From: Vicinamibacterales bacterium | GTDB lineage: Bacteria; Acidobacteriota; Vicinamibacteria; Vicinamibacterales; UBA8438 | Length of the DNA stretch: 64,000 bases | Direction of reading: 5' to 3' | NCBI GenBank assembly: GCA_965199675.1 | Contig: CBDATI010000063.1 | Coordinates: 1,044 to 65,043 of the forward strand | Part shown: positions 1 through 64,000 of the stretch, piece after piece | Layout of the letters: the number at the start of each line of letters is the position of its first letter | How positions within the stretch are numbered: position 1 is the first letter of the stretch | Notes under the pieces: model-generated | Told to the model about the DNA's origin: nothing | The model's input: only the letters and a program-made list of their open reading frames with translations | Databases searched by the model: none | Made by a program: the position numbers and the translations under genes

Positions 1-1787
1 CAGCGTGCTGGCCATCGACGGCGCCACCGGCGAGACGCGGTGGCGCTGGCAGGCCGAGGACGCCGCTTCGCGGATGGCGCCGTCGTGGCAGGGTGTCGGC
101 CTGAACGACGACCTCGTGTTCGTGGGGCTGCGCAGCGTGCAGGTGGCGGCGCCTCCGGCAGGACACCGGCGAGCTGGTGTGGGCGACGACGGTCGGGAGC
201 ACTCCCGCGGTCGCGGGAGAGACGGTCACCACGGCGCCCATCCATGCGGCGGGCAAGGTGTTCGTGGGCGTGGCCAACGGCGACAGCGGGGGGCAGGGAC
301 GGGTCGTGGCGGTCGACGCGGCGACCGGCGAGGTCGCCTGGACATTCTTCGTCATCCCGCGTCCCGGCGAGTTCGGCCACGACACGTGGCCGCAGGACTC
401 CGACATCTGGGAGGTCGGGGGCGGCGGCGTCTGGCTGGTGGGGACCGTCGATCCGGAGCTGGGACTGGTCTACTTCGCGACCGGCAATCCGGTGCCGATG
501 TTCGGCGGCGAGATCCGCGAGGGCGACAACCTCTTCGCGGCCTCCGTGCTGGCCCTCGACATGGCGACCGGCGAGCGCCGCTGGCACTTCCAGGTGGTGC
601 GGCACGACATCTGGGACGCCGACATCGCCACCCCCATGCTGCTCTACGACGTGGAGATGGACGGCCGGCATGCGCAAGGGCGTGGCCGCCATCCGGGCCG
701 ACGGCTACCTGTTCCTGTTCGACCGGGAGACCGGCGAGCCGCTCATCCCGATCGAGCAACGGCCGGTGCCGCAGGACCCGGGCCAGCGCACCGCCGACAC
801 CCAGCCGTTCCCGGTGGGCGCGGAGCGCATCATTCCCGACTGCTCGTACTGGCGCGATCGGGTGCCGCCGCCGTTCGAGCTGAGCTGCAGCTTCTTCACC
901 CCGCCCACCGTCGACCGGCAGCACGTGGTGGCGCTCGGCTCACCGATTCCGATGGTGCGGGTGACGCCGATGTCGTTCAGCCCCCAGACCGGTCTGATCT
1001 ACGCGCAGGGCCGGGGGCACGTGGGGTTCGCCAAGCGGTTCGACGACCCGTGGATCTCGGACAACCGTCCCGCCGGCTATCTGCGGCTCGGCCTCCCCGA
1101 GTCGACCGGGGTGCTGGCCGCCGTCGACCCGCGCACCAACACCGTCGACCTGGAAGCGGGACCTCCTGGGCGGACGGCTCGCCACGAGCGGCCCGATGTC
1201 GACGGCCGGCGGGCTGGTGTTCTGGGGCTCGGCCGACGGCCAGCTCGACGCCTACGACGCCGACCACCGGCGAGCGGCTGTGGGCGTTCCAGGCCGCCCC
1301 GGCGGGGTTGCGGATGCGGCCCGGGCCGGTGGCGACCTACGCGATCGACGGGCGGCAGTACGTGGCGCTGCCGATGGGGAGCGAGCTCTGGGCGTTTGCC
1401 CTCGACGGTGAGCTCGGCCCCCGCGGCGAGCCGGTGGCCGACCCGCCCGACCTCGTCCGGTGGACGGGTCCGCCGCCGACCGAGACCGACGAGATCGAGA
1501 CCGGCACCCTGCGCGAGAATCCGTCCTGGTCGCTGGGGGGCAGCCGCAGCGCCCTCGACGAGCACGCGTTCAACCCGCAACGGACCCGGGTGAGGGCCGG
1601 CACGCGGGTGCGCTTCGTCAACAACGGCAAGGTACAGCACACCATCGAGGCGCAGGACGGGAGCTGGACCACCGGCGCCATCGAACCGGGGCTGTTCGAG
1701 TACGTCGCTTTCGAGTCGCCGGGGACGTTCCGGTTCCACTGTACCGAACACCCCTGGATGCTGGGCGAGATCACCGTCGTGCCGTGA
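1..1787 (+). pseudogene. PQQ-dependent (quinoprotein) dehydrogenase with C-terminal cupredoxin domain; 5' end lies outside the window; disrupted by at least 4 frameshifts
   Basis: Conserved quinoprotein peptide runs hop between frames. Frame 2, 5 to ~150: LAIDGATGETRWRWQ. Frame 3, ~150 to ~668: TGELVWATTVG..GNPVPMFGG..WHFQVVRHDIWDAD..LLYDVEMDG. Frame 1, ~668 to ~1148: KGVAAIRADGYLFLFDRETGEPLIPIEQRPVP. Frame 2, ~1148 to ~1263: WKRDLLGG..STAGGLVFWGSADGQLDAYDAD. Frame 3, ~1263 to 1787: TGERLWAFQ... The order is collinear with the intact paralog at 11062-12969. The tail has a type-1 copper ligand pattern (QHT..FRFHCTEHPWM = H..C-x2-H-x2-M). Confidence 0.8.
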
Positions 1788-1993
1788 AGCGCAGGCGGAG
1801 CGCCGCTCGATGGAGCGGCAACCTCAAGTCCGCGGCCCGTCCGTCTTGGCGCCCCAACGATTCGCGGTCGCCGAGGAAGGTGGTCGATGTGGTCGGCCTG
1901 TTCCTCGACCCGCGGACAACGCGATGGCGCTGTCGGTCGACGAGAAGGCCCGGACCCAGGTCCCACGTTCGGTCCGGGCGCGGTCGAAGACGA

Positions 1994-3481
1994 TCAGGTG
2001 ACCGGCCTCGGCGCGCAGCGGTCCATGTAGCCGCGCGTCTGCGTGAGTCCGTCGGCGATGGTGCGCTCGGGGTCCTGGTGCAGGACCTTGCACTCGACCA
2101 CGAACTTGCGGGTGCGCCCGCCCTGCCGCCACAGGATCAGCAGGTCCACGCGCCCGCGGCCGAGGGCGTACTCGCGCTCGAGGCGGCCCCCGCCGTTCAC
2201 GATCCGTTGCAGGTACGCCTGCAGGAGCAGTTGCGGTCCGGCCTCGTGATACTGCTCGAAGCGTTGCACCCAGTGTTCGGAGTGCTCGCGGAAGAAGGTC
2301 TGGAACGCCGCGATCAGTCCGTCGACGTCGAGGCCGCCGTCCGCGTCGACGTACCACGCCATCCGCTGCGGCAGCCCCATCTGCACCGCGTGGTTCAGGT
2401 GCCGCGGCACCACCTCGGCGTAGATGGGGTTGGCGATGCGGGGCGTGCCGTCGCCGTCGAACGCCACCAGCCCCAGGTCGTGGACATAGGCCACGTCCTC
2501 TGCCGACCACGCGGACTCCGACGCCCCGGCCAGGATCGGCTCGACGACCCGGCGCACCCGTTCCTCGCGCAGCTTGTCGGCCAGTTGGTCGAGGTGCGTC
2601 ACGCGAGCCAGGATCAGCCGCTCCTGGGCGTCCAGGATGTCGCCTTCGGTGATGGCGCGGGAGCGGTCGCGGCCGGGCTCGCTGTCGAAGCAGGCTTCCC
2701 GGCAGAGCGCGTTCACGAGCCACGGCTGGCCGGCCGACCGCGTCAGCACCAGGTCGACCACCCCCTCGGTGAACATCTGCCCGGTCTCTGCGGTGTGCTG
2801 GGCGAGCAGGGCCCGCGTCTCGGTCTCGGTGAAATCGCCCAGGCGCAGCGACTTCGACTTGACGTTGAAGGCGCTGCCGCCGAGTACGAGGGCGTTCTGC
2901 GTGGTGGAGTGGATGCGGTAGTCGCGCACGTCGCGCACCCCGCACAGGACGACGCTCTGCGGGAAGCGCGCGGGGCGGCCGGGATAGCCGGCCCGGAGCT
3001 GCCGCAACACCGACAGCAGGGTATCGCCCACCAGCGAGTCGATCTCGTCGACCAGCAGCACCAGCGGCTTCGGGTCGGCCATGGACCAGCGCGCCAGCGA
3101 CGCCTGCAACGCGCCCAGCGGTCCGGCCCGTTCGAGCGCGTCCGGCCAGATCCCGGCCAGCATGCGGCTGCGCAGCGTGGCCTCTTCTTCCGCCGCCAAC
3201 TGGTAGAGGATGACGCGCATGGCCTCCGCGATGTTCTCCCGCGCCGCCTGGGCGGGCTCCACGTTGATGTACACACACCGGTGGTCGCCGTGGGCGTTCA
3301 GCAGATCGCACAGCGCCAGCAGCGCCGTGGTCTTTCCGGTCTGCCGCGGCGCGTGGAGCACGAAGTACCGCTGGTCGCGGACCAGGCCGAGCAGCTCGTC
3401 GAGGTTCACGCGGTCGAGGGGCGGGATGTGGTAGTGGCGGTCGGGGCGGACGGGGCCCTCGGTGTTGAAGAAGCGCACCAT
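1994..3481 (-). CDS. ATP-binding protein: N-terminal P-loop ATPase plus C-terminal PD-(D/E)XK nuclease-like domain; 3' end probably frame-disrupted
   Basis: Walker A HAPRQTGKTT and Walker B LVLLVDEID. C-terminal D..ExK pattern (GRVDLLIL..KFVVECK). Start placed at ATG 3481 (MVRFFNTEGPV), not the ORF-track start at 3568. After ..TRGYMDRC the family-typical continuation (EAGHLIVFDR) is found in a different frame (tail of ORF 1824..3494), implying an indel near 2005-2015. Confidence 0.7.
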   Translation of the reverse strand: MVRFFNTEGPVRPDRHYHIPPLDRVNLDELLGLVRDQRYFVLHAPRQTGKTTALLALCDLLNAHGDHRCVYINVEPAQAARENIAEAMRVILYQLAAEEEATLRSRMLAGIWPDALERAGPLGALQASLARWSMADPKPLVLLVDEIDSLVGDTLLSVLRQLRAGYPGRPARFPQSVVLCGVRDVRDYRIHSTTQNALVLGGSAFNVKSKSLRLGDFTETETRALLAQHTAETGQMFTEGVVDLVLTRSAGQPWLVNALCREACFDSEPGRDRSRAITEGDILDAQERLILARVTHLDQLADKLREERVRRVVEPILAGASESAWSAEDVAYVHDLGLVAFDGDGTPRIANPIYAEVVPRHLNHAVQMGLPQRMAWYVDADGGLDVDGLIAAFQTFFREHSEHWVQRFEQYHEAGPQLLLQAYLQRIVNGGGRLEREYALGRGRVDLLILWRQGGRTRKFVVECKVLHQDPERTIADGLTQTRGYMDRCAPRPVT

Positions 3482-3777
3482 CGGGTTGTCGCACCGGGCG
3501 TTGCGGGTGTGCACGTCAAAGTCACGCGACGACGGCCGGGGGCGCGATGCGGCGGGCCACCGCGGCATGGGGTGGCGCCGAAGCTACGCATTGCGCGTGC
3601 GGAGGGGACCGCGGCCGGGAACGCCGTTCCAATCGAACCGTCCTGACGGGGCCGGGAGCGACCATCCCAATCCTGACGTGCACCCGCGTTGCGACTGTCG
3701 GTACGTTCGGCAGTATCCTTGTGGGGACGGCGGTTCCGAGGAGTCCGCCGTGTCGATTTGTCGATGGAGGAGTCGAG

Positions 3778-4839
3778 ATGCGGTATCCGTCCCTCGTCGT
3801 GACCTGCGTGGTTGCCGTCTCCGCGCTGCCGATGGCCATGCCCGCTTCCGCCCAGACGGCGCCCGAGCCGGCCCCGCGCACGGCCTGGGGCGAGCCGGAC
3901 CTCGGCGGCGTCTGGGAGTACAAGACGCGCACTCCGCTCGAGCGCCCGGAACGCTTCGAAGGCCGCGAGTTCCTGACCGCGGAAGAGGCGGCGGCGATCG
4001 AGGAGAACGAGCGCGCGCGAATCCGGGCGATGGAGGAGCGGCCGGCGCAGCGCACCGTCGCCATCCCCACCGCCGGTGAGCGCCCGGGTCGGTGGCTCGA
4101 TTCGCCGGACCATCCGAGCCTGCAGGGGCAGACCGGGTCGTACAACATCTTCTGGTTCGACTGGGGGACGGGCGCCGTCAGCACCCGGCGCACGTCGCTG
4201 CTCGTCGACCCGCCGGACGGCCGCATGCCGGCGCTGACCGAGGCGGGCCGCGAGCGGGCGCGCACGATGGGCGCGCGCTCGTCGTTCAGCGAGACCGTCG
4301 CTTCGGCCGAGTCGCACCTCGACTTCAGCAACTCCGACCGCTGCCTGATGAGCGGCAACGCGGGGCCGCCGATGCTGCCGGGCGTCTACAACAACAACAT
4401 GCAGCTCTTCCAGACCCCCGACCACGTCGCCATCATGAACGAGATGATGCACACCGTCCGCGTCATCCCCCTCGACGGCCACCCCGCGCCGGCCGACGGC
4501 ATCCGCCAGTACGTCGGCGACGCACGCGGCCGCTGGGAGGGCGACACCCTGGTGGTCGAGACCGTGAACTTCAACGACGACCGCACCCACAACACGTGGC
4601 GCAACACCAGCCGGAACCGCACGCTGGTCGAGCGCTTCACCCGCGTGGACGCCGAGACCCTCCTCTACGAGTTCACGGTGACCGACCCCGACACCTGGGA
4701 GCGGCCGTGGTCGGTCGAGCTGCCGATGCAGCGGAGCGCGCTGCCCATCTTCGAGTTCGCGTGCCACGAGGGCAACTACGGCCTCGAGAACATCCTCGCC
4801 GGCAACCGCCGGCAGGAGGCCGCGGCGGCGGGGCGGTAG
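3778..4839 (+). CDS. Secreted protein of unknown function, DRC / YNNN / WEGDTLV / EYACHEG family, paralog 1 of 4
   Basis: ATG 3778 is preceded by GGAGGA. Signal peptide MRYPSLVVTCVVAVSALPMAMPASAQ. Shares collinear motifs with 31443-32498, 32561-33562 and 34022-35020 (RTAWGEPDLGGVW, TPLERP, RTSLLVDPPDGRMPALT, DRC, YNNNMQLFQTPDHV, RGRWEGDTLVVET, ERFTRVD, FEFACHEGNYG). Confidence 0.8.
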   Translation: MRYPSLVVTCVVAVSALPMAMPASAQTAPEPAPRTAWGEPDLGGVWEYKTRTPLERPERFEGREFLTAEEAAAIEENERARIRAMEERPAQRTVAIPTAGERPGRWLDSPDHPSLQGQTGSYNIFWFDWGTGAVSTRRTSLLVDPPDGRMPALTEAGRERARTMGARSSFSETVASAESHLDFSNSDRCLMSGNAGPPMLPGVYNNNMQLFQTPDHVAIMNEMMHTVRVIPLDGHPAPADGIRQYVGDARGRWEGDTLVVETVNFNDDRTHNTWRNTSRNRTLVERFTRVDAETLLYEFTVTDPDTWERPWSVELPMQRSALPIFEFACHEGNYGLENILAGNRRQEAAAAGR

Positions 4840-4848
4840 GCGTCCGCC

Positions 4849-6051
4849 ATGTCCGTCGCCGCACGACGCCTGAGCCGCATCAAGGCCTCGCCGTCCGCCA
4901 TGATCGCCGCGAAGGCGATGGAGATGGCGCGGGCCGGGCGCGACGTCATCGCCCTCGCGGCGGGAGAGCCCGACTTCGATACCCCCGACCACATCAAGAT
5001 CGCGGCGATGCGGGCCATCGTCGAGGGGCGGACGAAGTACCCGCCGCTCGCGGGCGTTCCCGAGCTGCGCGAGGCGGTCTGCCGCAAGCTGGAGCGCGAG
5101 AACGGACTGCGCTACGCCCCTGACCAGGTACTCGTCTGCAACGGCGGCAAGCAGGTCATCTACAACGCGCTCGCCGCCACCCTCGATCCCGGGGACGAGG
5201 TCATCGTTCCCGCGCCGTTCTGGGTGAGCTATCCCGACATGACATTGCTCGCCGGCGGAACCCCGGTGGTGGTCGCGACGGATGTCGGCCGCGGGTTCCG
5301 GCTGGATGCCGGGCAGCTCAAAGACGCGATCAGCGCGAAGACGAAATGGCTGATCCTGAACAGCCCCGGCAATCCGACGGGCTCGGTGTACTCGGCGGAA
5401 GACCTGGGGGCGCTCGCCGCCGTGCTTCGCCGGCATCCGCACGTCTGGGTGCTCACCGACGACATCTACGAGCACATCCTCTATGGCGGCGGGCCGTTCG
5501 CGACGATGGCGCAGGTCGCGCCCGATCTGCACGGGCGCACCCTGACCATGAACGGGCTCTCCAAGGCGTACTGCATGACGGGATGGCGCCTCGGCTACGG
5601 CGCGGGGCCGAAGGCGCTGATAGGGGCGATGGCGACGGTCCAGTCGCAGACCACGAGCGGTGCGTCGAGCATCAGCCAGTGGGCCGGCGTCGAGGCGCTC
5701 GACGGCGACCAGACGTTCATCCGGGCCAACGTGGCGACGTTCGAGAAGCGGCGCGACCTCGGCGCCTCGCTGCTGAACCGGGCCGACGGGCTCTCCTGCG
5801 CCCGGCCCGACGGCGCCTTCTACCTCTACGTCGACTGCCGGGGGGCCATCGGGAAGCGGACCCCGGACGGTGACACCATCGAGAACGACGGCGCATTCGC
5901 GAAGCACCTCCTGGACAGCCAGGAGGTCGCGGTGGTGCCCGGCGAAGCGTTCGGCCTGTCGCCGTACTTCCGCGTTTCCTACGCGCTCGCGACGGACCGG
6001 CTCGCGGAGGCCTGCACGAGGATTCAACGGGCGTGCGCGTCTCTCGAGTAA
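4849..6051 (+). CDS. Class I pyridoxal-phosphate aminotransferase (aspartate aminotransferase type)
   Basis: 400-aa uninterrupted ORF. Typical AspAT features: GEPDFDTP, NSPGNPTG, and the PLP-lysine context LSKAYCMTGWRLGY. Confidence 0.9.
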   Translation: MSVAARRLSRIKASPSAMIAAKAMEMARAGRDVIALAAGEPDFDTPDHIKIAAMRAIVEGRTKYPPLAGVPELREAVCRKLERENGLRYAPDQVLVCNGGKQVIYNALAATLDPGDEVIVPAPFWVSYPDMTLLAGGTPVVVATDVGRGFRLDAGQLKDAISAKTKWLILNSPGNPTGSVYSAEDLGALAAVLRRHPHVWVLTDDIYEHILYGGGPFATMAQVAPDLHGRTLTMNGLSKAYCMTGWRLGYGAGPKALIGAMATVQSQTTSGASSISQWAGVEALDGDQTFIRANVATFEKRRDLGASLLNRADGLSCARPDGAFYLYVDCRGAIGKRTPDGDTIENDGAFAKHLLDSQEVAVVPGEAFGLSPYFRVSYALATDRLAEACTRIQRACASLE

Positions 6052-6181
6052 TTGTCTCCTTGTCCGCCGACGCGTCACTTCTTCCTGTTCGGCCGGCGTG
6101 GCGCCGGCAAGAGCACCTGCCTGCGGCCACGCCCGTCGAGCTCTGGCGACAGGGCCGCGGCGCCGCGGGGTTGGGACGTTC

Positions 6182-7339
6182 CTATCGGCGCGCCACGGGT
6201 TCGAGGCGCACGACCTGACTCGGCTCGCCGCGGTGCTCGACCGCGAGGTAGATGTAGCCGTCCGGCCCCTGCCGGACGTCGCGCACTCGGCCGATCCCGT
6301 AGGCGAGCGTCTCTTCCAGCTCGATGCGTCCCGGCCGGTCGACGCTCGGCGTGAGGCGCGCGAGGCGGCGGCCGGCCATCCCGCCCACGAAGAAGCTGCC
6401 CTTCCAGTCCGGGAACCGGTCGCCGGTGTAGACCATCAGGCCGGACGTGGCGATCGAAGGGACCCAGAAGTGCACCGGCGACTCCATGTCCTCGCCGCGC
6501 GTCCCCGCGTGGATCGCCGTCCCGCTGCCGTAGTTCACGCCGTAGCCGACCACCGGCCACCCGTAGTTCAGACCGGGCCGTATCAGGTTGAGTTCATCGC
6601 CACCCTGTGGTCCGTGCTCGTGGGCCCACAGGTCGCCGGTCTCGGGGTGCACCAGCAGCCCCTGCGGGTTGCGGTGTCCGTAGCTCCAGATCTCGGGCAG
6701 GGTGTCGGGCTGGCCGACGAACGGGTTGTCTTCGGGCACGCGGCCGTCGTCGTAGAGGCGGACCGTGACGCCGTGATGGTTCGATGGATCCTGCGCGGGG
6801 TGGGTCGTCAGATCGCCGCGCGTGCGCGCCATCCGATCGCCCACCGAGACGAAGAGGTAGCCGTCGGGGTCCCAGGTCAACCGCCCCCCGTAGTGGCCGC
6901 CGCCCCGGGACTGGGCCTCGAAGACGTCCACGACGCCCGTGAGCCGATCGTCTTCGAACCGGCCCCTGATCACCGCCGTCGTCGAGCCCTCTCCCGTCGG
7001 CCGCGCGTAGCTCAGATACAGCAGACGGTTGGCCGCGAAGCCGGGGTGCGGGAGCACCTCGAACAGTCCGCCCTGCCCCCTCGCGACCACCTCGGGGACG
7101 CCCGGAACCGGATCCGGCAGCAGCGTTCCGTCGCGCACGATGCGGAGGCGCCCCGGGCGCTCGGTGACCAGCATGTCGCCGTCGGGCAGCCACGCGATGG
7201 ACCAGGGGACGTCGAGGCCGTCGACCACGGTCACGGCGCGATAGTCGTGATGGGCCGAGCGCCGCACGTCCTGGGCGGCGATCGGGTCTCCGGCGAGCAT
7301 GCATCCCAGGGTGGCGCAGACGGCGGCAGTGCGGATCAT
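6182..7339 (-). CDS. Secreted PQQ-dependent sugar dehydrogenase (soluble glucose/sorbosone dehydrogenase family)
   Basis: Start ATG 7339 (MIRTAAVCATLG) with AGGAG 7 nt upstream; the ORF-track 627-aa version is an upstream over-extension. Family motifs: PWSIAWLPDGDMLVTERPGRLRIV, YGHRNPQGL, GPQGGDELN, NYGWP. Confidence 0.85.
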   Translation of the reverse strand: MIRTAAVCATLGCMLAGDPIAAQDVRRSAHHDYRAVTVVDGLDVPWSIAWLPDGDMLVTERPGRLRIVRDGTLLPDPVPGVPEVVARGQGGLFEVLPHPGFAANRLLYLSYARPTGEGSTTAVIRGRFEDDRLTGVVDVFEAQSRGGGHYGGRLTWDPDGYLFVSVGDRMARTRGDLTTHPAQDPSNHHGVTVRLYDDGRVPEDNPFVGQPDTLPEIWSYGHRNPQGLLVHPETGDLWAHEHGPQGGDELNLIRPGLNYGWPVVGYGVNYGSGTAIHAGTRGEDMESPVHFWVPSIATSGLMVYTGDRFPDWKGSFFVGGMAGRRLARLTPSVDRPGRIELEETLAYGIGRVRDVRQGPDGYIYLAVEHRGEPSQVVRLEPVARR

Positions 7340-7502
7340 CGTCGACTCCTGTGACCGCGCGCCCGGCGCGCGGAGAGACACCATATCAATCATGACATGG
7401 ACCGTCCGTGGTGCGTGGAGGCGCGAGGAGGCGCGTGGTGCGGGTGGCGGGGAGTGAGGAGGACGTCGCACCATTCCGGCCACCGTTCGGGCAGGTGCCG
7501 GC

Positions 7503-7531
7503 TTGACGGTCGCCCGTGGCGTCGGTAACGT
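7503..7531 (+). promoter_or_regulatory. Putative sigma70-type promoter, copy 1 (TTGACG-17 nt-TAACGT), now upstream of a gene remnant
   Basis: TTGACG at 7503-7508, 17-nt spacer, TAACGT at 7526-7531. About 40 nt are near-identical to 7762-7800. Sequence pattern only. Confidence 0.3.
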
Positions 7532-7632
7532 CGGGAGAATCAGGGCGTGGCCTCGGCCGAGTCGGGCCGATCCCGACGGGGACGACCATGCCGCCGACCA
7601 CGGGCTGGCGCAGGGAAGCCGCGGGCTGCGTG

Positions 7633-7662
7633 GGCCTGCACGCGGATTCAACGGGCGTGCGC
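7633..7662 (+). pseudogene. 30-nt remnant of the 3' end of an aspC-like gene
   Basis: GGCCTGCACGCGGATTCAACGGGCGTGCGC matches 6009-6038 (last codons of the aminotransferase, ..ACTRIQRAC..) at 29 of 30 positions. Confidence 0.6.
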
Positions 7663-7761
7663 TCCGCTGCTTGGCCGAGCGGCGTCCGGCGACAGGACGA
7701 GATGCACTCCGTACATGGATCAGCACGCGGCGGCGGGGCCGACTCCGTTCGAGGCGCGCGC

Positions 7762-7790
7762 TTGACGGTTGCCCGTAGCGTCGGTATGGT
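7762..7790 (+). promoter_or_regulatory. Putative sigma70-type promoter, copy 2 (TTGACG-17 nt-TATGGT), for the sulfatase-amidase operon
   Basis: TTGACG at 7762-7767, 17-nt spacer, TATGGT at 7785-7790, about 55 nt upstream of ATG 7846. Sequence pattern only. Confidence 0.4.
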
Positions 7791-7845
7791 CGGCCGAATC
7801 GCGCCGGGCGCCGGCGGAGCCCGGTCCATCCAGGCAGGGACGACC

Positions 7846-9396
7846 ATGAGATATATGTTGGGCCTTTTCTGCGGCTCGTTCCGCCGGCGGGCGATCCTGC
7901 CGGCCGCGGCGCTGGCCTTCGTTGTCGCCGCCCTTCCTGTCGCCGCCCGGCCCGCGGGCGAAGGAACGGCGGCGCCGGCCGACCGCCCGAACATCCTGTT
8001 CCTGTTCGCCGACGATCAGCGGTCCGACACCATCGGGGCGTGGGGCAACGAGCACATCGACACACCGCACCTCGACCGGCTGGCCGACGAGGGGTTCAGC
8101 TTTCGGCGCAACTACGTGTTCGGCTCGAACAGCGGCGCGGTGTGCGTGCCGAGCCGGGCGATGGTGCTGACGGGCCGGATCTGGATGCGCTCGCCGAACG
8201 ACATGCGGGGGGTGCCCACCCTGCCGCGCCAATTGGAGGCGGCGGGCTACCGCACCTTCATCACCGGCAAGTGGCACAACGGCGAAGAGGCGCTGCTGCG
8301 GAGCTTCGACCGCGGCACGGCGGTGTACCTGGGGGGCATGGCGGACCACACGCAGGTCGAGGTGCAGGACATCGAGGACGGCGCGCTGGTCCGCCGGCGC
8401 GCAGGGGAGGCGTTCTCCAGCGAGCTCTTCGCCGACGCGGCGATCGCGTTCCTGGACGAGCAGGCGGCCCTGGCCCGCGAGGACGGACCGCACCGGCCGT
8501 TCTTCGCCTACGTGCCGTTCATGGCGCCCCACGATCCGCGCCAGCCGCCGCCCGAGTACCGCGAGCGCTACTACCAACGCGACCTGCCGCTACCCGCGAA
8601 CTACCTGCCGCAGCACCCGTTCGACCACGGCGTCCTGAACGTCCGCGACGAGAACCTGGCCGCCTGGCCGCGGACCCCGGAGGTGATCCGCGATCAGCTC
8701 GCCGAGTACTACGGCCTCATCACCCACCTCGACGAGCAGGTCGGGCGCATTCTCGCTGCCTTGGCGGAGAACGGTCAGGCCTCGAACACGGTGGTCGTCT
8801 ACGCCGCCGATCACGGGCTGGCGATGGGAAGCCACGGGCTGCTCGGCAAGCAGAACCTGTACGAGCACTCCATGCGCTGTCCCCTCATCGTCCGCGGTCC
8901 GGGCATCCCGCACGGATCGACCGACGCCTTCACCTATCTCTTCGACCTGTTCCCGACCCTGCTCCGCCTGGGCGCGGCGGAGATGCCGCCCGGTATCGAC
9001 GGGCGCGACCTGGCCGCGCTGTGGTCGGGCGAGGGCGGCGCGGTCTGGCGGCAGAGCCTGTTCCTGCCGTACCGGGACCTGATGCGCGCGGTGCGCGACG
9101 AGCGGTACAAGCTGATCGTCTATCCGCGGGTCAACCACCGACAGCTCTTCGACCTCGCCGAAGACCCCGACGAGCTGCGCGACCTGGCCGCCGACCCCGC
9201 GCATGGGCAGACCCTCGCGCGCCTCGAGGCGCTGCTCGAAGGCTGGCGGGCGGCGCTGGCCGACGCGGCCCCTCTCGAGACGGCCGATCCGTCGCCGCTC
9301 CGGCGCGATCTGACCGGCCGCGAACGCGTGCCCGACCGCTGGCAGCCCCAGTGGATCGTGGACAAGTACTTCGGTCCGACGCCCCGGAGGAGATGA
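7846..9396 (+). CDS. Secreted formylglycine-type sulfatase
   Basis: Start ATG 7846 (MRYMLGLF.., signal peptide). PNILFLFADDQR, then the sulfatase C-x-P-x-R motif in SGAVCVPSRAMVLTG, then GKWH. The ORF-track start at 7516 is an upstream over-extension. Confidence 0.9.
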   Translation: MRYMLGLFCGSFRRRAILPAAALAFVVAALPVAARPAGEGTAAPADRPNILFLFADDQRSDTIGAWGNEHIDTPHLDRLADEGFSFRRNYVFGSNSGAVCVPSRAMVLTGRIWMRSPNDMRGVPTLPRQLEAAGYRTFITGKWHNGEEALLRSFDRGTAVYLGGMADHTQVEVQDIEDGALVRRRAGEAFSSELFADAAIAFLDEQAALAREDGPHRPFFAYVPFMAPHDPRQPPPEYRERYYQRDLPLPANYLPQHPFDHGVLNVRDENLAAWPRTPEVIRDQLAEYYGLITHLDEQVGRILAALAENGQASNTVVVYAADHGLAMGSHGLLGKQNLYEHSMRCPLIVRGPGIPHGSTDAFTYLFDLFPTLLRLGAAEMPPGIDGRDLAALWSGEGGAVWRQSLFLPYRDLMRAVRDERYKLIVYPRVNHRQLFDLAEDPDELRDLAADPAHGQTLARLEALLEGWRAALADAAPLETADPSPLRRDLTGRERVPDRWQPQWIVDKYFGPTPRRR

Positions 9397-9397
9397 C

Positions 9398-10861
9398 ATG
9401 CCGACCGCCCCTACCCGACGCGACTTCCTCGCGACGAGCGCCGCCGCGGCCGCTTGCCTGGCGGGGCGTCCCGCGTTCGCGCAGGCCACCGATCCGACCG
9501 ACCTGACCATCGCCGACGCGCAGCGTCTCGTGCGCCGCCGCGACCTGTCGCCGGTGGACCTCGTCGAGGCCTACGCCGCGCGCATCGGGCGCCTCGACCC
9601 TCGGCTGAACGCATTCGTGACGGTGACCGAGGAGCGCGCGGTCGAGCGCGCGCGGACCCTCGAGGCGGAGCTGGCCGCCGGTCGGTGGCGCGGTCCGCTG
9701 CACGGCATCCCCATCGCGCTGAAGGACAACATCGACACCGCGGGGGTGCGGACGACGGCGGGGAGCGCGGTGTACGGGGACCGCGTGCCGGACGAGGACG
9801 CCGAGGTGGTGACGCGGCTCGAGGCGGCGGGCGCGATCGTCCTCGGCAAGCTCAACCTACACGAGTTCGCCTACGGCGCGACGTCGGCGTTCACCCTCTC
9901 CGGGCCCGTGCGCAACCCGTGGGACGTGGACCGCATCCCGGGCGGGTCGTCGGGCGGTTCGGGCGCGGCGGTCGCGGCGCGGCTGTGCGCCGGCGCTCTC
10001 GGCACCGACACCGGGGGGTCGGTCCGCATCCCCGCCGCACACTGCGGCATCGTCGGTCTCAAGGCGACCTACGGGCTGGCGAGCATCCGCGGCATCGTCC
10101 CGCTCTCCGTCTCTCTCGACCACGTGGGCCCGATGTGCCGGTCGGTCGCCGACGCCGCCCTGATGCTGCAGGCGATGGCGGGCTACGACCCGCGGGGCAT
10201 CGCCAGCATCGAGGCGGAGATTCCCGACTACCCGAGCGCACTCCGGCGGCCGACGTCGGCGCTGCGCCTCGGCGTGCCGCGGGTCTACTACGAAGACGTG
10301 GACCCGCAGGTCCTGGCCGCAGTCGAGCAGGCGCTCGGCGTCCTCGGCGGTCTCACGGCCGGCACGCGGGACGTGGAGCTGCCGGCGCTGCCGGAGATCC
10401 GCACGGTCGGGGTCGAGGCGTACGCCTATCACGCCGATCTCCTCGCAGAGCGGCGGGACCTGTACGACGAGAGCACGCTGGCGCGCATCGAGGGTGGGGC
10501 GGAGATGTCGGCGGCCGACTACGCCGAGGCGCGTTATCAGCTCGCGCTCGTGAGAAAAGCGATCGCCGCGGTGTTCGACGATGTCGACGTCGTGGTCACG
10601 CCGACCCTGGTGGAGCTTCCCGTCAGCATCGAGGCGGCGGTGGCGTCACCGCGCGAGGCGACCGCGGTCCTGATCCGCAACACGGCGCCCTTCAACGGGT
10701 ACGGCACGCCCGCCATCAGCGTCCCGTGCGGCTTCAGCCGCGAGGGCCTGCCCATCGGACTGCAGCTCTGCGGCCGCGCCCTCGGCGAGGTCGACGTGCT
10801 CGCGCTCGCGCACGCGTACGAGCAGGCGACGGACTGGCACGAGCGGACGCCGCCGCTGTGA
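9398..10861 (+). CDS. Amidase-signature family amidase with a TAT signal
   Basis: ATG is 1 nt after the sulfatase stop (TGAcATG). Twin-arginine leader TRRDFLATSAAAAA..AFAQA. Amidase signature GGSSGGSGAAVAA. Confidence 0.9.
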   Translation: MPTAPTRRDFLATSAAAAACLAGRPAFAQATDPTDLTIADAQRLVRRRDLSPVDLVEAYAARIGRLDPRLNAFVTVTEERAVERARTLEAELAAGRWRGPLHGIPIALKDNIDTAGVRTTAGSAVYGDRVPDEDAEVVTRLEAAGAIVLGKLNLHEFAYGATSAFTLSGPVRNPWDVDRIPGGSSGGSGAAVAARLCAGALGTDTGGSVRIPAAHCGIVGLKATYGLASIRGIVPLSVSLDHVGPMCRSVADAALMLQAMAGYDPRGIASIEAEIPDYPSALRRPTSALRLGVPRVYYEDVDPQVLAAVEQALGVLGGLTAGTRDVELPALPEIRTVGVEAYAYHADLLAERRDLYDESTLARIEGGAEMSAADYAEARYQLALVRKAIAAVFDDVDVVVTPTLVELPVSIEAAVASPREATAVLIRNTAPFNGYGTPAISVPCGFSREGLPIGLQLCGRALGEVDVLALAHAYEQATDWHERTPPL

Positions 10862-10912
10862 CCGGCGTCCTGGACGAAACCTGGCCGATTGGCGACAGGC
10901 GCACGAGCGGTT

Positions 10913-10929
10913 GCAGGGGCGACCCCTGC
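10913..10929 (+). terminator. Possible hairpin downstream of the amidase gene
   Basis: GCAGGGG-CGA-CCCCTGC, a perfect 7-bp stem 52 nt after the stop codon. No U-tract. Confidence 0.25.
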
Positions 10930-11061
10930 GGGTCAGCGGAACGCATCGTCGCTCGAATGCAGCCGAGACCGCCGCCAACGGCCGCCACCCGACCGGGCAA
11001 CCGTCCGACCACGGAGCTGTGATCCGGGCGGCGCACCGGTCTGACCAGGAGCTCTCGACCG

Positions 11062-12969
11062 ATGACCAGCAGCTCGACGACACGCCATCACGCCGCCCGT
11101 CATTCCCCCTGGTTGCTGTTGCTGGCGGTCCTCGTCGCGACGCCGGCGCACGCGCAGGACGACTGGCGGCACTGGGGACGCGACGCCGGCAACCAGCGTC
11201 ACTCGCCGCTGACGCAGATCGACACCACCAACGTCTCGACCCTGGCGCCGGCGTGGCGGTACGAGATGACGAAGCCGGGCGTGCCGTCGCGGCCGAGCCA
11301 GTCGACCCCGCTCATGGTCGGCGGCGTGTTGTACCTGTCGTTCCCGTACTACCGCGTGGTGGCGCTGGAGCCGGAGACCGGTGACGTCGTCTGGGAGTAC
11401 ACGGCGCCCGGCGACTGGAACTCGCCCGAGCACCAGTTGCACTGGACGGGCGGTTCCATGCGGGGCCTGGCCTACTGGGCCGGCGACGACCGGACGCCCC
11501 CCCAGATCGTGTTCGGCACCGAGGAGGGCGAGCTGATCTCGCTCGACGCCGCGACCGGCATCCCCAATCCGCGGTTCGGCAGCGACGGCTTCGTCGACCT
11601 CAAGACCCCCGACGTGATGAACGGCTTCCCGAACATGCACTACGGCATCTCGTCGGGGGTGGCCATCTGGGAGCACCTCGTGTTCACCGGTGTCCACAAC
11701 GCGGACGAGACGGGCTCGAAGGGGCCGGCGGGCGACGTGCGCGCGTGGGATCTGCGGACCGGCGAGCTCGTCTGGACGTTCCACACCGTGCCCCATCCCG
11801 GCGAGTTCGGCAACGACACGTGGCTCGACGGTTCGTGGCGCAACGTCAGCGGCGCCAACACGTGGTCGTTCTTCACCATCGACGAGGAGCGCGGCATCCT
11901 CTACATGCCCCTGGGGTCCGCCCACAACGACTTCTACGGCATGGACCGCCCCGGCGACAACCTCTTCGCGAACTCGATCGTGGCCGTCGACGCCGTGACG
12001 GGCGAGCGTCTGTGGCACTTCCAGGCCGTCCATCACGACCTGTGGGACCTCGACATGCCGGCGCCGCCGATCCTGTTCGACGTCGAGCGGGACGGCGAGA
12101 CGATACCCGCCGTGGGAGTCGTGACGAAGTACCCGGTGCTGTTCATCTTCGACCGGGTCACCGGCGAGCCGATCTACGAGATAGAAGAGCGCCCGGTGCC
12201 GGCCGGGGACATGCCCGGGGAGTACTACTCGCCGACCCAGCCGTTCCCGGTGAAGCCGCCGCCCTTCGGCCGCATCCGCTTCACGATGGACGACATCGCG
12301 ACCGTGACCCCCGAGCACACGGCCGCGTGCCGCGAGCTGCTGATGCAGTACGACGGCGGGCGGAACCGCGGTCCCTACACGCCGCCGTCCGAGGAGGGTG
12401 CGCTCGTGTTCCCGTCGACCGGCGGCGGGACGGAGTTCACCGGCGGCACCTTCGACCCGAGCCTCGGGCTCTACATCATCAACTACGCGGACACCGGCCA
12501 CATCAGCCAGCTCGTGAAGGTGGAGGACGACCCCGATCGCCGCGGCTACGTGGGTCCTCCCGAGTCGCGCCGGCTCTACTGGCACGTCGTCACCCGGCCG
12601 TCCGTCGACGGCTGGCCGTGCTGGCAGCCGCCCTGGTCGAGGCTCGTCGCGGTGGACGTCAACCGCGGCGAGATCGCCTGGATGATCCCGTTCGGCACGG
12701 TCGAGGGCGCGCCTCCCGGCCTGCTGACCGGCGCCCCCAACTCGCAGAAGGGTGGGCCGACCTCCACCGCGGGGGGCGTGCTCTTCATCGGAGGGGCCAG
12801 CGACCGGCGGTTCCGCGCCTACGAGACGAAGACCGGGCGCGAGCTGTGGAGCGTCGAGACCGAGCAGATGATCAGCGGCGCCAACCCCATCACCTACATG
12901 GGGAAGGACGGAAAGCAGTACGTGGCGGTGGCCGCGGGCACCACGCTGCTGGCCTTCACCCTGCCGTGA
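11062..12969 (+). CDS. Secreted PQQ-dependent (quinoprotein) dehydrogenase, intact paralog of 1-1787
   Basis: 635-aa uninterrupted ORF with AGGAG before the ATG. Signal peptide ..LLLAVLVATPAHAQ. Quinoprotein repeats: DNLFANSIVAVDAVTGERLWHFQAVHHDLWD, STAGGVLFIGGASDRRFRAYETKTGRELW. Confidence 0.9.
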   Translation: MTSSSTTRHHAARHSPWLLLLAVLVATPAHAQDDWRHWGRDAGNQRHSPLTQIDTTNVSTLAPAWRYEMTKPGVPSRPSQSTPLMVGGVLYLSFPYYRVVALEPETGDVVWEYTAPGDWNSPEHQLHWTGGSMRGLAYWAGDDRTPPQIVFGTEEGELISLDAATGIPNPRFGSDGFVDLKTPDVMNGFPNMHYGISSGVAIWEHLVFTGVHNADETGSKGPAGDVRAWDLRTGELVWTFHTVPHPGEFGNDTWLDGSWRNVSGANTWSFFTIDEERGILYMPLGSAHNDFYGMDRPGDNLFANSIVAVDAVTGERLWHFQAVHHDLWDLDMPAPPILFDVERDGETIPAVGVVTKYPVLFIFDRVTGEPIYEIEERPVPAGDMPGEYYSPTQPFPVKPPPFGRIRFTMDDIATVTPEHTAACRELLMQYDGGRNRGPYTPPSEEGALVFPSTGGGTEFTGGTFDPSLGLYIINYADTGHISQLVKVEDDPDRRGYVGPPESRRLYWHVVTRPSVDGWPCWQPPWSRLVAVDVNRGEIAWMIPFGTVEGAPPGLLTGAPNSQKGGPTSTAGGVLFIGGASDRRFRAYETKTGRELWSVETEQMISGANPITYMGKDGKQYVAVAAGTTLLAFTLP

Positions 12970-13051
12970 CGCCGCGGCCGCCATGTGGGGGCCGATCCTC
13001 TTCGACGATTTGCATGACATTGCATTACAGTCGGCATGAGGAGGGGACCGA

Positions 13052-13471
13052 GTGGGCAGCCAGTTGAGCGTCAGACTGCCTCGCGAGTTGAGCGAGGCGG
13101 TGGGGGAACGGGCGAAGCGCGACGCGCGGCGGCCGTCGGACATCGTACGGCTGGCCCTGCAGGCGTATCTGCAGGGTGCTCAACACGACGGGCGCGGTGT
13201 CGCGGACCGCGTCCGCGAGACCAGCGCGGCGGCGGCGCGGGGGGAGTTCGAGAGCCGGGACCCGGAGCCTGCGATCGTGCTCCGTCACGTTCCCGAAGAG
13301 CTCCGCCACGTGCTGGAGAGACGAGCCGCCGCCGAGCGCCTGTCCGTGGCCGACTACGTGCTGGACATTCTGGCCCGCAGGCGGTTCCAAGAGCACCTGC
13401 AGACGCGGCCGCGCGTCGAGCTCAGCGTGTCGGCCGCCGAACTCGTCCGCGAGGGTCGGGGAGGCCTGTGA
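13052..13471 (+). CDS. vapB: Antitoxin with two ribbon-helix-helix modules (VapB/CopG/FitA-like)
   Basis: GTG 13052 follows GAGGAGGGG. N-terminal RHH (SVRLPRELSEAVGERAKRDARRPSDIVRLAL) and a second RHH-like unit (IVLRHVPEELRHVLERRAAAERLSVADYVLDIL). The stop overlaps the downstream PIN gene start (GTGA). Confidence 0.7.
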   Translation: MGSQLSVRLPRELSEAVGERAKRDARRPSDIVRLALQAYLQGAQHDGRGVADRVRETSAAAARGEFESRDPEPAIVLRHVPEELRHVLERRAAAERLSVADYVLDILARRRFQEHLQTRPRVELSVSAAELVREGRGGL

Positions 13472-13778
13472 TCGTCGTCGACGCCTCGGTCGTGGTCGAG
13501 GCGCTTCTTCGCTCCGATGCGGGTGTCCGGTTGGCGGCGCGTCTCTTCGAAGGCGACGACCCGCTGCACGCGCCTCGTGCGGGGACTTGGCGGGCATGTC
13601 CATCGAGCGCCACGGACATCAGCCGCTGCTGGAACGGATGTGGCAACTTCGTCACAACCTGACCGCTTGCGATGCCGCCTGCCTGGCGCTCGCGGAGCGT
13701 CTGGACGCGCCGCTGCTGACGCGCGATGTGGGGCTGGCGGCGGTCGCCCCGCGCCAGGCCCGGGTCGTGCTCGCGTAG
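13468..13778 (+). pseudogene. vapC: PIN-domain VapC toxin, inactivated by an internal deletion plus frameshift
   Basis: Frame 1: VIVVDASVVVEALL..GDDPLHAP. From about 13580, frame 3: DLAGMSIERHGHQPLLERMWQLRHNLTACDAACLALAERLDAPLLTRD. The total of 311 nt is not a multiple of 3. About 25-30 residues expected between LHAP and the ERHGH block are missing. Confidence 0.7.
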
Positions 13779-13831
13779 CCCGTTCACACGATCAGCGGGC
13801 CCCTGCGACCAGTCGACGAACGCGGCCGCCC

Positions 13832-15265
13832 ATGCCCACCGACCCCGCCGACCTCGAGTTCACCGCCGACGAGATGCGGCGCATGGGGCACGCCACCGTC
13901 GAGCGGCTCGTCGACCACGTCCTGAGCCTGGAGACGCAGCCGGCGCGGGGCGACGTGGACGCCGCCGATCTCTGCCGCCGTCTCCGCGAGCCCGCGCCCG
14001 AACTGGGCGTCGACTACGAACCCCTGCTCGACCGGCTGCTCGCCGAGTGGGTGCCGCGGTCGTTCACGTCGTCGGGGCCCGGTTATCTCGCCTACATTCC
14101 GGGCGGCGGGCTGTACCCCGCCGGGCTCGCCGACCTCGTGGCCGACGTGGTCAACCGCTACACCGGCGTGCGGCTGGCCGCCCCGGCCCTGGTGCAGCTC
14201 GAGGCCAACGCACTCGACTGGCTGCGCGACTGGATGGAGTTCCCCGCCGGGACGCGCGGGCTGTTCACGACCGGCGGGTCGATGGCGCATTTCAACGCGG
14301 TGCTGTGCGCGCGCGAGCGGCATCTCGGCGCCGACATCCGTCCGGGCGTGCTGTACGGCTCGACGCAGATGCACCACTCGATGGCCAAGTCCGCCCGGCT
14401 CGCCGGCATCATGCCCGACCGGATCAGGGCGGTCCCGGTCGACCAGCGGTTCCGGATGGACGTGGCGGCCCTGGCCGACCTGATCGCCACGGATCGCCGG
14501 GCCGGTCTTCGTCCGTTCTGCGTCGCGTCGGCGGCGGGCACGACGAACACGGGCGCGGTCGATCCGTTGAACGCGGTCGCCGATCTGTGCGCTCGCGAAG
14601 GGCTCTGGCACCACGTGGACGGCGCCTACGGGGCGTTCTTCCATCTGTGTCCCGAGCTGCGGGCTCTCATGCCCGGGCTCTCGCGGGCCGATTCCCTCAC
14701 TCTCGATCCGCACAAGGGCCTGTTCCTGCCGTACGGCACCGGGGCCCTGCTCGTGCGCGACGGCGCCGCGCTGCGCCGGGCGCACGAAGCGACCGCGAGC
14801 TACCTGCCCGGCCGGGCCGACGACGACGAGTACGACCCCCACGTGTACGGGCCGGAGCTCTCGCGTGGGTTCCCGGGCCTTCGCGTCTGGCTCTGCGTGA
14901 AGCTGTACGGCGCCGAGCGGTTCCGCACCGCCCTGGCCGAGAAGCGGGCCCTCGCCGTCGAGGCGGCGGCGCGCGTCGCCGAGGTCCCGGGGGTAGTGAT
15001 GGCGGCCCCGCCGCAGGTGTCGCTGTTCGCGTTCCACCTGCGCTGGCCGGGATCGGGCCTGGCCGACGAGAACGAGGCGACCGAGCTGCTGTTGGAGCGT
15101 GTGAACCGGCGCAACCGGGTGATGCTGTCGGGCGCCGAGGTGGCGGGGAGGTTCCTGGCGCGGGTCTGCGTGCTCAGCTTCCGCACCCGCGCCCGTCACA
15201 TGGAGGCGTGCGTGACGGACCTCGCCGAGGAGGCGGCCGACATTCTGGCGGCCGCCGCGGGATGA
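13832..15265 (+). CDS. Group II pyridoxal-dependent (amino-acid) decarboxylase
   Basis: Start ATG 13832 (MPTDPADLEF). TTGGSMAHFNAV, HVDGAYGAF and the PLP-lysine motif SLTLDPHKGLFLPYG. 477 aa. Confidence 0.85.
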   Translation: MPTDPADLEFTADEMRRMGHATVERLVDHVLSLETQPARGDVDAADLCRRLREPAPELGVDYEPLLDRLLAEWVPRSFTSSGPGYLAYIPGGGLYPAGLADLVADVVNRYTGVRLAAPALVQLEANALDWLRDWMEFPAGTRGLFTTGGSMAHFNAVLCARERHLGADIRPGVLYGSTQMHHSMAKSARLAGIMPDRIRAVPVDQRFRMDVAALADLIATDRRAGLRPFCVASAAGTTNTGAVDPLNAVADLCAREGLWHHVDGAYGAFFHLCPELRALMPGLSRADSLTLDPHKGLFLPYGTGALLVRDGAALRRAHEATASYLPGRADDDEYDPHVYGPELSRGFPGLRVWLCVKLYGAERFRTALAEKRALAVEAAARVAEVPGVVMAAPPQVSLFAFHLRWPGSGLADENEATELLLERVNRRNRVMLSGAEVAGRFLARVCVLSFRTRARHMEACVTDLAEEAADILAAAAG

Positions 15266-15509
15266 TGCGACGTGGCGGGCTTGTCGGTTGCTGGCCGTGC
15301 GGGCAACGCGGCATGATTGGTGCAAGCCGGATGCACTTCTGTGGAGGCGGCGCTATCGGCGCCGCTCCCGATGCCGGCTTGGGTCTCCAGAACCCGCGGC
15401 CGTGACCGGGGGCAGCCTGATCGTGCGCGCGGCCGGTGTCGGTCCTTCCTCCGCGGGATCCGGGAACCAGGTCGACACTGGCAGACTCGTCCCGGCCCTG
15501 CCGCTGACC

Positions 15510-16496
15510 TCACCCCCAGAATCCGACGACCCGCTCGATGACCCAGAAGCTCGCGACGGCGCCCAGGCCGTACGCGGCGGCCTGATCGAGCCGCGCGCGC
15601 CGGGCAGGCGTATCGAGGAGCCGGTAGGCAGTCCACAGTACGACGCCGCACGCGGCGGCGAAGACGATCTGCCCGAGCTCGATGCCCACGTTGAAGAGCA
15701 GCAGCGTCATGGGGACATCGCGGCCCGGCAGGCCGGTGTCGAGGAGGGCGCCGGCGAAGCCGAACCCGTGCATCAGCCCGAACGCGAACGCCATCGTCCA
15801 CGGCCTGGCCGCACCGGTGCTCGTGTCGTCGCGCCGCAGGATCTCGAACGCCAGGTAGACGATCGAGAGCGCGATGAAGGCCTCGACGGGTGGGCCCGGC
15901 ACGCGCACCACGTCGAGGACCGTCATGCCGAGGGTGATGGAGTGCGCGATGGTGAACGCAGTGATGGTGGCGACGAGGCGGCGCCACCCGCGGACGAGCA
16001 GGATCATGCCGGCGACGAACAGGAGGTGATCGACGCCGCCCAGGATGTGATCGACGCCGAGCACGAGCCGGTCCCAGGTCGTCGCCGTGCCCGGACTCAA
16101 CGGGATCTCGGTCAGCGCGCCGGACGCCACGCGGGTCAACCGGTTGCCGTGCTCGTCCTCGACGCGCACCAGGACGTCGACGAAGCCGCCCGCGAGGCCC
16201 GCGAGGCCCATCACCGGCGGAGCGCCGGTCAGGTCGCAGAAGAACCGTTGCTCGACGACCAGGCTGTCCGCCTGTCGGAAGCGGTCGTCCGGGCCCCTGG
16301 GCGCGCAGGCCGCGGGCAGGCGCACCTCGATGGGCCACGCGGTCGCGCCCGTCACCGGAATCTTCAGCACCGACACGAAGTCGCCGGGCCCCAGCGCGCG
16401 CACCTCGAGGAACGCGAGGCGCGTCTCGTGGCCGTGCGCCGGCGCGGCGAACGAGCACAGCGCCATCGCCGTCAACACCCGGGCCGCCGACCTCAT
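15510..16496 (-). CDS. HupE/UreJ_2-type membrane protein with an N-terminal periplasmic domain
   Basis: Signal peptide MRSAARVLTAMALCSFAAPAHG followed by HE. Membrane core: GVDHILGGVDHLLFVAGMILL, AFTIAHSITL, FGLMHGFGFAG, FNVGIELGQ. The start is uncertain; an alternative ATG is at 16538. Confidence 0.8.
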   Translation of the reverse strand: MRSAARVLTAMALCSFAAPAHGHETRLAFLEVRALGPGDFVSVLKIPVTGATAWPIEVRLPAACAPRGPDDRFRQADSLVVEQRFFCDLTGAPPVMGLAGLAGGFVDVLVRVEDEHGNRLTRVASGALTEIPLSPGTATTWDRLVLGVDHILGGVDHLLFVAGMILLVRGWRRLVATITAFTIAHSITLGMTVLDVVRVPGPPVEAFIALSIVYLAFEILRRDDTSTGAARPWTMAFAFGLMHGFGFAGALLDTGLPGRDVPMTLLLFNVGIELGQIVFAAACGVVLWTAYRLLDTPARRARLDQAAAYGLGAVASFWVIERVVGFWG

Positions 16497-16663
16497 CAAC
16501 GCGTGGAAGACGTCTGTTCGCTGAGCCGGCCTGTCCATGCGGGATGGCGACGAGCGATTGAGCCGATGGGAGCCGCCGGTGTCCCCTTCACCCCCGATGG
16601 TCGCACCTCGGCGATCGCGGCGGTGATGGTGGGGAAGTCCCGTCGATGCCCGGGCCGCGGTCT

Positions 16664-17539
16664 TCATGGCTGCACCAGGTCGCCGATGGAGTCGAACGGC
16701 GCCACCTCGACCTCGTAGCGGACGCGCATCTCGGCGTAGCGCTCGGATTCGCGCGCGGTGATGTGGTCGCGGCGCCAGTCGTCGATCACGGTGTTGCGCA
16801 CGTCGTCCAGCGTCTGTCGGCGTCCTGCCCGGTAGGCGTCCACCTGCACGACATGCACGCCGTATGCCGAGGGGACCGGTCCGAACCACGTCCGCCGTGG
16901 CCCGGACCGGGCCGCGTGCTCGACGACGGCATCGCGGAAGGCGGTGCCGAAGATCTGCTCCAGCCGGTCGGCGTCGGTCAGCGTCAGCGTCTTGGCCGCG
17001 TGGAAGCTGTCGTCGTCGGCGCTCCCGCCCGCGAGCAGGGCCTCGAGCGCCAGACGGGCGTCGGCTTCCGCCGAATCTCCCCGGCGGTCGCGGCTGAAGA
17101 AGCGGTGGGTCAGGGTGAGCGCGGCCGGCTCGACATAGCGGTCGGCGTTCGCCTCGAAGTACCCTCGCAGGTCGTCGGGGCTCGGCTCGGCCGTCGCCGC
17201 GACGTCGTTCAGGGCCATCTCCAGCTTCTCCGCGAGGCGGCGGCGCACGAGGACGTCGTTCTCGTCGAGGTCGAGGGCCAGGGCCTCGCGATAGAGGACC
17301 TCCTCGCGGACGCGGTCCACGACGAGCCGCGTCAGCTCGTCACGGGTCGGCGGACGCCTCCACTGAGCCTGCCACAGGGCGGCCAGCGTCTCCAGCTCGT
17401 ACCGATCGATGACGATGCGCCGGTCGTCGGCCGGGGCCTGGCTCCCCACCAGCGTATACAGGACGAAGAGCCCGGCCCCGGCCGCGAAGAAGCGCGTCAG
17501 AGGCTCACGCCAGAGCCTTCGCCACGGGGATGCGTTCAT
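16664..17539 (-). CDS. Membrane-anchored parvulin-like peptidyl-prolyl isomerase (PpiC/SurA-like)
   Basis: 291-aa ORF. N-terminal anchor FFAAGAGLFVLYTLV. C-terminal rotamase-like segment (WFGPVPSAYGVHVVQVD). The start is 17 nt downstream of the DUF3604 gene stop. Confidence 0.7.
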   Translation of the reverse strand: MNASPWRRLWREPLTRFFAAGAGLFVLYTLVGSQAPADDRRIVIDRYELETLAALWQAQWRRPPTRDELTRLVVDRVREEVLYREALALDLDENDVLVRRRLAEKLEMALNDVAATAEPSPDDLRGYFEANADRYVEPAALTLTHRFFSRDRRGDSAEADARLALEALLAGGSADDDSFHAAKTLTLTDADRLEQIFGTAFRDAVVEHAARSGPRRTWFGPVPSAYGVHVVQVDAYRAGRRQTLDDVRNTVIDDWRRDHITARESERYAEMRVRYEVEVAPFDSIGDLVQP

Positions 17540-17556
17540 GGGCGCGGACGGCCGGG

Positions 17557-19260
17557 CTAGTTGTCCGGCATGTACCAGATCGGGGACGTGTAGGCGCGCT
17601 CCTGCAGTGTCGGCATCACGTCGCCGCGCGGGGGGAGGCCGGCCGCCGCGGTGTCGTAGGTCGACCAGCGCGGGGTGGGTATCTCGATCACCCGCACGTA
17701 GTAGACCGCGTGCACGTCGGGGTCGAAGTCGGGGTCGCGCCAGACCGCCTGCAGCGAGGCGGCGCCGATGTCGTTGGTGTAGGTGGCGCGCATGACGTCG
17801 ACGGTGTTGCCGACCGGCGGCGCCTTGCCGGTGGGGCCGACGCGCCGGCCGTCGGACAACGCGACGTCGTAGATGCGCTCGAACGTCTCACCCTCCGCGC
17901 TCCACCCCTTGATGACCTGGATGCGGTCGAGGTTGGCCGCGACGGGGTCCTTCGCGGCGCGGATGACGAATGTCGGTGCTTCGCCCTCGGCCCCGCGCAG
18001 CACCCCGCCCATGGGGACGCCGCCGGCGTACCCCTGCGCGACCCAGTCGTCGCCGTCCAGCACGTCCTCCGCGTAGTCCCAGCCCCCGAAGAAGCGCACG
18101 GTGATGCGGGTCCCGGTGGTGGCGTAGGTCTCCCGGCGCCGGAACGCGGCGTAGAGCTCGTCGCGGGTGTTCTCGTTGGCCCACGCCGCGGTGAGCCCGG
18201 CGGCGCTGCGGGCGACGAACGGCAGCCGGCTCCAGGTGTTGGTGACCAGTCGGTCTTCGAGCGTCCCGTCCACCCGGTCGCCCGACAAGCTCGTCATGTT
18301 GTCCTCTTCCACCGCCGAGGTGCCGGAGTGGAAGTCGGTGGCGCCGACGAAGCCGAACTGGAACGGATTGAAGCCCCGCTCGGCCTGCATCCGCACCCCG
18401 TTGACGAGCGCCTCGCGCGCGTAGCTGCCGGGCACGAGTCCGTCGACGCGGACCACCCCGGCGTTGGGCGCGTCTCCGCCGATGGGGCGGTTCGCGAGGA
18501 GGAGCTCGGGGAACAGCTCGAAGTCGGCGAACTCGTCGTTCGGCGACAGGACCGGGTGTGTCTCGGAAGTGCCCTTGGCCTGGGTGATCTCCACCACCGG
18601 CTCGTTCCGCAGGCGCTGCGCCGCGTAGTCGGCGGTCATCGGCGCCCCCGCGAAGTCGACCAGCGCGAACATCTTGCCGTTGCTGACGTTCGAGTTGTGG
18701 GGAATCGCCAGCGCCTCGACGCCGGCGGCGCGCTGGGCGTCCAGAAAGTCCCAGAGGTCTTCGGGGTTGTCGGAATCGAGCCGCGAGAATGGGAACGGCA
18801 GGTCGTCGGTGCCGGCGAAGATCACGTTGCGGTGCAGGTTGCCCTCGCGGGTCCCCACCGTCCACTCGTAGGCGGCGAACGTGGTGAACTCGCCCGGCGC
18901 GTAGTGCCTCACCGCCGCCGCGACGATCTCCGCCCACACCGCGCGCCCGAGGTTCGGCGGGGGATTGGGCCCCGCCTGCCTGCGCCCGAGGTTCTCGGCG
19001 TGGTCCGTCACCGCGAGGAAGTCGAGCGGGGTCCGGAGCTGAATCTCGATGCCGCCCACGTGGGGGACCGCCTCGCCCTTCGCGTAGCGGTAGGCGTCGT
19101 CCGGCGTACGCGTGGTGCCGAACGAGGCGGCGTCGTTCGAGTAGCGCGTGTGCAGGTGCAGGTCGCCGAAGTAGACGTTCTCCGACACGGCCGGGCCCTG
19201 GGCGGCGACCCCCGCCGCGAGCAAGGTCAACGGCCACAGCTTCGCGACGACTCTCATCAT
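17557..19260 (-). CDS. Secreted DUF3604-family protein (PHP-like metal-dependent hydrolase fold, function unknown)
   Basis: 567-aa ORF with a signal peptide (MMRVVAKLWPLTLLAAGVAAQ). PHP-type metal motif YFGDLHLHTRYSNDA, then FLAVTDHAE and IPHNSN. Confidence 0.85.
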   Translation of the reverse strand: MMRVVAKLWPLTLLAAGVAAQGPAVSENVYFGDLHLHTRYSNDAASFGTTRTPDDAYRYAKGEAVPHVGGIEIQLRTPLDFLAVTDHAENLGRRQAGPNPPPNLGRAVWAEIVAAAVRHYAPGEFTTFAAYEWTVGTREGNLHRNVIFAGTDDLPFPFSRLDSDNPEDLWDFLDAQRAAGVEALAIPHNSNVSNGKMFALVDFAGAPMTADYAAQRLRNEPVVEITQAKGTSETHPVLSPNDEFADFELFPELLLANRPIGGDAPNAGVVRVDGLVPGSYAREALVNGVRMQAERGFNPFQFGFVGATDFHSGTSAVEEDNMTSLSGDRVDGTLEDRLVTNTWSRLPFVARSAAGLTAAWANENTRDELYAAFRRRETYATTGTRITVRFFGGWDYAEDVLDGDDWVAQGYAGGVPMGGVLRGAEGEAPTFVIRAAKDPVAANLDRIQVIKGWSAEGETFERIYDVALSDGRRVGPTGKAPPVGNTVDVMRATYTNDIGAASLQAVWRDPDFDPDVHAVYYVRVIEIPTPRWSTYDTAAAGLPPRGDVMPTLQERAYTSPIWYMPDN

Positions 19261-19391
19261 GCTCTCGCTCCCGTGGACGACAACAGCCTGGTGTCTCGGG
19301 TCCGGATCGCACTCATCGTAGTCCGCAGCGAACGGTCCGGCAAGATCGAACTGGTGCGGGAAGGCCGCGTCACGCAGACGGACCGCGCGGT

Positions 19392-20606
19392 CTACCGCCC
19401 GTCGTCCTTGCCCTGGTCGTCGCCGCGCTTTCCGCCGGGCTGGTTGAAGTAGTCGCTCTTGTGCGGGTAGTCGTCGCCCACCACCCCGCCCTCACGCCCC
19501 CGCGCCGACGGCACGACCCAGTCGCAACCGGGGGTGTTCTCCGGTCCCGCGAGCCAGCAGTCGACGAGCTCCTGGTAGTCCTCGGCCATGCTGCCCGGGG
19601 CGTGCGGCGGCATGAAGCTGTTCACCTCGAGCTGCGCGGCCTCGAAGATCTGCGCAATCTCCATCGGGGCGCTGTGGCAGCCGAGGCATCGGTTGCCCTC
19701 GATGTGGATGGTGCGCATGTCCCAGTCGTCGCCCCCGACGACGTAGTAGGGCACGTCCCGGCCGGTGATCTCGGGCATGACGGGGCGTCTCGGGTCGTCG
19801 GGGTCGCGGGCGCTGTCCATGAAGGGGTCGTGGATGAACGGGCCCGACTGGTGGCACTGGACGCATTGCACGACATCGGGCTCGCCGTCGCCGTTCATGT
19901 CGGCCGGGGGCGGGGGCATGAAGGCGTCGTTGAAGTCGGGGTCGTCGGGTCCCGGCATCGCGCCCACCATGCGGTGCCCGTCGAACGAGACCCACGGCCT
20001 CTGGTCCCGGATTTCGGCGTTTGCGGGATGCCCCTCGGGCAGCGACTTCCGCCCGTCGGCGGCCTCGAAGAAGCAGGTCGCGCCCGACCGGCGGTTGTAG
20101 CCGATGAGCTGCACCGAGCCCCAGCCATGCCGTTGGAGGTTCTCCGGGCCCACCGAGCGGCAGAAGTAGACCCAGGAGACGTGCGGCAGGGAGTTGCCGC
20201 CGGCGTCGCGTCCCTGCACGTGTCCGAGGCGCGAGCCCGGTGAGCAGCCGCCCCGCAGCCCGTCCGGGTTGTCGCAGGCATGGTTGCCGGGATCCTCGAA
20301 CACCTCGACGCCGTCGACGGTGATGGGGATGAGGACCCCGTCGTCGCAGGCGACCTTGGGGACGCGCCCGAGCTCGGGCTCGCACATGGCGGCGTACTCG
20401 GTAGCCAGGAAGGGCATCCGCGGCCCGGAAACGGGTGCTTTCGCCGTGGGCGTCTGCTCCAGGGCGCAGGTCGCGGCGCCGGCTGCCTCGAGCGCGGCGC
20501 TCAGAGCCGCCCCGGACCCGGGCGACGACGCGCCGCCGGCCGACGACAGCAGGACCGGAACGAGCAGGAACAGGGAGCAGCCGGCAGGTCGTGACTTGAG
20601 GGACAT
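19392..20606 (-). CDS. Secreted Cys-rich di-heme (2 x CXXCH) protein of unknown function, paralog A
   Basis: Start ATG 20606 (MSLKSRPAGCSLFLLVPVLL). Heme motifs CVQCH and CLGCH. Collinear with 20817-21917 (EYAAMC.PELG, GVLIPITVDGVEVF.DPG, SVQLIGYN, GATCFFE, YYVVGG.DWDMRTIHIEGN.CLGCH, MPPHAPGS, GPENTPGCDWVVP). Confidence 0.75.
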   Translation of the reverse strand: MSLKSRPAGCSLFLLVPVLLSSAGGASSPGSGAALSAALEAAGAATCALEQTPTAKAPVSGPRMPFLATEYAAMCEPELGRVPKVACDDGVLIPITVDGVEVFEDPGNHACDNPDGLRGGCSPGSRLGHVQGRDAGGNSLPHVSWVYFCRSVGPENLQRHGWGSVQLIGYNRRSGATCFFEAADGRKSLPEGHPANAEIRDQRPWVSFDGHRMVGAMPGPDDPDFNDAFMPPPPADMNGDGEPDVVQCVQCHQSGPFIHDPFMDSARDPDDPRRPVMPEITGRDVPYYVVGGDDWDMRTIHIEGNRCLGCHSAPMEIAQIFEAAQLEVNSFMPPHAPGSMAEDYQELVDCWLAGPENTPGCDWVVPSARGREGGVVGDDYPHKSDYFNQPGGKRGDDQGKDDGR

Positions 20607-20816
20607 GGTGAGATTATGGCGTGGCGCACCGATGGCGTCCATCCGCAACCGGGCGAGGGACCCTTTCGGTCGTGGCTCCTCCGGTCATCGGACCCGGTGT
20701 TCGGTTACGGCGTCCGGCCGTCCTGCGCTCAGCCCGGGTTGTGCACCCGGGAGGTCCCGGCGGTTGTGTCGAGGTCGCGTGCCCGTCAGGGGGCGGCGCG
20801 GCGCGAGGAGAGCGCG

Positions 20817-21917
20817 TCAGCACCCCGGCCGGCGCCATTCCTCACCTGCGCGGCGCCCGTCGTCCCCCGTCCCGCGGTTGAAGCGGGCCGCGGCGTGCGG
20901 GTAGTCCGCCCCCACGATGCCGCCGTCGCAGCCGCCCGCGGGCGGCACGACCCAGTCGCAGCCGGGGGTGTTCTCGGGGCCGTTCTCCCAGCACGCGACG
21001 AGCTCGGCGTAGTCGGCGGCGAGGGAGCCGGGGGCGTGGGGCGGCATGTGCTCGTTGGGGTCCCAGTGGTCGCCGGTGTACTCGGCCAGGGTCTCCATGC
21101 CGATGCGGTGGCATCCGAGGCACCCGTTGCCCTCGATGTGGATGGTCCGCATGTCCCAGTCCTGTCCCCCGACGACGTAGTAGGGCGGGTTGGGGCCGCG
21201 CACGACCGGAAGCACCGTTTGGCGCGGGTCCTCGGGAAGGCGCGCGCTGTTGATCCACGGGTTGTGGTTGAACGGATCGGCCTGATGGCAGCGCACGCAC
21301 TGCACGTCGCCCGGCGTCGTGTAGGCCTGGTCGAACGCCGGATCGTCCGGCCCCGGCAGCACGCCGAGCAGCCGGTTGTTCTCGTCCACGTGGGTCCAGG
21401 GCCGGTTGTCGCCCGACTCGAAGAAGCAGGTCGCCCCGGTCTCGTAGTTGTAGCCGATCAACTGCACGGAATCGGGCATGTCGAAGCCCACCACGTCATC
21501 GCGCCCGTCGTGGCGGCAGAAGCTGACCCACACCACGTCGGGCCGCGGCGCGCCGTCGGCGTCCCGGCCCGCGTAGCGCTGCAGGCTCGACCCGGGCATG
21601 CAGTCGCCAATCTGCAGACTGGCCTTGTCGCACTCGTGCAGGCCGGGGTCGTCGAACACCTCCACACCGTCGACGGTTATCGGAATCAGGACCCCCGCGC
21701 CGCAGTCGACGGTGGGGGCCACGCCGAGCTCGGGCGCGCACATCGCGGCGTACTCTCTCGCGCCGGCGGGCATGGGGCCGCAGGTCGTGCCCGGCATGCA
21801 CTCGTCGGCGGGGGCCTGGGGCGCGCGTTCGCCGGTCGCGCTCACCGCGAAGAGGGCCAACGTGCAGAGCGCTGTCAAACCGATGTTGCGCGTGAGGTTC
21901 TTTCGAAATGAGGCCAT
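20817..21917 (-). CDS. Secreted Cys-rich di-heme (2 x CXXCH) protein of unknown function, paralog B
   Basis: Start ATG 21917 (MASFRKNLTRNIGLTALCTLALFAV) preceded by GAGGAG. Heme motifs CVRCH and CLGCH. The ORF-track 484-aa version over-extends upstream. Confidence 0.75.
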   Translation of the reverse strand: MASFRKNLTRNIGLTALCTLALFAVSATGERAPQAPADECMPGTTCGPMPAGAREYAAMCAPELGVAPTVDCGAGVLIPITVDGVEVFDDPGLHECDKASLQIGDCMPGSSLQRYAGRDADGAPRPDVVWVSFCRHDGRDDVVGFDMPDSVQLIGYNYETGATCFFESGDNRPWTHVDENNRLLGVLPGPDDPAFDQAYTTPGDVQCVRCHQADPFNHNPWINSARLPEDPRQTVLPVVRGPNPPYYVVGGQDWDMRTIHIEGNGCLGCHRIGMETLAEYTGDHWDPNEHMPPHAPGSLAADYAELVACWENGPENTPGCDWVVPPAGGCDGGIVGADYPHAAARFNRGTGDDGRRAGEEWRRPGC

Positions 21918-22028
21918 GGTGCTCCTCGAGACGGTCCGCGTACGAAGAATGCCCGCGCGGCCGGTCGAGGTCAAGGTCAATTCCGCGGGCCTCGGAACGG
22001 CGACGCCGCCCGCCGGGGCGGTCACGTG

Positions 22029-22280
22029 CAGGCGGGGGGGCTCTCGCCGCAGGCGGTCCGGCGCATCATCGGTCGGCGGGCCGCAGACGCCGTATCGACG
22101 GCCGCGTATCGCGTCACTCGCTCCGGGTCGGGGCGGCGCAATCCCTCGCCGCCGCCGGGGCCAGCCTCGCCGACATGCAGACGGCCGGCCGGTGGAAGGA
22201 CGCCAGGATGCCGGCGCACCTACGACCGCGGCGCACCGGCGGGCCGCGGCGCCGTCGCTCGACTTCGACACAGCGCCTGA
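22029..22280 (+). pseudogene. C-terminal fragment of a tyrosine recombinase/phage-type integrase, with 2 frameshifts
   Basis: Frame 3: GLSPQAVRRIIGRRAADA. Frame 2: IDGRVSRHSLRVGAAQSLAAAGASLADMQTAGRWKDARMPA (H-x-x-R box). Frame 3 again: RTYDRGAPAGRGAVARLRHSA-stop (catalytic Tyr context). No N-terminal or core-binding part is present upstream. Confidence 0.7.
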
Positions 22281-22298
22281 CGGGCTCAGGGGGGGGCC

Positions 22299-22847
22299 TC
22301 ACCACGAAATCGAAAATGTTGGCGTGATCAGAAAATAGAACCCCGTCACCCTGGCGCCGACGTAGAGCTTCACATCATCCGTCGCCGTCAGTTTCCATCC
22401 TCTCGGCTCTATACGCCTCGTCACTTCGATGAGCATACCCGGTATCGGCATCAATGCCGGCACGCCGAACGCCACTCCTGTGATGCTGCCGGTCAGGATG
22501 CACTCCCCGCCGCACGTGAACCGGTGTCTGAACACCAGGAAGGCAAAGAGGCTGGCGTGTTCGTGTTCTCTGTCGCGGCGCGGGAGTAACACCCCTCCGC
22601 TCGCCTTCACCCCGATCCCCCAATCGCCCGCCCACTTCGTGGCCCCAAACTCCACCGCCGGGCCGCCACGAAAATCGCTGAGATCGCCTCTTGAGATCGG
22701 GACATTCCATCCCCCGCCCCACTCGACATCCCATCCCCCGCCCCGCACCCACTCGACATCGAGACCGGAACGAGTCTGCGCCGCGGCGGTTGTCGCCGTC
22801 CACGTCACCGCCGCGACGACAACCGCCAACAGATCAGGGAATCTCAA
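22299..22847 (-). CDS. Possible small outer-membrane beta-barrel-like protein in a region of locally lower GC
   Basis: Candidate TTG start at 22847 gives MRFPDLLAVVVAAVTWTATTAAAQ (signal-like). Gly/aromatic-rich alternating sequence ending ..TPTFSISW (aromatic C-terminus). Internal DVEW-GGGW repeat. No clear RBS. Confidence 0.35.
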   Translation of the reverse strand: MRFPDLLAVVVAAVTWTATTAAAQTRSGLDVEWVRGGGWDVEWGGGWNVPISRGDLSDFRGGPAVEFGATKWAGDWGIGVKASGGVLLPRRDREHEHASLFAFLVFRHRFTCGGECILTGSITGVAFGVPALMPIPGMLIEVTRRIEPRGWKLTATDDVKLYVGARVTGFYFLITPTFSISW

Positions 22848-23550
22848 TGTCGTACCGCGCTGTGTATATGCTGTCCGCGCCCCAATTACCCCAAGGTGGC
22901 CTGTGAGGCCGGCCGCACTCGGTATTGGCTGCCCACACCTCGCGATTCTGGGTGTACAGGCCCAGTCGGAGGGTGCCCGTCTGCCCCTCGGCGACACTTG
23001 CAGCGAGCGCCACCAGCACCGCCACGACCACCAACAACCGTGGCAATCGCCTACCCTCCCCGTCGTTGGAAGGCCCTTCGGAAATTGGCCGTCGGGCCGG
23101 TTCTCTACAACGCGCCCCGCTGCGGTCTGAACCGATTTGGGGTCTCCACCTGTTCCTGCGCCGAAGCGCGGTCTTGTATTCGGTGGACGGCCCGACGATG
23201 AGTTGGGATTCTCGCATCGGAACGCGCTGTAGAGTTGCCGGCAAGCCTCCACCACCACGGTCCTGCGTGTCAAGCGCCCGTCGGGCCGCGGTGCCCCTCG
23301 GCCGCAAGGGCCGCGTCGAGCGCCGCTCGAACCTCGCCGGGGTCGGCGCCGACGGCCGCCGCGATTGCGCCGGCGCATCGCCTGAGAGCGACTATGCTTC
23401 CGGCGCCGCCGGGCATGCCGCCGGGGCGCGACCATCTCCCAGGCAGCGGAAAGAGCCGCCGCTCCATTCGAACGGCGATGCATCCCGCCGGCGGGGCGCG
23501 GGTGTGCGCGCGCCGCCGGGCGCCGGTGGCCACGCGGAGTTTCATCACGG

Positions 23551-23990
23551 GCTGACGGGATGGCGCATCGGCTATGGGGCGGGGCCCAGGGAACTGATTG
23601 CGGCGATGGCGAAGGTGCAGTCGCAGACCACGAGCGGGGCGTCGAGCATCAGTCAGTGGGCTGGCGTCGAGGCGCTCGACGGCGACCAGGCGTTCATCGG
23701 GCGCAGCCTGACGGTGTTCCGGACGCGGCGCGACGTCGCCGTCTCGCGGCTCGGCGAGGCGAACGGGCTGCCTGCCGCGCGCCGGACGGTGCCTTCTGTC
23801 TCTACGTCGACTGCGGAGGCGTCATCGGCAAACGCACACCGGCCGGGCGCGTCGTCGACAACGACGGCGACTTCGCTGCTATCTGCTCGAGACGAGGAGG
23901 TGGCGGTGGTCCACGGCGAGGCGTTCGGGCTGTCACCGTACTTCGGCGTCTCGTACGCCCTCGCGCCGATCGCCTGGAGGAAGCGTGTCG
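23551..23990 (+). pseudogene. Truncated, frameshifted copy of the 3' third of the aminotransferase gene at 4849-6051
   Basis: [49 protein letters not shown] matches [49 protein letters not shown]. Later segments (ARPDGAFCLYVDCGGVIGKRTP / EVAVVHGEAFGLSPYFGVSYALA / DRLEEAC) are spread over two frames. There is no 5' two-thirds. Confidence 0.8.
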
Positions 23991-24074
23991 TTGTTCCCCT
24001 GACCGGCTCGTCGAAATCGAGACGAACCGCGGGGAGAAGGCTCGCGGGTTCTGCCGCCCGCCAGCGCGACGGCT

Positions 24075-25052
24075 TCAGCTTGGCTGCGCCCACCAGATGC
24101 CGACCGCCGCGACGGCGAGGGCGAGGGCAGCCGTCAGGTGGACGATGGCGCGCGCCCGCCGGTAGTCGACGGTCGTCCCCGCCGCGGGGTCGGCGGGGTC
24201 GCCCAGCCAGATCTCGTTGACCAGCCGGTCGTGCAGCCAGATGGGGCCGGCGAGGCGGCGCGTGATGGCGCCCGCCATGGCCGCCTCGCTCCAGCCGGGG
24301 TTGGGTCCGGGCACGACGGCGTGCTGCCGCCAGCCGGTGACGAGGGCCCCCCGGCCAGAACAGCCGGGCAGTGCGCCGGCGGCCAGCGCCATCAGCAGCC
24401 ACGTTGCGCGGGCCGGGGCCGCCTGCACCGCGTCGTCGAGGCGTGCGCCGCACCACCCGAACCGCAGGTAGCGGGGCGTGCGGTAGCCGACCATCGAGTC
24501 CATGGTGCTGACGACCTTGCACAGCACGAGGCCCGGCGCGCCCAGGACGGCGTACCACGCGATGGGAGAGACCACGCCGTCGACGAGGTTCTCGGCGAGG
24601 CTCTCGATGGCGGCCCGCCGGCAGTCGGCGGCGTCCATGCGGTCGACGTCGCGTCCCACCAGCCGCGCAATCGCCCGCCGCGCCCCCGGCAGGTCGCCCG
24701 CCCCGGCGGCGCGGTCGACGGCGGCGCCATGGGCGAGCAGGTCACCCGCGGCGAGCAGGCTGTAGAGCACGAACAGGTGCAGGGCTGTGCCGGCGGCCGG
24801 ATGCACCCGTCCCGCGCCGAGCAGGGCGAGAGAGAGGCCGCCCACCCACAGGGCGGCGAGCATCGCGAACAGCAGGCAGCCCCCGATCCGGCCGTCGCAC
24901 CCCGCGGCGCGCAGCATCCGCTCGGCGGCGGCGAGCGAGGCGCCCATCAGCCGCACGGGATGAGCGCGGTAGACCGGATCCCCGAGCACCCGGTCGAGGG
25001 CGGCGGCCGCCACGAGGAGCTCGGCCCGCGGCAGCAGCGGGCTCAGCTCCAC
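24075..25052 (-). CDS. cobD: Adenosylcobinamide-phosphate synthase CobD/CbiB
   Basis: GTG 25052 overlaps the cbiZ stop by 10 nt. Membrane protein with LGDPVYRAHPVRLMG, ESLAENLVDGVVSPIAWY, STMDSMVGYR, GPNPGWSEAAMAGA. Confidence 0.85.
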   Translation of the reverse strand: MELSPLLPRAELLVAAAALDRVLGDPVYRAHPVRLMGASLAAAERMLRAAGCDGRIGGCLLFAMLAALWVGGLSLALLGAGRVHPAAGTALHLFVLYSLLAAGDLLAHGAAVDRAAGAGDLPGARRAIARLVGRDVDRMDAADCRRAAIESLAENLVDGVVSPIAWYAVLGAPGLVLCKVVSTMDSMVGYRTPRYLRFGWCGARLDDAVQAAPARATWLLMALAAGALPGCSGRGALVTGWRQHAVVPGPNPGWSEAAMAGAITRRLAGPIWLHDRLVNEIWLGDPADPAAGTTVDYRRARAIVHLTAALALAVAAVGIWWAQPS

Positions 25053-26230
25053 TTGGCGCTCCAGCCGGCTGCGATGGCGTGCAGCACCAGCTCGACCGGA
25101 TCGTCGGGGGCCTGCGCGAGCCGCGCGAGGAACTCGGGCCAGTCGAGCGGGCGGGCGGCGAGCGCGCAGGCGAGGCACGCGGCCTGCTGCCGCAGCGCGC
25201 CGCCGACCGCGCCCTCGGGCAGCGTGCCGAACGCCGCGCGGTCGAGTACGGCGGCAAACGCGAAGGCGGCGGCGCCGACGCCGGGCTCGTAGAACGCCGC
25301 GTTCCGGTTGCGGTCGAGCAGCGCGAACTGCTTGGCGGGTAGCAGTTCGGCCAGCCGCGCGAGGGCGAGCGGCTCGGTCACCCCGAAGCGCCCGAGGGCA
25401 TGGAACAACCCGCGGGTCGAGGAAGGTTCGAGTCCGTTCTGCCAGCGCAGCGCCTCTTTCACCGCCTCGCGCACCGCCCCGCCGATGAGCTCCCCGAGCT
25501 TGGCGTGAGGACCGGTCGCGGCCCTCGGGATGCGGTCGGGGTCGAGGGGCGCGGCGACGCAGAACTGGTCGGTGCCGGTTCCGGTGGCGATGGTGGGCGA
25601 GTACCGGCTGGGCGCGGCGAGCTCGGCGAGCGCCGCCGACTTCGCCTCGGTCAACGTGACCGTCGCCCGCGCCTGAGCGGCGGGAGTGACGGGGCAGTCG
25701 AGCAGCACGATGAGGTTGATCGTCCCGTCGCTCGTGGCGCCCCGGTTGTCGACATCGTCGCGGGCATCTTCCCCGACCCATCGCCAGCGTCCGTCCTCGC
25801 CTTCCATCCAGTCTGCGGGGTCCCCGGCGCGGGCGGCGTTGCCGTGGACGCCGGCGGTGACGAACGCGTCGACGCGAATGTCCTCGAAGACGCCCGACCC
25901 GTGGGCGGTGCAGGCCATGTTGGCGGCGGTGCCCATGAGCGCCGTGCGGTCGGGCGGCACGCCGATTTCGGCGCAGACCGACGCGTGATAGGCCGCGGGT
26001 CCCAGCCCCGCGATGTGTTCGTAGCGGACGGCGTCGCCGGTCGCCTCGCAGCTCTGGTGGTTCACGACAAACGCCACGTCCTCGCGCTGACCGCCGCCCA
26101 CGGCGGAAGTGCTGATGACGCGGTGCGGCGTCAGGAGTTCGACCGGCATGAAACGCCCGTGGCGCCGGGCCACGAACCGGTCGCCGCGGTGCAGGACGTC
26201 GCCCGCCGACCGCCAGTCATCGGCGCTCAT
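25043..26230 (-). CDS. cbiZ: Adenosylcobinamide amidohydrolase CbiZ with an extra ~120-aa C-terminal extension
   Basis: Start ATG 26230 (MSADDWRS). CbiZ-type blocks: VISTSAVGGG, LMGTAANM, FVTAGVHGNAARAGD, DGTINLIVLLD, LTEAKSAALAEL, ATGTGTDQFCV. Confidence 0.8.
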   Translation of the reverse strand: MSADDWRSAGDVLHRGDRFVARRHGRFMPVELLTPHRVISTSAVGGGQREDVAFVVNHQSCEATGDAVRYEHIAGLGPAAYHASVCAEIGVPPDRTALMGTAANMACTAHGSGVFEDIRVDAFVTAGVHGNAARAGDPADWMEGEDGRWRWVGEDARDDVDNRGATSDGTINLIVLLDCPVTPAAQARATVTLTEAKSAALAELAAPSRYSPTIATGTGTDQFCVAAPLDPDRIPRAATGPHAKLGELIGGAVREAVKEALRWQNGLEPSSTRGLFHALGRFGVTEPLALARLAELLPAKQFALLDRNRNAAFYEPGVGAAAFAFAAVLDRAAFGTLPEGAVGGALRQQAACLACALAARPLDWPEFLARLAQAPDDPVELVLHAIAAGWSAKWS

Positions 26231-26344
26231 GCGCCCCCCGTGAGAGAGCCCCGAAGGGCAGGGTGGAAACGGGGCAGCCCGCGAGGGAGACGCCGCCGGT
26301 CGTCGTCGCGCCGCCCGGAGCGGCGGGCTGCGTGCTATACTGCG

Positions 26345-26645
26345 GGCCGACAGCTCTGCTCCGGGCGATTCCGGGAAGTGGGTGAGAATCCCACACGGTC
26401 CCGCCACTGTAAGCGGGGAGCGGGCGGCACGCAGGCGCCGATGGGCGCCGGTCACTGTGTTCGGTCGGGCGCTCGCGCCGCGGCAGTTCCGCGTCGGCGG
26501 AACCGCCCAGGCGACCGTCAGGTCGCAGGCGCAAGCGTCGCAGGCGTTTCGCACAAGCGAGACGTCCACCGCGCCCGCAAGGTCGCGCCGGCACGGGAAG
26601 GCTCTGCCGCCCCGCCACGATCCGCGAGTCAGGAGACCGATCGCC
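26345..26645 (+). promoter_or_regulatory. Cobalamin (B12) riboswitch with an unusually long internal insertion
   Basis: Core GGGAAGTGGGTGAGAATCCCACACGGTCCCGCCACTGTAAGCGGGGAGC (26373-26421). B12-box-like GCCGGTCACTG (26448-26458). GGGAAGGC (26595-26602). 3' AGTCAGGAGACC (26627-26638). TATACT -10-like hexamer at 26336-26341. Lies upstream of a B12 transport/adenosylation operon. Confidence 0.75.
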
Positions 26646-27011
26646 GGGAGGGTCACACAACCTCGCGGGCCGGCCTGCCGGTCTGCGAAGTTCGGCGCGT
26701 GGACACGCCGAAAGGAGGTTCCTGCCTGTCATGGCGCATCGCGCTGCTTGCGCGCCGCTCGTCACCCGGGTGACGTGTCGGCATGCCGCGAGCGGGTAAT
26801 CGGACATTTCCATCGATCGGCTTGGCGGCGTGCGTCGCACGGCCCCGCCCGCGCTTTCGCGTGCGCGGGCGTCCGCGCGGTTCGTACCAGCACCGCAATC
26901 AGAGGCGGCGGTGCGGCCGGCGCGGTGCACGTCCGGCGACGCTTCACATCATACGCGCACCGCCGGCAGCGCGCCGGGTCGAGGCGCGGAACGGCGGGGG
27001 AGACCATCGAC

Positions 27012-27587
27012 ATGAGCATCGTCACGAAGGGGGGCGACCGCGGCGAGACCGGGCTCGTCGGCGGGGTTCGGGTCTCGAAGGCATCGGCGCGGGTCGAGGC
27101 GTACGGAGCGGTCGACGAACTGAACAGCCAGATCGGGCTCGCCCGCGCCCTGTGCGGAGATGCCGTGGTGGGGAAGCTGCTCAAGGACATCCAGCGCGAG
27201 CTGTTCGCGGTCGGCGGCGAGTTGGCGACGCCGGCGCCCCGGCCCGGCCAGGCCCCCGCGGTCACCGCCGAGATGGTCGAGCGGCTGACGGCCGAGGTGC
27301 GGCGCATCGAGGCGATCGAGGGCGTGCTCGGCGACTGGACGATTCCCGGCGAGCACGCCGGGTCGGCCGCTCTCGACGTGGCGCGCGCGGTGTGCCGGCG
27401 GGCCGAGCGGCGGGCGGTGCAGCTCGCCGAATCGGGGGCGGAGGTCGGCGCCGACCTGCTGGCGTACCTCAACCGGCTCTCTGACCTGCTCTGGATTCTC
27501 GGCCGCCAGATCGAGGTCGAGGCGGGCGTGAACGCGGCCCTGCGGACGGCGGAGACGAGCGGCCCGAAATGGTCGCGCGCGTGGTGA
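27012..27587 (+). CDS. pduO: PduO-type ATP:cob(I)alamin adenosyltransferase
   Basis: MSIVTKGGDRGETGL..RVEAYGAVDELNSQIG..IQRELFAVGGELA..FTIPGE-like WTIPGEHAGSAALDVARAVCRRAER. 191 aa. Confidence 0.85.
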   Translation: MSIVTKGGDRGETGLVGGVRVSKASARVEAYGAVDELNSQIGLARALCGDAVVGKLLKDIQRELFAVGGELATPAPRPGQAPAVTAEMVERLTAEVRRIEAIEGVLGDWTIPGEHAGSAALDVARAVCRRAERRAVQLAESGAEVGADLLAYLNRLSDLLWILGRQIEVEAGVNAALRTAETSGPKWSRAW

Positions 27588-27591
27588 GCCG

Positions 27592-28587
27592 ATGAGCCCG
27601 CCCCTGCCTCGCCCGTCATGGGGACGCGTGCGGGCCCTGCTCGAGGTCGCCCTGTGCCTCGTGTTGCTGCTGACCGCCTGGCGCTGGACCGCCGACGCGG
27701 GGGACGGCTGGACGTTCGCGGGGCTGACGGCGGAGCGTGCGGCGTCGGGGTTCCCGCGCACGGTGCGCGACTACGCGGGAGACCCGCTCCGGCTGCCGGG
27801 GCCGCCGTCGCGCATCGCGTCGCAGGCCCTGGTGAGCGACCACTTCCTGTTCGCCGTCGTGCCGCCGTCGCGCATCGCCGCGGTCAGCGCCGTCGCCCAC
27901 GACCGGCGCTACAGCTTCGTCGCCGACGTGGTGGACGGGTTGGACGTCGCGGTGGCCGGCGAGCCCGAGGCCCTGCTGCGGCGCCGCCCCGACCTGTTGG
28001 TGGCTTCCAACACCGCCCGCGCCGACTACCTGTCGCTGGCGCGGGGCGCCGGCATCCCCACGTTCCGCCTGTTGACGGTGTTCGAAGACTTCTCGCAGAT
28101 CGCGGCCGGCCTGCAGACGGTGGGTCGGCTCACCGGCGAGGAACGGGCGGCCGATGGGGTGGTCCGGCGGTTCAGAGGCCGCATCGCGGCGGCGGTGGCG
28201 CGCCGTTCCACCGCGGGCCCGCCGCCCCGCGTGCTCGTCTACGTCGCCTTCTCGGGCACCTTCGGCACCGGTTCGCTCTTCGACCACATCCTGACCGAGC
28301 TGGGCGCCGTGAACCTGGCGGCCGAGCACGGTGTCGGCCCGCACGGCGCCATCGGCAACGAGCAGATCGCGGCCTGGAACCCGGACTGGATCATCGCCGA
28401 CGCACCCGCCGGCGACGAGGCCGCGGTGCGCCGGCGACTGCTCGACCATCCTGCGGTGGCGGTGACCGCGGCCGGGCGGACCGGGCAGGTGCTGGTCATC
28501 GACCACCGGCAGTTCATCACCATGTCGCAGTACGCAGCGGGTCTGACCGAGACGGTGGCCGCCGCGCTGTATCCGGACGCGCCGTGA
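27592..28587 (+). CDS. btuF: Periplasmic substrate-binding protein of a corrinoid/siderophore-type ABC importer
   Basis: Starts 4 nt after the pduO stop. N-terminal anchor, then a Peripla_BP_2-like layout (PSRIASQAL.., RRRPDLLVASN, NPDWIIADAP). Placed between the riboswitch and FecCD/ATPase genes. Confidence 0.75.
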   Translation: MSPPLPRPSWGRVRALLEVALCLVLLLTAWRWTADAGDGWTFAGLTAERAASGFPRTVRDYAGDPLRLPGPPSRIASQALVSDHFLFAVVPPSRIAAVSAVAHDRRYSFVADVVDGLDVAVAGEPEALLRRRPDLLVASNTARADYLSLARGAGIPTFRLLTVFEDFSQIAAGLQTVGRLTGEERAADGVVRRFRGRIAAAVARRSTAGPPPRVLVYVAFSGTFGTGSLFDHILTELGAVNLAAEHGVGPHGAIGNEQIAAWNPDWIIADAPAGDEAAVRRRLLDHPAVAVTAAGRTGQVLVIDHRQFITMSQYAAGLTETVAAALYPDAP

Positions 28588-29654
28588 CCGACACCGGAAG
28601 CCGACCGGGGGTTCGCGGGGCCGCCTGGGCAGCCCTGCCGCTGCTGGCGGCCCTGCTCGCGGCGGCGGTGGTGGCGGCGATCGCCGTCGGCAGCACCGGC
28701 ATCGCCTGGGTTACCGTCGTCCGGGTGCTCGCGTCGCGGGCGCTGCCGACCGGCTGGATCGATCTGGGGGAGATCTCCGAGGCCGAGCAGGTCATCGTCT
28801 GGCTCATCCGCACCCCGCGCGTGGTGGTCGCGGCGCTGGTGGGGGGTGCCCTCGCGGTGGCGGGGACGCAGATGCAGGGCCTCTTCCGCAACCCCCTGGC
28901 CGAGCCCAGCGTCATCGGCATCAGTCAGGGCGCGGCGCTGGGCGCCGTCGTCACGTTCGTCAGCGGGCTCGCGGCCGCGGCCGTCTTCTGGCTCCCGCTG
29001 TTCGCCTTCGCGGGCGCGCTGGCGGCGCTGGCCGCCGTCTACGCCGTCGCCACCCGCGCCGGGCGCACTCCGGTCGCGACGCTGCTGCTGGCCGGCATCG
29101 CCCTCGGGTCGTTGTCCACGGCCATCGCCACACTGCTGATATCGATGAGCGTCGTCAACTGGCAGGTCGCCAACGAGGTCGTCTTCTGGCTGATGGGCGG
29201 GCTCGACAACCGCACCTGGACCCACGTGTGGATGTGCCTGCCGCCGGTCGCCGCCGGGGTCGTGGCGGCGCGCTGGCACACGAGAGACCTCGACCTCCTG
29301 CTGCTCGGCGAGGAGACCGCGGCGAGTCTCGGCGTCGATGTCGAGCGGGTGCGCCGGACGATGCTGGCGACGGCGGCCATGCTCACCGGCGCCGCGGTAG
29401 CGGTGAGCGGGGTCATCGGCTTCGTCGGCCTGATCGTGCCGCACATGCTGCGGCTCGTCCTCGGACCGTCGCATCGCACCCTGCTGCCGGCCGCGATGCT
29501 CGGCGGCGCGCTGTTCGTGATCGTCTGCGACCTGCTGGCCCGCACCGTCCACCCGCCGACCGAGATCCGGCTCGGCATCATCACCGCGGCCTGCGGGGCG
29601 CCGTTCTTCCTCTACCTGCTGCGCCGGCAGCGGGGAGGGCTCGCCGCGTTATGA
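28584..29654 (+). CDS. btuC: FecCD-family ABC transporter permease (BtuC-like)
   Basis: GTG 28584 overlaps the btuF stop (GTGA). RTPRVVVAALVGGALAVAGTQMQGLFRNPLAEPSVIG, LLLGEETAASLGVDV, GVIGFVGLIVPHMLR, IGIITAACGAPFFLYLL. Confidence 0.85.
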   Translation: MTDTGSRPGVRGAAWAALPLLAALLAAAVVAAIAVGSTGIAWVTVVRVLASRALPTGWIDLGEISEAEQVIVWLIRTPRVVVAALVGGALAVAGTQMQGLFRNPLAEPSVIGISQGAALGAVVTFVSGLAAAAVFWLPLFAFAGALAALAAVYAVATRAGRTPVATLLLAGIALGSLSTAIATLLISMSVVNWQVANEVVFWLMGGLDNRTWTHVWMCLPPVAAGVVAARWHTRDLDLLLLGEETAASLGVDVERVRRTMLATAAMLTGAAVAVSGVIGFVGLIVPHMLRLVLGPSHRTLLPAAMLGGALFVIVCDLLARTVHPPTEIRLGIITAACGAPFFLYLLRRQRGGLAAL

Positions 29655-30436
29655 GCCTGCGGCTCGAGAAGGCCAGCCTCCGCATCGGGGGGCGGCGCCT
29701 CGTGCGCGACGTCACCATCGAGGCCGAGCCCGCCCGCATCACCGCCCTCATCGGCCCGAACGGGGCGGGGAAGTCGACGGTGCTGCGCCTCCTGGCCGGC
29801 CTCTGGACGCCGACCGGCGGCCGCGCCAGCCTCGACGGGACCGACCTGCCGCGGTTCTCGCGCCGGATCCTGGCGCGGCGCATCAGCTTCGTGCCGCAGG
29901 ACACGCACATGGACGTCCCGTTCACGGTGCGGGAACTGGTGACGATGGGGCGGCACCCCCACCTGGGCCGGTTCGACGACCCCGGACCCGCCGACGATGC
30001 GGCCGTCGCCGCCGCCATGTCGCGCGCCGACGTCGTGCATCTCGCCGACCGCCCGGCCACCGAGTTGTCGGGCGGCGAGCGCCGGCGCGCGGTCATCGCG
30101 CGCAGCCTCGCCACCGGCTCGAACGTGATCCTGCTCGACGAGCCGACCGCCAATCTCGATGTCGACCACGTCATCGAGACCCTGACCCTGTTGCGCGAGC
30201 TGGCCGCGGGCGGGGCCACCATCGCCCTCGCGCTGCACGATCTCAACGTGGTCTCGCGCTGGGCGGACACGATCGCGGTGCTGCAGGGCGGGCGCCTGCG
30301 GGCGACGGGTCCGCCGGCCGCGGTCCTCGACGACGACCTCGTGGCGTCGGTGTTCGGCGTGCGGGTCGAGCGGTTGACGTCCGGCGACGGCCGACCGGCG
30401 CTCGTCTTCCACCGCCGGCGGACCTCGACCGGTTGA
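29651..30436 (+). CDS. btuD: ABC transporter ATP-binding protein (BtuD/FecE-like)
   Basis: ATG 29651 overlaps the permease stop (ATGA). Walker A GPNGAGKST, signature LSGGERRR, Walker B ILLDEPTANLD. Confidence 0.9.
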   Translation: MSLRLEKASLRIGGRRLVRDVTIEAEPARITALIGPNGAGKSTVLRLLAGLWTPTGGRASLDGTDLPRFSRRILARRISFVPQDTHMDVPFTVRELVTMGRHPHLGRFDDPGPADDAAVAAAMSRADVVHLADRPATELSGGERRRAVIARSLATGSNVILLDEPTANLDVDHVIETLTLLRELAAGGATIALALHDLNVVSRWADTIAVLQGGRLRATGPPAAVLDDDLVASVFGVRVERLTSGDGRPALVFHRRRTSTG

Positions 30437-30621
30437 CCATGGGGGGCAGACGCCCCGCCGCCCGCGCTCACGTCACGATGTCATACTCGGCCGCCGGATC
30501 CGCACCCGCGGCCCCCCCCGGTGCGGGCAGTCGGGCTCGCCGCCGGCCCTGTCTCGGCAGGATGTCACGGAACGGCCGCATCGCGCTGCTCTCGTCCGTG
30601 GCGGCCGACCACCCGTGGACC

Positions 30622-31401
30622 CTATCGCGGCAGTCGAAAGCTGATACCGGCGCCGAAGAACAGGTCGTCGGCAGGATCCCGCAGTCGGCGGCCGACGGAG
30701 ACGTCCAACTGGAGCACATCGGTCAGCAGAAGGGTCAGGCCCGTATCCGCCGACACGCCGCTCGCCACCGGGCTCGTGACCTGACTGTCGCCGAAGACCT
30801 CGATGAACGCCCCCAGGCGGTCGGTCAGCCCGATGCCGAGAGCAAGGGAGTACACGACGAACGCGTCGCGGCCCGGCTCGTCGGGCGCCGACTCCCACGC
30901 CGCCCCCGCGTTGTAGCCCAGGGCCAGTCTCGGTGCGAGCTCGTGGGCGAAGGCGACGAGGAACGACGGGTCGGCGCCGCCGCTCGAGAACCCGTGGTCG
31001 CCCGTCGGGAGCGACAGGCCGCCCAGGATCGCGAGCTCGGGTCGCCAACCGTCCGCCTGCGGAACGAGATTGACCTTGGCGCCGAGCGCGCTGTCACCCG
31101 CGCCGCGGCGACCCTCCGCCCCGACGACGCCGGCGTGACCGAGACGGAGCTCTGTGCGCCCGCCGAGGCCGATGCGGAAGAGCGTGCCGGGCGCGGCGTG
31201 GCTGTCGACGTGCCCCTCACGAGTGAACAGGTAGCCCGTCTCGACCTGCAGCAGGCCCCGCCGCACGACGGTGGCTGACTCGGTCTGATCCGGACGGTCG
31301 GTCACCAGTTCGGGCGACTGCGCGCTCGCGTCGAAGGCGAACGCCAGCACCGCCGCCCCGAGGAGCACGACCCGAGCCGCACCGACAGCAATCTCGCGCA
31401 A
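30622..31401 (-). CDS. Outer-membrane beta-barrel channel (putative MetA-pathway / transporter family)
   Basis: Candidate TTG start at 31401 gives MREIAVGAARVVLLGAAVLAFAFDASAQ. VTDRPDQTESATVV..LQVETGY..LFRIGLGGRTELRLG. Ends ..FFGAGISFRLPR. No ATG is available in frame, so the start is uncertain. Confidence 0.7.
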   Translation of the reverse strand: MREIAVGAARVVLLGAAVLAFAFDASAQSPELVTDRPDQTESATVVRRGLLQVETGYLFTREGHVDSHAAPGTLFRIGLGGRTELRLGHAGVVGAEGRRGAGDSALGAKVNLVPQADGWRPELAILGGLSLPTGDHGFSSGGADPSFLVAFAHELAPRLALGYNAGAAWESAPDEPGRDAFVVYSLALGIGLTDRLGAFIEVFGDSQVTSPVASGVSADTGLTLLLTDVLQLDVSVGRRLRDPADDLFFGAGISFRLPR

Positions 31402-31442
31402 CCGCCGCCTCGAGACCGGGTTCGGGTGACCGCGGGGTACCT

Positions 31443-32498
31443 CTACCGGTTTCCGCCCGCCTCCGCGGCGCGCGAGCCGGCGAGGATGTTCGTCATCCCG
31501 TAGTTGCCTTCGTGGCAGGCGTACTCGTACAGGGGCTGGTCGCCGCGGGCCCACGGGGAGGAGCCGGTCCACGGGGTGGTCCAGACGTTGGGATCGTGCA
31601 CCGTGAACTCGTAGTCGAGGATCCCCGGGCCCACGCGGGTGAACCGCTCCACCACCCGCAGGGCGGGGCTGAGGTCCCAGTTGGTGCCGCCCTGCGGTCC
31701 GGGGCCGGACGAGAAGAGATAGGCACGATCGCCGAAGCCGGCCGTCTCCACGACGAGCGTGTCACCGTCCCAGCGCCCCAGCGAGTGTCCGCCGAACTGG
31801 CTGATGCGCCCGTCGATCCGCGGGCGCCCGTCTAGGTGAATGAAGCGTACGTCGTGGATGTGCTCCTGCACGATGGCGATGACGTCGGGCGTCTGCACGA
31901 TCTGGTAGTTGTTGTTGTAGGCGGTCGGCAGCGACGGGACGCCCCGGTACCAGATGCAGCGGTCGCCGTAGTCGAACTGGGCGTAGGAGTCGGCCGGCGC
32001 CAGCCCCTCGCGCACGTCCTTCAGGTGCTGCCGGCCCGGCGAGTTGACGTAGGCCTCTGCCTCGGGCGTGAGGGCCGGCAGGCGTCCGTTCGGCGGGTCG
32101 ACCACCAGCGACGTGCGCCGCGTGGGGACGACGGTCGTGCCGCGATCGATCCAGAAGGCGTTGTAGGCGCCGACGTTGCCGCCGACCGGCAGGGGCTCGG
32201 TGCGCACCTCGCTGGGTGCGTTCGCGCGGGCGTTGGCCTCGACGACGCGCGCCTCGATGGCCGCCGCCTCCTCCTCGGTCAGGAACGCCTGGTCGCCCAG
32301 CGCCTCCGGCCGCTCGAGCGGCGTCACCGTCGAGCTGTTCCAGACGCCCCCGATGTCGGGGTCGCCCCAAGGGGTGCGCGGTGCGGACCAGCCTTCCGGC
32401 GATGCCGGCTGGGACCACCCCGCCGCCGGCGTCAGGGCGACGCCCGTCGCCAGCGCCAGCGCACCGACTCGGGCCCGGACACGAGAAAGACGATTCAT
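31443..32498 (-). CDS. Secreted protein of unknown function, DRC / YNNN / W(E/D)GDTLV / EYACHEG family, paralog 2 of 4
   Basis: 351-aa ORF with GGAG 7 nt upstream of the ATG. Signal peptide. Motifs PRTPWGDPDIGGVW, TPLERP, RTSLVVDPPNGRLPALT, GDRC, YNNNYQIVQTPDV, GRWDGDTLVVET, ERFTRV, YEYACHEGNYG. Confidence 0.8.
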   Translation of the reverse strand: MNRLSRVRARVGALALATGVALTPAAGWSQPASPEGWSAPRTPWGDPDIGGVWNSSTVTPLERPEALGDQAFLTEEEAAAIEARVVEANARANAPSEVRTEPLPVGGNVGAYNAFWIDRGTTVVPTRRTSLVVDPPNGRLPALTPEAEAYVNSPGRQHLKDVREGLAPADSYAQFDYGDRCIWYRGVPSLPTAYNNNYQIVQTPDVIAIVQEHIHDVRFIHLDGRPRIDGRISQFGGHSLGRWDGDTLVVETAGFGDRAYLFSSGPGPQGGTNWDLSPALRVVERFTRVGPGILDYEFTVHDPNVWTTPWTGSSPWARGDQPLYEYACHEGNYGMTNILAGSRAAEAGGNR

Positions 32499-32506
32499 GG
32501 TTTGCT

Positions 32507-32541
32507 CCAGTGGCCAGTGGTCAATGGTCGGTGGTCAGTGA
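32507..32541. repeat. Five tandem heptamers in the intergenic spacer between paralogs 3 and 2
   Basis: CCAGTGG CCAGTGG TCAATGG TCGGTGG TCAGTGA, read directly from the + strand, immediately upstream (in the transcription sense) of the RBS of 31443-32498. Confidence 0.8.
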
Positions 32542-32560
32542 TCCGACCACCGGCGTCTCC

Positions 32561-33562
32561 TCACGGGCGCAGCTCGCGTCCCAGGCGTTCGAGGTTCCGC
32601 GCCCCGGCGAGGATGCCGTAGAGCCCGATGTTGCCCTCGTGGCAGGCGTACTCGAAGATCTCGCCGTCGGTGCGCCGGAACGGCAGCATGACCGTGTAGG
32701 GCGCGGTGTACCTCTCGGGGTCGGTCACGGTGTACTCGTAGGCGACGGTGTCCGGATCGAGCCGGGTCAGCCGCTCGACGAGCTGCAGGCTCGGGCCGAT
32801 CGTCCCGTTGCCCCAGTCGCGGTATTGCGCAGTTTCGACGACCAGCGTCTCTCCCTCCCAGCGCCCCCGCGACACGCCCGCGATCTGTTCGAGCCGCGGC
32901 CTCTCCACATCGTCGAGGGGGATGATGCGGTGCTGGCGCGCCTGCTCGGTGAGGATCACCACGTGGTCGGCGGTCTGGAAGATCATCAGGTTGTTGTTGT
33001 ACGCCCCGGGGCGCATGGGCGGGCCCGACTTGGTGAACGCGATGCAGCGGTCGCCCATGCTCCGGTTCTCGTACGAGTCGTACATGTGCTCGCGGCGGTA
33101 CGCCCTGCGCTCGGCGTCCGCCTTCCGGGCCGCATCGGTCAGCGGGGGGTAGCGCCCGTTGGGCGGATCGACGATGAGTGACGTCCGCTTGTCCGACGTC
33201 AGCTCGATGCCCCGCTCGTACCAGAACTCGTTGTAGGAAAGCACGCCGCCCGCCGCGCGCGGCGCGTAGCCGGCGTTGGGCGCCCCGGCGATGGGGTCGA
33301 ACAGGTCCCGGTTCTGGCGGGTCCGCTCCGACGCCTCGAACGCCGCCGCGGTCTCCGGGTCCAGGGTCTCCCGGTCCGCGAACCGGGCCGGCCGCTGCAT
33401 CGGGGTCAGGGTGCGGAAGGTGAAGACGCCGGAGAGGTGCGGGTGCCCGTCGGGGGTCCGCATCGGCATGCCGCCGCCGTCCGGCTGGGCGAGGGCCGGC
33501 GAGGCCGCGAACGCGAGCACGAGCGCGGGGACCGCGAACGCCGCCGAGCTTGACTTGCGCAT
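32561..33562 (-). CDS. Secreted protein of unknown function, DRC / YNNN / WEGETLV / EYACHEG family, paralog 3 of 4
   Basis: 333-aa ORF with GGAGGGAG before the ATG. Signal peptide MRKSSSAAFAVPALVLAFAASPALAQ. Motifs RTSLIVDPPNGRYPPLT, GDRC, YNNNLMIFQTADHV, RGRWEGETLVVET, ERLTRLD, FEYACHEGNIG. Confidence 0.8.
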   Translation of the reverse strand: MRKSSSAAFAVPALVLAFAASPALAQPDGGGMPMRTPDGHPHLSGVFTFRTLTPMQRPARFADRETLDPETAAAFEASERTRQNRDLFDPIAGAPNAGYAPRAAGGVLSYNEFWYERGIELTSDKRTSLIVDPPNGRYPPLTDAARKADAERRAYRREHMYDSYENRSMGDRCIAFTKSGPPMRPGAYNNNLMIFQTADHVVILTEQARQHRIIPLDDVERPRLEQIAGVSRGRWEGETLVVETAQYRDWGNGTIGPSLQLVERLTRLDPDTVAYEYTVTDPERYTAPYTVMLPFRRTDGEIFEYACHEGNIGLYGILAGARNLERLGRELRP

Positions 33563-33607
33563 CTGCTCCCTCCGGTTCGAGAGGCGTGGTTGGACGGACT
33601 GCCGCCG

Positions 33608-33613
33608 ATTATA
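33608..33613 (-). promoter_or_regulatory. Possible -10 hexamer (TATAAT on the minus strand) for the paralog3-paralog2-OM channel operon
   Basis: The + strand reads ATTATA, so the minus strand reads TATAAT, about 46 nt upstream of ATG 33562. An AT hexamer stands out in a GC-rich context. No convincing -35. Confidence 0.3.
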
Positions 33614-33894
33614 CTCGGCCCGGACTCGCCGTCGGCCGGTCCGGGCCGGTCCGGGTGGAATCGGGAGGCTTCGGGCAGGAGCCGGATCTGCACTCCAGCC
33701 GCGAACGCAGCTCGGTGAAGCGGAACGAGTTCGTCTCGACAGGGGATCTTGACGTCCCGGAGGAGCCGCTCACGGTGGCCCGCGATCAGCTCCGGCGGAG
33801 GAACGATCCTGTGCCCGCGGCCGGGAGGCGGACGGTTTGCGTGACACGGCCTCGATCGGGGGATAATCGGCAGCCCCGGGGCCACGACGACGCC

Positions 33895-34020
33895 CCGGCG
33901 GGCTGGGCCAGCCGGCTTGCGCAGAACGAGAAGACAGGCCCGGCGATGAGATCGGGGTGAGCGACGGCGCGGTGGTCCGGCGGGCTGGACCGGACGGCTT
34001 GCGCAGTACGAGGAGGACAG
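33895..34020 (+). repeat. Duplicated 44-nt 5' leader of paralog 4 (copies at 33895-33938 and 33977-34020)
   Basis: CCGGCGGGCTGGGCCAGCCGGCTTGCGCAGAACGAGAAGACAGG versus CCGGCGGGCTGGACCGGACGGCTTGCGCAGTACGAGGAGGACAGA (about 38 of 44 identical). Only copy 2 keeps the GAGGAGG Shine-Dalgarno. Copy 1 is followed by ATG AGA TCG GGG TGA. Confidence 0.75.
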
Positions 34021-34021
34021 A

Positions 34022-35020
34022 ATGAGTCATCGAATGACCGCGGTGTCGGTCGCGGCGTGTCTGGCCGCCGTCGCCGCCGGGGGCGCGGCGCCGGCCGAGG
34101 CCCAGAGCGGACCACCGCGGACGGCCTGGGGCGCCCCTGACCTGGGCGGCGTGTGGGACTTCCGCAGCATCACCCCGATGCAGCGGCCGGAAGCGCTCGC
34201 CGACCAGGAGTTCCTGAGCGAGGAGGCGGCGGCCGAACTGGAGCAGCGGGCCCTCGACCGCCTCAACGACTTCCTGGACCTGCCCGCGCAGCGGACCGAG
34301 GCGGGGACCAACGTCGACCGGCGCCCCGACGGCGGGAACGGCTCGTACAACCACACCTGGCTCGACCAGGGCCTGCAGACGGTGGGGACCCGGCGCACGT
34401 CGCTCATCATCGACCCCCCGGACGGGCGCTACCCCGCGATGACCCCCGACGGGCGGGAGCGCACCGCCGCCCGCGCCGCGCACCGGCGCACGCAGCCGGC
34501 CGACTCGTGGCTGGACTTCAGCACCTACGACCGCTGCATCCTCGGGTTCAACGCGGGTCCCCCGATGAACCCGAGCGCCTACAACAACAACATGCAGGTG
34601 TTCCAGACGTCCGACCACGTCGCCCTGATGACCGAGATGGTGCACACGGTGCGCATCGTGCCCCTCGACGGGCGCCCCGCCCTCGATCCCTCGTTCCGGC
34701 AGTGGTCGGGCGACTCGCGCGGCCGCTGGGAGGGCGACACCCTCGTCATCGAGACCGCCAACTTCGACCCCCGCCGGCAGTGGCGCAGCACCAGCGGCAG
34801 CATGCGGCTGACCGAGCGGCTGACCCGCGTCGACGCCGAGACGCTGCTCTACCAGGCTACCGTGGACGATCCCGAGACATGGGAACGGCCGTGGACCTAC
34901 GAAGTGCCGATGCGGCGGCTCGACGAGGACATGTGGGAGTACGCGTGCCACGAGGGTCACCATTCGATGCCCCTGATGCTCGGCGGCGCCCGCGTGCTGG
35001 AGGCGGCGGGGCAGCAGTAG
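34022..35020 (+). CDS. Secreted protein of unknown function, DRC / YNNN / WEGDTLV / EYACHEG family, paralog 4 of 4
   Basis: 332-aa ORF with GAGGAGG before the ATG. Signal peptide ..VAACLAAVAAGGAAPAEAQ. Motifs PRTAWGAPDLGGVW, RTSLIIDPPDGRYPAMT, YDRC, YNNNMQVFQTSDHV, RGRWEGDTLVIET, ERLTRVD, WEYACHEGHH. Confidence 0.8.
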   Translation: MSHRMTAVSVAACLAAVAAGGAAPAEAQSGPPRTAWGAPDLGGVWDFRSITPMQRPEALADQEFLSEEAAAELEQRALDRLNDFLDLPAQRTEAGTNVDRRPDGGNGSYNHTWLDQGLQTVGTRRTSLIIDPPDGRYPAMTPDGRERTAARAAHRRTQPADSWLDFSTYDRCILGFNAGPPMNPSAYNNNMQVFQTSDHVALMTEMVHTVRIVPLDGRPALDPSFRQWSGDSRGRWEGDTLVIETANFDPRRQWRSTSGSMRLTERLTRVDAETLLYQATVDDPETWERPWTYEVPMRRLDEDMWEYACHEGHHSMPLMLGGARVLEAAGQQ

Positions 35021-35041
35021 CTGTCTGTTTGTCCCGGCGTC

Positions 35042-35255
35042 TCACGACAGGCGGGCGAGCACGGCGTCGCCACTGTCGCACTCGATGATCAGGTCGCCGA
35101 TCCGGGTGAGGCGGTGGGGATCGTCGATTGCGGCCAGGGCCTCGGCCAGCCGCGCGGCGGTGCGCGGATCGAACTTCCGGGCGGCCAGACGACCGAGGAC
35201 CGCGCGCTCGCGAGCGAGGGCCGTCCGGCGATCGCCTTCCGGCGGATCGTCGTAC
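35042..35255 (-). pseudogene. C-terminal remnant of a DUF4351 / Rpn(YhgA)-like PD-(D/E)XK transposase-family protein
   Basis: ..EGDRRTALARERAVLGRLAARKFDPRTAARLAEALAAIDDPHRLTRIGDLIIECDSGDAVLARLS-stop has the layout of DUF4351 C-termini. There is no start codon and no N-terminal domain. The rest of ORF 35042..35722 is antisense to the next gene. Confidence 0.5.
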
Positions 35256-35278
35256 CGCCCCGGCGGAAGGGGCCCTCG

Positions 35279-38200
35279 ATGAGGAAGACGCGTCGCGTTC
35301 CCCGGACCGCCGTCCTTGTCGCCAGCCTGGGGCTGGCTGCGTTCGCGATGGTGCGCGCCCAGCCGATGCGCGACGCCGGCTTCCGCGAGGCGGTTGCCGG
35401 CCGTCTCGCGCCGGCGGGCCTGCCGGCGGGGCGGGGGGCGGTCGGAGGGCGCGCGGTGGACGGAGACGTGGGCCATCCGACGTTCATGAGTCCGCACGCC
35501 GCGCCCATCGCGGTGAGCGGCGGCCGCGTCTTCGTCGCCAACACCCCCGCCGACACCGTCGATGTCATCGACGCGGCGACCCTCGCCGTCGTCGCGCGGG
35601 TCACTGTGGGCATCGACCCCGTGGGCATCGCGGTTCGGCCCGACGGGCGGGAGGTGTGGGTCGCGAACCACGTCTCCGATTCGGTCAGCGTGATCGACAG
35701 CGACCCTGCGAGTCCCACCCACCTGCAGGTGGTCGGCACCGTGCAGAGCCTCGGCTTCGTGAGCCGGGCGACCGAGTTCGACGAGCCGGTGGGCGTCGCC
35801 TTCGCCAGCGACGCCAAGGCCTACGTGACCCTGTCGTCAGAGAACCGGGTCGCGGCGATCGACGTGGCGACCCGGGAGGTGGCCGGGTTCCTGCCCATCA
35901 GCGCGCAGGACCCGCGCGCCCTCGCCGTGCGCGGCGACCGGCTCTACGTCGTTCCCTTCGAGTCCAACAACCAGACGCAGATCTCCGGCTGCCGGGGCGA
36001 GATCGACGGCGACCTCTGCACCTTCGACGCGCAGGTGCACGTGGTCGACAACAACAACGTGCTGTCGCTGGGCATCGACGTGGACATCGTCCGTCACCCC
36101 GGCGTTCCCGACCGCGACCTGTTCGTCTTCGACACCGCGACCGACGAGCTCGTCGAGGTCGTCGACACCGTGGGCACCCTGCTCTACGGGCTCGCCGTCG
36201 ACTCGGCGGGGCGCGTCTTCATCGCGCAGGCGGAAGCGCGCAACGACGCCAACGGGCGGGCGGGCACCTTGAAGCACGGCCTCGCGGAGATGGAGAACCG
36301 CGCGTTCCTGAACCGGATCACGCGCGTCGACTGCAGCGGAGGAGCGTGCGGCGAACCGGAGTTCATCGAGCTCGAGCCGCTGCCGCCGGCGCATCCCGCT
36401 CCCGGCGCGGCCCTCGCCACCCCGTTCGCGATCGAGGTGAGCGGCGACGACTCGATCCTGGTGGCTTCCGCCGCGGGGTCGGACACGGTCTTCACCGTCG
36501 ACGCCGCCAGTGGGGCGGTGTTGGGGCGCGCAGCGGTCGGCGCGGTCCCGCGCGGGATAGCTCTCGAGTCGGACGGCGACGGCCGGCCGTGGCGGGCCTG
36601 GGTCCTCAACGCGGTCGCCAACACCGTGTCTCTCGTCGACGTCAGCGATCCCGCCGCCCCCCGCGCCACCGCCACCGTTACCCTCGAAGACCCCACCGAT
36701 CCCGCCGTCAAGCGCGGGCGCATCGCCTTCAACAACGCCGGCGCTTCCTCCACCGGCACCTTCTCGTGCGAGAGCTGTCACCCCGACGGCCACACCGATC
36801 AACTCGTCTGGGTGCTCGACACGCCGATCTGCGATCGGCGCGGGTGCACGCAGATTCCGCCCCGGTCGACGATGCCGGTCCGTGGCCTTCGCGATACCGC
36901 GCCCTATCACTGGGACGGCATCCCCGGCGACCCCTACGGCGGCAACAACACCGCCAACATCCGGGGCAGCGCGCCGCCCAACTGCCGCGTCGGCGACGAG
37001 GCGAGCTGCGTCCGCGATCTCGTCGACCGCACCCTCGCCTCGACCATGTGCCTGGTGGGCGACTGCCCCGTCAACGACGAGGGCAAGCCCGGCGCGCTCT
37101 CCGGGGCCGAGCGCGACGACCTCGCGACGTTCCTGCTGAGCGTGCCCTATCCGCCGTCGCAGCGGCGCGCCTACGACAACGTCCTGTCGCAACAGGCGGT
37201 GCTGGGGTTCGAGGCGTTCCACATCGACGGAGTTCCCGACGGCGACGACGGCCGCATGAATGTCTGCGGCGACTGCCACCGCATGCCGTTCTGGGTCAGC
37301 ACGAACACGCCGGGCACCGGCATGGACGCGCCCACGTGGCGCGGCGCCTACGACCGCTGGCTCATCCTGCCGCAGGGCCGGTGGAACGTCATCGACCTCC
37401 GCGGCCGCTTCGACCGCGACAACGGGTTTCCCGAACGGAGCATGTGGGGCGCCACCATCCCCGCGCGGCGCACCTTCTGGAACATGGTGACCGAGGGCAG
37501 CACCGGCTTCTCGGGGTCCTTCGCCCGGCAGATCACCCTCGACGCCGCCTCCGCCGGCCGCGCGCAGACCGACGACCTGCTCGACGCGCTGGAGCTGTCG
37601 GCGGCCGAAGGCGGCATCGTGCTCCGGGGCGAAGGCGTGCTCATCGACGAGGCGTCGTCGCCCCCCCGGGCGACGCCCGTGGCCTTGCAGTTCGACGACG
37701 GCGTCTACCGGGAGCGGGACGCGGAGACCGGGGGGGCGCCGTCGTTCAGCCGGCCGGAGCTGACGACGCTCGCCGCCGCCGGCCGCTTCGTGGGGACGTT
37801 CACGGGGCGTCTGGGTCCCGACGTGGGCGTCGACCACCCGCAGCCGGCCATCTGGAGCGTGGGGCCGATCCACGAGCAGCGCGGGCCGCAGGTGTTCCCC
37901 ACCATGTCCGGCACCGACGGCGCCATCGTCGTCAGCGGTCGGCACGTGCGGGAAGGCGCTCACGTCATCGTCGACGGCCGACGGACACCCGGCCGCGTGC
38001 GCTGCGAGAGCGGCGCGCTGCCCGACTGCGCGGGCGAGCGGCTCGTCGTCGAGCTCGTGGCGGGGCCGGGCATGCACTTCCTGCAGTTGCAGAACCCCGG
38101 CGGCCAATTCAGCAACGATTTCATCTTCTTTGGCCGCTCCGGCGGCCGACGCCCGCCGATCGTGCGTCCCGCCGGGGAGGCGCCGCTCCCCGCCGCTGCG

Positions 38201-39324
38201 TCCGATGCCGTCCGGCGTGCGAGCCCGGGCCGGCGGGCCGACGTCCCGGTCGCCGCTCCCCCCGCCGCCGGCCCCCCGCCGCCATCGGGCGAGGTCTTCA
38301 CCGCGGCCGACGGTACCGCCTTCCGGGCGGAGACGGTGATGGTCGGTCTGGACGCGCCGACGAGCCTCGACTTCGCGCCGGACGGGCGGCTGTTCGTGGC
38401 CGAACGGCGCGGGCGGGTCTGGGTGTTGGCGCCGGGACGGACCCGGCCGCAGGCGGCTCTTGCGGCGGTCGTCCCGGTGGTGGGGGAGCGGCCACGTCTG
38501 CTCGATCTGGCGCTCGACCCGGGTTCCCGGGCAACGGCTTCGTCTACCTGCTCCGAGCCGGCGGCGGGCCGGGCGAGAGGGCGGCTGGGCGCCTCGTGCG
38601 GTATCGTGCGGCGGGCAACATCCTGGCCGAGGCGGCGGTTCTGCTGGACGATCTGCCGGTTCCCGGCGTTGCGCCGGCGGGTCGGCTCCGCTTCGGCCCC
38701 GACGGCCTGCTCTATGCCGCGCTGGGCGCGAGCGACGCGGACGAGGCTCGGGATCTCGCCTCCTACGCCGGCAAGATGCTGCGCGTCCGCCCCGACGGCG
38801 CGGCGCCGGGGGCCAACCCGTTCGCGTCGCCGGTGTACTCGCTCGGCCATCGCCATCCGGGAGGATTCGACTGGCATCCGCTGACGGGGGTGCTCTGGGG
38901 GGCCGAGCCGGGCGGGACCGGGCCCGACGAGATCAACCGCATCGAAGCCGGGGTCGACTACGGTGGCTCGCCCGCGGAGGGCCTTCGCCCGCTGCCCGGG
39001 ATGCGCGGGCCGGTGCTGAGCCTCTCACCGTCCGTCACGCCCGCTGGCGCGTCCTTCTATACCGGGACCGCCATCGCGGGGTTCCGGAACGACCTGTTCG
39101 TGGCCGCCCTCGACGGCGCCCACCTCCTCCGGATCCGGTTCGATCCCGCCGACCCGGATCGGATCGTCGCGGCCGAGCGGTTGCTCGACGGCCGGTTCGG
39201 CCGGTTGCGCGACGTCGTGACGGGCCCGGACGGGAGCCTGTACGTCGCGACCAGCAATCGCGACGGCCAGGGGACGCCCGCCACCGGCGACGACCGCATC
39301 ATCCGGTTGACGGCGGTGCGTTGA
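35279..39324 (+). CDS. Roughly 1350-aa secreted fusion: YVTN-type beta-propeller + di-heme cytochrome c (peroxidase/MauG-like) + C-terminal PQQ sugar-dehydrogenase-like propeller; one frame disruption at ~38522
   Basis: ATG 35279 (MRKTRRVPRTAVLVASLGLAAFA). Propeller repeats (VFVANTPADTVDVIDAATLAVV..VWVANHVSDSVSVID). Heme motifs FSCESCHPDGHTDQLVW and VCGDCH. GSDH-like tail begins in frame 2 (LDFAPDGRLFVAERRGRVWVL..LLDLALDP) and continues in frame 1 from 38524 (FPGNGFVYL..YSLGHRHPGGFDWHP..DEINRIEAGVDYG..GPDGSLYVATSN..) to the stop at 39324. Confidence 0.75.
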
Positions 39325-39833
39325 CGGGAAACCGGCCTCACGCGGCCGTACGCTCGGCCGTCACCCTCGCGCGCCGCCCGAGGAGGTGCATTTCCTTCGC
39401 CGGCGCCGATGCCCGCCGGCATCCGCCGCAGGCGGACGCCTCGCCATTCTCGGCGCCACGCGGGTTTCACCACCGCTGCCTGGCCGGAGATTGTCGGCGG
39501 CGGCTCCGATTGCAGGCTGGCCCCACAACGCGCAGGCGAAGTCGATGCGTGCATCGCGGCCGCGGGAGAAGATGCGGCCCTCGAACGATCCCGCATGCGA
39601 GTCGGCTCCGTCCGCTGATCGCACTCGGCCGCGAGTCGCCCCGTGTCCGCCACTTGCTCAATCGACCCGCTCGGAAGTGGGCGCCGTTCCACCGTCTGGA
39701 CCGTCCGGACCGCTGCATCGACTATCATCGGTGGGTCGTCCGCGGCCTATCGACCAGGGCGCCCGGAACGGCCGGCGGTGATGCGGTTGCGGGGACGCGG
39801 CCGTGGCCGGCGGCGCGGCGTCGGGAGGTGATC

Positions 39834-41447
39834 ATGGATGCACGGCGTCTTCCGGTGCTCTTGCTCGCGCCGGCGCTCTTGCTCGCGCCGGTCCTGCTGG
39901 CCGCGCCTGCGGCCGCACAGGAGACGGACCGGTTCGATCTGGTCGTGCGCGGCGGACGGGTCGTCGACGGGACGGGGAACCCGTGGATTCGCGCCGACGT
40001 CGGCGTGCGCGGCGATCGTATAGCGCGTGTGGGCGATCTGGCCGACGCGGCGGCGGACCGGGTCGTCGAGGCGGCGGGGCTGGTGGTCGCGCCCGGCTTC
40101 ATCGATCCGCATACCCACGCCGTGCGCGGCATCTTCGACGTGCCGACCGCCGACAACTACCTGCTGCAGGGGGTCACCACCCTCACCGAGGGCAACGACG
40201 GCGCCTCGCCGTGGCCCATCGGCTCGCACCTGGAGCGGGTCGCCGCGACCGGCATCAGCCCCAACTGGGCGGTCTTCGCCGGCCAGGGCACGATTCGCCG
40301 CGAGGTGCTGGGAGCGGACGACCGCGAGCCGACGCGCGACGAGCTCGACCGCATGCGCGGGCTGGTCGCCGGGGCCATGGAGGCGGGCGCCCTGGGGCTC
40401 TCGACGGGGCTGTTCTACGTGCCCGGCAGCTTCACCCCGACCGAGGAGGTCGTCGCCCTGTCGGCGGTGGCGGCGCGGTACGGCGGCATCTACATCTCGC
40501 ACATGCGCGACGAGGCCCAGGGGCTGCTCGATTCGGTGCGCGAGACGATCCGGATCGGCGAGGAGGCGGGCATCCCGGTGCAGATGACCCACCACAAGGC
40601 GATCGGCCGCCCCGCGTGGGGGCGGAGCGCCGACAGCCTCGCCCTCGTCGACGCGGCGCGGGCGCGCGGCGTCGACATCACCATCGACCAGTATCCCTAC
40701 ACCGCGTCGCAGACCTCGATCACCGCGGTGGTCCCGCAATGGGCCCAGGAGGGCGGCACGGGGTCGCTCGTCGCGCGTCTCCGGGACCCCGAGACCCGAC
40801 GACGCATCCGCGAGGAGATCATCTACCGCATCGAGCACGACCGCGGGGGCGGCGACCCCGCGAACATCGTCATCGGGCTGTGCGCCTGGGACCGGTCACT
40901 CGAGGGCAAGAGCCTCGCCGACATCCTCGCCGACCGCGGCGTGGCGGTGACGGTGGCCGCCGGGGCCGACCTCGTGATGGAGATCATCGAGAACGGCGGC
41001 GCGCGGGCCGTCTACCACGCGATGGACGAGGCCGACGTCGAGCGCATCATGCGGCACCCGGCCACCGCCATCGGTTCGGACGGCGGCGTGTCGGTCTTCG
41101 GCGAGGGCGTGCCCCATCCGCGCGAGTACGGCACGTTCGCGCGCGTCCTGGGCCGCTACGTGCGAGAGCGGGGGGGGCTGACTCTCGAAGAGGCCGTGCG
41201 CAAGATGAGCGGTGCGACCGCCCAGCGCATCGGCCTGCGCGACCGCGGGCTCGTACGCGAGGGGTTCTTCGCCGACCTCGCGGTCTTCGACCCGGACCGC
41301 GTCATCGATCGCGCCACGTTTGCCGAGCCGCACCAGTACTCGGAAGGCGTCGAGGTCGTGGTGGTCAACGGCGTCGTCGTCGTCGACGGCGGCGAGCACA
41401 CCGGCGCGCGGCCCGGGCGTGTGCTCTACGGCCCGGGTCGTCGCTGA
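39834..41447 (+). CDS. Secreted N-acyl-D-amino-acid deacylase (D-aminoacylase, amidohydrolase superfamily)
   Basis: ATG 39834 follows GGGAGGTG. Signal peptide. FDLVVRGGRVVDGTGNPW, APGFIDPHTH, GIYISHMRDE, QMTHHKA, DQYPY, IGSDGG, ADLAVFDP. Confidence 0.9.
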   Translation: MDARRLPVLLLAPALLLAPVLLAAPAAAQETDRFDLVVRGGRVVDGTGNPWIRADVGVRGDRIARVGDLADAAADRVVEAAGLVVAPGFIDPHTHAVRGIFDVPTADNYLLQGVTTLTEGNDGASPWPIGSHLERVAATGISPNWAVFAGQGTIRREVLGADDREPTRDELDRMRGLVAGAMEAGALGLSTGLFYVPGSFTPTEEVVALSAVAARYGGIYISHMRDEAQGLLDSVRETIRIGEEAGIPVQMTHHKAIGRPAWGRSADSLALVDAARARGVDITIDQYPYTASQTSITAVVPQWAQEGGTGSLVARLRDPETRRRIREEIIYRIEHDRGGGDPANIVIGLCAWDRSLEGKSLADILADRGVAVTVAAGADLVMEIIENGGARAVYHAMDEADVERIMRHPATAIGSDGGVSVFGEGVPHPREYGTFARVLGRYVRERGGLTLEEAVRKMSGATAQRIGLRDRGLVREGFFADLAVFDPDRVIDRATFAEPHQYSEGVEVVVVNGVVVVDGGEHTGARPGRVLYGPGRR

Positions 41448-41689
41448 GGCCCGCCCGTCGGGGTCGGGCACTCCTCGACGACGCGGCCGGATTGCCCCGA
41501 CGTCCGTCGCGGGACGAGTGCTCCGCGTTGCCCCCGGCCTGCCCGACAGTCGAGCCGGAGGCCGCGCCGCACGAAATCGTACGCCCGATGAGACAGAGAG
41601 CGCGAGGGCACGAGAAGCGCGCTCGTCGGCGGCGCGCCCCGCGTCCCGCCGGGCTTGCCTTCGGCGGGCGCGACCATCAAGATGGGACG

Positions 41690-42889
41690 ATGACACGACA
41701 GACGGGACGTCTCAAGGGTTCGCGCGGGGGGGCCTCCGGTCTCGCTGAAGGGGCACGATGGGAGCGGCCCTCGCCGCCGACCGGGGCCTCGACAAGCCGG
41801 GCGGCGCCGGCGCTGTTCCTCGCCGCGGTCCTCGCCGCGACCTGCCTGGGCTCGGCGCCGGGAGCGCGCGCCCAGCCCGCGCTCGGGACGCCCCCGGTGG
41901 TCTGGGTGCTCGCGACGGGAGGGACGATCTCGGGCGGCGGTCAGTCGGCGACGAGCCTGACGCAGTACCGGTCGGGCGCGTTCTCGGGCGAGCAGCTCGT
42001 GGCGGCGGTGCCGGCCATCGCCGAGCACGCGACGGTGCGGGTCGAGCAGGTCACCAACATCGGCAGCCCCAACATCACCTTCGACGACTGGCTGACCCTG
42101 GCCCGCCGCATCGACGAGATCTTCTCGGGCGACCCCGCGGTGGCCGGAGTCGTCGTCACCCACGGCACCAACACCCTCGAAGAGACCGCCTACTTCCTCA
42201 ACCTGACGGTGCGGCACGACCGCCCCGTGGTCCTCGTCGGCGCCCAGCGGCCGGCCACCGCCATCAGCACCGACGGCCCCCTCAACCTGCTGAACGCGGT
42301 GCGCGCCGCCGCCTCTCCCGAGGCGCGGGGCAAGGGGGTGATGGTGGTGATGAACGACGAGATCAACGCCGCCCGCGACGTCACCAAGACCAGCACCTAC
42401 CGGGTGGAGACGTTCCGGTCACGAGACCTCGGGTTCCTCGGCTACGTCGACGGCGACCGGGTGAGTTTCTACCGTGCCCCGACGAAGCGGCACACCGCCG
42501 ACTCGGAGTTCGACCTCGCCGGGGTCGTCGGGTTCCCGACCGTCGATATCGTCTACTCGTACGTCGAGCCGAACCCGGTGTTGATCGAGACCCTGATCGA
42601 GGCCCGGGTCGACGGCATCGTGCTCGCGGGCACCGGCGCCGGCCTCGTCTCGCGCGTCGAGCGCGCCGCCCTCGACCGGATCGGGTCGCTGCCCGAGTCG
42701 GAGCGCCCCATTGTCGTCCGATCCAACCGGACCGGCAGCGGCCGCGTCGTGCCGCTCCCCGGCTACGAGGCGCGGGGCATGATTGCCGGCGACACCCTCA
42801 ACCCGCAGAAGGCGCGCATCCTGCTGATGCTCGCCCTCACGAAGACCCGCGACATCGAAGAGATCAGGCGCATCTTCCGGGATTACTGA
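41690..42889 (+). CDS. ansB: Periplasmic type II L-asparaginase
   Basis: VLATGGTISG and THGTNTLEETAYFL asparaginase signatures, with a signal-like segment ..ALFLAAVLAATCLGSAPGARAQ. ATG 41690 is the only in-frame ATG, so the N-terminus is uncertain. Confidence 0.85.
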   Translation: MTRQTGRLKGSRGGASGLAEGARWERPSPPTGASTSRAAPALFLAAVLAATCLGSAPGARAQPALGTPPVVWVLATGGTISGGGQSATSLTQYRSGAFSGEQLVAAVPAIAEHATVRVEQVTNIGSPNITFDDWLTLARRIDEIFSGDPAVAGVVVTHGTNTLEETAYFLNLTVRHDRPVVLVGAQRPATAISTDGPLNLLNAVRAAASPEARGKGVMVVMNDEINAARDVTKTSTYRVETFRSRDLGFLGYVDGDRVSFYRAPTKRHTADSEFDLAGVVGFPTVDIVYSYVEPNPVLIETLIEARVDGIVLAGTGAGLVSRVERAALDRIGSLPESERPIVVRSNRTGSGRVVPLPGYEARGMIAGDTLNPQKARILLMLALTKTRDIEEIRRIFRDY

Positions 42890-43151
42890 TGCGCCGGCCC
42901 CGCGTTCCGGGCGGTCGGGCTCGACGCGGGCCCTGCGCCCACGTACCCGGATGGGCTCGTCGCCGACGATGCCCCATCACGGCCCCGCGCAACTCGGGGT
43001 CGATGACCGTCCGGACGGCAAACTCCCGCGCGACCGTTGGGCGTCGGAAGGCAGGCTGCAGTCGCAAGGAAGTGAACGCTGCCGGATTGGGGCGTGGTTG
43101 GGGGCGCAAGGTGGTGTGAGCCGGTCCCGAGTCGACGGCGCTCCGCGCGTC

Positions 43152-43185
43152 GGCCCCGACCCGCCGCGTCGGCCGGGTCGGGGCC
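43152..43185. terminator. Strong GC hairpin between the convergent ansB and katG genes
   Basis: GGCCCCGACCCG..(10-nt loop)..CGGGTCGGGGCC, a 12-bp perfect stem followed by TTGTC on the + strand. Lies 23 nt beyond the katG stop. Confidence 0.5.
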
Positions 43186-43207
43186 TTGTCGGGTGCGCTG
43201 GTCCGAC

Positions 43208-45433
43208 TCAGTCGAGCAGATCGAAGCGGTCGAGTGTCATCACCTTCGTCCAGGCCCGGACGAAGTCGTGCACGAACTTCTCCCCGCCGTCGTCGGCCGC
43301 ATAGACCTCGGCCACCGCGCGCAGCTCGGAGTTCGAGCCGAAGATCAGGTCGACCGGCGTGGCCGTCCATTTCAGCTCGCCCGAGGCTCGATCGCGGCCT
43401 TCGTAGAGGCCCTCGGTGGACGACGGCGTCCACGCCGTCGACATGTCCATGAGGTTGACGAAGAAGTCGTTGCTCAGGGCGCCGGGGCGGTCCGTGAACA
43501 CGCCGTGGGCAGAGCCGGCGGCGTTGGCGTCGAGGGCCCGCATGCCGCCCACGAGCACCGTCATCTCGGGGACGGTCAGGTTCAGGAACGCCGCCTTCTC
43601 GACCAGCATCTCCGCCGGCGACCGGGCCGCGCCGACGGCGAAGAAGTTGCGGAACCCGTCGGCGGCCGGCTCGAGCAGGGCGAACGAGTCTGCGTCTGTC
43701 TGTTTCTGCGAGGCGTCGGTTCGGCCGGCCGCGAAGGGCACGTCCACCTCGACGCCGGCCGTCTCCGCCGCCTGCTCGATGGCGGCGGCGCCGCCGAGGA
43801 CGACGAGGTCGGCCAGCGAGACCCGCTTGCCGCCCGACTGTGCGCCGTCGAAGTCGCTCCGGATGCCCTCCAGGGTGTCGAGGACGCGGCTCAGCTCGGC
43901 CGGGTCGTTGGCGGCCCAGTCTCGCTGTGGCGCGAGGCGAATGCGCCCTCCGTTGGCGCCGCCGCGCATGTCGGTCCCCCGGAACGTGGAGGCCGAGGCC
44001 CAGGCGGCCCGGATCAGTTCGGCCGTCGACAGTCCGGAATCCAGGATGCGGGCCTTCAGCGCGGCCGCGTCCCCGGCGTCGATCAGGGCGTGGTCAACTT
44101 CGGGAACCGGGTCCTGCCACACGAACTCCTGGTCGGGGGCCAAGTCGCCGAGGTAGCGCGAGGTCGGCCCGAGGTCGCGGTGGGTCAGCTTGAACCAGGC
44201 GCGGGCGAAGGCGTCCTCGAACTCTTCGGGGTTGTCGAGCCAGCGCGAGGTGATCTCGCGATAGGCGGGGTCGACCTTCAGCGCGAGGTCGGTGGTGAGC
44301 ATCATCGGCGCATGGCGCACCGACGCATCGTGCGCGTCGGGCACGAGGTCCGACGCGGCGCCGTCGGCCGGCTCCCACTGGATGGCGCCGGCGGGGCTCC
44401 GGGTCTGCACCCACTCGTAGCCGTAGAGGTTCTCCAGGAAGTTGTGGGTCCAGGCCGCGGGGTTCATGGTCCACGCCCCCTCCAGACCGCTCGTGATGGT
44501 GTCGGCGCCGTGGCCGGCCCCGTAGCTGTTCTTCCAGCCGAATCCCTGCGCCTCGATGTCGCCGCCCTCCAGCTCCACGCCGACGTACTGCGCGGGGTCG
44601 GCGGCGCCGTGGGCCTTGCCGAACGTATGGCCGCCGGCAATCAGCGCGACCGTCTCCTCGTCGTTCATCGCCATGCGTCCGAAGGCCTCGCGGATGGCGT
44701 GGGCCGCCGCCTGCGGATCGGGGTTGCCGCCCGGTCCCTGGGGATTCACGTAGATCAGGCCCATCTGGGTGGCGCCGAAGGGATGACGCAGCGCGCCGTC
44801 CTCGCCGCGGCGGTCGAACGCGAGCCACTCACCCTCGGGCCCCCAGTTGACGTCCTCGGGCCGCCAGGCGTCGGTGCGGCCGCCGGCGAAGCCCAGGGTC
44901 TCGAAGCCCATCGACTCCATGGCGACGGTGCCCGCGAGAATCAGCAGGTCGGCCCAGGACATGCTGCGGCCGTACTTCTGCTTGAGGGGCCAGAGCAGCC
45001 GCGTCGCCTTCTCCAGGTTGCCGTTGTCGGGCCAACTGTTGAGGGGCGCGAGGCGCTGCAACCCGCCGTCGGCGCCGCCCCGGCCGTCGAGGGTCCGGTA
45101 GGTGCCGGCGCTGTGCCACGCCATGCGGATGAAGAAAGGCCCGTAGTGCCCGTAGTCGGCCGGCCACCAGTCCTGGGAGGTCGTCATGAGCGCCGCCAGA
45201 TCGGCCTTCACCGCGTCGAGGTCGAGGCTCTCGAACGCCTCGCGGTAGTCGAAGTCCTCGCCGAGGGGACTCGACCCGGGAGAGGCCTGGCGCAGCGGCT
45301 CGAGGCTCAGCCGGTCGGGCCACCAGTAGTCGTTGTCCGGCGACCGGTCCTGGGCGCCGGCGGGGACGGCCGGCAGGACGAGAGAGAGGGCGAGTGTCGC
45401 CAGGGCAACCGAGGATATCGTTCTCCTGAGCAT
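43208..45433 (-). CDS. katG: Catalase-peroxidase KatG with an N-terminal signal peptide
   Basis: 741-aa [45 protein letters not shown] and a duplicated peroxidase fold. N-terminus [28 protein letters not shown]. Confidence 0.95.
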
Positions 45434-45630
45434 TCCAAGTAGTCTCCGTGGGTGAGAGGATTCCGAGCATCAGCCAAACCGTTCCACGTTATCAGCCGGT
45501 GGAGCGGGCACGCAAGGCCCGCGCGGGGCCTGGACCGCGAGGCGCCGCGGGGCAGCCGCGCACCGCGGACAACGTGATTCGTGTGAGACGGGGGTTCGTC
45601 TCCGGGGCGGTTGCCATCCTCACTCTCGCA

Positions 45631-45727
45631 GGCTGCGAGACCGGCCGTTTGGCGGCTCTGCGTCCACCCCTCGGCGCGGTCGATGCCGGCATCCGATGGG
45701 GACGGGCGGGCTGCGAGACCGGCCGTT
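45631..45727 (+). repeat. 19-nt perfect direct repeat (45631-45649 and 45709-45727)
   Basis: GGCTGCGAGACCGGCCGTT occurs twice, 78 nt apart, in the katG / HAD-hydrolase intergenic region. Confidence 0.8.
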
Positions 45728-45826
45728 GACGGGGGGTGTGAGATCGGGTGGCGGCGAACGCCGTGGACAGCAACGCCGGTCAAGAGATACGCTGAAGCGG
45801 TTGACGCAGGGGCAGGAGGGGTTTCG

Positions 45827-46666
45827 ATGTCGATTACCGACTGGAACATGAGGCGGCGGGAGTTCCTGGCGAGCGGTTCGGCCGGGTTGATGGCGGCGGC
45901 GTTCGCGCCGACGGCGGCGTTCGCGGCGCGTCCCGCGCAGCAGGCGCTGAGCGAGCGCATCCGGGGCGTGCGGGCGATGACCTTCGACGTCTTCGGCACC
46001 GTGGTCGACTGGCGGACGAGCATCACCCGCGAGGGCGAGGCGGTCGGTCGCCGCAAGGGCATCGAGGCCGACTGGGCCGCGTTCGCCGACGACTGGCGGG
46101 GCGGCTACGGCCCGGCGATGGGCCGCGTGCGGCGGGGCGAGCTGGGGTGGACGAAGATCGACGACCTTCACCGGATGATCCTCGACGAGCTGGTCCCGAA
46201 GTATGGGCTCGAGAGCCTCACCGAGGACGAGCTCGACGACCTGAACCGCGCTTGGCACCGGCTGACCCCGTGGCCCGACACCGTCGAGGGGCTGACCCGG
46301 CTGCGCCGGCGCTACGTGCTGGCGTCGTTGTCGAACGGCAACGTGGCCCTGCTCGTCAACATGGCGAAGAACGCGGGCATCCCGTGGGACGCGGTGTTGT
46401 CGGCCGAGCTGGCCCGCCACTACAAGCCCGCCCCCGAGGCCTATCTGACCGCGGCCGACCTGCTGGGCCTCGCGCCCGAGCAGTGCATGATGGTCGCCGC
46501 CCACAAGGGCGACCTGCGGGCGTCGGCCCGGCTCGGGTTCCGGACCGGCTACGTTCCCCGACCAACCGAGTTCGCCCCCGGCGTCGAGCGCGACCTGACG
46601 CCCGATCCCGACTTCGACCTGGTGGCCACCGACTTCAACGACATGGCGAGCCAGCTCGGTCTGTGA
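45827..46666 (+). CDS. Type II haloacid dehalogenase-like hydrolase (HAD superfamily) with a TAT signal
   Basis: ATG 45827 follows GCAGGAGGG. Twin-arginine leader NMRRREFLASGSAGLMAAAFA. HAD motifs FDVFGTVVDW, LSNGN, HYKPAPEAY, VAAHKGDL. Confidence 0.85.
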   Translation: MSITDWNMRRREFLASGSAGLMAAAFAPTAAFAARPAQQALSERIRGVRAMTFDVFGTVVDWRTSITREGEAVGRRKGIEADWAAFADDWRGGYGPAMGRVRRGELGWTKIDDLHRMILDELVPKYGLESLTEDELDDLNRAWHRLTPWPDTVEGLTRLRRRYVLASLSNGNVALLVNMAKNAGIPWDAVLSAELARHYKPAPEAYLTAADLLGLAPEQCMMVAAHKGDLRASARLGFRTGYVPRPTEFAPGVERDLTPDPDFDLVATDFNDMASQLGL

Positions 46667-46729
46667 CGCGGCCGGGCCCTGTGTGTCTGACCCGAAGCGG
46701 GGGGACCGGGCAGCCTGGCCCATCGCGCG

Positions 46730-47005
46730 ATGGCCGAACGACTGGTGTCTCGTGAAGGCGTGACCGGCGCGGTCCCGAACCAGCCGCTCGGGCCGTCGAG
46801 GGGCCTGCCCAGGTCGACGAAGGTGCTGCTGCTCGCCTTCGCGGTACTGCTGTACCGCAACTCCCCCCTGGTGCGGGCGCTCTACGACAATGCCTGGTTG
46901 ATGTTGGCGGTGCCGCCGGTCCTTGCAGCCGTGCGGTGGTGGTTTCGGCACCGCGTGTGGCCTGACGACCTGCCCCGCGACCTGGACCGACCCGCGCGCC
47001 GGTGA
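46730..47005 (+). CDS. Possible small membrane protein (91 aa)
   Basis: Two hydrophobic segments (VLLLAFAVLLY, AWLMLAVPPVLAAV). No recognisable family and no clear RBS. It could be a spurious ORF. Confidence 0.25.
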   Translation: MAERLVSREGVTGAVPNQPLGPSRGLPRSTKVLLLAFAVLLYRNSPLVRALYDNAWLMLAVPPVLAAVRWWFRHRVWPDDLPRDLDRPARR

Positions 47006-47279
47006 CCGTCGACCTCTCCGCCATCACGATGTCGGCGACAGCTTGCGGTTCCATGCGGCTGCAGCAGGCGTCGTCGACGGCATCCCGCCGCGCCAGCCGG
47101 CGGCGAGCCTGATCGCGAACGCGGCCATGGCGACGCGGCCGCGGCGGCGCCGCCAGCCGTCGGGGGCTCGCGGTGGATCGACTTGACGGCGGGTACCGTC
47201 GGGTGGGTGGTCATGATGTGGCAGATCTCGCCACAGACGCCCCACCAAAGGGGGGGTGCGTTGCCACCTCGACGACGTT

Positions 47280-49442
47280 CTACAGTCTGGCCAGCTTCCA
47301 GTTCTTGATCGGCAGGTCCCGTACGCGAATGCCCGTGGCCGCGTAGATGGCGTTGGTCACCGCCGGGGCGACCGGGGGCACGCCCGGCTCGCCGAGGCCG
47401 CCGAGACGCGCGCCCGAGCGGATGAACGCCACCTGGACGTCGGGGGCATCGGCCATGCGAATCATCTGGTGGTCGTGGAAGTTGCTCTCCACGACGCGGC
47501 CCTCGGCGATGGTGATCTCGCCGACGAGGGCGGCCGAGAGCCCGAAGACCACGCCTCCTTCGATCTGGGCGGCGGCGCTGTCGGGCTCGACCACGTCGCC
47601 GCAGTCGACGGCGGCCCACACGTTGCGGACGCGGAGCCCGCCCTGCGGCGACACCGCGACGTGCGCGACCTGGGCGACGATCGTGCCGAAGCTCTCGGCG
47701 ATGGCGATGCCGCGGCCCTCGCCCTCGGGCAGGGGGGCGCCCCACCCGGCCATCTCCGCCGCGCGGTCGAGGACGGCCCGGAACCGGGGGTGCTCGTCCG
47801 TCAGGTTGCGCCGGTAGGCGTAGGGGTCCATGCCCGCGGCGTGGGCCATCTCGTCGATGAACGACTCCTTGAAGAAGCCGTGCTGCGAGTTCAGCACCGA
47901 CCGCCACGCGCCCTCGCGGACGTGGTGCGGCGCGCGCCGGCCGTCGAAACGCTTTTCGGGGATGGCGTACGGCATGAACAGCGACTCGCGGTCGCCGCCG
48001 CCCGCGTAGTGGGCCCCTACTGCGAGAGGGCGGCCGTCGGCGGCGAGGGCGCCGGCGTAGCGGCACATGGCGGCCGGCCGGTAGTAGCCGTGCTGGATGT
48101 CGTTCTCGCGGCTCCAGACGAGCTTGACGGGGGCGGGCGACATCGCCTTCGCGATGCGCGCGGCGAGATCGACGTAGTCGAAGCAGAACGGCAGGCGCCG
48201 GCCGTAGCCGCCGCCGAGCATCAGGTTGGTCAGGTGGACCCGGCTCGCATCGAGGCCCAGGGCCCTGGCGGCGGTCGAGCGGGCGTTCAGGGGGTCCTGG
48301 GTGCCCGCCCACACCTCGGCGCGGTCGCCCTCGACGCGGGCGGTGCACGCCATGGGCTCCATGGTGGCGTGGGCGAGGAACGGCACCCGGTAGTCGGCGG
48401 TGATGACCTGTGCGGCGTCCGCCGGCATCTCCGGGGCGTCGCCGAGGGCCGCGTCGAACGCCGCGAAGATGGTCTCGCTCGTGACGCCGCCGTGGCCGGC
48501 GTCGTCGTACTCGGGGCTCAGGGCCGCGAGGGCCTGGCGGGCGCGCCAGAAGCTGTCGGCGACCACCGCGACGGCGTTGTCCAGCTCCACCACCCCGGCC
48601 ACCCCGGGCATCGCCTTCGCGGGCGCGGGGTCGACCGACACCAGCCGACCGCCCTCGACCGGCGCGATGTCGACGGCCGCGCAGAGCATGCCGGGCACGC
48701 TGAAGTCGATGCCGTAGGTGGCGCTGCCGTCGACCTTCGGGGGAATGTCGAAGCGCGGTTTCGCGGTCCGCCGGATCGTGTAGGTGTCGGGGTCTTTGAG
48801 GGGCGGGTCCGCCGGCGCGGGCAACGCCGCCGCCGCCTTCGCGAGGTCGCCGAAGCTCGCGCTCTGGCGCGACCACGGGTGGATGACGCGCGACCGCTCG
48901 GCCCTGCACTCGTCGACGGGGACGCCGAAGCGTTCGGCCGCGGCCGTGAGCAGCATCTCGCGCGCCGCCGCGCCCGCCATCTGCATGCCGTAGCCGGTGC
49001 CGCGCACCGCCAGCGAGCCCCCTGTGGCCTGGGTGCCGAACCAGCGCGCGAGACGGTACGCGCCGTAGTCGACGGCGCGCCCGACCGGCGCGGGCATCGA
49101 GTCGCCGGTGAATGCGCGCAGCATGTAGGCGTTGGCGTAGGCGTCGAGGGCGGGCGCTTCGCGGATGCGCACCCGGTCCCAGTCGGCCTCCATCTCCTCG
49201 GCCGCCATCATCGCGAGCCCGGTCTGCGAGCCCTGTCCCATCTCGCAGTGGGGAATGAGGATGGTGACGAGGTCGTCGGGGGTGACGGTGATCCAGGTCG
49301 TCAGTTCACCCTTGTCGGCGGCGTCGGCCGAGACGATGCCGTGGCGGCCCGGCGCGATGACGACGCCCGCGATGCCGAGCACGAACCCGCCGCCGGCGAG
49401 GGTCCCGGTCCCGATGAAGGCGCGGCGCGTCCACTTACCCAT
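47280..49442 (-). CDS. Molybdopterin-binding large subunit of an IorB / aldehyde-oxidase-family oxidoreductase (TAT signal)
   Basis: 720-aa [22 protein letters not shown] twin-arginine leader. [30 protein letters not shown], and a C-terminal [18 protein letters not shown]. Confidence 0.9.
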
Positions 49443-50010
49443 GGCGCCCCTCCTTCCCGTTGCCGCCGACGACGTCGCGCCCGGGGACGCCGACTCCGTC
49501 GGCGAGAGAGGCGGTGGCCTCGCCGTTCGTGACCGTTTCGTGCCTGGCCGCGAGAGCGCCGCTCTTGGCGACGGCGTGAATCGCCCGGCGCACGCGGACG
49601 AACGTGCCGCAGCGGCAGATGTTGGTGACGGCGGCGTCGATGTGCGCGTCGCTCGGGTCGGGCCGCCGCGCGAGAAGCGCCGAGACGGCCATGATCATGC
49701 CCGACTGGCAGTACCCGCACTGCGGCACCTGGTGGTCTGCCCACGCCTGCTGCACGGGGTGCAGGCGGCCGTCGGCGGCGAGGCCCTCGATGGTCGTGAT
49801 GGGCATGCCCTCGACCGCCGAGACCGGCACGGTGCAGGTGCGGACGGCGCGGCCGTCCACATGCACGGTGCAGGCCCCGCAGGCGGCGATGCCGCAGCCG
49901 AACTTGGTGCCCGTCAGTCCGAGCGTGTCGCGCAGGACCCACAGCAGCGGCGTATCCGGCTCCACGTCCACTGTGCGGGTCTGACCGTTCACGTCAAGTG
50001 TGATCGCCAC
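49435..50010 (-). CDS. [2Fe-2S]-binding small subunit (IorA type)
   Basis: GTG 50010 lies 5 nt after [36 protein letters not shown]. Overlaps the large-subunit start by 8 nt. Confidence 0.85.
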
Positions 50011-50427
50011 CGCGGCCTCCCGTCGCGCAAGGATGTCTCTCCCGATAGTAGCGCATTCGGGCACGGCGGGCGGCGCGGTGGGCGTGGCGCCCGCCGGGCA
50101 CGGGCGCGCCGGTGCCAGTCTGCAGCCGTGGCGCCGCCAGACGGCCGAGGCGCCCGCCCGACGGGGCGCGACCAGCGAGAGTCGCTGGCGTGCGCCGTGC
50201 ACGACGCCGTCTCACAGCAGGTGCGCATCCCGCCCGGCAACTGTCGCTCCGCCGGTGGCAGTCGGAGGGGATGGACGCGACGACATCGGCTGACGGACGG
50301 GAACGAATGCGTTCGGCCCCTCGGGCGCTGCGCTGCGGGCCGTACGAACATCAGCGCGATTCGCTTCGTCTCCAGGTAGAGTGCGAAGGACTCGGTCGCC
50401 CGGGTTGCGTCGGTTCCGGCGTGTCTG

Positions 50428-52875
50428 ATGTCGAGACTGAACAGATTCCAGCGTTTCCTGGCCAGCGCCGGGTTGGTGTTCGCGGCGTCACTCGCGTCCG
50501 CGCAGTCGGTCACGAGGGTCAGCGGCGTGGTCATCGACGGTCTGACCGAGGCTCCAATCGGCGCGGCGCGGGTGATTGTCGGTGACCGCACGGTGACGAC
50601 CGAGCCCAACGGGCGGTTCGTGATCGCCGTCGACGGCGACGCGGCCCGTCTGCGCTTCCAGGCCGACGGCTACCTGGAGACGGTCGTGGAGTTCGAACTG
50701 TCCGCCGACGAACCGGCGGCCGTCGAGGTCCGCCTGTTCCCCGGCGCGTTCGCCGAGACCGTCGATGTCGTGACGGAAGCGGCGGTGGTGGAGCGGCCCT
50801 CCGCCACGCCCGTCACCCCCGACGCCGTCTTCCAGGCCCCGGGCAGCATCGACAACATCTTCCGTACCCTCGACACCCTGGCCGGCGTGGCGTCGACCGA
50901 CGACTTCGGCAGCCGGCTGGCCGTGCGCGGCGGCACCCCCGACCAGAATCTGACCATCATGGACGGCATGGAGGTGCACAACCCCTACCGGCTGTTCGGC
51001 ATCACCAGCGCGTTCAATCCCGAGACCGTCGAGAACTTCGAGCTCACCGCGGGCGGGTTCGGCGCGGCGTACGGCGACCGGCTGTCGTCGCTGCTGGTGG
51101 TCGACAACCGCGCCGGCCGATCCGGGTTCCACGGTTCGACCGCGGCCAGTGTGACCGACGCCAACCTGGTGCTGGAGGGGAGCACGCCGGTCGGGGCGGA
51201 CGGCACGTGGCTGTTGAGCGCCCGACGCACCTACTACGACCTGGTGGCGGGGCGCATTGCCGACCAGAACTTTCCGTCGTTCACAGACCTGCAGATGCAG
51301 GCGGGATGGGACGTGGGGTCGAGCCATCGGCTCACCCTGACCGGGCTTCGCAGCGTGGAGGATGCGAACCTCTCGTTCAGCGATGACGGCGAACGGGGGG
51401 CCCTGGGGTCGGACATTGCCAACGGGCTCGCGTCGGCCCGATTCGACGCCGTGCTGGGGCCCCGGGCGACGGCGACGACGACCGTGTCGTGGTACCGCAA
51501 CCGCGAGTCGCTGAACTTCGACGGGCTCATCCGGGCCGAGGCCACCCGATCCAATGCGGTCGATGACGACGTGGCGTTCGGGCTCACCACCATCGGCTTC
51601 GAGCGGGCCATCGTCGTGGCCGACCGTTCGCTGCGGCAGGATCTCAGCGTGCAGGCCTCGCCGCGGCACCTGCTGAACGTCGGGGTCGAGCTGCACCGCC
51701 TCGACACCCGTGTGAACTTCCTCAACCGCGGCGACCGGAACGATGACGAGCCCAACGGGTCGAGCGTGCGAGGGGGAGCGGGGCTCCCGGATGTCCTCGA
51801 CTCCGTCCTGCGCGGTACGCGCGGCGGCCTCTGGGTTCAGGACACCTACACGCCGTCAGACCGGTTCTCGTTCGAGCCGGGGTTGCGCCTGGACTGGAGC
51901 ACCGTCAACGGCGGCGCGACGGTCTCGCCCCGGCTGGCCGCGAGTGTCGCGCTCGCCCGCGGCATGCGCATCCGGGCTGCCGGCGGACTCTACACGCAGA
52001 GCCCGGGTTACGAGAAGCTGAGCCAGTCGGACTACTTCCTCGACCTGTCGGGGGCGCGCGAGCTGGGGCTGCGGCACGAGCGGGCGACGCACCTCGTGCT
52101 GGGGCTGGAACAGGATCTGGGCGGCGATCTGACCCTCCGCGTCGAGGGCTACCACAAGCGGTTTTCCGACCTGCTGGTCGGCCGTCTGGAGACGGAAGCG
52201 GAGCGGGGGGAGCGCATCGGGCGGTACGATTTTCCCGAAGCCCTGCGCGACAGCGTGCCCGTCGCGCCGATTATCCTCAGCGCTCCGACCAACGACGCCG
52301 GCGGCTACGCCTACGGCCTCGACGTCTTCCTGCGGCATGACGATCCGGCCGCCCGGCTGACGGGTTGGGCCTCTTATGCCTGGGGGCGGGCCGAGCGGGA
52401 GAGTTACGGCCGCCACTATGCCTTCGAGTACGATCGCCCGCACGCGTTCAACGCCGTCGGCCGCTATCGGCTCACGAGCCGCTGGGACATCGCCGCCACA
52501 TTGCGGCTGGCCAGCGGCTTCCCCTACACGCCGTCGCTGGGACTGCGGGTGGCCGCCGCCGAGAACGACGAGGGGCGGTTGGTTCCGGCTTTCGATGGGG
52601 GCGGCAACCCGAGGTACAGCGTCGACTACGGGGGGGTGGCGAACCTGAACGCCGGTCGCCTGCCGTACTACGCCCGCGCCGATGTGCGCGCCACCTACCG
52701 CCGTGGACGGTGGTCGTTCTACATCGAGGTCATCAACGCGCTCGGACGGGACAACGCCGTGGCCTTCGAGTCGGAACTGCGACACGACCCCGGCGCGGCC
52801 GTGCCGCGCATCATCGAGACCCCCAGCGAGGGATTCCCCCGCGTCCCGACCTTCGGCCTGCGCGTGCGGTTCTGA
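50428..52875 (+). CDS. TonB-dependent receptor with an N-terminal carboxypeptidase-regulatory-like domain
   Basis: 815-aa ORF with a signal peptide. VSGVVIDGLTEAPIGAARVIV..PNGRFVI, then a plug (IFRTLDTLAGV, RGGTPDQNLTIMDGMEVHNPYRLFG). The barrel ends in ..PTFGLRVRF. Confidence 0.9.
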   Translation: MSRLNRFQRFLASAGLVFAASLASAQSVTRVSGVVIDGLTEAPIGAARVIVGDRTVTTEPNGRFVIAVDGDAARLRFQADGYLETVVEFELSADEPAAVEVRLFPGAFAETVDVVTEAAVVERPSATPVTPDAVFQAPGSIDNIFRTLDTLAGVASTDDFGSRLAVRGGTPDQNLTIMDGMEVHNPYRLFGITSAFNPETVENFELTAGGFGAAYGDRLSSLLVVDNRAGRSGFHGSTAASVTDANLVLEGSTPVGADGTWLLSARRTYYDLVAGRIADQNFPSFTDLQMQAGWDVGSSHRLTLTGLRSVEDANLSFSDDGERGALGSDIANGLASARFDAVLGPRATATTTVSWYRNRESLNFDGLIRAEATRSNAVDDDVAFGLTTIGFERAIVVADRSLRQDLSVQASPRHLLNVGVELHRLDTRVNFLNRGDRNDDEPNGSSVRGGAGLPDVLDSVLRGTRGGLWVQDTYTPSDRFSFEPGLRLDWSTVNGGATVSPRLAASVALARGMRIRAAGGLYTQSPGYEKLSQSDYFLDLSGARELGLRHERATHLVLGLEQDLGGDLTLRVEGYHKRFSDLLVGRLETEAERGERIGRYDFPEALRDSVPVAPIILSAPTNDAGGYAYGLDVFLRHDDPAARLTGWASYAWGRAERESYGRHYAFEYDRPHAFNAVGRYRLTSRWDIAATLRLASGFPYTPSLGLRVAAAENDEGRLVPAFDGGGNPRYSVDYGGVANLNAGRLPYYARADVRATYRRGRWSFYIEVINALGRDNAVAFESELRHDPGAAVPRIIETPSEGFPRVPTFGLRVRF

Positions 52876-52913
52876 TGGTGGAGGCGGCGACACCGCGGGT
52901 CGCCCCTGGCGGA

Positions 52914-53144
52914 TCACCAGCGCTCGTCGCACCAGTCCGGGCCGGCGACACCCAGCTCGGCCGCCGTCTGGAGCAGATCCCGACGCACGTCGGGATCTGC
53001 GAACAGCGCGTTCACTTGTCGGGTGATGTCGACGGCCGGCGGCGGCGGTTCGCGGCGACCGCGGTCTGGAGGGGCGCCCATTTCGGCCCATCCTGTCGGC
53101 TTGGCCGTGAGGCTCCCGGCGGTCTCCCCCTCAAGCTCCCTCAA
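52914..53144 (-). CDS. Possible 76-codon ORF translationally coupled (TTGA) to the upstream FMN_bind gene
   Basis: The TTG start overlaps the stop of 53141-53683. No recognisable motifs. Retained only because of the 4-nt overlap. Confidence 0.2.
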   Translation of the reverse strand: MRELEGETAGSLTAKPTGWAEMGAPPDRGRREPPPPAVDITRQVNALFADPDVRRDLLQTAAELGVAGPDWCDERW

Positions 53145-53683
53145 CGCCCCCGGCGCTCGGTGAGGAACTCGCGGGCCATGCGGCGGGCGCTGTCGCGGAT
53201 GGAGCGCACCGCCGCGTTGTTGGTGATGGTGGCCCGCGACACCCCGTCGATGTCGTCACCGACGGTCATCGGGGCGAGCACGCTCTTGCCCCGGAACTGC
53301 TCGATGAACGCCGGCAGGTCGATGGAGAAGTAGCCGAACGGTTCGTCGTGGTACACCATGCTGACGTCGAGCAGCACGCCGGTCGGGGCCATGCCCACGA
53401 GCATCCAGATCTCGCCCTTGTAGCCGCGGACGTCCCGCGCGAAGTCGACGGTGAAGAACCCGAGGCCGACCAGGACCTCTTCGCCGTCCGGTCCCGTTCG
53501 GTAGCCGCGGTAGTGGGGCGTCCCGCGGTCGACGAAGCGGAAGGTCTCGGCCCCCGGCAGCGCCTCGCGCAGGTAGCGTTCGTAGCGCGGGACATCGTCG
53601 GTGGCCCGCCACCGCTGCGCCAGGGGCGTGGCGGGAAGGCTGGCGGTCACGAGCATCGCGGCCAGCCATGCCGCCGGTTTCAC
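53141..53683 (-). CDS. Periplasmic FMN_bind-domain protein (NosR/RnfG/NqrC-type flavin domain), copy 1
   Basis: GTG 53683 follows GAGGAGGAG. Signal-like VKPAAWLAAMLVTASLPATPLAQ. YKGEIWMLVGMAPTGVLLDVSMVYHDEPFGYFSIDLPAFIEQFRGKSVL..GDDIDGVSRATITNNA. Paralog of 57605-58222. Confidence 0.7.
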   Translation of the reverse strand: MKPAAWLAAMLVTASLPATPLAQRWRATDDVPRYERYLREALPGAETFRFVDRGTPHYRGYRTGPDGEEVLVGLGFFTVDFARDVRGYKGEIWMLVGMAPTGVLLDVSMVYHDEPFGYFSIDLPAFIEQFRGKSVLAPMTVGDDIDGVSRATITNNAAVRSIRDSARRMAREFLTERRGR

Positions 53684-53830
53684 GTCGTCTCCTCCTCGGG
53701 TTGGAACCCGTCGCCCCCGACCCGTCTCGGGTCTCGAGGCGTCGGATCGAGCCGAGAGCGCCGAGGACCGCCACCGCGCCGGCGTCACGACAGATCCGCC
53801 CATCGTCGCTGCGGTGCGGACTCCCGGCCG

Positions 53831-56023
53831 TCAGTCGGCCAGCGGGTGCGGTCGCAACTGGAAGTGAACCATCTTGCTCGGGGTGCCCTTGCCGCCCTCG
53901 ATGTGCCAGTTGAAGTTGCCGCCGTAGTTGGCCCAGAGGCCGCGCCCCTTCCAGCCCGCATCCGGGTCGTCGATGCGGCCGTCGAGGCCCCGCGAGAAGA
54001 AGCCCAGCGGGTAGGGGATGCGCAGCACCACCCACTCGCCGGTGTCGGGGTCGAGGGCGAGCAGCGAATCCGAGCCCGAGCCGTTCGCGATGGGGATGTT
54101 CTCGCCGAGCCCCAGCGTGTTGAACTGGTCCACCCAGTTGTAATAGTGGAAGTCGCCGCTCCCGGGGTCGGTGACTCCCTTCATCTGGGGGCCCGGGGTC
54201 GGGTAGAGGGTCCAGCCCTCCGGGCAGTGCTGGCCCGTCGCCTCGGGCCCGCTCAGCACGCGGCACTTGCGGCGGTCGAAGCTCGCCATGTGGCCGCTTC
54301 CCGACAGCGCCGTCCAGATGACGCCGTTGCGGTCGACGTCGATCCCGCGCGGCGCGTGTCCGGTCCTGGCCGGGTCCACGTCGGGATTCTCGATCGACGG
54401 CGGCTCGTAGACCTCGGCGATGCACGTCTCGGGCGGGCTGTCGCCGCGGTCGAGACGCACGATGCGGCCGGGGAACGGTCCCGTCTCGGCCCCCCACACG
54501 GTGTGGTCCACGGGGTTGGCGATGACGCCGTAGAAGCCGCCGCCGATGCGCGTGTCGCGGGTCGGGTCGATGTCGTCGCCGGGCTCGTTCCAGGGCCGCG
54601 TGATGCGTCCGTCGCCGTTGGTGTCGAGCACCTTGGGGCACCAGCCCTGGGCCGCCTTCTCGTCGCCGGTCTCGTCGTAGAGCCGCGTGTTGATCCAGGA
54701 CACGACGTTGCCGCTCCCGCTGAACCAGAGCGTGTCGTCGGGGTCCTCGCCGAACTGCAGGTGGTGGGTGCCGAAGCAGGTGTCGAGGAGCGCGAACTCG
54801 CCGGTGGCGGGGTCGTAGTACGACGCATGGCGTCGGCCGGTGCGCGAGAGCGGGAACCAGCGCGCCGACGGATGGTCCGATCCCTCGCCGCACCACGCCG
54901 GCGCCTGCGCGCCCCGCACCGTCGAGGTCATCCACACCCGTCCCTTGCCGTCCATCATGGGGTTGTGCGGGTCGGCGAGTTCGTCCGGGTCGTTGCCCCA
55001 CAGGATCTCGTCGCCGTAGTAATACGAGGGCTCGAGCTGGGTCTGAGGAAACCTGGACACGATGGTCTCGGGATCGTCGCGCACGGGAATGACGATCTCC
55101 GTCGACGTGTGGGCGTTCGGATCGGTGACGACGAGGGCGCCGTGCCCGGCGTCGACCGAGTAGACGGGACCGTTCGCGTTCACGCGCGGGTTCCGCTTGT
55201 CGGTCACGATCTCGTCGTGGATGTAGGCGGTCGGCCGCCCCCAGTCCCACATGGTCAGCACGAGGTTGCGCTCGACCCCCGCCGGCCGCGGGGGCGTCGG
55301 GGGCAGCTCGCCGTCCGCGATGCGCTCCGTCCAGTCGGCGTACATCTGCAGGCCGCGCTCGCGGCCGAAGCGGTTCATGCCGGCGTTCATCGAGGCGCCG
55401 CGCTGGCCCGTCCGGACCCGGTGGTCCCAGGCCGCGAGCGCGGAGTCGAAGTCGTCGAGCTGGTCGATCTCGCGGGTGATGCGGTTGCCGAGCTGGTGGC
55501 AGAGCTGGCACCCCTGCTTCATGCGGTCGACCCACCGCGCCTGGCTCGTCATCGCCGGCGAGATGCCGTTGCCGTTGGGGCCGGTGCCGGGGAACTCGCT
55601 CTCGTCCGGCACCTCGATCAGGGAGTACCAGTAGTTCGCGGGGTAGACCTGTGCGGCGTCGCGCGGCGTCGGGGCGACGACGGCGCGCAGGGCGACGTCG
55701 TCGCCGGGGCGCCCGGTGACCTTGTCGGAGTCCACGAGGCCGTAGCCGCGGACCCAGAGGTCGTAGGCAGCGTCGGGAAGCTGGGGCAGCAGAAAGCGCC
55801 CGTCGTCGCCGGTGACCACGATCTTGACGAACTTCGTCTGCAGATCGTCGGTCTCGGCGATCACCCACACGCCCGCCTCCGGACCGTCGTCGCTGCGGAC
55901 CACCCCGGTGATCACGCCGTCGTCCGCCAGTTGCCGGGCCCCCGCCCGCTCGGTCGTCCCGATCGCCAGGGCCGCCAGCGTGCAGGCCGCCGCCGCGGCG
56001 CCGAGCGCGTGTCGCATGCTCAT
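53831..56023 (-). CDS. Secreted 730-aa protein: CarboxypepD_reg-like domain + single CXXCH heme motif + large unassigned (probably beta-propeller) domain
   Basis: ATG 56023 (MSMRHALGAAAAACTLAALAIG) follows GGAAGGGGA. GVITGVVRSDDGPEAGVWVIAE..GDDGRFLLPQLP. Heme motif KQGCQLCHQLGN. About 500 further residues are rich in W/G/D repeats (GVIWTALSGSGHMASFD, GRGLWANYGGNFNWHIEGG). Confidence 0.8.
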   Translation of the reverse strand: MSMRHALGAAAAACTLAALAIGTTERAGARQLADDGVITGVVRSDDGPEAGVWVIAETDDLQTKFVKIVVTGDDGRFLLPQLPDAAYDLWVRGYGLVDSDKVTGRPGDDVALRAVVAPTPRDAAQVYPANYWYSLIEVPDESEFPGTGPNGNGISPAMTSQARWVDRMKQGCQLCHQLGNRITREIDQLDDFDSALAAWDHRVRTGQRGASMNAGMNRFGRERGLQMYADWTERIADGELPPTPPRPAGVERNLVLTMWDWGRPTAYIHDEIVTDKRNPRVNANGPVYSVDAGHGALVVTDPNAHTSTEIVIPVRDDPETIVSRFPQTQLEPSYYYGDEILWGNDPDELADPHNPMMDGKGRVWMTSTVRGAQAPAWCGEGSDHPSARWFPLSRTGRRHASYYDPATGEFALLDTCFGTHHLQFGEDPDDTLWFSGSGNVVSWINTRLYDETGDEKAAQGWCPKVLDTNGDGRITRPWNEPGDDIDPTRDTRIGGGFYGVIANPVDHTVWGAETGPFPGRIVRLDRGDSPPETCIAEVYEPPSIENPDVDPARTGHAPRGIDVDRNGVIWTALSGSGHMASFDRRKCRVLSGPEATGQHCPEGWTLYPTPGPQMKGVTDPGSGDFHYYNWVDQFNTLGLGENIPIANGSGSDSLLALDPDTGEWVVLRIPYPLGFFSRGLDGRIDDPDAGWKGRGLWANYGGNFNWHIEGGKGTPSKMVHFQLRPHPLAD

Positions 56024-56207
56024 GTTCGTCCCCTTCCGAGTTGGTCCACGGTCCAGGAGCCCGCGGCGAAGTCTCCGCTCGCGGTCGAGCGGCGGTGCAT
56101 CGCAGCCGAGCCCGGCGCATGCCCGCCTCACGCCGTGTCCGGCGGGCGCCCTCCGGCCCCTTCGTGCGTGGTGCGGCGTGGAGGTTCACCACGGGCGCCC
56201 AGTATCG

Positions 56208-56275
56208 ATAACGGTACGGGCATCATAACGGGTACCAGGACGACGGGGAAGCCGGCCGTCCCCGCCGGCTATAAT
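56208..56275 (+). promoter_or_regulatory. AT-richer island with a direct repeat ATAACGG(G)TAC x2 and a perfect TATAAT
   Basis: ATAACGGTAC at 56208-56217, ATAACGGGTAC at 56225-56235, TATAAT at 56270-56275. Located in the 395-bp divergent intergenic region, 144 nt upstream of ATG 56419. Pattern only. Confidence 0.3.
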
Positions 56276-56418
56276 CGCGAGTGTCGAGAGCCCGTGGTGC
56301 GCCGGCGCCGCACCGGGGGCGGCCGGGACGTCCGTCCGCCGGGCGTCCTGCTGCGCCCCCGGCCCCAGGCGCGGGGCGTCCTGCCACGGGTTCCGGGACG
56401 CGACTCTCGGGAGGTGCC

Positions 56419-57600
56419 ATGTCCATTCGCTCTGCCGCTCTTGCCCTGATCGCCGCCATCGCCGCTCCCGCCTTGCTGCCGGCCCCGGCCGACGCGGAGG
56501 AGCGCCTGGTGACCGTCGAGCGCTTCGTCCCCCACACGTCGACGGTGCCCGCCAACGAGGGCCGGCGGGTCGGTCTCTACCTGCGCGAGAAGGCTTCGGC
56601 CGAGGCGATGGCCCGGTTCGAGGCCGGCGCGGCGCCAGAGGGCCGCGTGGTGCTGTTCGTGCACGGGGGCTCCGTGCCGTCGGTGCCCGACTACGACCTC
56701 GACTACAAGGACTACAGTTGGATGGGCTTCCTGGCCGAGGCGGGGTTCGACACTTTCGCGATGGACCACACCGGCTACGGCCGGTCGCCGCGCCCGAAGA
56801 TGGACGACGCCTGCAACATGAGCGAATCGGACCAGGCGATCGTCACGCCGCATCCGCTGTCGGCGCCGTGCGAGCCGAGCTACCCGTTCGGATCGACCAC
56901 GGTGCAGTCCGACTGGGACGAGATCGACACCGTCGTCGACTACATCCGTGCCCTGCGGGGGGTCGAGCGGGTGAGCCTCGTGGGGTGGTCGGCCGGCGGC
57001 CGCCGCACCGGCGGCTACGCGGCGCGGCGCCCCGAGAAGGTGGACAAGCTCTTCCTGTTCGCGCCGGGCTACAGCCCCGAGGGGCCTTCGGATGCGCCGG
57101 GCGGGCTGCCCGCCGCGGGCGTGCCGATGCGGCTGCAGACGCGCGACACCCTCATGCACGGCCGATGGGAGGACAACGTCGCCTGCGAGAACCAGGTCGA
57201 CCCCGGTATTCGCGCGGCCATCTGGCGCACCATCCTGGCGTTCGACCCGCTGGGGTCGGTCTGGGGACCGCCCGAGGGGGTCATGCGGGTTCGGGCCGGC
57301 AACCCGTCGTGGGGCTGGAACCGGGAGTACGCCGCGAAGGTCACCGCGCCCACGATGATCGTGGTCGGCGAGCAGGACAACCCGACCGCCCGCGGCGTGC
57401 TCCACGCGGACCTGACCGGGACCGACTCGCGGGTTCTCGTGACCATGGCATGCGCCACCCACTTCGCGAACTGGGAGCGCGCGCAGTACAGGTTCATGCA
57501 CCGGGCGTCGCTCGAGTGGCTGGCCGAGGGCGCCTTCCGTGGACACCGCAACGGCGTGTACCGGGTGGGCGTCGACGGAGCGGAGCCGACGGGCGAGTGA
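56419..57600 (+). CDS. Secreted alpha/beta-fold hydrolase
   Basis: ATG 56419 follows GGGAGGTG. Signal peptide MSIRSAALALIAAIAAPALLPAPADA. VLFVHGG and the nucleophile elbow LVGWSAGG. Confidence 0.8.
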   Translation: MSIRSAALALIAAIAAPALLPAPADAEERLVTVERFVPHTSTVPANEGRRVGLYLREKASAEAMARFEAGAAPEGRVVLFVHGGSVPSVPDYDLDYKDYSWMGFLAEAGFDTFAMDHTGYGRSPRPKMDDACNMSESDQAIVTPHPLSAPCEPSYPFGSTTVQSDWDEIDTVVDYIRALRGVERVSLVGWSAGGRRTGGYAARRPEKVDKLFLFAPGYSPEGPSDAPGGLPAAGVPMRLQTRDTLMHGRWEDNVACENQVDPGIRAAIWRTILAFDPLGSVWGPPEGVMRVRAGNPSWGWNREYAAKVTAPTMIVVGEQDNPTARGVLHADLTGTDSRVLVTMACATHFANWERAQYRFMHRASLEWLAEGAFRGHRNGVYRVGVDGAEPTGE

Positions 57601-57604
57601 CGGC

Positions 57605-58222
57605 GTGACGACGCGAACGCGTTCAGGGGGCGTGTCGGCGGGGCCGACCCGCGGGTCGGGCGACCGCCGGCCGCCGGGGTGCGGCGGGGCCTTTCGTCAG
57701 AGGCTCCTGGCCGTGGCGCTGGTCGTGACGGCCGCCGCGGCGGCCGCCGCGCAGGGGTTCGTTTCACCCGCCGACGAGGCCGCCTTGCGCCGGCTCGTGC
57801 CCGACGCCGACCGCTTCGAGCTGCACGACGGGGGCGCGCGGCACTTCCGCGCTTTCGCGGCGCCCGCGGCCGGCGGCGTCCCGCGGCTGATCGCGCTCGC
57901 CTTCTTCACCACCGACCTCGCCCCGCGCATCTACGCCTACAAGGGGCGCATCGAGAGTCTGGTGGCGATGGACCCCGGCGGTCGACTCATCGGCGTGGAG
58001 GTGGTGCACCACTACGAGCCGTTCGGCTACTTCTCCATCGACCTGCCGGGGTTCACCCCCCAGTTTGCGGGCAAGAGCATCCTCGACCCCCTGGAGGTCG
58101 GCGGGGACATCGACGCCGTGTCCCGCGCCACCATCACCATGGAGGCGGCGACGCGCGCGATCCGGCAGGGCGCGAGACGGCTCGCCCGCGACTTCATCGC
58201 CGAGCAGAGCGCCGACCGCTGA
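57605..58222 (+). CDS. Periplasmic FMN_bind-domain protein, copy 2 (start uncertain)
   Basis: YKGRIESLVAMDPGGRLIGVEVVHHYEPFGYFSIDLPGFTPQFAGKSIL..GGDIDAVSRATITMEA, preceded by the hydrophobic LLAVALVVTAAAAAAAQG. GTG 57605 or GTG 57632 are possible starts. Confidence 0.65.
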   Translation: MTTRTRSGGVSAGPTRGSGDRRPPGCGGAFRQRLLAVALVVTAAAAAAAQGFVSPADEAALRRLVPDADRFELHDGGARHFRAFAAPAAGGVPRLIALAFFTTDLAPRIYAYKGRIESLVAMDPGGRLIGVEVVHHYEPFGYFSIDLPGFTPQFAGKSILDPLEVGGDIDAVSRATITMEAATRAIRQGARRLARDFIAEQSADR

Positions 58223-58238
58223 CCGGTCGTTCGAATCC

Positions 58239-59219
58239 ATGTCCGGCTTCTTCCGGCGCGCCGTCGTTCTCCTCGTGCTGCTGCTCTCGCCGGCGGCCAT
58301 TCCCGTCGCCGTCGCGCAACCGGACGAGGCCGCGCCGCCGCCGCTGTCGCTTGACGATCTGGCGGCCCTCGACGCGCTGCTCGAGGAGGACGAGGCGGAG
58401 TCCGCCGCCCTGCTCGATTCGGGCGCCGTCGTCGACGTCGCGGCGCTGGCGATCTTCTTCGCGTTCGCGGTGTTCAGCTTCGTGCGGAAGGACGACCGCC
58501 TGAAGGTCGTCAGTCTCGTGCTCGCCGTCGCGTACCTGGGTTTCTACAAGGCGAGCCTGGTGTCGGTCGTCGACATCTTCGGGGCGATGCGGGGGACGCT
58601 GCCCGCGTGGACGGACGGGCAGGCCTACTATCTGCTCATGGCGTTCACGCTGGCGTCGACGGTGCTGTGGGGGCGGCTGTACTGCGGGCGCATCTGCGCG
58701 TTCGGAGCGCTCACCCAGCTCATGGACCGGGTGGTGCCGGCGCGTCTCCGCGTCGAGCCGCCGGCGTGGCTCGATCGGCGGCTCGTCCTTCTCAAGTACG
58801 GAGTCCTCGCGGCCGCCGTCCTGTACGTCCTCGGCGGCGGCGATACCCTCGTGTACCGTTACATCGAGCCGTTCTGGATGTTCACGTTGAGCGGCGACGC
58901 GGTGATGTGGACGCTGCTCGCGCTGCTGCTCCTGGCCACGGTGTTCGTGCGCAACCTCTACTGCCGCTACCTGTGCGCAGTGGGGGCCGGACTCGGGCTG
59001 CTGTCCAACCTCACCGTCTTCCGCATCAAGCGGTGGCGCGAGTGCGACACCTGCAAGCTCTGTGAGAAGACGTGCGAGTGGGGCGCCATCGACGGCCCGA
59101 AGATCCTCGTCAGCGAGTGCGTGCGGTGCGACGACTGCGAGCGGCTCTACGCCGACGAGGACCGCTGTCCCCACTGGTTGATTCAGAAACGCGCCGCCGC
59201 CCGTGCGGCCCGCGGGTGA
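58239..59219 (+). CDS. NapH/NosR-type integral-membrane polyferredoxin (2 x C-x3-C membrane motifs + 2 x [4Fe-4S] motifs)
   Basis: ATG 58239. Several transmembrane segments. LYCGRICAFG and LYCRYLCAVG. C-terminal CDTCKLCEKTCEWG and CVRCDDCERLYADEDRCP. Confidence 0.8.
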   Translation: MSGFFRRAVVLLVLLLSPAAIPVAVAQPDEAAPPPLSLDDLAALDALLEEDEAESAALLDSGAVVDVAALAIFFAFAVFSFVRKDDRLKVVSLVLAVAYLGFYKASLVSVVDIFGAMRGTLPAWTDGQAYYLLMAFTLASTVLWGRLYCGRICAFGALTQLMDRVVPARLRVEPPAWLDRRLVLLKYGVLAAAVLYVLGGGDTLVYRYIEPFWMFTLSGDAVMWTLLALLLLATVFVRNLYCRYLCAVGAGLGLLSNLTVFRIKRWRECDTCKLCEKTCEWGAIDGPKILVSECVRCDDCERLYADEDRCPHWLIQKRAAARAARG

Positions 59220-59239
59220 GCCGTGTTCAGGAGGACGCC

Positions 59240-59755
59240 GTGAAACCGAGCCGCCCCGCCGTCACGTTTCGCCGCCCCGGCGCCCTGCGCGCGTCGGCGT
59301 GCTCACCGACCGGGAGGCGACGCCGGCCCCTGCCCACTGCGGGGGGGCGCCTCGCCGCCGCCCTGCTGATGGCGGGGTCGGCGGCCGCGGCGGCGGCCGG
59401 GCAGGGGCGGACGGTCTGGGACGGCGTGTACACCGCCGAGCAGGCGCGGCGGGGCGCCGCCGCCTACGAGCAGGCGTGCGCCGAGTGCCACGGGGCCGAC
59501 CTCGGCGGTGGAGACATGGCGCCGGGTCTGGCCGGTGTGCAGTTCGTCTACAACTGGCACGGGTTCACGGCCCGCGACCTCTTCGAACGGCTGCGGGTGT
59601 CGATGCCCCCGGACCGGCCCAACCGCGTGAGCCGGCAGGACAAGGCCGACATCCTCGCGTTCATGCTCGAAGCGAACGGCATGCCCGCCGGCGACGCGGA
59701 GCTGGCCAGCCGGACCGGCCCCCTCGGCGCCATCCAGTTCCTCGCCGAACCGTAG
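59240..59755 (+). CDS. Mono-heme c-type cytochrome
   Basis: GTG 59240 follows CAGGAGGA. Hydrophobic leader ..LAAALLMAGSAAAAAAG. Heme motif ACAECHGADLGGG. Confidence 0.75.
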   Translation: MKPSRPAVTFRRPGALRASACSPTGRRRRPLPTAGGRLAAALLMAGSAAAAAAGQGRTVWDGVYTAEQARRGAAAYEQACAECHGADLGGGDMAPGLAGVQFVYNWHGFTARDLFERLRVSMPPDRPNRVSRQDKADILAFMLEANGMPAGDAELASRTGPLGAIQFLAEP

Positions 59756-59980
59756 CGCCTGCCGTTGCGGTAGGGTCCTACCGACGGTGGAGTCCGGATG
59801 CGTTCTGCGCGGCTTCGATGGTCCGCACCTTGCCGACCAGGTTGTCCTGCCCGCGCTGAACGCGATCGATGCCCGCCGCCGCATAGACCGCGGTGAGGAC
59901 GTCGAGCACGATTCGCCGTTCCATATCGTCGAATCACCTCGAACGTCACCCGCGGCAAGTTCCCCACGCCCGAGCGAATC

Positions 59981-61312
59981 TCAGTCGGCGGCCACCTCGC
60001 GGGGCGGGGGCGATTGAATCGCCTTGGCGGCGGCCCAGAGGGCGCCGATCATCAGCAGCAGGAGCACCATCCACCCCATCGCGCCGGTGAACATCGCCCG
60101 GCTGAACGCCGCCCAGGTGATCGGAAACTGCGTGAGCACCCCCCACCGGTCGGTCATCCAGTGCCAGCTCGTGTGCGCAACGAGCGTCGACAGCAGGATG
60201 GTGCCGACCTTCTCCGCCACCACGTGGCGGAAGAGCAAGTGGAGGGCCGGCACCAGCACCGCCAGGACGAGGAGCTGGCCGAGCTCGACCCCGATGTTGA
60301 ACGACAGCAGCGACGTCAGGAGGTGCGAGCCCGCGAACTGCAGGGTCTCGCGCAGGGCGAACGAGAAGCCGAACCCGTGCACCAGCCCGAAGAGGAACGT
60401 GATGGTCCACCGGCGTTGCACGTTGGCCCCGAGGATGTTCTCGATGGCCATGTACACGATGGACATCGCGATGAGGGTCTCGACCATCGGCGGGAACCAC
60501 AGCGCATCGGGCGCGAGGTCGTAGGCCGAGGCGATCAGGGTCACGGAGTGCGCGACGGTGAACGCGGTCACGATGATCGCCAGGGGCTTGAACTTGCGGA
60601 ACGGGATGACGAGGCAGGCCAGGAACAGCAGGTGGTCGGTGCCGCCGAGGATGTGCTCGAAACCCATCGCCACGAACCGGAACGCGGCCTGGTGCCAGCG
60701 CGGGTCGAGGCGGACGACGCCGGGGTCGCCGCGCAGCTCGAACACGCGCTCGGCCCCGCCGGGCGGCAGGAACCGCAGGACGGTGACGACCCGCAGGCCC
60801 ATCCGCTCGAAGCTCGGGCGGATCGAGAAGTCCGACCGGTCTGACTGGATCTCGAAGTCGAAGAGGACGTCGAGCATCGCCTGCTGCCAGACTATCTGGG
60901 TGTCGGCGGGCAGCAGCGGGCCTTGGACGTGGGCGAGCGCGGCCTCCCAGGTCTCGAACGAGCGGTTCGACGGCAGCGAGATCCTGATGGCGGCGATGGC
61001 TGGCTCGGGCAGGGGGGCGTCGTTCTCGAAGATGCGGACCTCCTGCCCCATCCACACCATCGCGGCGTCGGTGAACTCGTCGCGCTCGCGCGCCCGCTCG
61101 AAGTCGAGGTAGCCCGGCCCGTAGGTCGGGAACGCCATGTCCGACAGCGCTTCGAGGGGCACCCGCACGAGGAGGCGCAGCCGCTGCCCCTCGGGCTTGA
61201 CGAACGCCTGCACCGTCACGTCGCCGGGGATGTCGTGAGCCGACTGGGTGGCGGGCAGCGACAGGAGCAGACCGACGACGGCGAGGCCGCGGACGAGGAG
61301 CCCCCGAGGCAA
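59981..61312 (-). CDS. HupE/UreJ_2-type membrane protein with a large N-terminal periplasmic domain (start uncertain)
   Basis: Candidate TTG 61312 gives MPRGLLVRGLAVVGLLLSLPATQSA followed by HD. Core FEHILGGTDHLLFLACLVI, AFTVAHSVTL, FGLVHGFGFSFAL, FNIGVELGQ. Same architecture as 15510-16496. Confidence 0.75.
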   Translation of the reverse strand: MPRGLLVRGLAVVGLLLSLPATQSAHDIPGDVTVQAFVKPEGQRLRLLVRVPLEALSDMAFPTYGPGYLDFERARERDEFTDAAMVWMGQEVRIFENDAPLPEPAIAAIRISLPSNRSFETWEAALAHVQGPLLPADTQIVWQQAMLDVLFDFEIQSDRSDFSIRPSFERMGLRVVTVLRFLPPGGAERVFELRGDPGVVRLDPRWHQAAFRFVAMGFEHILGGTDHLLFLACLVIPFRKFKPLAIIVTAFTVAHSVTLIASAYDLAPDALWFPPMVETLIAMSIVYMAIENILGANVQRRWTITFLFGLVHGFGFSFALRETLQFAGSHLLTSLLSFNIGVELGQLLVLAVLVPALHLLFRHVVAEKVGTILLSTLVAHTSWHWMTDRWGVLTQFPITWAAFSRAMFTGAMGWMVLLLLMIGALWAAAKAIQSPPPREVAAD

Positions 61313-61661
61313 TCGCCGCGGCCGGCCGCCGGCGCCGGGGTCGCGGCCCGGCCGATGGCCTCCTCCGGAGGACTGGGGTGCGCGGGCGTTTCGGATGGAG
61401 TCGCCGGGCACGGGGCGTTCACGGGCTGGCACGGAAAAGGTGGCGCAATTCATGAGGTTTACAAGTATACTGGCGACCCCCGTCCGGCGGGCCATGGCGC
61501 CCCCGGTTCGTACGGGGCGGCCGGGGACTCGTTGGGAGCGGCCCGGTTGGAGTTGCGGTTCCGTCGTGCGCGTCGCGGGCCCGACGTGGCCCCGGTGGCA
61601 CGAAGGCAGGTGGTAGCCGGTGCGGGTCGGCGCAGAGCGCCGGGTTCAAGGAGGCATGTCG

Positions 61662-62939
61662 ATGAATCGGAAGCAGCATCTTCTTTTCGCGGGCGCCTTG
61701 GCGGCGGCAGCGCTGGTCGTGGTGGCCGCCACCGGCGCGCAGGAGCAGGGCGGCGGGAGCGCCGCGCTCTCGATGGACCCGAATGACGGCGTCCCGACGT
61801 TCGAGGTCGATCCGCTGTTTCCCAAGAACCTGCCGAACCACTGGCTGATGGGGCCGACCATCGGGGTCGACGTCGATGCGGACGACCACATCTGGATCGT
61901 GCATCGGAACACCCCCGATCAGTTCGTTCGCAACACCGAGATCGGCATGACCACCGACCCGCCGGTCGCCGAGTGCTGCCAGCCCGGTCCCCCCGTCCTC
62001 GAGTTCGACCAGGAGGGCAACCTCCTGCAGGCGTGGGGCGGCCCCGGCACCGAGACCGGTGACTACACGTGGCCGGTGTCGAACCACGGGATTGCCATCG
62101 ACGGCATGAACAACGTCTGGATCGGCGGCAACGGCGGCCCCGACTCGCACGTGGTGAAGTTCGACCACCAGGGCAACTTCCTGATGCAGGTCGGCGTTGC
62201 CGGCGCCCGCATGACTGGCCCCGTCAGCGAGCGCACGGGTCAGGCGACCCCGCAGCGCGACAGCCATTCCACCGACAGCTTCGGCCGGGTCGCCGAGATC
62301 GGGATCGACAACGAGGCCAACGAGGCGTACTTCGCCGACGGCTACTTCAACCGCCGGGTCGCGGTCGTCGACCAGGACACCGGCGAGGTCAAGCGTTTCT
62401 GGGGCGCCTATGGCAACGAGCCGGACGACAGCCTCGACATCGGCCGCTACGAGCCCGGCGGTGATCCCGCCTCGCAGTTCCGCGGTCCCGTGCACTGCGC
62501 GGTCATCTCCGACGACGGCCTCGTGTACGTCTGCGACCGGGCGGAAGACCGCATCCAGATCTTCCAGAAGGACGGGACGTTCGTGTCCGAGCACATCGTG
62601 GCCCCGCTGACCCGCTCGCAGGGTTCGACGTGGGACCTCGCCTTCTCGCACGATCCCGAGCAGCGCTGGATGTACCTGGCCGACGGCCAGAACATGAAGG
62701 TCTACATCATTCAGCGCGACACGATGGAAGTGCTCACCGCGTTCGGCGACGGCGGGCGTCAGCCGGGCATGTTCTTCGCGGTGCACAGCATCGCCACCGA
62801 CTCGGACGGCAACATCTACACCACCGAGACCTATGAGGGGTCGCGGCTGCAGAAGTTCGTCTTCAAGGGCTACGGCCCGGTGCCGGAAGGCGCGGAGGGC
62901 ATCAACAGCCAGGGCGTGCTCTGGCCGACCGGGAACTAG
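61662..62939 (+). CDS. Secreted NHL-repeat beta-propeller protein
   Basis: ATG 61662 lies 7 nt after AAGGAGG (the ATG at 61656 is too close). Signal peptide. Repeated blades (HGIAIDGMNNVWIG, VAEIGIDNEANEAYFADGYFNRRVAVVD, VHCAVISDDGLVYVCDRAEDRIQIF, VHSIATDSDGNIYTTE). Confidence 0.8.
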   Translation: MNRKQHLLFAGALAAAALVVVAATGAQEQGGGSAALSMDPNDGVPTFEVDPLFPKNLPNHWLMGPTIGVDVDADDHIWIVHRNTPDQFVRNTEIGMTTDPPVAECCQPGPPVLEFDQEGNLLQAWGGPGTETGDYTWPVSNHGIAIDGMNNVWIGGNGGPDSHVVKFDHQGNFLMQVGVAGARMTGPVSERTGQATPQRDSHSTDSFGRVAEIGIDNEANEAYFADGYFNRRVAVVDQDTGEVKRFWGAYGNEPDDSLDIGRYEPGGDPASQFRGPVHCAVISDDGLVYVCDRAEDRIQIFQKDGTFVSEHIVAPLTRSQGSTWDLAFSHDPEQRWMYLADGQNMKVYIIQRDTMEVLTAFGDGGRQPGMFFAVHSIATDSDGNIYTTETYEGSRLQKFVFKGYGPVPEGAEGINSQGVLWPTGN

Positions 62940-62950
62940 ACGCTTTGGGA

Positions 62951-62986
62951 CCGGGGTCTGCGCCGGCGAAGCGGCGCGGACCCCGG
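62951..62986 (+). terminator. Long GC hairpin 12 nt after the NHL gene stop
   Basis: CCGGGGTCTGCGCCG-GCGAAG-CGGCGCGGACCCCGG, a 15-bp stem with one G-U pair. No U-tract. Confidence 0.45.
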
Positions 62987-63238
62987 GACGCCGTTGGCGC
63001 CACACGGGGACGGCGATTGGCGGCCGGCGGCTGCGGGGGCGGAGTGGACCGACCGTCGGCCTTCGCGATCCGTGGTCAGGGTTGACGTTCCAGGGTGCGG
63101 GCCTTTGCGTTGGCGCCCCGGAGGCGTTCGGGCAGTCGAGATGGTGAGGCCGGTTACCGCAGGCACGCGGGGCCGGCCTTTCGTGTTGGAGCGGAGGCCG
63201 CGTTGGCAGGCTCGGCCCTTACCAGGGAGTGAAGGTCG

Positions 63239-63682
63239 ATGATTCGATGGTCGCGTGCTGAGGTTCTGATGTCGGGTGTGTTTGCGGCGCTGATCGCGGG
63301 CGCCGGCTCTGCAGCCGTGGCGCAGGAGGCGCTCACGACGGAGACGTACGGCCCGGCGATGAGTGAGATCCGACTCATCGTGGGCGACGCCGAGCTGCAC
63401 ACGGACGCGCGGTACTGGCCCGAACTGGGGGAGGACCTCGACAAGCTGTTTCCGATGTTCCGCCAGATCGAGGCGTTCTGGAGCGAGCGGGGCAACGACG
63501 ACGCGGTCGCCAAGACGCTGACGACCATCGAGGCGCTCAGGGAGATCGGCAACGCCGGCATCGCGATGGACCAGGGTGGCGCTCGGTCTGGCATCAGGGC
63601 CCTGCGCGCGACGTGCCAATCGTGCCACGACGCGCACCGCGAGGAGACCGCTGACGGCTACCGGATCAAGCCGGGATCGTAG
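63239..63682 (+). CDS. Class II (cytochrome c-prime / c556-like) four-helix-bundle cytochrome
   Basis: 147-aa ORF with a signal peptide (..FAALIAGAGSAAVAQE) and a single CXXCH close to the C-terminus (ATCQSCHDAHRE). This placement is the hallmark of class II cytochromes c. Confidence 0.65.
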   Translation: MIRWSRAEVLMSGVFAALIAGAGSAAVAQEALTTETYGPAMSEIRLIVGDAELHTDARYWPELGEDLDKLFPMFRQIEAFWSERGNDDAVAKTLTTIEALREIGNAGIAMDQGGARSGIRALRATCQSCHDAHREETADGYRIKPGS

Positions 63683-63934
63683 CGCGGTGCCGCGCTGCCC
63701 CCGACCGGCGGCAGGGTTGCCGGGACGGCGGCGCGGTTCCTGGGCCTCGGCGAGGCGCGGCGCCATGGCCGGGCCGTCCGGGGTCGAGCTGCGGCGTTTC
63801 GCGCCGACGACACCGGGGGCGGCTCGGTTCTCACTTTCGGCGGGTGGACGGTGACGGCGCGGCGTCGCGTGGCCGCCTGCGCCTTCGCGGGTGTGTCGGC
63901 GTCCGTGTGCGGAGGTCTTCTGATGAAGGAGTCG

Positions 63935-64000
63935 ATGATGCGACGACCGCTCTTGCGTACGGCGGCGGCGGTGTTCGGTGTCGTTCTGGGCGCGGCGGCG
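63935..64000 (+). CDS. 5' end of a secreted protein gene (truncated by the window edge)
   Basis: AAGGAG, then ATGATG at 63935/63938. MMRRPLLRTAAAVFGVVLGAAA looks like a signal peptide. Confidence 0.4.
   Translation, partial: MMRRPLLRTAAAVFGVVLGAAA

Follow-up and report, generated by a model that had tools for sequence, protein, structure and literature searches.

A pair of exported, putatively di-heme proteins in a Vicinamibacterales bacterium belongs to a widespread, unnamed family with a possible role as electron acceptors of periplasmic dehydrogenases

Two neighbouring genes, here termed A and B, in a 64,000-nucleotide stretch of DNA from a Vicinamibacterales bacterium (the window, taken at its full length) encode cysteine-rich proteins that are perhaps best viewed as new-fold di-heme c-type cytochromes accepting electrons from periplasmic dehydrogenases, a reading to which a probability of about 0.5 is attached. 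The superfamily to which they belong is widespread, with 451 clusters at 50% identity distributed patchily across many phyla, and is unnamed. An electron-acceptor role is suggested because relatives occupy the cytochrome position in operons for periplasmic dehydrogenases.

The gene pair and its products

Two adjacent same-strand genes encoding 366 and 404 amino acids had been placed here by an earlier note, made from the letters alone, and the calls of open reading frames agree with it and put both on the minus strand (Table 1). The start codon of A is preceded, 5 nt upstream, by a GAGGAG ribosome-binding site. In front of B, a consensus scan found one promoter-like site against 0.2 expected, a pattern match only, and B may have its own transcript, possibly a leaderless one. 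The N-termini of both proteins, read by eye, are Sec-like, with positive residues followed by a hydrophobic stretch and then small residues, and in the AlphaFold model the signal region appears as a helix of low pLDDT. With 17 cysteines in A and 14 in B, the description of both as secreted and Cys-rich holds. So does that of two CXXCH motifs per protein, the translations giving CVRCH and CLGCH in A, and CVQCH and CLGCH in B.

Table 1. Features of the window relevant to genes A and B, with positions on the 64,000-nucleotide stretch
Feature	Position	Strand	Details and basis
Gene A	20817..21917	-	366 aa; exported putative di-heme protein, A-type subfamily; ORF and translation; start ATG 21917
Signal peptide of A	21834..21917	-	~residues 1-28, MASFRKNLTRNIGLTALCTLALFAVSAT; read from sequence
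Heme motif 1 of A	21285..21299	-	C207-V-R-C210-H211; translation checked
Heme motif 2 of A	21108..21122	-	C266-L-G-C269-H270; translation checked
M291-P-P of A	21039..21047	-	candidate distal Met ligand; family conservation
Gene B	19392..20606	-	404 aa; exported putative di-heme protein, B-type subfamily; ORF; start ATG 20606
Heme motif 1 of B	19851..19865	-	CVQCH, residues 248-252; translation
Heme motif 2 of B	19674..19688	-	CLGCH, residues 307-311; translation
M332-P-P of B	19605..19613	-	counterpart of A M291; translation
Promoter-like site	20613..20641	-	TGGACG-17-CATAAT; ends 7 nt before B ATG
DUF3604 gene	17557..19260	-	downstream of B; Pfam E 8.9e-210
PPIC-type rotamase	16664-17539	-	Pfam
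HupE_UreJ_2	within 15510-16889	-	Pfam
Integrase remnant	21908-22327	+	weak Phage_integrase C-terminal match, E 0.009
IorAB-like periplasmic molybdenum dehydrogenase pair	47280..50202	-	Pfam Fer2_2, MoCoBD_1, MoCoBD_2
[2Fe-2S] subunit of the pair	within 49435-50202	-	Pfam Fer2_2
Mo subunit of the pair	47280-49442	-	MoCoBD_1/MoCoBD_2; Tat signal

A and B are 53% identical over 340 columns in BLASTP (E 1e-114), and the alignment recovers the identical blocks quoted earlier: PYYVVGG.DWDMRTIHIEGN.CLGCH, MPPHAPGS and GPENTPGCDWVVP. Their designation as tandem paralogues stands as far as adjacency and identity are concerned, and fails if a recent duplication is meant: the tree puts A and B in different old subfamilies, which rules out a recent tandem duplication, and B is missing from all but 9 of the 17 closely related loci. 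Homologues of A reach 90% identity in Vicinamibacterales MAGs, while close homologues of B (84-94%) come only from metagenome assemblies and those nine loci.

Conservation of the heme motifs and pairing of the other cysteines

Conservation was assessed in alignments of 167-178 full-length members, that of 167 extending below 30% identity to A, and in a further alignment of 101 rows that spans both clades of the superfamily. The six Cys and His positions of the CXXCH motifs are kept in 167/167 members (C207 and H211 of the first motif; C266, C269 and H270 of the second), save for C210, which is kept in 166/167. Such conservation is, on the aligned sequences, far beyond chance. The Met of MPP, 21 residues past H270, is retained in 95-100% of members depending on the alignment; M291 is present in 164/167, and without exception in the 101 rows. 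At position 218, His is found in 84-85% of members, with Arg or Thr taking its place in some and Met-Tyr in the clade linked to molybdenum enzymes, and H260 is present in 72-75% only; three of the expected four axial ligands are conserved family-wide.

The cysteines outside the motifs covary as five pairs (C60-C164, phi 0.97; C72-C134, 0.96; C40-C330, 0.92; C309-C320, 0.84; C96-C106, 0.58) that whole lineages can lose together, and for that reason they resemble disulfide bonds formed in an oxidising compartment. Unlike these structural pairs, the motif cysteines, four in all, are essentially never lost. Within the disulfide-rich beta domain of 150 residues C96 is invariant, and D97, R135, G161 and T163 are nearly so. 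A and B would each almost certainly carry two covalently bound hemes. The three matches to Cytochrom_C_asm (PF01578) above cut-off in the window's genome indicate that the host has cytochrome c maturation genes.

Absence from named families and known folds

That the pair belongs to no recognisable family was stated in the earlier note, and neither sequence profiles nor a fold search with predicted structures has supplied a name. Profile searches with A, B and 32 family members gave no Pfam or NCBIfam family at cut-off, and no significant PDB match emerged by sequence or by family profile. Two look-ups by exact protein sequence likewise gave no record. The sub-threshold Pfam matches that recur among the 32 are all to c-type cytochrome families: Paired_CXXCH_1 in 11, Cytochrome_CBB3 in 10 and C7 in 9. 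The AlphaFold model of A (pLDDT 88, pTM 0.84) has an N-terminal beta sandwich (strands 111-187) followed by one loop- and helix-rich heme region. When two models (pLDDT 81.7 and 88.0) were compared with the PDB by Foldseek neither had a counterpart, the best matches (E 0.32 and 0.34; TM no higher than about 0.13) being unrelated beta sandwiches. A new fold is the best reading of these predictions.

Likeness to class I c-type cytochromes (PF00034, PF13442) extends to CXXCH, helices, Met-Pro-Pro and a long C-terminal helix around the second motif, and to the sub-threshold Cytochrome_CBB3 matches, which fall at residues 266-314. However, A scores 12.7 bits at best, where the cut-off is 27, the best E among the 32 members is 0.0055, and Pfam gave no Cytochrom_C domain above cut-off in family members; Foldseek finds no cytochrome, and the heme region lies inside a single fold of 300 residues rather than forming a separate domain. 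With the CCP/MauG proteins (PF03150) the family shares a periplasmic location, a length of ~350 residues, two c-type hemes (putative in this family) that are widely separated in the sequence and of which one is probably His/Met ligated, and a nearly invariant Trp (W254) between the two heme motifs in sequence. It differs in lacking any profile match to them at E <= 1 in 32/32 members and any fold match, and in having a disulfide beta sandwich in place of a second cytochrome-like domain as its N-terminal half. The only cytochromes among the PDB profile matches are cytochrome c'' of Methylophilus (PDB 1e8e) and UndA (PDB 3ucp), a deca/undeca-heme outer-membrane cytochrome. Both matches cover short stretches beside CXXCH, none significant (E 0.1 and 0.011, respectively), and from the aligned stretches the resemblance is one of motif and not of homology.

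Genomic context in relatives

The genomic context of family members elsewhere is informative: they stand in the cytochrome slot of Mo/iron-sulfur dehydrogenase operons and beside PQQ dehydrogenases. The clearest case is a distant clade, ~25-35% identical to A, whose homology to the A family is evident from hhalign (probability 100%, E 1.6e-48) and from a direct match of A to one of its proteins (E 2e-20). At 33 metagenome loci of this clade the di-heme gene comes third, after genes for a MoCoBD subunit with a Tat signal and a Fer2_2 [2Fe-2S] subunit, all on the same strand with gaps of about 100 nt or less, and the Mo subunits range from 38 to 100% identity. Closer to A, the A-type gene follows a [2Fe-2S] and IorB-like pair in a Vicinamibacterales locus, L015 (79% to A), and in one from Gammaproteobacteria (57%). 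A PQQ dehydrogenase is directly upstream in three loci, and a PQQ-dependent GSDH is upstream in one further locus. One sub-clade precedes genes for a LodA-like quinoprotein, a radical SAM protein and a flavoprotein.

A dehydrogenase lies directly upstream in only ~6 of 52 A/B-type loci, and most A/B-type members stand alone among unrelated or cytoplasmic neighbours, which include SDR, 2OG oxygenase, kinases and sulfatases. All-against-all clustering of the neighbours of A-type loci gave no partner common across clades. TauD, upstream in 11 of the 52, was rejected as a partner, the one copy examined being without a signal peptide; the 2OG oxygenase and SDR beside B-type members also have none and are probably incidental.

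In acetic acid bacteria, the membrane-bound aldehyde dehydrogenases that contain molybdenum have a three-heme cytochrome subunit, unlike A and B with their two CXXCH motifs and putative hemes. A further parallel is provided by iorA-iorB-cytochrome c clusters, such as that of PS417_10880 in Pseudomonas simiae, whose cytochrome has been proposed to accept electrons from the Tat-exported enzyme (PMC6365646). The slot after the Mo and [2Fe-2S] genes is the same in the 33 distant-clade and the two A-type loci, and the role proposed, electron acceptor of a periplasmic dehydrogenase, is alike. In contrast, the class I-type, multi-domain cytochromes of both systems have no sequence or fold relation to the A/B family, which has an extra disulfide-rich beta domain and whose A and B are predicted to lack a membrane anchor and to be soluble once the signal peptide has been removed.

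The window and its candidate partners

In the window itself A and B are not behind Mo/[2Fe-2S] genes; their neighbours are genes for DUF3604, a PPIC-type rotamase and HupE. Their location upstream of DUF3604 and beside an integrase fragment was correctly described, the Pfam assignment being firm for the former and weak for the latter. When the window neighbours were compared by tblastn with 81 loci (17 close, 64 distant), the trio was found to adjoin the gene at 15 of the 17 close loci, all from Vicinamibacterales, with the order A-(B)-DUF3604-PPIC-HupE recurring, and in none of the 64 more distant ones, at two of which there is only a DUF3604 homologue of 36-37% identity, several kb away on the opposite strand. 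A family-wide partnership with DUF3604 and HupE was rejected on this comparison, and the functional tie implied in the earlier note does not extend across the family. In profile searches DUF3604 resembles metallohydrolases of the PHP/CehA type; a literature search on it gave nothing relevant.

An IorAB-like pair of the window, 25 kb away, is a candidate partner for A and B by inference only. No cytochrome gene stands beside it, and its Mo subunit is 52% identical to the one directly preceding the A-type gene in L015. The PQQ dehydrogenases of this genome are further candidates. They comprise well over 35 paralogues, and if relatives are similarly endowed, a PQQ gene nearby carries little evidential weight; as general evidence such proximity was down-weighted on that account.

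Proposed role and alternatives

On the favoured reading A and B would be exported by Sec to the periplasm, where five disulfides would hold A together and four B, and one c-type heme would be attached at each CXXCH. One of the two hemes probably has His/Met ligation, with the conserved Met of MPP as a ligand, and the fourth axial ligand would vary between clades. The most likely function of the proteins would be to accept or shuttle electrons in soluble form, the presumed direction of flow being from IorAB-type molybdenum/[2Fe-2S] enzymes exported by Tat, and from PQQ dehydrogenases, to A and B, and then toward the respiratory chain. A wider and somewhat more tentative proposal, falling a little short of an even chance, is that this is an undescribed superfamily of di-heme c-type cytochromes, recruited repeatedly as the dedicated electron acceptor in the periplasm by three or more classes of dehydrogenase or oxidase (Mo/[2Fe-2S], PQQ, LodA-like), with the fourth ligand swapped to match. 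Its architecture, a fold without precedent, would be a disulfide-stapled beta sandwich fused into a two-heme core, with His, Met/Tyr or none as the options for that ligand. There are counter-points to the acceptor role itself. The window neighbours are a hydrolase-like DUF3604 protein, a PPIase and a HupE permease, with no dehydrogenase among them; a beta domain of 150 residues exceeds the needs of a simple carrier and could be a substrate site; and the strong operon evidence comes from the distant clade, whose function may have diverged.

The alternative with most to commend it, though an unlikely one, is that A and B are di-heme enzymes rather than carriers, in which the His/Met heme passes electrons to, or takes them from, a reactive heme that lies next to the N-terminal beta domain. 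Pairing of a His/Met heme with a reactive one is the mechanism of bacterial di-heme peroxidases, MauG and the thiosulfate dehydrogenase TsdA. Such an enzyme might reduce peroxide, oxidise a small molecule or bring about the oxidative maturation of a partner protein. Conservation of three axial ligands with variation at 218 and H260, the invariant and near-invariant residues of the beta domain, and the preponderance of stand-alone genes, as befits an autonomous enzyme, are all in keeping with this, and the sub-clade preceding the LodA-like quinoprotein, radical SAM and flavoprotein genes recalls cofactor-maturation systems. However, no profile or fold likeness to CCP/MauG, TsdA/SoxA, P460 or other heme enzymes was found, tuning of redox potential to different partners explains the variation in distal ligand equally well, and of all the contexts, that of a cytochrome subunit in a dehydrogenase operon is the best conserved.

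Less probable still is a lineage-specific periplasmic module of A and B with DUF3604, the PPIase and HupE, in which electrons would, for example, be supplied or removed for a metal-dependent DUF3604 enzyme or for metal handling. The shared strand, the gap of 131 nt between B and DUF3604 and the recurrent order in close loci are what such a module would look like; against this, its absence from all 64 distant loci makes the link no older than a family-level synteny block, two close relatives carry A without the trio, the promoter-like site is specific to B, and metallohydrolases of the PHP/CehA type need no redox partner. Most improbable of all is that the CXXCH motifs are without heme, and either bind another metal or are redox-active dithiols of a Cys-rich secreted protein. 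The wealth of structural cysteines and the lack of a cytochrome family at cut-off might be taken that way, were it not that the His after each CXXC is invariant, and the Met of MPP, a motif typical of c-type cytochromes, likewise, that motif cysteines do not share the paired losses of the structural ones, that every recurring weak profile match is to a c-type cytochrome family, and that relatives occupy the place expected of a cytochrome c subunit.

Implications

Marine, sponge-associated and soil bacteria are rich in periplasmic dehydrogenases of the molybdenum and PQQ kinds, and the path of electrons from these enzymes into the respiratory chain is often obscure because no recognisable cytochrome is encoded beside them. 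If the electron-acceptor reading is correct, an unannotated cytochrome family of hundreds of clusters would fill part of that gap, and a 'hypothetical protein' could be named as the third subunit in a whole clade of Mo enzymes. The family would also represent a new way of accommodating two c-type hemes in a protein structure, with the variable fourth ligand providing a natural series for the study of redox-potential tuning.

Family and fold

The best description of genes A and B, the two genes under study, is that they encode members of a new and fairly large di-heme c-type cytochrome family whose fold is unmatched. Against Pfam and NCBIfam neither protein attains the cut-off of any family, and PDB sequences, searched with phmmer and with a 32-sequence profile, give only insignificant stretches adjoining the heme motifs. 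When 32 members are scanned singly at E <= 1, the families that recur are all c-type cytochrome families (Paired_CXXCH_1 in 11, Cytochrome_CBB3 in 10, Cytochrome_C7 in 9 and NapB in 6), with the cut-off for these reached by none of the 32. AlphaFold models built from 32 sequences (pLDDT 81.7) and from 101 (pLDDT 88.0, pTM 0.84, with most of the core, residues 50-345, above 90) share one layout, in which an N-terminal helix precedes a beta sandwich (strands 111-187) and a loop- and helix-rich region carrying both motifs follows. Foldseek comparison of both models with 350,542 PDB chains gave no match (best E 0.32 and 0.34, TM at most about 0.13) and, since the comparison is with PDB chains, the modelled fold is best described as unmatched, 'new' being measured against solved structures only. 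The earlier note's description of proteins with no recognisable family thus holds across the Pfam, NCBIfam, PDB sequence and Foldseek searches, all of them without significant match.

A word-indexed search found 253 relatives, every one unnamed or a 'hypothetical protein'; an exhaustive HMMER search through 1.84 billion cluster representatives turned up 451 clusters at 50% identity, and a scan with one genome per prokaryote species 253 loci. The nearest, with up to about 90% identity to A, are in Vicinamibacterales MAGs, and further hosts are Thermoanaerobaculia/'Candidatus Multivorans', Holophagales, Gammaproteobacteria, Gemmatimonadota, Planctomycetota, Verrucomicrobiota, Myxococcota and Hydrogenedentota. 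Occurrence within Acidobacteriota is patchy (16 of 401 genomes, 8 of 227 genera). Several relatives look to be of marine origin, going by isolate names and record titles only. There are also domain fusions: ankyrin repeats N-terminal to the di-heme module in member P0136 and, behind the module in the group P0094, P0103, P0120 and P0111, Por_Secre_tail or CHU_C (type IX secretion sorting) or a dockerin. Because of these C-terminal domains, some members seem to be displayed extracellularly. Within a distant group (loci L150-L177) the module forms the N-terminal portion of proteins about 1170 aa long that have a PPC (pre-peptidase C-terminal) domain, e.g. L162:6254-9754 and L171:5391-8909, and L156 and L165 of that group have long same-strand ORFs ending in a Cytochrome_CBB3 domain.

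Predicted hemes, disulfides and ligands

Among 167 full-length members, with identity to A down to below 30%, C207, H211, C266, C269 and H270 are kept in all, C210 in 166 and M291, of an MPP motif, in 164. A 101-row alignment that includes the distant clade, a deep third group of the superfamily, has as invariant columns C96, G161, the six motif positions and M291. The other cysteines are gained or lost pairwise (C60-C164, phi 0.97; C72-C134, 0.96; C40-C330, 0.92; C309-C320, 0.84; C96-C106, 0.58), which is the signature expected of disulfides with a structural role in an oxidising compartment; five are predicted in A and four in B, from which the C40-C330 pair is absent. Given the kept CXXCH motifs and M291, the paired cysteines and the three Cytochrom_C_asm genes above cut-off in the genome, covalent heme in A and B is very likely. 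Three candidate axial ligands are conserved, the two proximal histidines and M291, and the fourth position is variable: at residue 218, 84-85% of members have His and some lineages Arg or Thr, and a molybdenum-linked clade has Met-Tyr there (DPFMYSP), while H260 is present in only 72-75%.

The gene pair and its surroundings

Features of the window, and of two groups of relatives' loci, with coordinates
Feature	Position	Strand	Remarks
Gene A	20817-21917	minus	366 aa
Gene B	19392-20606	minus	404 aa
Promoter-like TGGACG-17-CATAAT	20613-20641	minus	ends 7 nt ahead of B's ATG
CVRCH	A residues 207-211		heme motif 1
CLGCH	A residues 266-270		heme motif 2
CVQCH	B residues 248-252		heme motif 1
CLGCH	B residues 307-311		heme motif 2
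Tyrosine recombinase C-terminus remnant	21908-22327	plus	HSLRVG..., Phage_integrase E 0.009, weak
PQQ-dependent dehydrogenase copy	11161-12966	plus
IorAB-like pair	47280-50202	minus	Tat-exported molybdenum/[2Fe-2S] dehydrogenase
Mo subunit of IorAB-like pair	47280-49442	minus	Tat signal
[2Fe-2S] subunit of IorAB-like pair	within 49435-50202	minus
Rifampicin-phosphotransferase-like gene	L088/L089 2576-5437	minus
Rifampicin-phosphotransferase-like gene	L179 6865-9684	plus

The adjacent paralogous genes of the earlier note, with identical blocks, signal peptides and two CXXCH motifs each, were all seen in the translations and the A-B alignment (53% identity over 340 columns, E 1e-114; signal-peptide-like N-termini in both), and no further copies of the family occur in the genome. 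The neighbours are homologous, but a fresh tandem duplication is ruled out. In a maximum-likelihood tree built on 94 non-redundant members, A falls inside a 31-row clade (SH-aLRT 97) and B inside a neighbouring 21-row clade (SH-aLRT 87), alongside sequences of other phyla, the third, deep clade comprising 28 rows of distant relatives; only 9 of 17 closely related loci contain B, which in three of the nine is 3-4 kb away from A. On these grounds A and B are judged old paralogues, representatives of two subfamilies (A-type and B-type) that have been juxtaposed. The three loci with the wider spacing (L002, L006 and L047) have A at 10001-11095 and B at about 14200-15900, with other genes between and a further 3 kb or so between B and DUF3604.

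The ATG of A is five bases past GAGGAG, and no Shine-Dalgarno is visible for B. As the CATAAT of the sole sigma-70-like site in 8.5 kb (one found versus 0.2 expected in a consensus scan) lies directly ahead of B's ATG, B may be transcribed on its own, possibly as a leaderless mRNA. The integrase fragment earlier reported next to A weakly matches the C-terminal end of a tyrosine recombinase (Phage_integrase profile positions 115-161 of 172); it is on the opposite strand and adjoins the start of A. The G+C minimum of the window (0.693) is the region 22001-24000.

Downstream on the same strand are genes for DUF3604, a PPIC-type rotamase (PPIase) and a HupE_UreJ_2 permease, and it had been asked whether relatives co-localise with DUF3604 or HupE elsewhere. 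When the window's three proteins were searched against 81 loci, which mostly included some 10 kb of flanking sequence, the trio adjoined the gene in 15 of 17 close-relative loci but in none of the 64 more distant ones; in two of the latter the sole trace is a DUF3604 homologue, 36-37% identical, several kb off and on the opposite strand. Judged by gene order, the link is local to close relatives.

Neighbours and probable function

All-against-all clustering of the neighbours of A-type loci revealed no partner common to different clades, and annotated contigs have mixed neighbours, including TauD, esterases, sulfatases, kinases and PQQ enzymes. Of the 52 dereplicated A/B-type loci, only about 6 have a dehydrogenase directly upstream; TauD is upstream in 11. 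The one TauD examined (L087) and the SDR and 2OG oxygenase beside B-type members lack signal peptides; these were set aside as partners, their adjacency being probably incidental. Separately, two unrelated lineages have a rifampicin-phosphotransferase-like gene (PPDK_N / Rph_4th / PEP-utilizers) beside the di-heme gene.

The best-supported role for the superfamily is probably that of accepting electrons from dehydrogenases in the periplasm. The main rival is a catalytic di-heme protein of the peroxidase, MauG or TsdA kind, with which a conserved beta domain and a fourth ligand that varies would be in keeping. The decisive neighbour result is that for the distant clade, whose homology to the A/B family can be considered secure from alignment (hhalign probability 100%, E 1.6e-48 over 264 columns; A versus the L111 protein, 30% identity, E 2e-20). 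A profile of this clade retrieved 80 metagenome loci, and in 33 of them the di-heme gene is third in a tight same-strand row, after genes for a twin-arginine-signal molybdopterin subunit of about 930 aa (MoCoBD_1, MoCoBD_2) and a [2Fe-2S] subunit (Fer2, Fer2_2), the mutual identity of the Mo subunits being only 38-100%. For four more loci of this group, without a detectable Mo or [2Fe-2S] gene, the contig begins only about 120-420 nt before the di-heme gene.

An electron acceptor also has a described parallel, in the conserved iorA-iorB-cytochrome c cluster whose cytochrome is the proposed acceptor of electrons from a Tat-exported enzyme (PMC6365646). Two A-type genes, that of L015 (Vicinamibacterales, 79% identical to A) and that of L073 (Gammaproteobacteria, 57% identical to A, 17-nt gap), follow those for [2Fe-2S] and IorB-like Mo subunits. 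A PQQ dehydrogenase gene precedes in A-type loci L053, L056 and L061 (gaps below about 50 nt), and a PQQ-dependent GSDH gene in one more. For a second distant sub-clade (7 loci, 41-100% identical) the di-heme gene precedes a short LodA-like quinoprotein gene, the three longest loci differing in sequence from the query cluster (L100-L102) adding a radical SAM and a tryptophan-halogenase-like flavoprotein. The cluster has the look of a tryptophylquinone-type enzyme system so far undescribed, in which the di-heme protein would be either electron acceptor or maturation factor. Its loci are L097:868-6112, L098, L099 and L100-L103; the quinoprotein is of about 390 aa (LodA_N and LodA_C), and the flavoprotein of the FAD type.

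Partners of A and B could be the window's IorAB-like pair, a Mo and [2Fe-2S] dehydrogenase whose Mo subunit is 52% identical to that of L015, or PQQ dehydrogenases. No cytochrome gene is beside the pair; a HAD hydrolase and KatG (43208-45433) come next downstream, and a TonB-dependent receptor gene is divergent upstream. PQQ dehydrogenase paralogues are so many in genomes like this one (here well over 35 tblastn matches at 35% identity or higher) that adjacency to a PQQ gene alone is of little weight. The PQQ dehydrogenase paralogues of this 5.3-Mb genome (on contigs C20, C59, C8 and C29, for example) have expanded greatly, and beta-propeller matches number about 80. The novelty is of family and fold; the function falls within a well-known kind.

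Follow-up and report, generated by a model that had tools for sequence, protein, structure and literature searches.

Four paralogs from a Vicinamibacterales contig belong to a large, unnamed family of exported proteins with a predicted calycin-like barrel

A 64,000-nucleotide stretch of DNA from a Vicinamibacterales bacterium (GenBank assembly GCA_965199675.1, contig CBDATI010000063.1, forward-strand positions 1,044 to 65,043; hereafter the window) carries four related genes for proteins with signal peptides, two of which lie next to a gene for an outer-membrane channel. This arrangement raises the question of what these proteins do, and whether the channel is a clue to the function of their family as a whole. 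Our best guess is that the family comprises periplasmic enzymes or binders that act on small molecules.

The first-pass annotation had described the four genes as a paralogous family with a list of shared motifs, and its coordinates, strands and motifs were all confirmed when the open reading frames were checked and the products aligned. Two genes are on the minus strand and are the first and second members of a three-gene unit, namely 32561-33562 (333 amino acids; ORF, translation and alignment) and 31443-32498 (351 amino acids; ORF and alignment). The other two are on the plus strand, where 34022-35020 (332 amino acids; ORF, alignment and an HMM match with an E-value of 2.9e-170) is divergent from the three-gene unit and 3778-4839 (353 amino acids; ORF and alignment) is a fourth copy 27 kb from the others. 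Pairwise BLASTP comparisons of these 332- to 353-residue proteins give 39-52% identity with E-values from 9e-65 to 5e-115, a level of sequence similarity that is far beyond chance. In a four-protein MAFFT alignment (44-48% identity to the first sequence; mean column identity 61%), the shared motifs are RTSLxVDPPxGRxP, DRC, YNNN, RW(E/D)G(D/E)TLVxET, ER(F/L)TR and E(Y/F)ACHEG, and an N-terminal block, PRT-WG-PD(L/I)-GVW, is also found in the paralogs, in degenerate form in 32561-33562. Residue numbers and the confident structure model both refer to the most consensus-like copy, 34022-35020.

Export of these proteins, as originally proposed, is supported by their leaders. All four begin with a segment that resembles the n-, h- and c-regions of a signal peptide and ends in AxA (ALA|QP in 32561-33562), and leader features are present in 115 of 125 diverse relatives. 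The proteins would thus be carried across the inner membrane by the Sec pathway and reside in the periplasm or be secreted.

The absence of a named domain also held up. Scans of the four proteins against Pfam-A (2025 copy) and NCBIfam r20 returned no meaningful match at E<=1, and no Pfam or NCBIfam family recurred across the 125 diverse relatives when the cutoff was relaxed to E<=10. Two profiles searched against PDB sequences found no relative; cytochrome b562 matches with E-values of about 0.2 were dismissed as noise. An exact-sequence look-up of the 333-residue protein encoded by 32561-33562 and of protein P0002 found no record, and a literature search on the family motifs returned only irrelevant matches. 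A separate search on PQQ and Vicinamibacterales surfaced a 2026 preprint on lanthanide PQQ enzymes, whose periplasmic protein of ~120 amino acids is a different protein. The four genes are members of a very large, unnamed and unannotated family of exported bacterial proteins, which numbers 24,495 representatives at 50% identity (E<=1e-3; 12,324 at E<=1e-10) and more than 8000 clusters at 90% identity. Among the matches listed, a Pfam domain is recorded for none of 120, and the descriptive NCBI/JGI name is always "hypothetical protein". Members occur in Vicinamibacterales, Bryobacterales and marine Gammaproteobacteria, and the genomes of COS4_bin_27 and OZ252227.1 hold at least 6-7 copies each.

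Four copies within 64 kb had initially been taken as a sign of recent expansion. This view is not sustained, because the paralogs are only 39-52% identical to one another, and for each of them other assemblies contain separate orthologs that are 84-93% identical, as expected for an old expansion. Orthologs of 32561-33562 reach 89% identity and occupy the same position in three other loci (L081, L082 and L001), those of 31443-32498 reach 93%, and an 84% ortholog of 3778-4839 is found at locus L087 in a different gene context. Judged from these identities, the four genes are anciently diverged members of one family.

The outer-membrane channel gene is the third member of the minus-strand unit (30622-31401). 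Its 259-residue product matches the Phenol_MetA_deg profile PF13557 with 79 bits (cutoff 22; E-value 7.4e-22) over positions 1-242 of 242, which places it in the COG4313 family. Only 62 nucleotides separate 32561-33562 from 31443-32498 downstream, and the channel gene begins 41 nucleotides past the stop codon of 31443-32498, with GAGG ahead of its TTG start codon at 31401. Given these short gaps on one strand, the three genes are co-directional and closely spaced, in agreement with the placement of two paralogs immediately upstream of a MetA-type barrel that had been reported for the window, and they appear to form an operon-like unit. [quoted passage not shown]

The family as a whole does not show this linkage. 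The same succession of two family genes and a channel gene recurs in only three loci of other assemblies (L001, L081 and L082), with orthologs of 80-92% identity, and in L081 and L082 the Phenol_MetA_deg gene again comes after the ortholog of 31443-32498. When 80 genome loci were searched with our own HMM, the channel was found in one, L001, which holds an 80% ortholog, and was absent from the other 79, including the locus of a 68% ortholog. Likewise, the 25 most frequent Pfam families in a set of 148 mid-size neighbours do not include PF13557. The linkage is confined to one narrow Vicinamibacterales lineage, which is close to the case of a link unique to this genome that the first-pass annotation had named as refuting its idea, and the proposal that the family as such is a channel-linked system is not upheld.

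A structural model offers a more general clue. An early AlphaFold2 model built from 40 close sequences (pLDDT 60.6) was replaced by one of the 34022-35020 protein based on a 125-sequence alignment, with pLDDT 87.7 and pTM 0.85. The N-terminal region of ~160 residues is largely coil with two helices, and is followed by eight consecutive strands at residues 190-300 (pLDDT above 90) and a helix at 311-331. The predicted core is an eight-stranded, up-and-down, calycin-like beta-barrel with a long C-terminal helix. It runs from R171-C172 through the strands to E306-x-A-C309-H310-E311-G-N313, so that the conserved core in this copy corresponds to residues of about 165-315 (34514-34966, plus strand). 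This core is the sole part retained in a short subfamily, which consists of the barrel only and is missing the first ~130 residues, and the N-terminal region of about 135 residues is, by sequence comparison, optional in the family. Short-subfamily members that were examined have a barrel core with no Pfam match, one of them carrying only a C-terminal DUF3471 match.

Foldseek searches of the PDB matched the barrel alone, over ~120 residues, to the barrels of fatty acid-binding proteins (FABP), cellular retinol-binding proteins (CRBP) and tardigrade SAHS proteins. These scores are weak (E-values from 3.4e-4 to 1e-3; TM-scores of 0.45-0.54 on the target and no more than 0.25 on the query). Calycins have a closed, antiparallel up-and-down barrel of 8-10 strands around a ligand cavity, to which the eight predicted strands may correspond. 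Alignment of the family profile to a Lipocalin_5 domain with hhalign gave a probability of 0.4%, which indicates no relationship, and none of the 125 members has a Pfam lipocalin match. The conserved G-R-W-E-G sequence falls on the fourth predicted strand, and not on the first, where calycins carry their G-x-W motif. The weak resemblance to calycins (best E-value 3.4e-4), along with the lack of sequence or profile similarity to Lipocalin_5, also counts against the enzyme-or-binder reading proposed below.

Conservation was assessed in the 125 relatives closest to the proteins of the window (E<1e-81), and this choice inflates the apparent invariance of R55, R171, E205, E265, E306 and E311, which are invariant in this set, and of H310, N313, R211, Q195, Y277 and D283, which are nearly so. 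Most of these residues are nevertheless retained in the barrel-only subfamily. The Cys residues of DRC (C172) and ACHEG (C309) had been noted as invariant in the window, and remain so in the 125 relatives and in the divergent short subfamily. They had been suggested to form either a disulfide or a metal site. A disulfide is favoured over a metal site because mature chains contain exactly two Cys residues (110 of 125) or four (15 of 125), never an odd number, and because, in the short subfamily, Val or Ala takes the place of the His next to the ACHEG Cys although neither Cys is lost. It therefore seems most likely, from these sequence patterns, that a disulfide links the Cys just before strand 1 to the Cys just after strand 8. 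The loss of His310 in the short subfamily also means that it is not a universal catalytic residue.

The genomic surroundings point to no single partner. Among 113 family genes, 56 have no same-strand neighbour within 80 nucleotides, and the tight partner seen most often is a second family gene (13 pairs). PQQ dehydrogenases (PF01011) are the commonest neighbours, being present at 29 of 80 loci with several in L083, and GSDH-type PQQ enzymes flank two of the family copies in the window. As computed without a genome-wide background, these dehydrogenases account for 15 of 174 neighbours at rank 1, 9 of 139 at rank 2 and 7 of 83 at rank 4, and tight coupling to one occurs in only 3 of the 113 family genes. 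We consequently rejected PQQ dehydrogenase as a specific operon partner, since it is regionally common, not enriched at the adjacent position and rarely tightly coupled. Other neighbours encode secreted catabolic proteins, including NHL and SGL propellers, metallo-beta-lactamase-fold proteins, an amidase, a tannase, a cyclase and GSDH. True fusions join the family to an alpha/beta-hydrolase (DUF3089) and to a Lipocalin_5 domain.

We propose that the invariant polar residues R171, Q195, E205, R211, E265/R266, Y277, D283, E306, E311 and N313, joined by H310 in the long forms, form one site for a small organic molecule. Each paralog would act alone as a cofactor-free acid/base enzyme, such as a hydratase, an isomerase, a lyase or a hydrolase, or would at least bind its ligand tightly, and the paralogs together would belong to a set of periplasmic proteins for the breakdown of varied organic compounds. 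The many solitary genes, the catabolic neighbours and the fusions speak for this reading. In the lineage of the window only, two paralogs would be co-transcribed with the COG4313 channel, which would admit the (probably hydrophobic) substrate. We assign a probability of roughly 40% to the reading that these proteins are exported calycin-like barrels with a disulfide and a ligand site, serving as cofactor-free acid/base enzymes or tight binders. Membership in the family, the export signals, the predicted fold, the pattern of conservation, the even Cys counts and the statistics of gene context are shown, whereas the disulfide, the ligand site and catalysis in place of mere binding are inferred. 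Calycin barrels in general are mostly binders, not enzymes. Somewhat more tentatively, the family may constitute a new class of proteins, either periplasmic enzymes that need no cofactor or carriers dedicated to a ligand, with its own N-terminal region, a disulfide-stapled calycin-like barrel and an invariant Glu/Arg/Gln/Tyr site.

A somewhat less probable alternative, close to the idea of the first-pass annotation, holds that the barrel is a non-catalytic periplasmic carrier that shuttles a hydrophobic or amphipathic molecule from the outer-membrane channel to an enzyme, a sensor or an inner-membrane transporter. The only structural resemblance is indeed to FABP- and CRBP-like barrels, and the conserved Arg, Tyr and Glu residues could hold a head group much as the Arg-Arg-Tyr clamp of FABPs holds a carboxylate. 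The operon with a channel for hydrophobic molecules in the window, L001, L081 and L082, and the fusion to a second lipocalin-like domain, also fit a carrier. However, transporters, channels and sensors are not conserved partners, the one channel-bearing locus among 80 being that of the ortholog, and half of the family genes are solitary. Moreover, the ligands presumably differ between paralogs, and invariant charged residues in such number look more like catalysis than like binding. The closest analogy for a carrier would be periplasmic binding proteins, which include large orphan families. The Bug/TctC-type families similarly comprise many exported paralogs per genome, mostly not beside a transporter, although their fold is unrelated, and the family studied here has neither a Pfam match to such solute-binding proteins nor a known cognate membrane component.

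We consider it improbable that the ACHEG Cys-His pair and the DRC Cys bind a metal or heme, making the proteins electron acceptors or cofactor chaperones for neighbouring PQQ-dependent dehydrogenases. The invariant Cys residues, the nearly invariant adjacent His, the frequency of PF01011 genes nearby and the GSDH-type enzymes beside two window copies would be accommodated by such a role. Yet the heme motif CxxCH is absent (there is only xxxCH, in YACHEG, with the other Cys about 137 residues away), as is a cupredoxin ligand pattern. The strict Cys count in an exported protein points instead to disulfides, His310 is replaced in the short subfamily with both Cys residues kept, and the PQQ genes show no enrichment at the adjacent position and only rare tight coupling. 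Least probable is a corrinoid-related function, in which the three-gene unit would cooperate with a neighbouring salvage and uptake cluster that is under the control of a B12 riboswitch and encodes a Cob adenosyltransferase, a BtuF-like protein, FecCD, an ABC ATPase and CbiZ. The two gene groups abut in the window, L081 and L082, but they do so convergently, and the riboswitch precedes the btu-like operon only, with no Rfam match upstream of the family operon. B12 genes are also not recurrent neighbours at the 80 loci, and a 12-stranded COG4313 barrel is probably too narrow for cobalamin, to judge from PMC4493636. Riboswitches, promoters and terminators were sought around the divergent intergenic region (33563-34021), and none was found.

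The enzyme-or-binder reading can be placed among known systems. Calycin barrels (FABP, CRBP, CRABP, tardigrade SAHS and lipocalins) share with the predicted core an antiparallel, up-and-down barrel of ~120 residues with a helix and conserved Arg, Tyr and Glu residues on the barrel strands, and such barrels are its best and only significant Foldseek matches in the PDB (E-values from 3.4e-4 to 3e-3). In contrast, the family shows no sequence or profile similarity to calycins, has eight main strands where FABPs have ten, and carries a ~160-residue N-terminal region without structural analogue (TM-score on the query no more than 0.25). Unlike FABP-type proteins, its members are exported, have an invariant Cys pair and many invariant acidic residues, and are massively paralogous in bacteria. 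Lipocalin-type prostaglandin D synthase, allene oxide cyclase and violaxanthin de-epoxidase act on hydrophobic substrates in a small barrel, by acid/base or thiol catalysis that needs no cofactor. These enzymes would be precedents, by analogy, for the mechanism proposed, but they are not among the Foldseek matches listed and their catalytic residues are not comparable to those of the family.

If a ligand or reaction were assigned to this family, tens of thousands of genes would gain an annotation in one stroke, and models of how these oligotrophs process complex organic matter outside the cytoplasm would gain a step. The family is prominent in abundant, poorly cultured soil Acidobacteriota (Vicinamibacterales and Bryobacterales) and in marine Gammaproteobacteria, where periplasmic dehydrogenases, lactonases, amidases and esterases are encoded around it. 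If it does constitute a new class, its paralogs would be tuned to different small organic substrates, and the family would rank among the larger reserves of functional "dark matter" in the proteins secreted by soil Acidobacteriota and marine oligotrophic Gammaproteobacteria.

A convenient entry point is the operon-like unit of two paralogs and a channel, which links the family to a class of hydrophobic-substrate channels. By its full-length PF13557 match, the 30622-31401 product belongs with Pput2725, SphA and TcpY; the partners of such COG4313 channels are known catabolic enzymes, whereas in the window they are two members of an unannotated family. The distant copy at 3778-4839 has other company, adjoining an aminotransferase gene (4849-6051) and a GSDH gene on the minus strand (6182-7354).

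All four paralogous genes reported by the first-pass annotation are present in the window, as established by open reading frame calling and alignment: 31443-32498 (minus strand, 351 amino acids), 32561-33562 (minus strand, 333 amino acids), 34022-35020 (plus strand, 332 amino acids) and 3778-4839 (plus strand, 353 amino acids). Every motif listed there recurs in their end-to-end alignment, where mean column identity is 61%. The window has a G+C content of 72%, and third-position G+C in the four reading frames is 0.89-0.96, the value expected for real genes of this genome. All four proteins carry an N-terminal leader, positively charged and hydrophobic, that ends in AxA, and these features are common to 115 of 125 diverse relatives, few of which carry a lipobox. 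At the level of sequence prediction, the family proteins are shown to be exported.

The paralogs had been attributed to a recent expansion, a view that their divergence contradicts. Pairwise BLASTP comparisons give only 39-52% identity between paralogs (E values of 9e-65 to 5e-115), whereas their own orthologs in other assemblies are 93, 89, 89 and 84-85% identical, respectively. The 84% ortholog of 3778-4839 lies in a different neighborhood, beside MacB/FtsX-type ABC genes. The expansion is old and its genomic contexts fluid.

The earlier failure to recognize a named domain is borne out by profile searches. None of the four paralogs matches a Pfam or NCBIfam model at E≤1, no Pfam family recurs among the 125 diverse members when these are scanned singly at E≤10, and searches of PDB sequences with two family profiles yield no relative. 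By sequence, the paralogs belong to no curated family. Against 1.84 billion cluster representatives (50% identity), an exhaustive HMMER search recovers 24,495 proteins with E≤1e-3; of these, 12,324 reach E≤1e-10 and 2,305 reach E≤1e-30. All 8,000 candidates scored in a first word-indexed search reach E≤0.001, and 5,357 of the 8,000 scored in a second reach E≤1e-10; a precomputed Pfam domain is found in none of the 120 matches listed per search, and the NCBI/JGI descriptive names among the matches listed all read ‘hypothetical protein’. In one-genome-per-species data, the family extends from the Vicinamibacterales, whose members are closest to those of the window, through Bryobacterales/Solibacteraceae and other Acidobacteriota to marine Gammaproteobacteria (among them Pseudohongiella, Porticoccaceae and ‘Multivorans’). 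It is this size, coupled with a complete absence of annotation, rather than a surprising mechanism, that mainly makes the family of interest.

A confident AlphaFold model of the 34022-35020 protein, whose residue numbering is used throughout, was built with the 125 diverse representatives (pLDDT 87.7, pTM 0.85) and supersedes a poor model from 40 close sequences (pLDDT 60.6). After the signal peptide comes an N-terminal region (~30-190) that is well predicted yet mostly lacks regular structure apart from two helices; it leads into eight consecutive β-strands (190-195, 199-204, 210-214, 231-237, 240-246, 262-271, 274-282 and 291-300) and a long C-terminal helix (311-331). Foldseek searches of the PDB match only the ~120-residue barrel, to fatty-acid-binding, retinol-binding and tardigrade SAHS proteins (E values of 3.4e-4 to 3e-3, TM ~0.5 on the target), and find no analog of the whole chain (TM on the query ≤0.25); the modeled N-terminal region has no PDB precedent. 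Because profile comparison reveals no sequence relationship to a Lipocalin_5 domain, the modeled core is probably calycin-like in shape only, and weakly so. The CxxCH motif of c-type cytochromes is missing from the four paralogs. Given a calycin resemblance by fold alone, failed sequence tests and no CxxCH, we class the paralogs, as modeled, as small-molecule barrel proteins with a putative disulfide, a putative polar site and an N-terminal region of their own.

Conservation is concentrated on and around the barrel. Eleven residues are invariant over the 125 members (R55, G135, P138, R171, C172, E205, G230, E265, E306, C309 and E311), and at least 90% of them also share H310, N313, R211, Q195, W236, Y277, T280, D283 and R324. 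A divergent short subfamily of ~270 amino acids (e.g. in loci L040, L044, L047, L059 and L064) dispenses with the first ~130 residues, replaces H310 with Val or Ala, and retains (K/R)C, Q195, E205, R211, GxWxG, E265-R266, Y277, T280, D283, E306, C309 and E311. The module conserved across the family is therefore the barrel together with the Cys-bearing segments on either side of it, and the N-terminal region is an accessory.

The two invariant cysteines had been proposed to form either a disulfide or a metal site, and the data favor the former. Of the 125 mature chains, 110 have exactly two cysteines, the other 15 have four, and none has an odd number; even cysteine parity in exported proteins is a signature of disulfide bonding. 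In the AlphaFold model, one of the invariant cysteines immediately precedes strand 1 and the other immediately follows strand 8. The first and last strands of a closed up-and-down barrel pair with each other, and therefore the flanking cysteines could plausibly be near each other. From parity and position together, we infer that DRC...ACHEG forms a disulfide staple rather than a metal site.

The proposed link to an outer-membrane channel holds locally, but not as a family-wide co-occurrence. On the minus strand, 32561-33562, 31443-32498 and the channel gene 30622-31401 (a COG4313/Phenol_MetA_deg member that matches PF13557 over its full length, E 7.4e-22) form an operon-like unit, with 62 nucleotides between the two paralogs and the channel’s TTG start, at 31401 and preceded by GAGG, 41 nucleotides past the stop of 31443-32498. 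We examined 80 loci at distinct genome locations (±6 kb) by our own ORF calling, HMMs and clustering. Only one, L001, which holds an 80% ortholog of 32561-33562, carries a MetA/COG4313 barrel, and when Pfam families are ranked over 148 mid-size neighbors, PF13557 falls outside the 25 most frequent. L081 and L082, retrieved by way of 92% and 84% orthologs of 31443-32498, keep the order 333-amino-acid member, 352-amino-acid member, Phenol_MetA_deg, and stop and start coordinates coincide in the L082 unit. At L002, the locus of a 68% ortholog, the second paralog and the channel are both absent. The linked genes thus form a genuine operon, but one specific to a lineage, being found in L001, L081 and L082 and missing from L002 and the other loci. 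PadR-family regulators adjoin family genes or ADOP/MacB-type permeases in close relatives (L082 6430-6774, directly upstream of the three-gene unit, and L087 6325-6663); none is evident in the window’s intergenic region 33563-34021.

Elsewhere, family genes are mostly autonomous or tandem and lie among periplasmic hydrolases and dehydrogenases. Two or more copies occur in 30 of the 80 loci, three within 17 kb of one marine gammaproteobacterial contig, and at least 6-7 in each of two genomes among the loci listed. No same-strand neighbor lies within 80 nucleotides for 56 of 113 family genes, and tight coupling is most often to another family gene (13 pairs). DUF6152 ranks second (four coupled downstream, one upstream), usually in the order short member, long member, DUF6152. 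This arrangement of a ~270-amino-acid member, a long member and a small DUF6152 protein recurs in L031, L038, L044 (5350-7443 plus the downstream gene), L047 and L064, and may represent a heteromeric or metal-related subsystem; the representative at L031 2604-3044 has His-His directly after its hydrophobic leader, giving a predicted His-His mature N-terminus.

As no conserved partner gene is required, the proteins would act on their own. The barrel would hold a small organic molecule, and the invariant polar residues would form one site beside the disulfide; invariant Glu, Arg, Gln, Tyr and Asn residues persist even in barrel-only relatives. Some calycin-fold enzymes are cofactor-free acid/base enzymes, and this is the most likely role here, with a tight binder as the alternative within the same reading. 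We give a probability of roughly 40% to such an autonomous enzyme or binder. A non-catalytic carrier, the idea of the first-pass annotation, would use the same barrel and is somewhat less probable. In the window’s lineage, substrate for the two co-transcribed paralogs would enter through the COG4313 channel; channels of this class have been implicated in taking up hydrophobic compounds, sphingosine and chlorophenols among them (PMC4493636).

Recurrent neighbors are exported catabolic enzymes, including PQQ dehydrogenases (29 of 80 loci), NHL and SMP-30/gluconolactonase propellers, metallo-β-lactamase-fold proteins and DUF1592/DUF1552 pairs, along with Cu2-monooxygenase-like proteins, amidases, tannase, cyclase and GSDH. 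The PQQ dehydrogenases might suggest a metal or redox partner of these enzymes, to which we attach little weight: their share of neighbors is 8.6% at rank 1, 6.5% at rank 2 and 8.4% at rank 4, and is not concentrated at the adjacent position as for a dedicated partner. By raw counts over the 80 loci, their presence is regional co-location. A corrinoid link likewise carries small weight.

Other genes of the window have the same flavor (GSDH, sulfatase, amidase, PQQ dehydrogenase, catalase-peroxidase, molybdenum hydroxylase, TonB-dependent receptor and NHL protein), and 6182-7354, 11062-12969 and 61620-62939 group with the islands dense in periplasmic enzymes that surround family genes. Such islands in marine Gammaproteobacteria include L083, with three PQQ dehydrogenases within 10 kb, and L084-L086, with a cupredoxin-like protein, tannase, NHL/SGL propeller, DUF6282, cyclase, amidase and GSDH. 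An NHL-type propeller directly neighbors a family gene in at least five genome loci. Three metagenomic relatives look like true fusions because they have no internal signal peptide: P0217 (DUF3089 α/β-hydrolase plus family), P0172 (family plus C-terminal Lipocalin_5 domain) and P0138 (prenyltransferase/squalene-cyclase-repeat region with CxxCH plus family).

Just downstream of 34022-35020, the very large gene 35114-39324 (plus strand) encodes a YNCE-type β-propeller, two CxxCH motifs (SCESCH and CGDCH) and a GSDH-type PQQ sugar dehydrogenase domain. A frameshift near 38600 places GSDH profile positions 98-329 in another frame at 38602-39324 (E 2.5e-49), reflecting either an assembly error or a pseudogene. 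On the other side, a cobalamin riboswitch (RF00174, 34.1 bits, 26349-26659, plus strand) lies upstream of a B12 salvage/uptake operon reaching 30436, which comprises a Cob adenosyltransferase (within ORF 26382-27587), a BtuF-like binding protein (27592-28587), a FecCD permease (28587-29654) and an ABC ATPase (29651-30436), with CbiZ divergent at 25043-26656. In L081 and L082 as well, the B12 cluster lies next to the family operon in convergent orientation.

Follow-up and report, generated by a model that had tools for sequence, protein, structure and literature searches.

The divergent gene region studied here, from a soil acidobacterium of the Vicinamibacterales (GTDB UBA8438), is on balance probably composed of two separable units that are neighbours by lineage: an orphan split NosR-type module and a secreted heme protein of 730 amino acids (aa). 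The initial annotation of this DNA had instead read the region as an undescribed kind of quinol-to-periplasm electron-transfer system, serving either the 730-aa protein or a nearby hydrolase.

The window, i.e., the whole 64-kb stretch of contig CBDATI010000063.1 that was analysed, carries every gene named in the initial annotation at the place given there, and profile HMMs agree. Its statement that NosZ, nitrite reductase, Nap and Mau enzymes are absent was borne out by Pfam scans of ~45 gene products of the window, and no Rnf or Nqr subunits were found in these 64 kb. The HupE-like, NHL and cytochrome c'-like genes lie beyond the coordinates which that annotation covered (53141-59755). The features are as follows:

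52914-53144, minus strand: 76-codon open reading frame (ORF), probably not a gene
53141-53683, minus strand: FMNb1, secreted FMN_bind protein of 180 aa with the motif DGVSRATIT; the ORF reaches 53803
53831-56023, minus strand: 730-aa secreted protein ('big730') with a signal peptide, a CarboxypepD_reg domain, a heme c domain and a beta-propeller
56024-56418: divergent intergenic region with a -10-like box, a second motif and a Shine-Dalgarno site
56419-57600, plus strand: secreted alpha/beta hydrolase of 393 aa (GWSAG)
57630-58222, plus strand: FMNb2, secreted FMN_bind protein with the motif DAVSRATIT; the ORF runs from 57539, the true start being near 57630
58239-59219, plus strand: NapH-like/NosR-type membrane polyferredoxin of 326 aa, assigned by profile matches, alignment and topology prediction
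59300-59755, plus strand: secreted mono-heme class I cytochrome c (CAECH); the ORF runs from 59072 and the start is uncertain
59981-61495, minus strand: HupE_UreJ_2 membrane protein (144 bits) with a large periplasmic N-terminal domain
61620-62939, plus strand: secreted beta-propeller protein with NHL repeats, in synteny with the HupE-like gene and the module
63239-63682, plus strand: 147-aa secreted protein with a C-terminal CQSCH, weakly like class II cytochrome c (cytochrome c')

The ORFs first listed do hold these genes, but three of their starts had been placed too early, namely those of the polyferredoxin, FMNb1 and the cytochrome c. The polyferredoxin start at 58239 fits the lengths of its homologs, which are mostly 315-346 aa. 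FMNb1 starts with the GTG at 53683, preceded by a GGAGGAG Shine-Dalgarno site, and its ortholog in the syntenic contig L171 is 181 aa long. With the starts moved downstream in this way, ~147 bp rather than 27 bp separate the 730-aa gene from FMNb1, and none of the apparent gene overlaps remains. The 76-codon ORF, which had been presented as a gene coupled to its neighbour through TTGA, has a GC3 of 0.79 against 0.93-0.97 in the neighbouring genes. In L008, the closest genome, its identity is 52%, compared with 91-95% for the genes on either side; it is un-annotated in L171, and no family match was obtained for it. Its codon make-up and low conservation led us to reject a coupled small gene at 52914-53144.

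In the divergent intergenic region, the sequence GGCTATAAT at 56267-56275 resembles a -10 box facing the plus-strand operon and is shared by the window and the syntenic relatives L008 and L091. A second motif, TAACGGTACGGGCATCATA at 56209-56227, is shared by the window and L008, and a GGGAGG Shine-Dalgarno site stands ahead of the ATG at 56419. The functions suggested by these motifs are putative. A scan of this region for consensus sigma-70 promoters and terminators gave nothing above the shuffled background. A riboswitch or other RNA element in 56024-56418 was considered and dropped, as Rfam gave no match at E<=1.

The module consists of FMNb2 and the polyferredoxin. Both FMN_bind assignments hold above the cut-off of 22 bits (31 bits for the ORF 53141-53803 and 35 bits for the ORF 57539-58222), as does the NapH-like assignment of the polyferredoxin, whose Fer4_5 match reaches 41.7 bits against a cut-off of 22. 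Its homologs bear PF12801 together with PF27538 'NosR'. The polyferredoxin is predicted to have a signal peptide, a conserved acidic periplasmic segment and five transmembrane (TM) helices; the predicted topology has its pairs of CX3C and 4Fe-4S motifs facing the cytoplasm. An alignment of 25 homologs shows no variation in CGRIC, CRYLC, C-x2-C-x2-C-x3-C and C-x2-C-x2-C-x9-CP. It had been claimed that both cluster motifs are of the form C-x2-C-x2-C-x3-C; the homolog alignment upholds this for the first, while the second is C-x2-C-x2-C-x9-C-P.

The gene of FMNb2, which carries a predicted signal peptide, ends 16 nt 5' of the polyferredoxin gene. Of 55 informative loci, 46 have, by ORF clustering, a co-directional FMN_bind gene directly 5' of the polyferredoxin; tblastn adds three more (49/55). 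The two proteins thus form a conserved two-gene unit. On the NosR/NirI model NF046105, the polyferredoxin covers positions 417-679 of 680 (118 bits) and FMNb2 covers positions 13-160 (34 bits), the N-terminal NosR domain, in keeping with the earlier view that together they represent a NosR-type protein split over two genes. The predicted topology fits transmembrane electron transfer, and a quinol-to-periplasm direction of flow is plausible. No match to a solved structure was found for the polyferredoxin, nor for the HupE-like protein or the 326-aa neighbour family.

Both FMN_bind copies carry D-x-V-S-R-A-T-I-T, as had been noted, and this was taken as a departure from the normal S-G-A-T. The subfamily does not agree with such a view. 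An arginine form of the motif (SRAT, SRAS or TRAT) occurs in 37 of 66 subfamily ORFs, with SGAT in 14; among the ApbE-linked loci, the arginine-containing motif is present in 12 of 17 ORFs and SGAT in none. S-R-A-T is the ordinary state of this subfamily and is present beside ApbE too. An alignment of FMNb2 to RnfG places the T of SRAT on the Thr that is flavinylated in RnfG. ApbE-adjacent homologs retain the acceptor Thr/Ser, and it is the Gly of the motif that is replaced by Arg. ApbE itself (PF02424, 281 bits) is adjacent to the module in 24 of 83 loci; a tblastn search with 24 ApbE sequences as queries did not find it in the 64-kb window. The presence of S-R-A-T beside ApbE genes would, if confirmed, broaden the accepted flavinylation motif.

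Taken together, FMNb2, the 326-aa polyferredoxin and probably the cytochrome c would constitute an orphan NapH-like flavinylated system in a split NosR form. Electrons would enter from quinol or a cytoplasmic donor and cross the membrane to FMN, which may be covalently bound at the conserved Thr of D-x-V-S-R-A-T after attachment by an ApbE encoded elsewhere. They would then exit via c-type cytochromes to periplasmic acceptors. The 730-aa protein would not be an obligate partner of the module and appears to have gained a second FMN_bind paralog here, FMNb1, which is about 50% identical to FMNb2.

The partner set best supported by synteny comprises the cytochrome c, the HupE/UreJ-like protein, the NHL propeller and the cytochrome c'-like protein, and not the 730-aa protein or the hydrolase. 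Of the 83 module loci, 8 encode the cytochrome c 3' of the module; in the window, its CAECH site was found as claimed and Cytochrome_CBB3 gives 38.9 bits. HupE_UreJ_2 is the most conserved neighbour after ApbE (15/83 loci), and in L173 its gene is co-directional and immediately 3' of the module. The cytochrome c'-like gene is syntenic in 7 of the 83 loci; the similarity of its 147-aa product to cytochrome c' is weak (E 0.15), and C126, C129 and H130 are invariant. The NHL gene followed by the cytochrome c'-like gene is an order kept across the type A loci. The NHL family has conserved His, Tyr and Asp residues, and its gene is also found near 730-aa homologs in 14 of 87 loci.

These neighbours raise the possibility that the module and the cytochrome c belong to a metal-handling or nos-like system and work with the HupE/UreJ-like, NHL and cytochrome c'-like proteins, either reducing a metal ion so that it can be transported or inserted, or keeping a periplasmic propeller metalloenzyme reduced. 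The model for such a role is NosR, which is thought to keep NosZ reduced. The constant gene order, the HupE-like association and the conserved NHL residues speak for it, and other classes of flavinylated systems are tied to iron transporters in a published survey (PMC8238504). Nevertheless, we consider it unlikely: the PF13795 family is without an assigned function, L005 has the HupE-like/NHL/cytochrome c' trio but no module, and the HupE/NHL synteny is confined to one sub-lineage of closer relatives (type A, roughly 15-19 loci). This narrow distribution also counts against the two-unit reading with its syntenic partner set. Three contexts recur in the subfamily as a whole, namely ApbE alone, an SNF transporter with a PQQ dehydrogenase, and the cytochrome c/HupE-like/NHL/cytochrome c'-like set. 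They supply concrete partner candidates for NapH-like/NosR-type modules, which are widespread but mostly without a known job.

The earlier proposal was that the module is a dedicated quinol-to-periplasm supply for the 730-aa protein, with FMNb1 as a private adaptor, or for the hydrolase. This now appears decidedly improbable. A co-occurrence check across genomes, which the initial annotation had itself named as able to refute its reading, went against both of the proposed partners. Only 2 of 87 loci with 730-aa homologs have the module within 10 kb (it is absent in 85), and seen from the module side, a 730-aa homolog is present in 2 of 83 loci (absent from 81). The hydrolase is not a redox enzyme; it lies 5' of the module in close relatives only, its cluster being present in 3 of the 83 module loci, a handful that also includes L008 and L171.

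What favours a dedicated supply is the arrangement in the nearest relatives. The divergent layout with FMNb1 3' of the 730-aa gene is kept in the window, L008 and L171; in L091, the divergent part is kept and the contig stops before any FMNb1 position. However, the syntenic relatives measured are close, with 82-95% identity of the 730-aa protein (L008 and L091). Independent co-location was also observed in two unrelated loci, where a 730-aa homolog lies within 3 kb of a module with ApbE. One of these, L053 from Gemmatimonadota, has FMN_bind, NapH-like and ApbE genes followed by the 730-aa homolog and by an NHL gene; the other, L115 of marine origin, has FMN_bind, NapH-like, ApbE, the 730-aa homolog and a PQQ dehydrogenase. 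By a rough estimate, such co-location is above chance, and an occasional functional link may exist between the two. Across the genomes compared, the 730-aa protein and the module are only occasional neighbours, not a fixed pair, as the two-unit reading supposes.

In its own right, the 730-aa protein probably acts as a cytochrome-linked oxidoreductase. A CarboxypepD_reg beta-sandwich occupies about residues 35-115; the match is under the Pfam cut-off (E 8e-5), yet it recurs in 46 of 46 homologs, which upholds the original assignment. The CQLCH heme site was likewise confirmed, within a helical mono-heme cytochrome c domain that contains C172-x2-C175-H176 and M212. All four residues are invariant in the 46 homologs, and the heme motif and M212 are 92-96% kept in 77 divergent homologs. 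With CxxCH and a distal Met, the domain would classify as a class I c-type cytochrome; weak Cytochrome_CBB3 matches were seen in 11 of the 46 homologs. The rest of the protein (~490 aa) is a beta-propeller in the AlphaFold2 model, and its histidines H269, H353, H420, H421 and H707, 84-96% kept in the 77 divergent homologs, would number about one per blade.

The family is very large, with >8000 matches and 5667 clusters at 50% identity (E<=0.001), and about 60% identity is reached between Acidobacteriota and Gammaproteobacteria. No Pfam model was found to cover its propeller, single-sequence and profile searches against the PDB gave nothing meaningful, and Foldseek returned generic six-bladed propellers only. 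A characterised ortholog of the 730-aa protein, which would have told against the earlier reading, did not turn up in the literature, and neither did any 'split/orphan NosR' beyond Meheust et al. 2021. Since conserved histidines and a NosR-like neighbour come together here, a NosZ-like identity was considered for the 730-aa protein; it was rejected, as cupredoxin and NosZ profile matches are absent. NosZ and thiocyanate dehydrogenase were set aside further because their Foldseek rank is no better than that of designed propellers, and a lactonase-type clade III NosZ because the clade III literature shows no like architecture. Across 46 family members, Pfam/NCBIfam matches to Cytochrom_D1, PQQ and nos_propeller are absent even at E<=1. 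Kinship of the propeller to PQQ-sGDH (GSDH), NHL and PQQ dehydrogenase was also discarded, hhalign giving probabilities <3% against the window's proteins.

PQQ dehydrogenases are the recurrent company of this family: of 84 loci with 730-aa homologs, 27 have such an enzyme no more than 10 kb away, often directly adjacent. Of the 83 module loci, 12 have one. In both dehydrogenase groups, the match is restricted to the catalytic portion (positions ~150-783) of the model for the membrane-bound glucose/quinate/shikimate family, and a signal peptide stands in place of the quinone-binding anchor. One may tentatively suggest a new class of periplasmic oxidoreductase, in which a cytochrome c domain is wired to a six-bladed propeller with a His-held metal or organic cofactor. 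Such an enzyme would work with anchor-less PQQ dehydrogenases and, in some lineages, be fed or maintained by FMN_bind/NapH-like modules. If true, the 730-aa family would be among the largest uncharacterised redox-enzyme families of soil and marine bacteria. The family is an attractive place to look for new periplasmic redox chemistry in bacteria that are abundant in soil and ocean and poorly cultured.

The same adjacency to anchor-less dehydrogenases, along with a similar role proposed for ExaA-associated NapH-like clusters (PMC8238504), could be read as inward flow, in which the module and the 730-aa cytochrome c domain take electrons from periplasmic dehydrogenases, chiefly the PQQ type, to the membrane pool; this is very unlikely, given that the nearest PQQ dehydrogenase in the window is 41 kb off, that the families are multi-copy in these genomes, so that some adjacency is expected by chance, and that inward transfer would be unfavourable because FMN and 4Fe-4S centres are usually lower in potential than PQQ.

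The suggestion that the system is of an undescribed type is contradicted by the survey of Meheust et al. (eLife 2021; PMC8238504), which had already catalogued the split FMN_bind/NapH-like form among its NapH-like flavinylated systems, with 539 split clusters, most of them without a known partner. These were defined as a PF12801 or K19339 multi-TM Fe-S protein clustered with an FMN-binding-domain or ApbE gene. The module falls within this operational definition, as it has a PF12801 membrane Fe-S protein beside a separate secreted FMN_bind protein, and ApbE is present in homologous loci. Its partner is not known, as for most of the class. It differs in that the window is without ApbE and in the S-R-A-T of its subfamily, the acceptor motif otherwise being [S/T]-G-A-[S/T]. 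The associations reported for the class are NosZ, PceA, NirS and ExaA (PMC8238504); the HupE_UreJ_2, NHL, cytochrome c'-like and 730-aa neighbours apparently lie outside them.

In common with NosR/NirI, the module has an FMN_bind domain in the periplasm, a pair of CX3C motifs in its TM region and, on the cytoplasmic side, a C-terminal domain with two 4Fe-4S motifs. However, these are spread over two genes, model positions ~160-417 are missing, the two matches (118 and 34 bits) stay far below the 1000-bit cut-off for a full-length member, and the motif is CX3CA, not CX3CP. Furthermore, neither nosZ nor nirS is present in the window or among the named recurrent neighbour families of the 83 homologous loci. 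NapH, too, is a membrane protein that carries CX3C motifs and a pair of 4Fe-4S motifs, but the scores lie below those of true members (48.5 bits against 213 for TIGR02163, and 39 against 234 for PRK09477). NapG, NapA and NapB are absent here, and the FMN_bind partner has no equivalent in NapH. RnfG/NqrC give weak domain-level matches only, of 26-31 bits against cut-offs of 102-205, which places the proteins outside those families.

As for the 730-aa protein, it shares a c-heme domain and a His-bearing propeller with cd1 nitrite reductase, quinohemoprotein dehydrogenases, NosZ and thiocyanate dehydrogenase. Sequence or profile similarity to them is absent, and Foldseek places them no higher than designed or generic six-bladed propellers. 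The module is, in sum, an orphan member of an already described kind, beside an interesting uncharacterised enzyme family.

The stretch has a G+C content of about 72%, and its closest relative is OZ242323.1, a metagenome-assembled genome of Vicinamibacterales (Acidobacteriota), in which the 730-aa secreted protein, big730, is 95% identical. All the genes named in the initial annotation were recovered by ORF listing and profile searches.

Genes of the region (position, strand, product)
53831-56023, minus strand, big730, secreted protein of 730 aa
start GTG 53683, minus strand, FMNb1, an FMN_bind protein
56419-57600, plus strand, secreted alpha/beta hydrolase (ORF listing, profile searches)
plus strand, FMNb2, the second FMN_bind protein
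58239-59219, plus strand, Fer4_5 membrane polyferredoxin (profile searches)
plus strand, mono-heme cytochrome c (ORF listing, profile searches)

The polyferredoxin is started at ATG 58239 (326 aa, clear of FMNb2) because its homologs are mostly 315-346 aa long. A GGAGGAG ribosome-binding site precedes the FMNb1 start, and the FMNb1 ortholog in the syntenic contig L171 has 181 aa. The 76-codon ORF of the initial annotation is treated here as non-coding: its third-position GC is 0.79 against 0.93-0.97 in real genes, its identity in the closest genome is 52% against 91-95% for its neighbours there, and it is not called in L171. As for the Fe-S motifs, the two clusters are present as described, but the spacing of the second reads C-x2-C-x2-C-x9-C-P. 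Among about 45 products from across the window scanned with Pfam, none was a NosZ, Nir, Nap or Mau enzyme, as had been stated, and tblastn with 24 ApbE sequences as queries found no ApbE in its 64 kb.

Immediately upstream of this region lie a KatG-type catalase-peroxidase (43208-45433, minus), a molybdenum hydroxylase large subunit with its [2Fe-2S] subunit (47280-50202, minus) and a TonB-dependent receptor with an N-terminal CarboxypepD_reg domain (50428-52875, plus). The molybdenum hydroxylase also adjoins in L088 and L172, two of the homologous loci compared with the window; KatG and the TonB receptor are not recurrent with the polyferredoxin pair. Elsewhere, the stretch 22271-23470 is lower in G+C (0.53-0.75 by codon position), with an unclear coding-frame signal and an ORF without a Pfam match. 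A cobalamin riboswitch (RF00174, 26349-26659, plus, 34.1 bits, over the gathering score) sits inside a cobalamin gene cluster. Just downstream of it are an adenosyltransferase domain (ORF 26382-27587), a periplasmic binding protein (27592-28587) and a FecCD permease, with CbiZ and CobD on the opposite strand.

FMNb2 and the polyferredoxin, together termed the module, were compared with the NCBIfam model of NosR (680 positions). FMNb2 matches positions 13-160 and the polyferredoxin positions 417-679 (118 bits), while the middle section is absent and the scores are far under the family cut-off. Thus, the earlier wording of a NosR split into two genes is a fair description. Homologous loci were collected from a metagenome scan with alignment of polyferredoxin homologs (80) and from contig look-ups (three), giving 83. 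Among the 55 with enough upstream sequence, ORF clustering places a same-strand FMN_bind gene directly ahead of the polyferredoxin gene in 46, and tblastn adds three more (49/55); the stop and start codons overlap in most loci. An ApbE gene (PF02424, 281 bits) directly adjoins the pair in 24/83. The S-R-A-T motif, which had been regarded as an oddity, is in fact the commonest state in this subfamily (SRAT 27, SRAS 7, TRAT 3; SGAT 14). At ApbE-linked loci, the R form is found in 12 of 17 FMN_bind ORFs and SGAT in none of the 17. In a solved Rnf complex, the RnfG residue that aligns with the acceptor Thr of the motif is the flavinylated Thr.

The polyferredoxin sequence suggests a signal peptide, an acidic periplasmic stretch and five transmembrane helices; a hydropathy scan and the alignment would place both CX3C motifs and the Fe-S domain on the cytoplasmic side. 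The acidic segment after the signal peptide (LSLDDLxxLDALLEEDE, residues ~35-55) is strongly conserved in 25/25 aligned homologs, and none like it is noted in the descriptions of NosR or NapH consulted. Docking or metal binding is a possible role for this peptide.

Three contexts recur around the module in the 83 loci. In type C (53-62% identity to the window polyferredoxin), the order is FMN_bind, NapH-like, ApbE. Type B (~60% identity) has FMN_bind, NapH-like, an SNF-family transporter and a convergent PQQ dehydrogenase. Type A, that of the closest relatives, begins with [hydrolase], FMN_bind, NapH-like and cytochrome c, followed by a membrane protein of the HupE_UreJ_2 family, a propeller with NHL repeats and a protein of 147 aa whose CxxCH is C-terminal and whose likeness to cytochrome c' is weak (E 0.15). 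This last block, at 59981-63682 in the window and just past the region annotated earlier, is found again in L088 and L171; in L173, the module is directly followed by a co-directional HupE-like gene.

Genes near the module (of 83 loci)
ApbE, 24
HupE-like, 15
SNF transporter, 12
PQQ dehydrogenase, 12
NHL propeller, 11
cytochrome c, 8
cytochrome c'-like, 7
hydrolase, 3
big730, 2

The HupE-like protein (59981-61495, minus) has a predicted signal peptide followed by ...SA-HDIPGD, so that its mature N-terminus would be a histidine if cleavage falls after SA; the single homolog compared (L093) has the same residues. This histidine could mark a metal-binding site. A second HupE_UreJ_2 paralog (15510-16889, minus, 153 bits) adjoins a PPIC-type rotamase and a DUF3604 protein. 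A DUF5916 protein (~750-1000 aa), not in the window, recurs beside the NapH-like gene or big730 homologs (L095, L098, L103, L104, L005, L088, L172).

The module is, on balance, probably a NapH-like/NosR-type flavin/Fe-S transmembrane conduit. It would be flavinylated, most likely by an ApbE from another part of the genome, and would exchange electrons with c-type cytochromes of the periplasm and with the propeller proteins of neighbouring genes. Within this lineage, the working partners best backed by synteny are the proteins of the cytochrome c, HupE-like, NHL and cytochrome c'-like block. Domains, motifs, conservation of the pair, linkage to ApbE and the synteny counts are direct results, whereas flavinylation, flow direction, donor and acceptor are inferred. 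An outward (reductive) flow would accord with the proposed role of NosR and with FMN and 4Fe-4S centres being usually low in potential. A role in metal handling, or a nos-like one, shared with the HupE-like and NHL proteins draws on the same recurrent block and is unlikely.

It had also been advocated that big730, or the hydrolase, is the dedicated partner of the module. The big730 family is very large: a word-indexed search gave >8000 matches, and an exhaustive one 5667 clusters at 50% identity (E<=0.001), 1044 of them at E<=1e-30. Its hosts are Vicinamibacterales, other Acidobacteriota, Gemmatimonadota, Gammaproteobacteria and Phycisphaerae, in many cases with multiple copies per genome. The N-terminal CarboxypepD_reg is the sole domain with a Pfam model, and no PDB sequence matches big730. 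The AlphaFold2 model (mean pLDDT 76, pTM 0.79) consists of a beta-sandwich, a helical domain around CQLCH and a beta-propeller. Foldseek against the PDB returned only generic six-bladed propellers (TM-scores 0.2-0.3 relative to the query), including designed Pizza proteins, virginiamycin B lyase and lactonases. Profile comparison gave no kinship to the window's GSDH, NHL or PQQ dehydrogenase proteins. Across 77 divergent homologs, conservation is 92-96% for the heme motif and M212 and 84-96% for H269, H353, H420, H421 and H707, with three cysteine pairs likewise conserved. Histidines spread singly over several blades, as these may be, would be the pattern expected of a central metal or cofactor site.

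Around 87 loci encoding big730 homologs (10 kb flank each where the contig permits), FMN_bind and NapH-like genes occur in two, L008 of the window's lineage and L053 of Gemmatimonadota. From the module side, big730 occurs only in L091 (window's lineage) and L115. The neighbourhood is not conserved from either side, an outcome that had been named beforehand as refuting the earlier reading, and a dedicated partnership is decidedly unlikely; big730 with FMNb1 looks like a lineage-specific addition. L053 (FMN_bind, NapH-like, ApbE, then big730 and an NHL gene) and L115 (FMN_bind, NapH-like, ApbE, big730, PQQ dehydrogenase) are independent arrangements, and therefore an occasional functional link is possible. 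In L088 (7696-7764, minus), a NapH-like gene that has lost its FMN_bind and hydrolase neighbours has just upstream of it a 23-residue remnant of the big730 C-terminus (74% identical), which suggests that the same divergent layout was once hit by a deletion or rearranged.

Genes near big730 homologs (of 84 loci)
PQQ dehydrogenase, 27, directly adjoining in many
DUF1552, 21
unannotated ~330-aa family, 20
DUF1592, 20
NHL propeller, 14
cyclase-like protein, 13
PQQ_2 propeller, 12

Both beside big730 and beside the module, the PQQ dehydrogenases resemble the membrane-bound glucose/quinate/shikimate family in its catalytic part only, a signal peptide replacing the quinone-binding anchor. Their electrons must therefore pass to another carrier, and the cytochrome domain of big730 is a candidate for it. 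An inward flow, in which the module collects electrons from PQQ dehydrogenases, is very improbable. The window itself encodes an anchor-less enzyme of the glucose/quinate/shikimate type, its membrane domain likewise replaced by a signal peptide (11062-12969, plus), and a GSDH-type soluble PQQ sugar dehydrogenase (6182-8065, minus); the genome seems rich in periplasmic quinoproteins needing an external electron acceptor. Another PQQ dehydrogenase (40-1787, plus) has its Pfam match split over two reading frames (frameshift or sequencing error). A Cupredoxin_1 domain comes next in the same frame, and such a tail is unusual on a PQQ propeller. The ~330-aa secreted family, with no Pfam, NCBIfam or PDB match, has four paralogs here (3547-4839, plus; 31443-32498, minus; 32561-33562, minus; 34022-35020, plus). 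In other genomes it lies within 10 kb of big730 homologs, directly downstream in many.

No description of big730 or of the type A gene set was found in the literature searched; the module is already of a known class. Meheust et al. 2021 (PMC8238504) defined this very kind of system and counted 2465 "NapH-like" flavinylation clusters; in 539, the FMN-binding domain has a gene of its own. According to the same work, it is unknown which reactions most of these clusters serve. This makes the module an orphan within a class already described.
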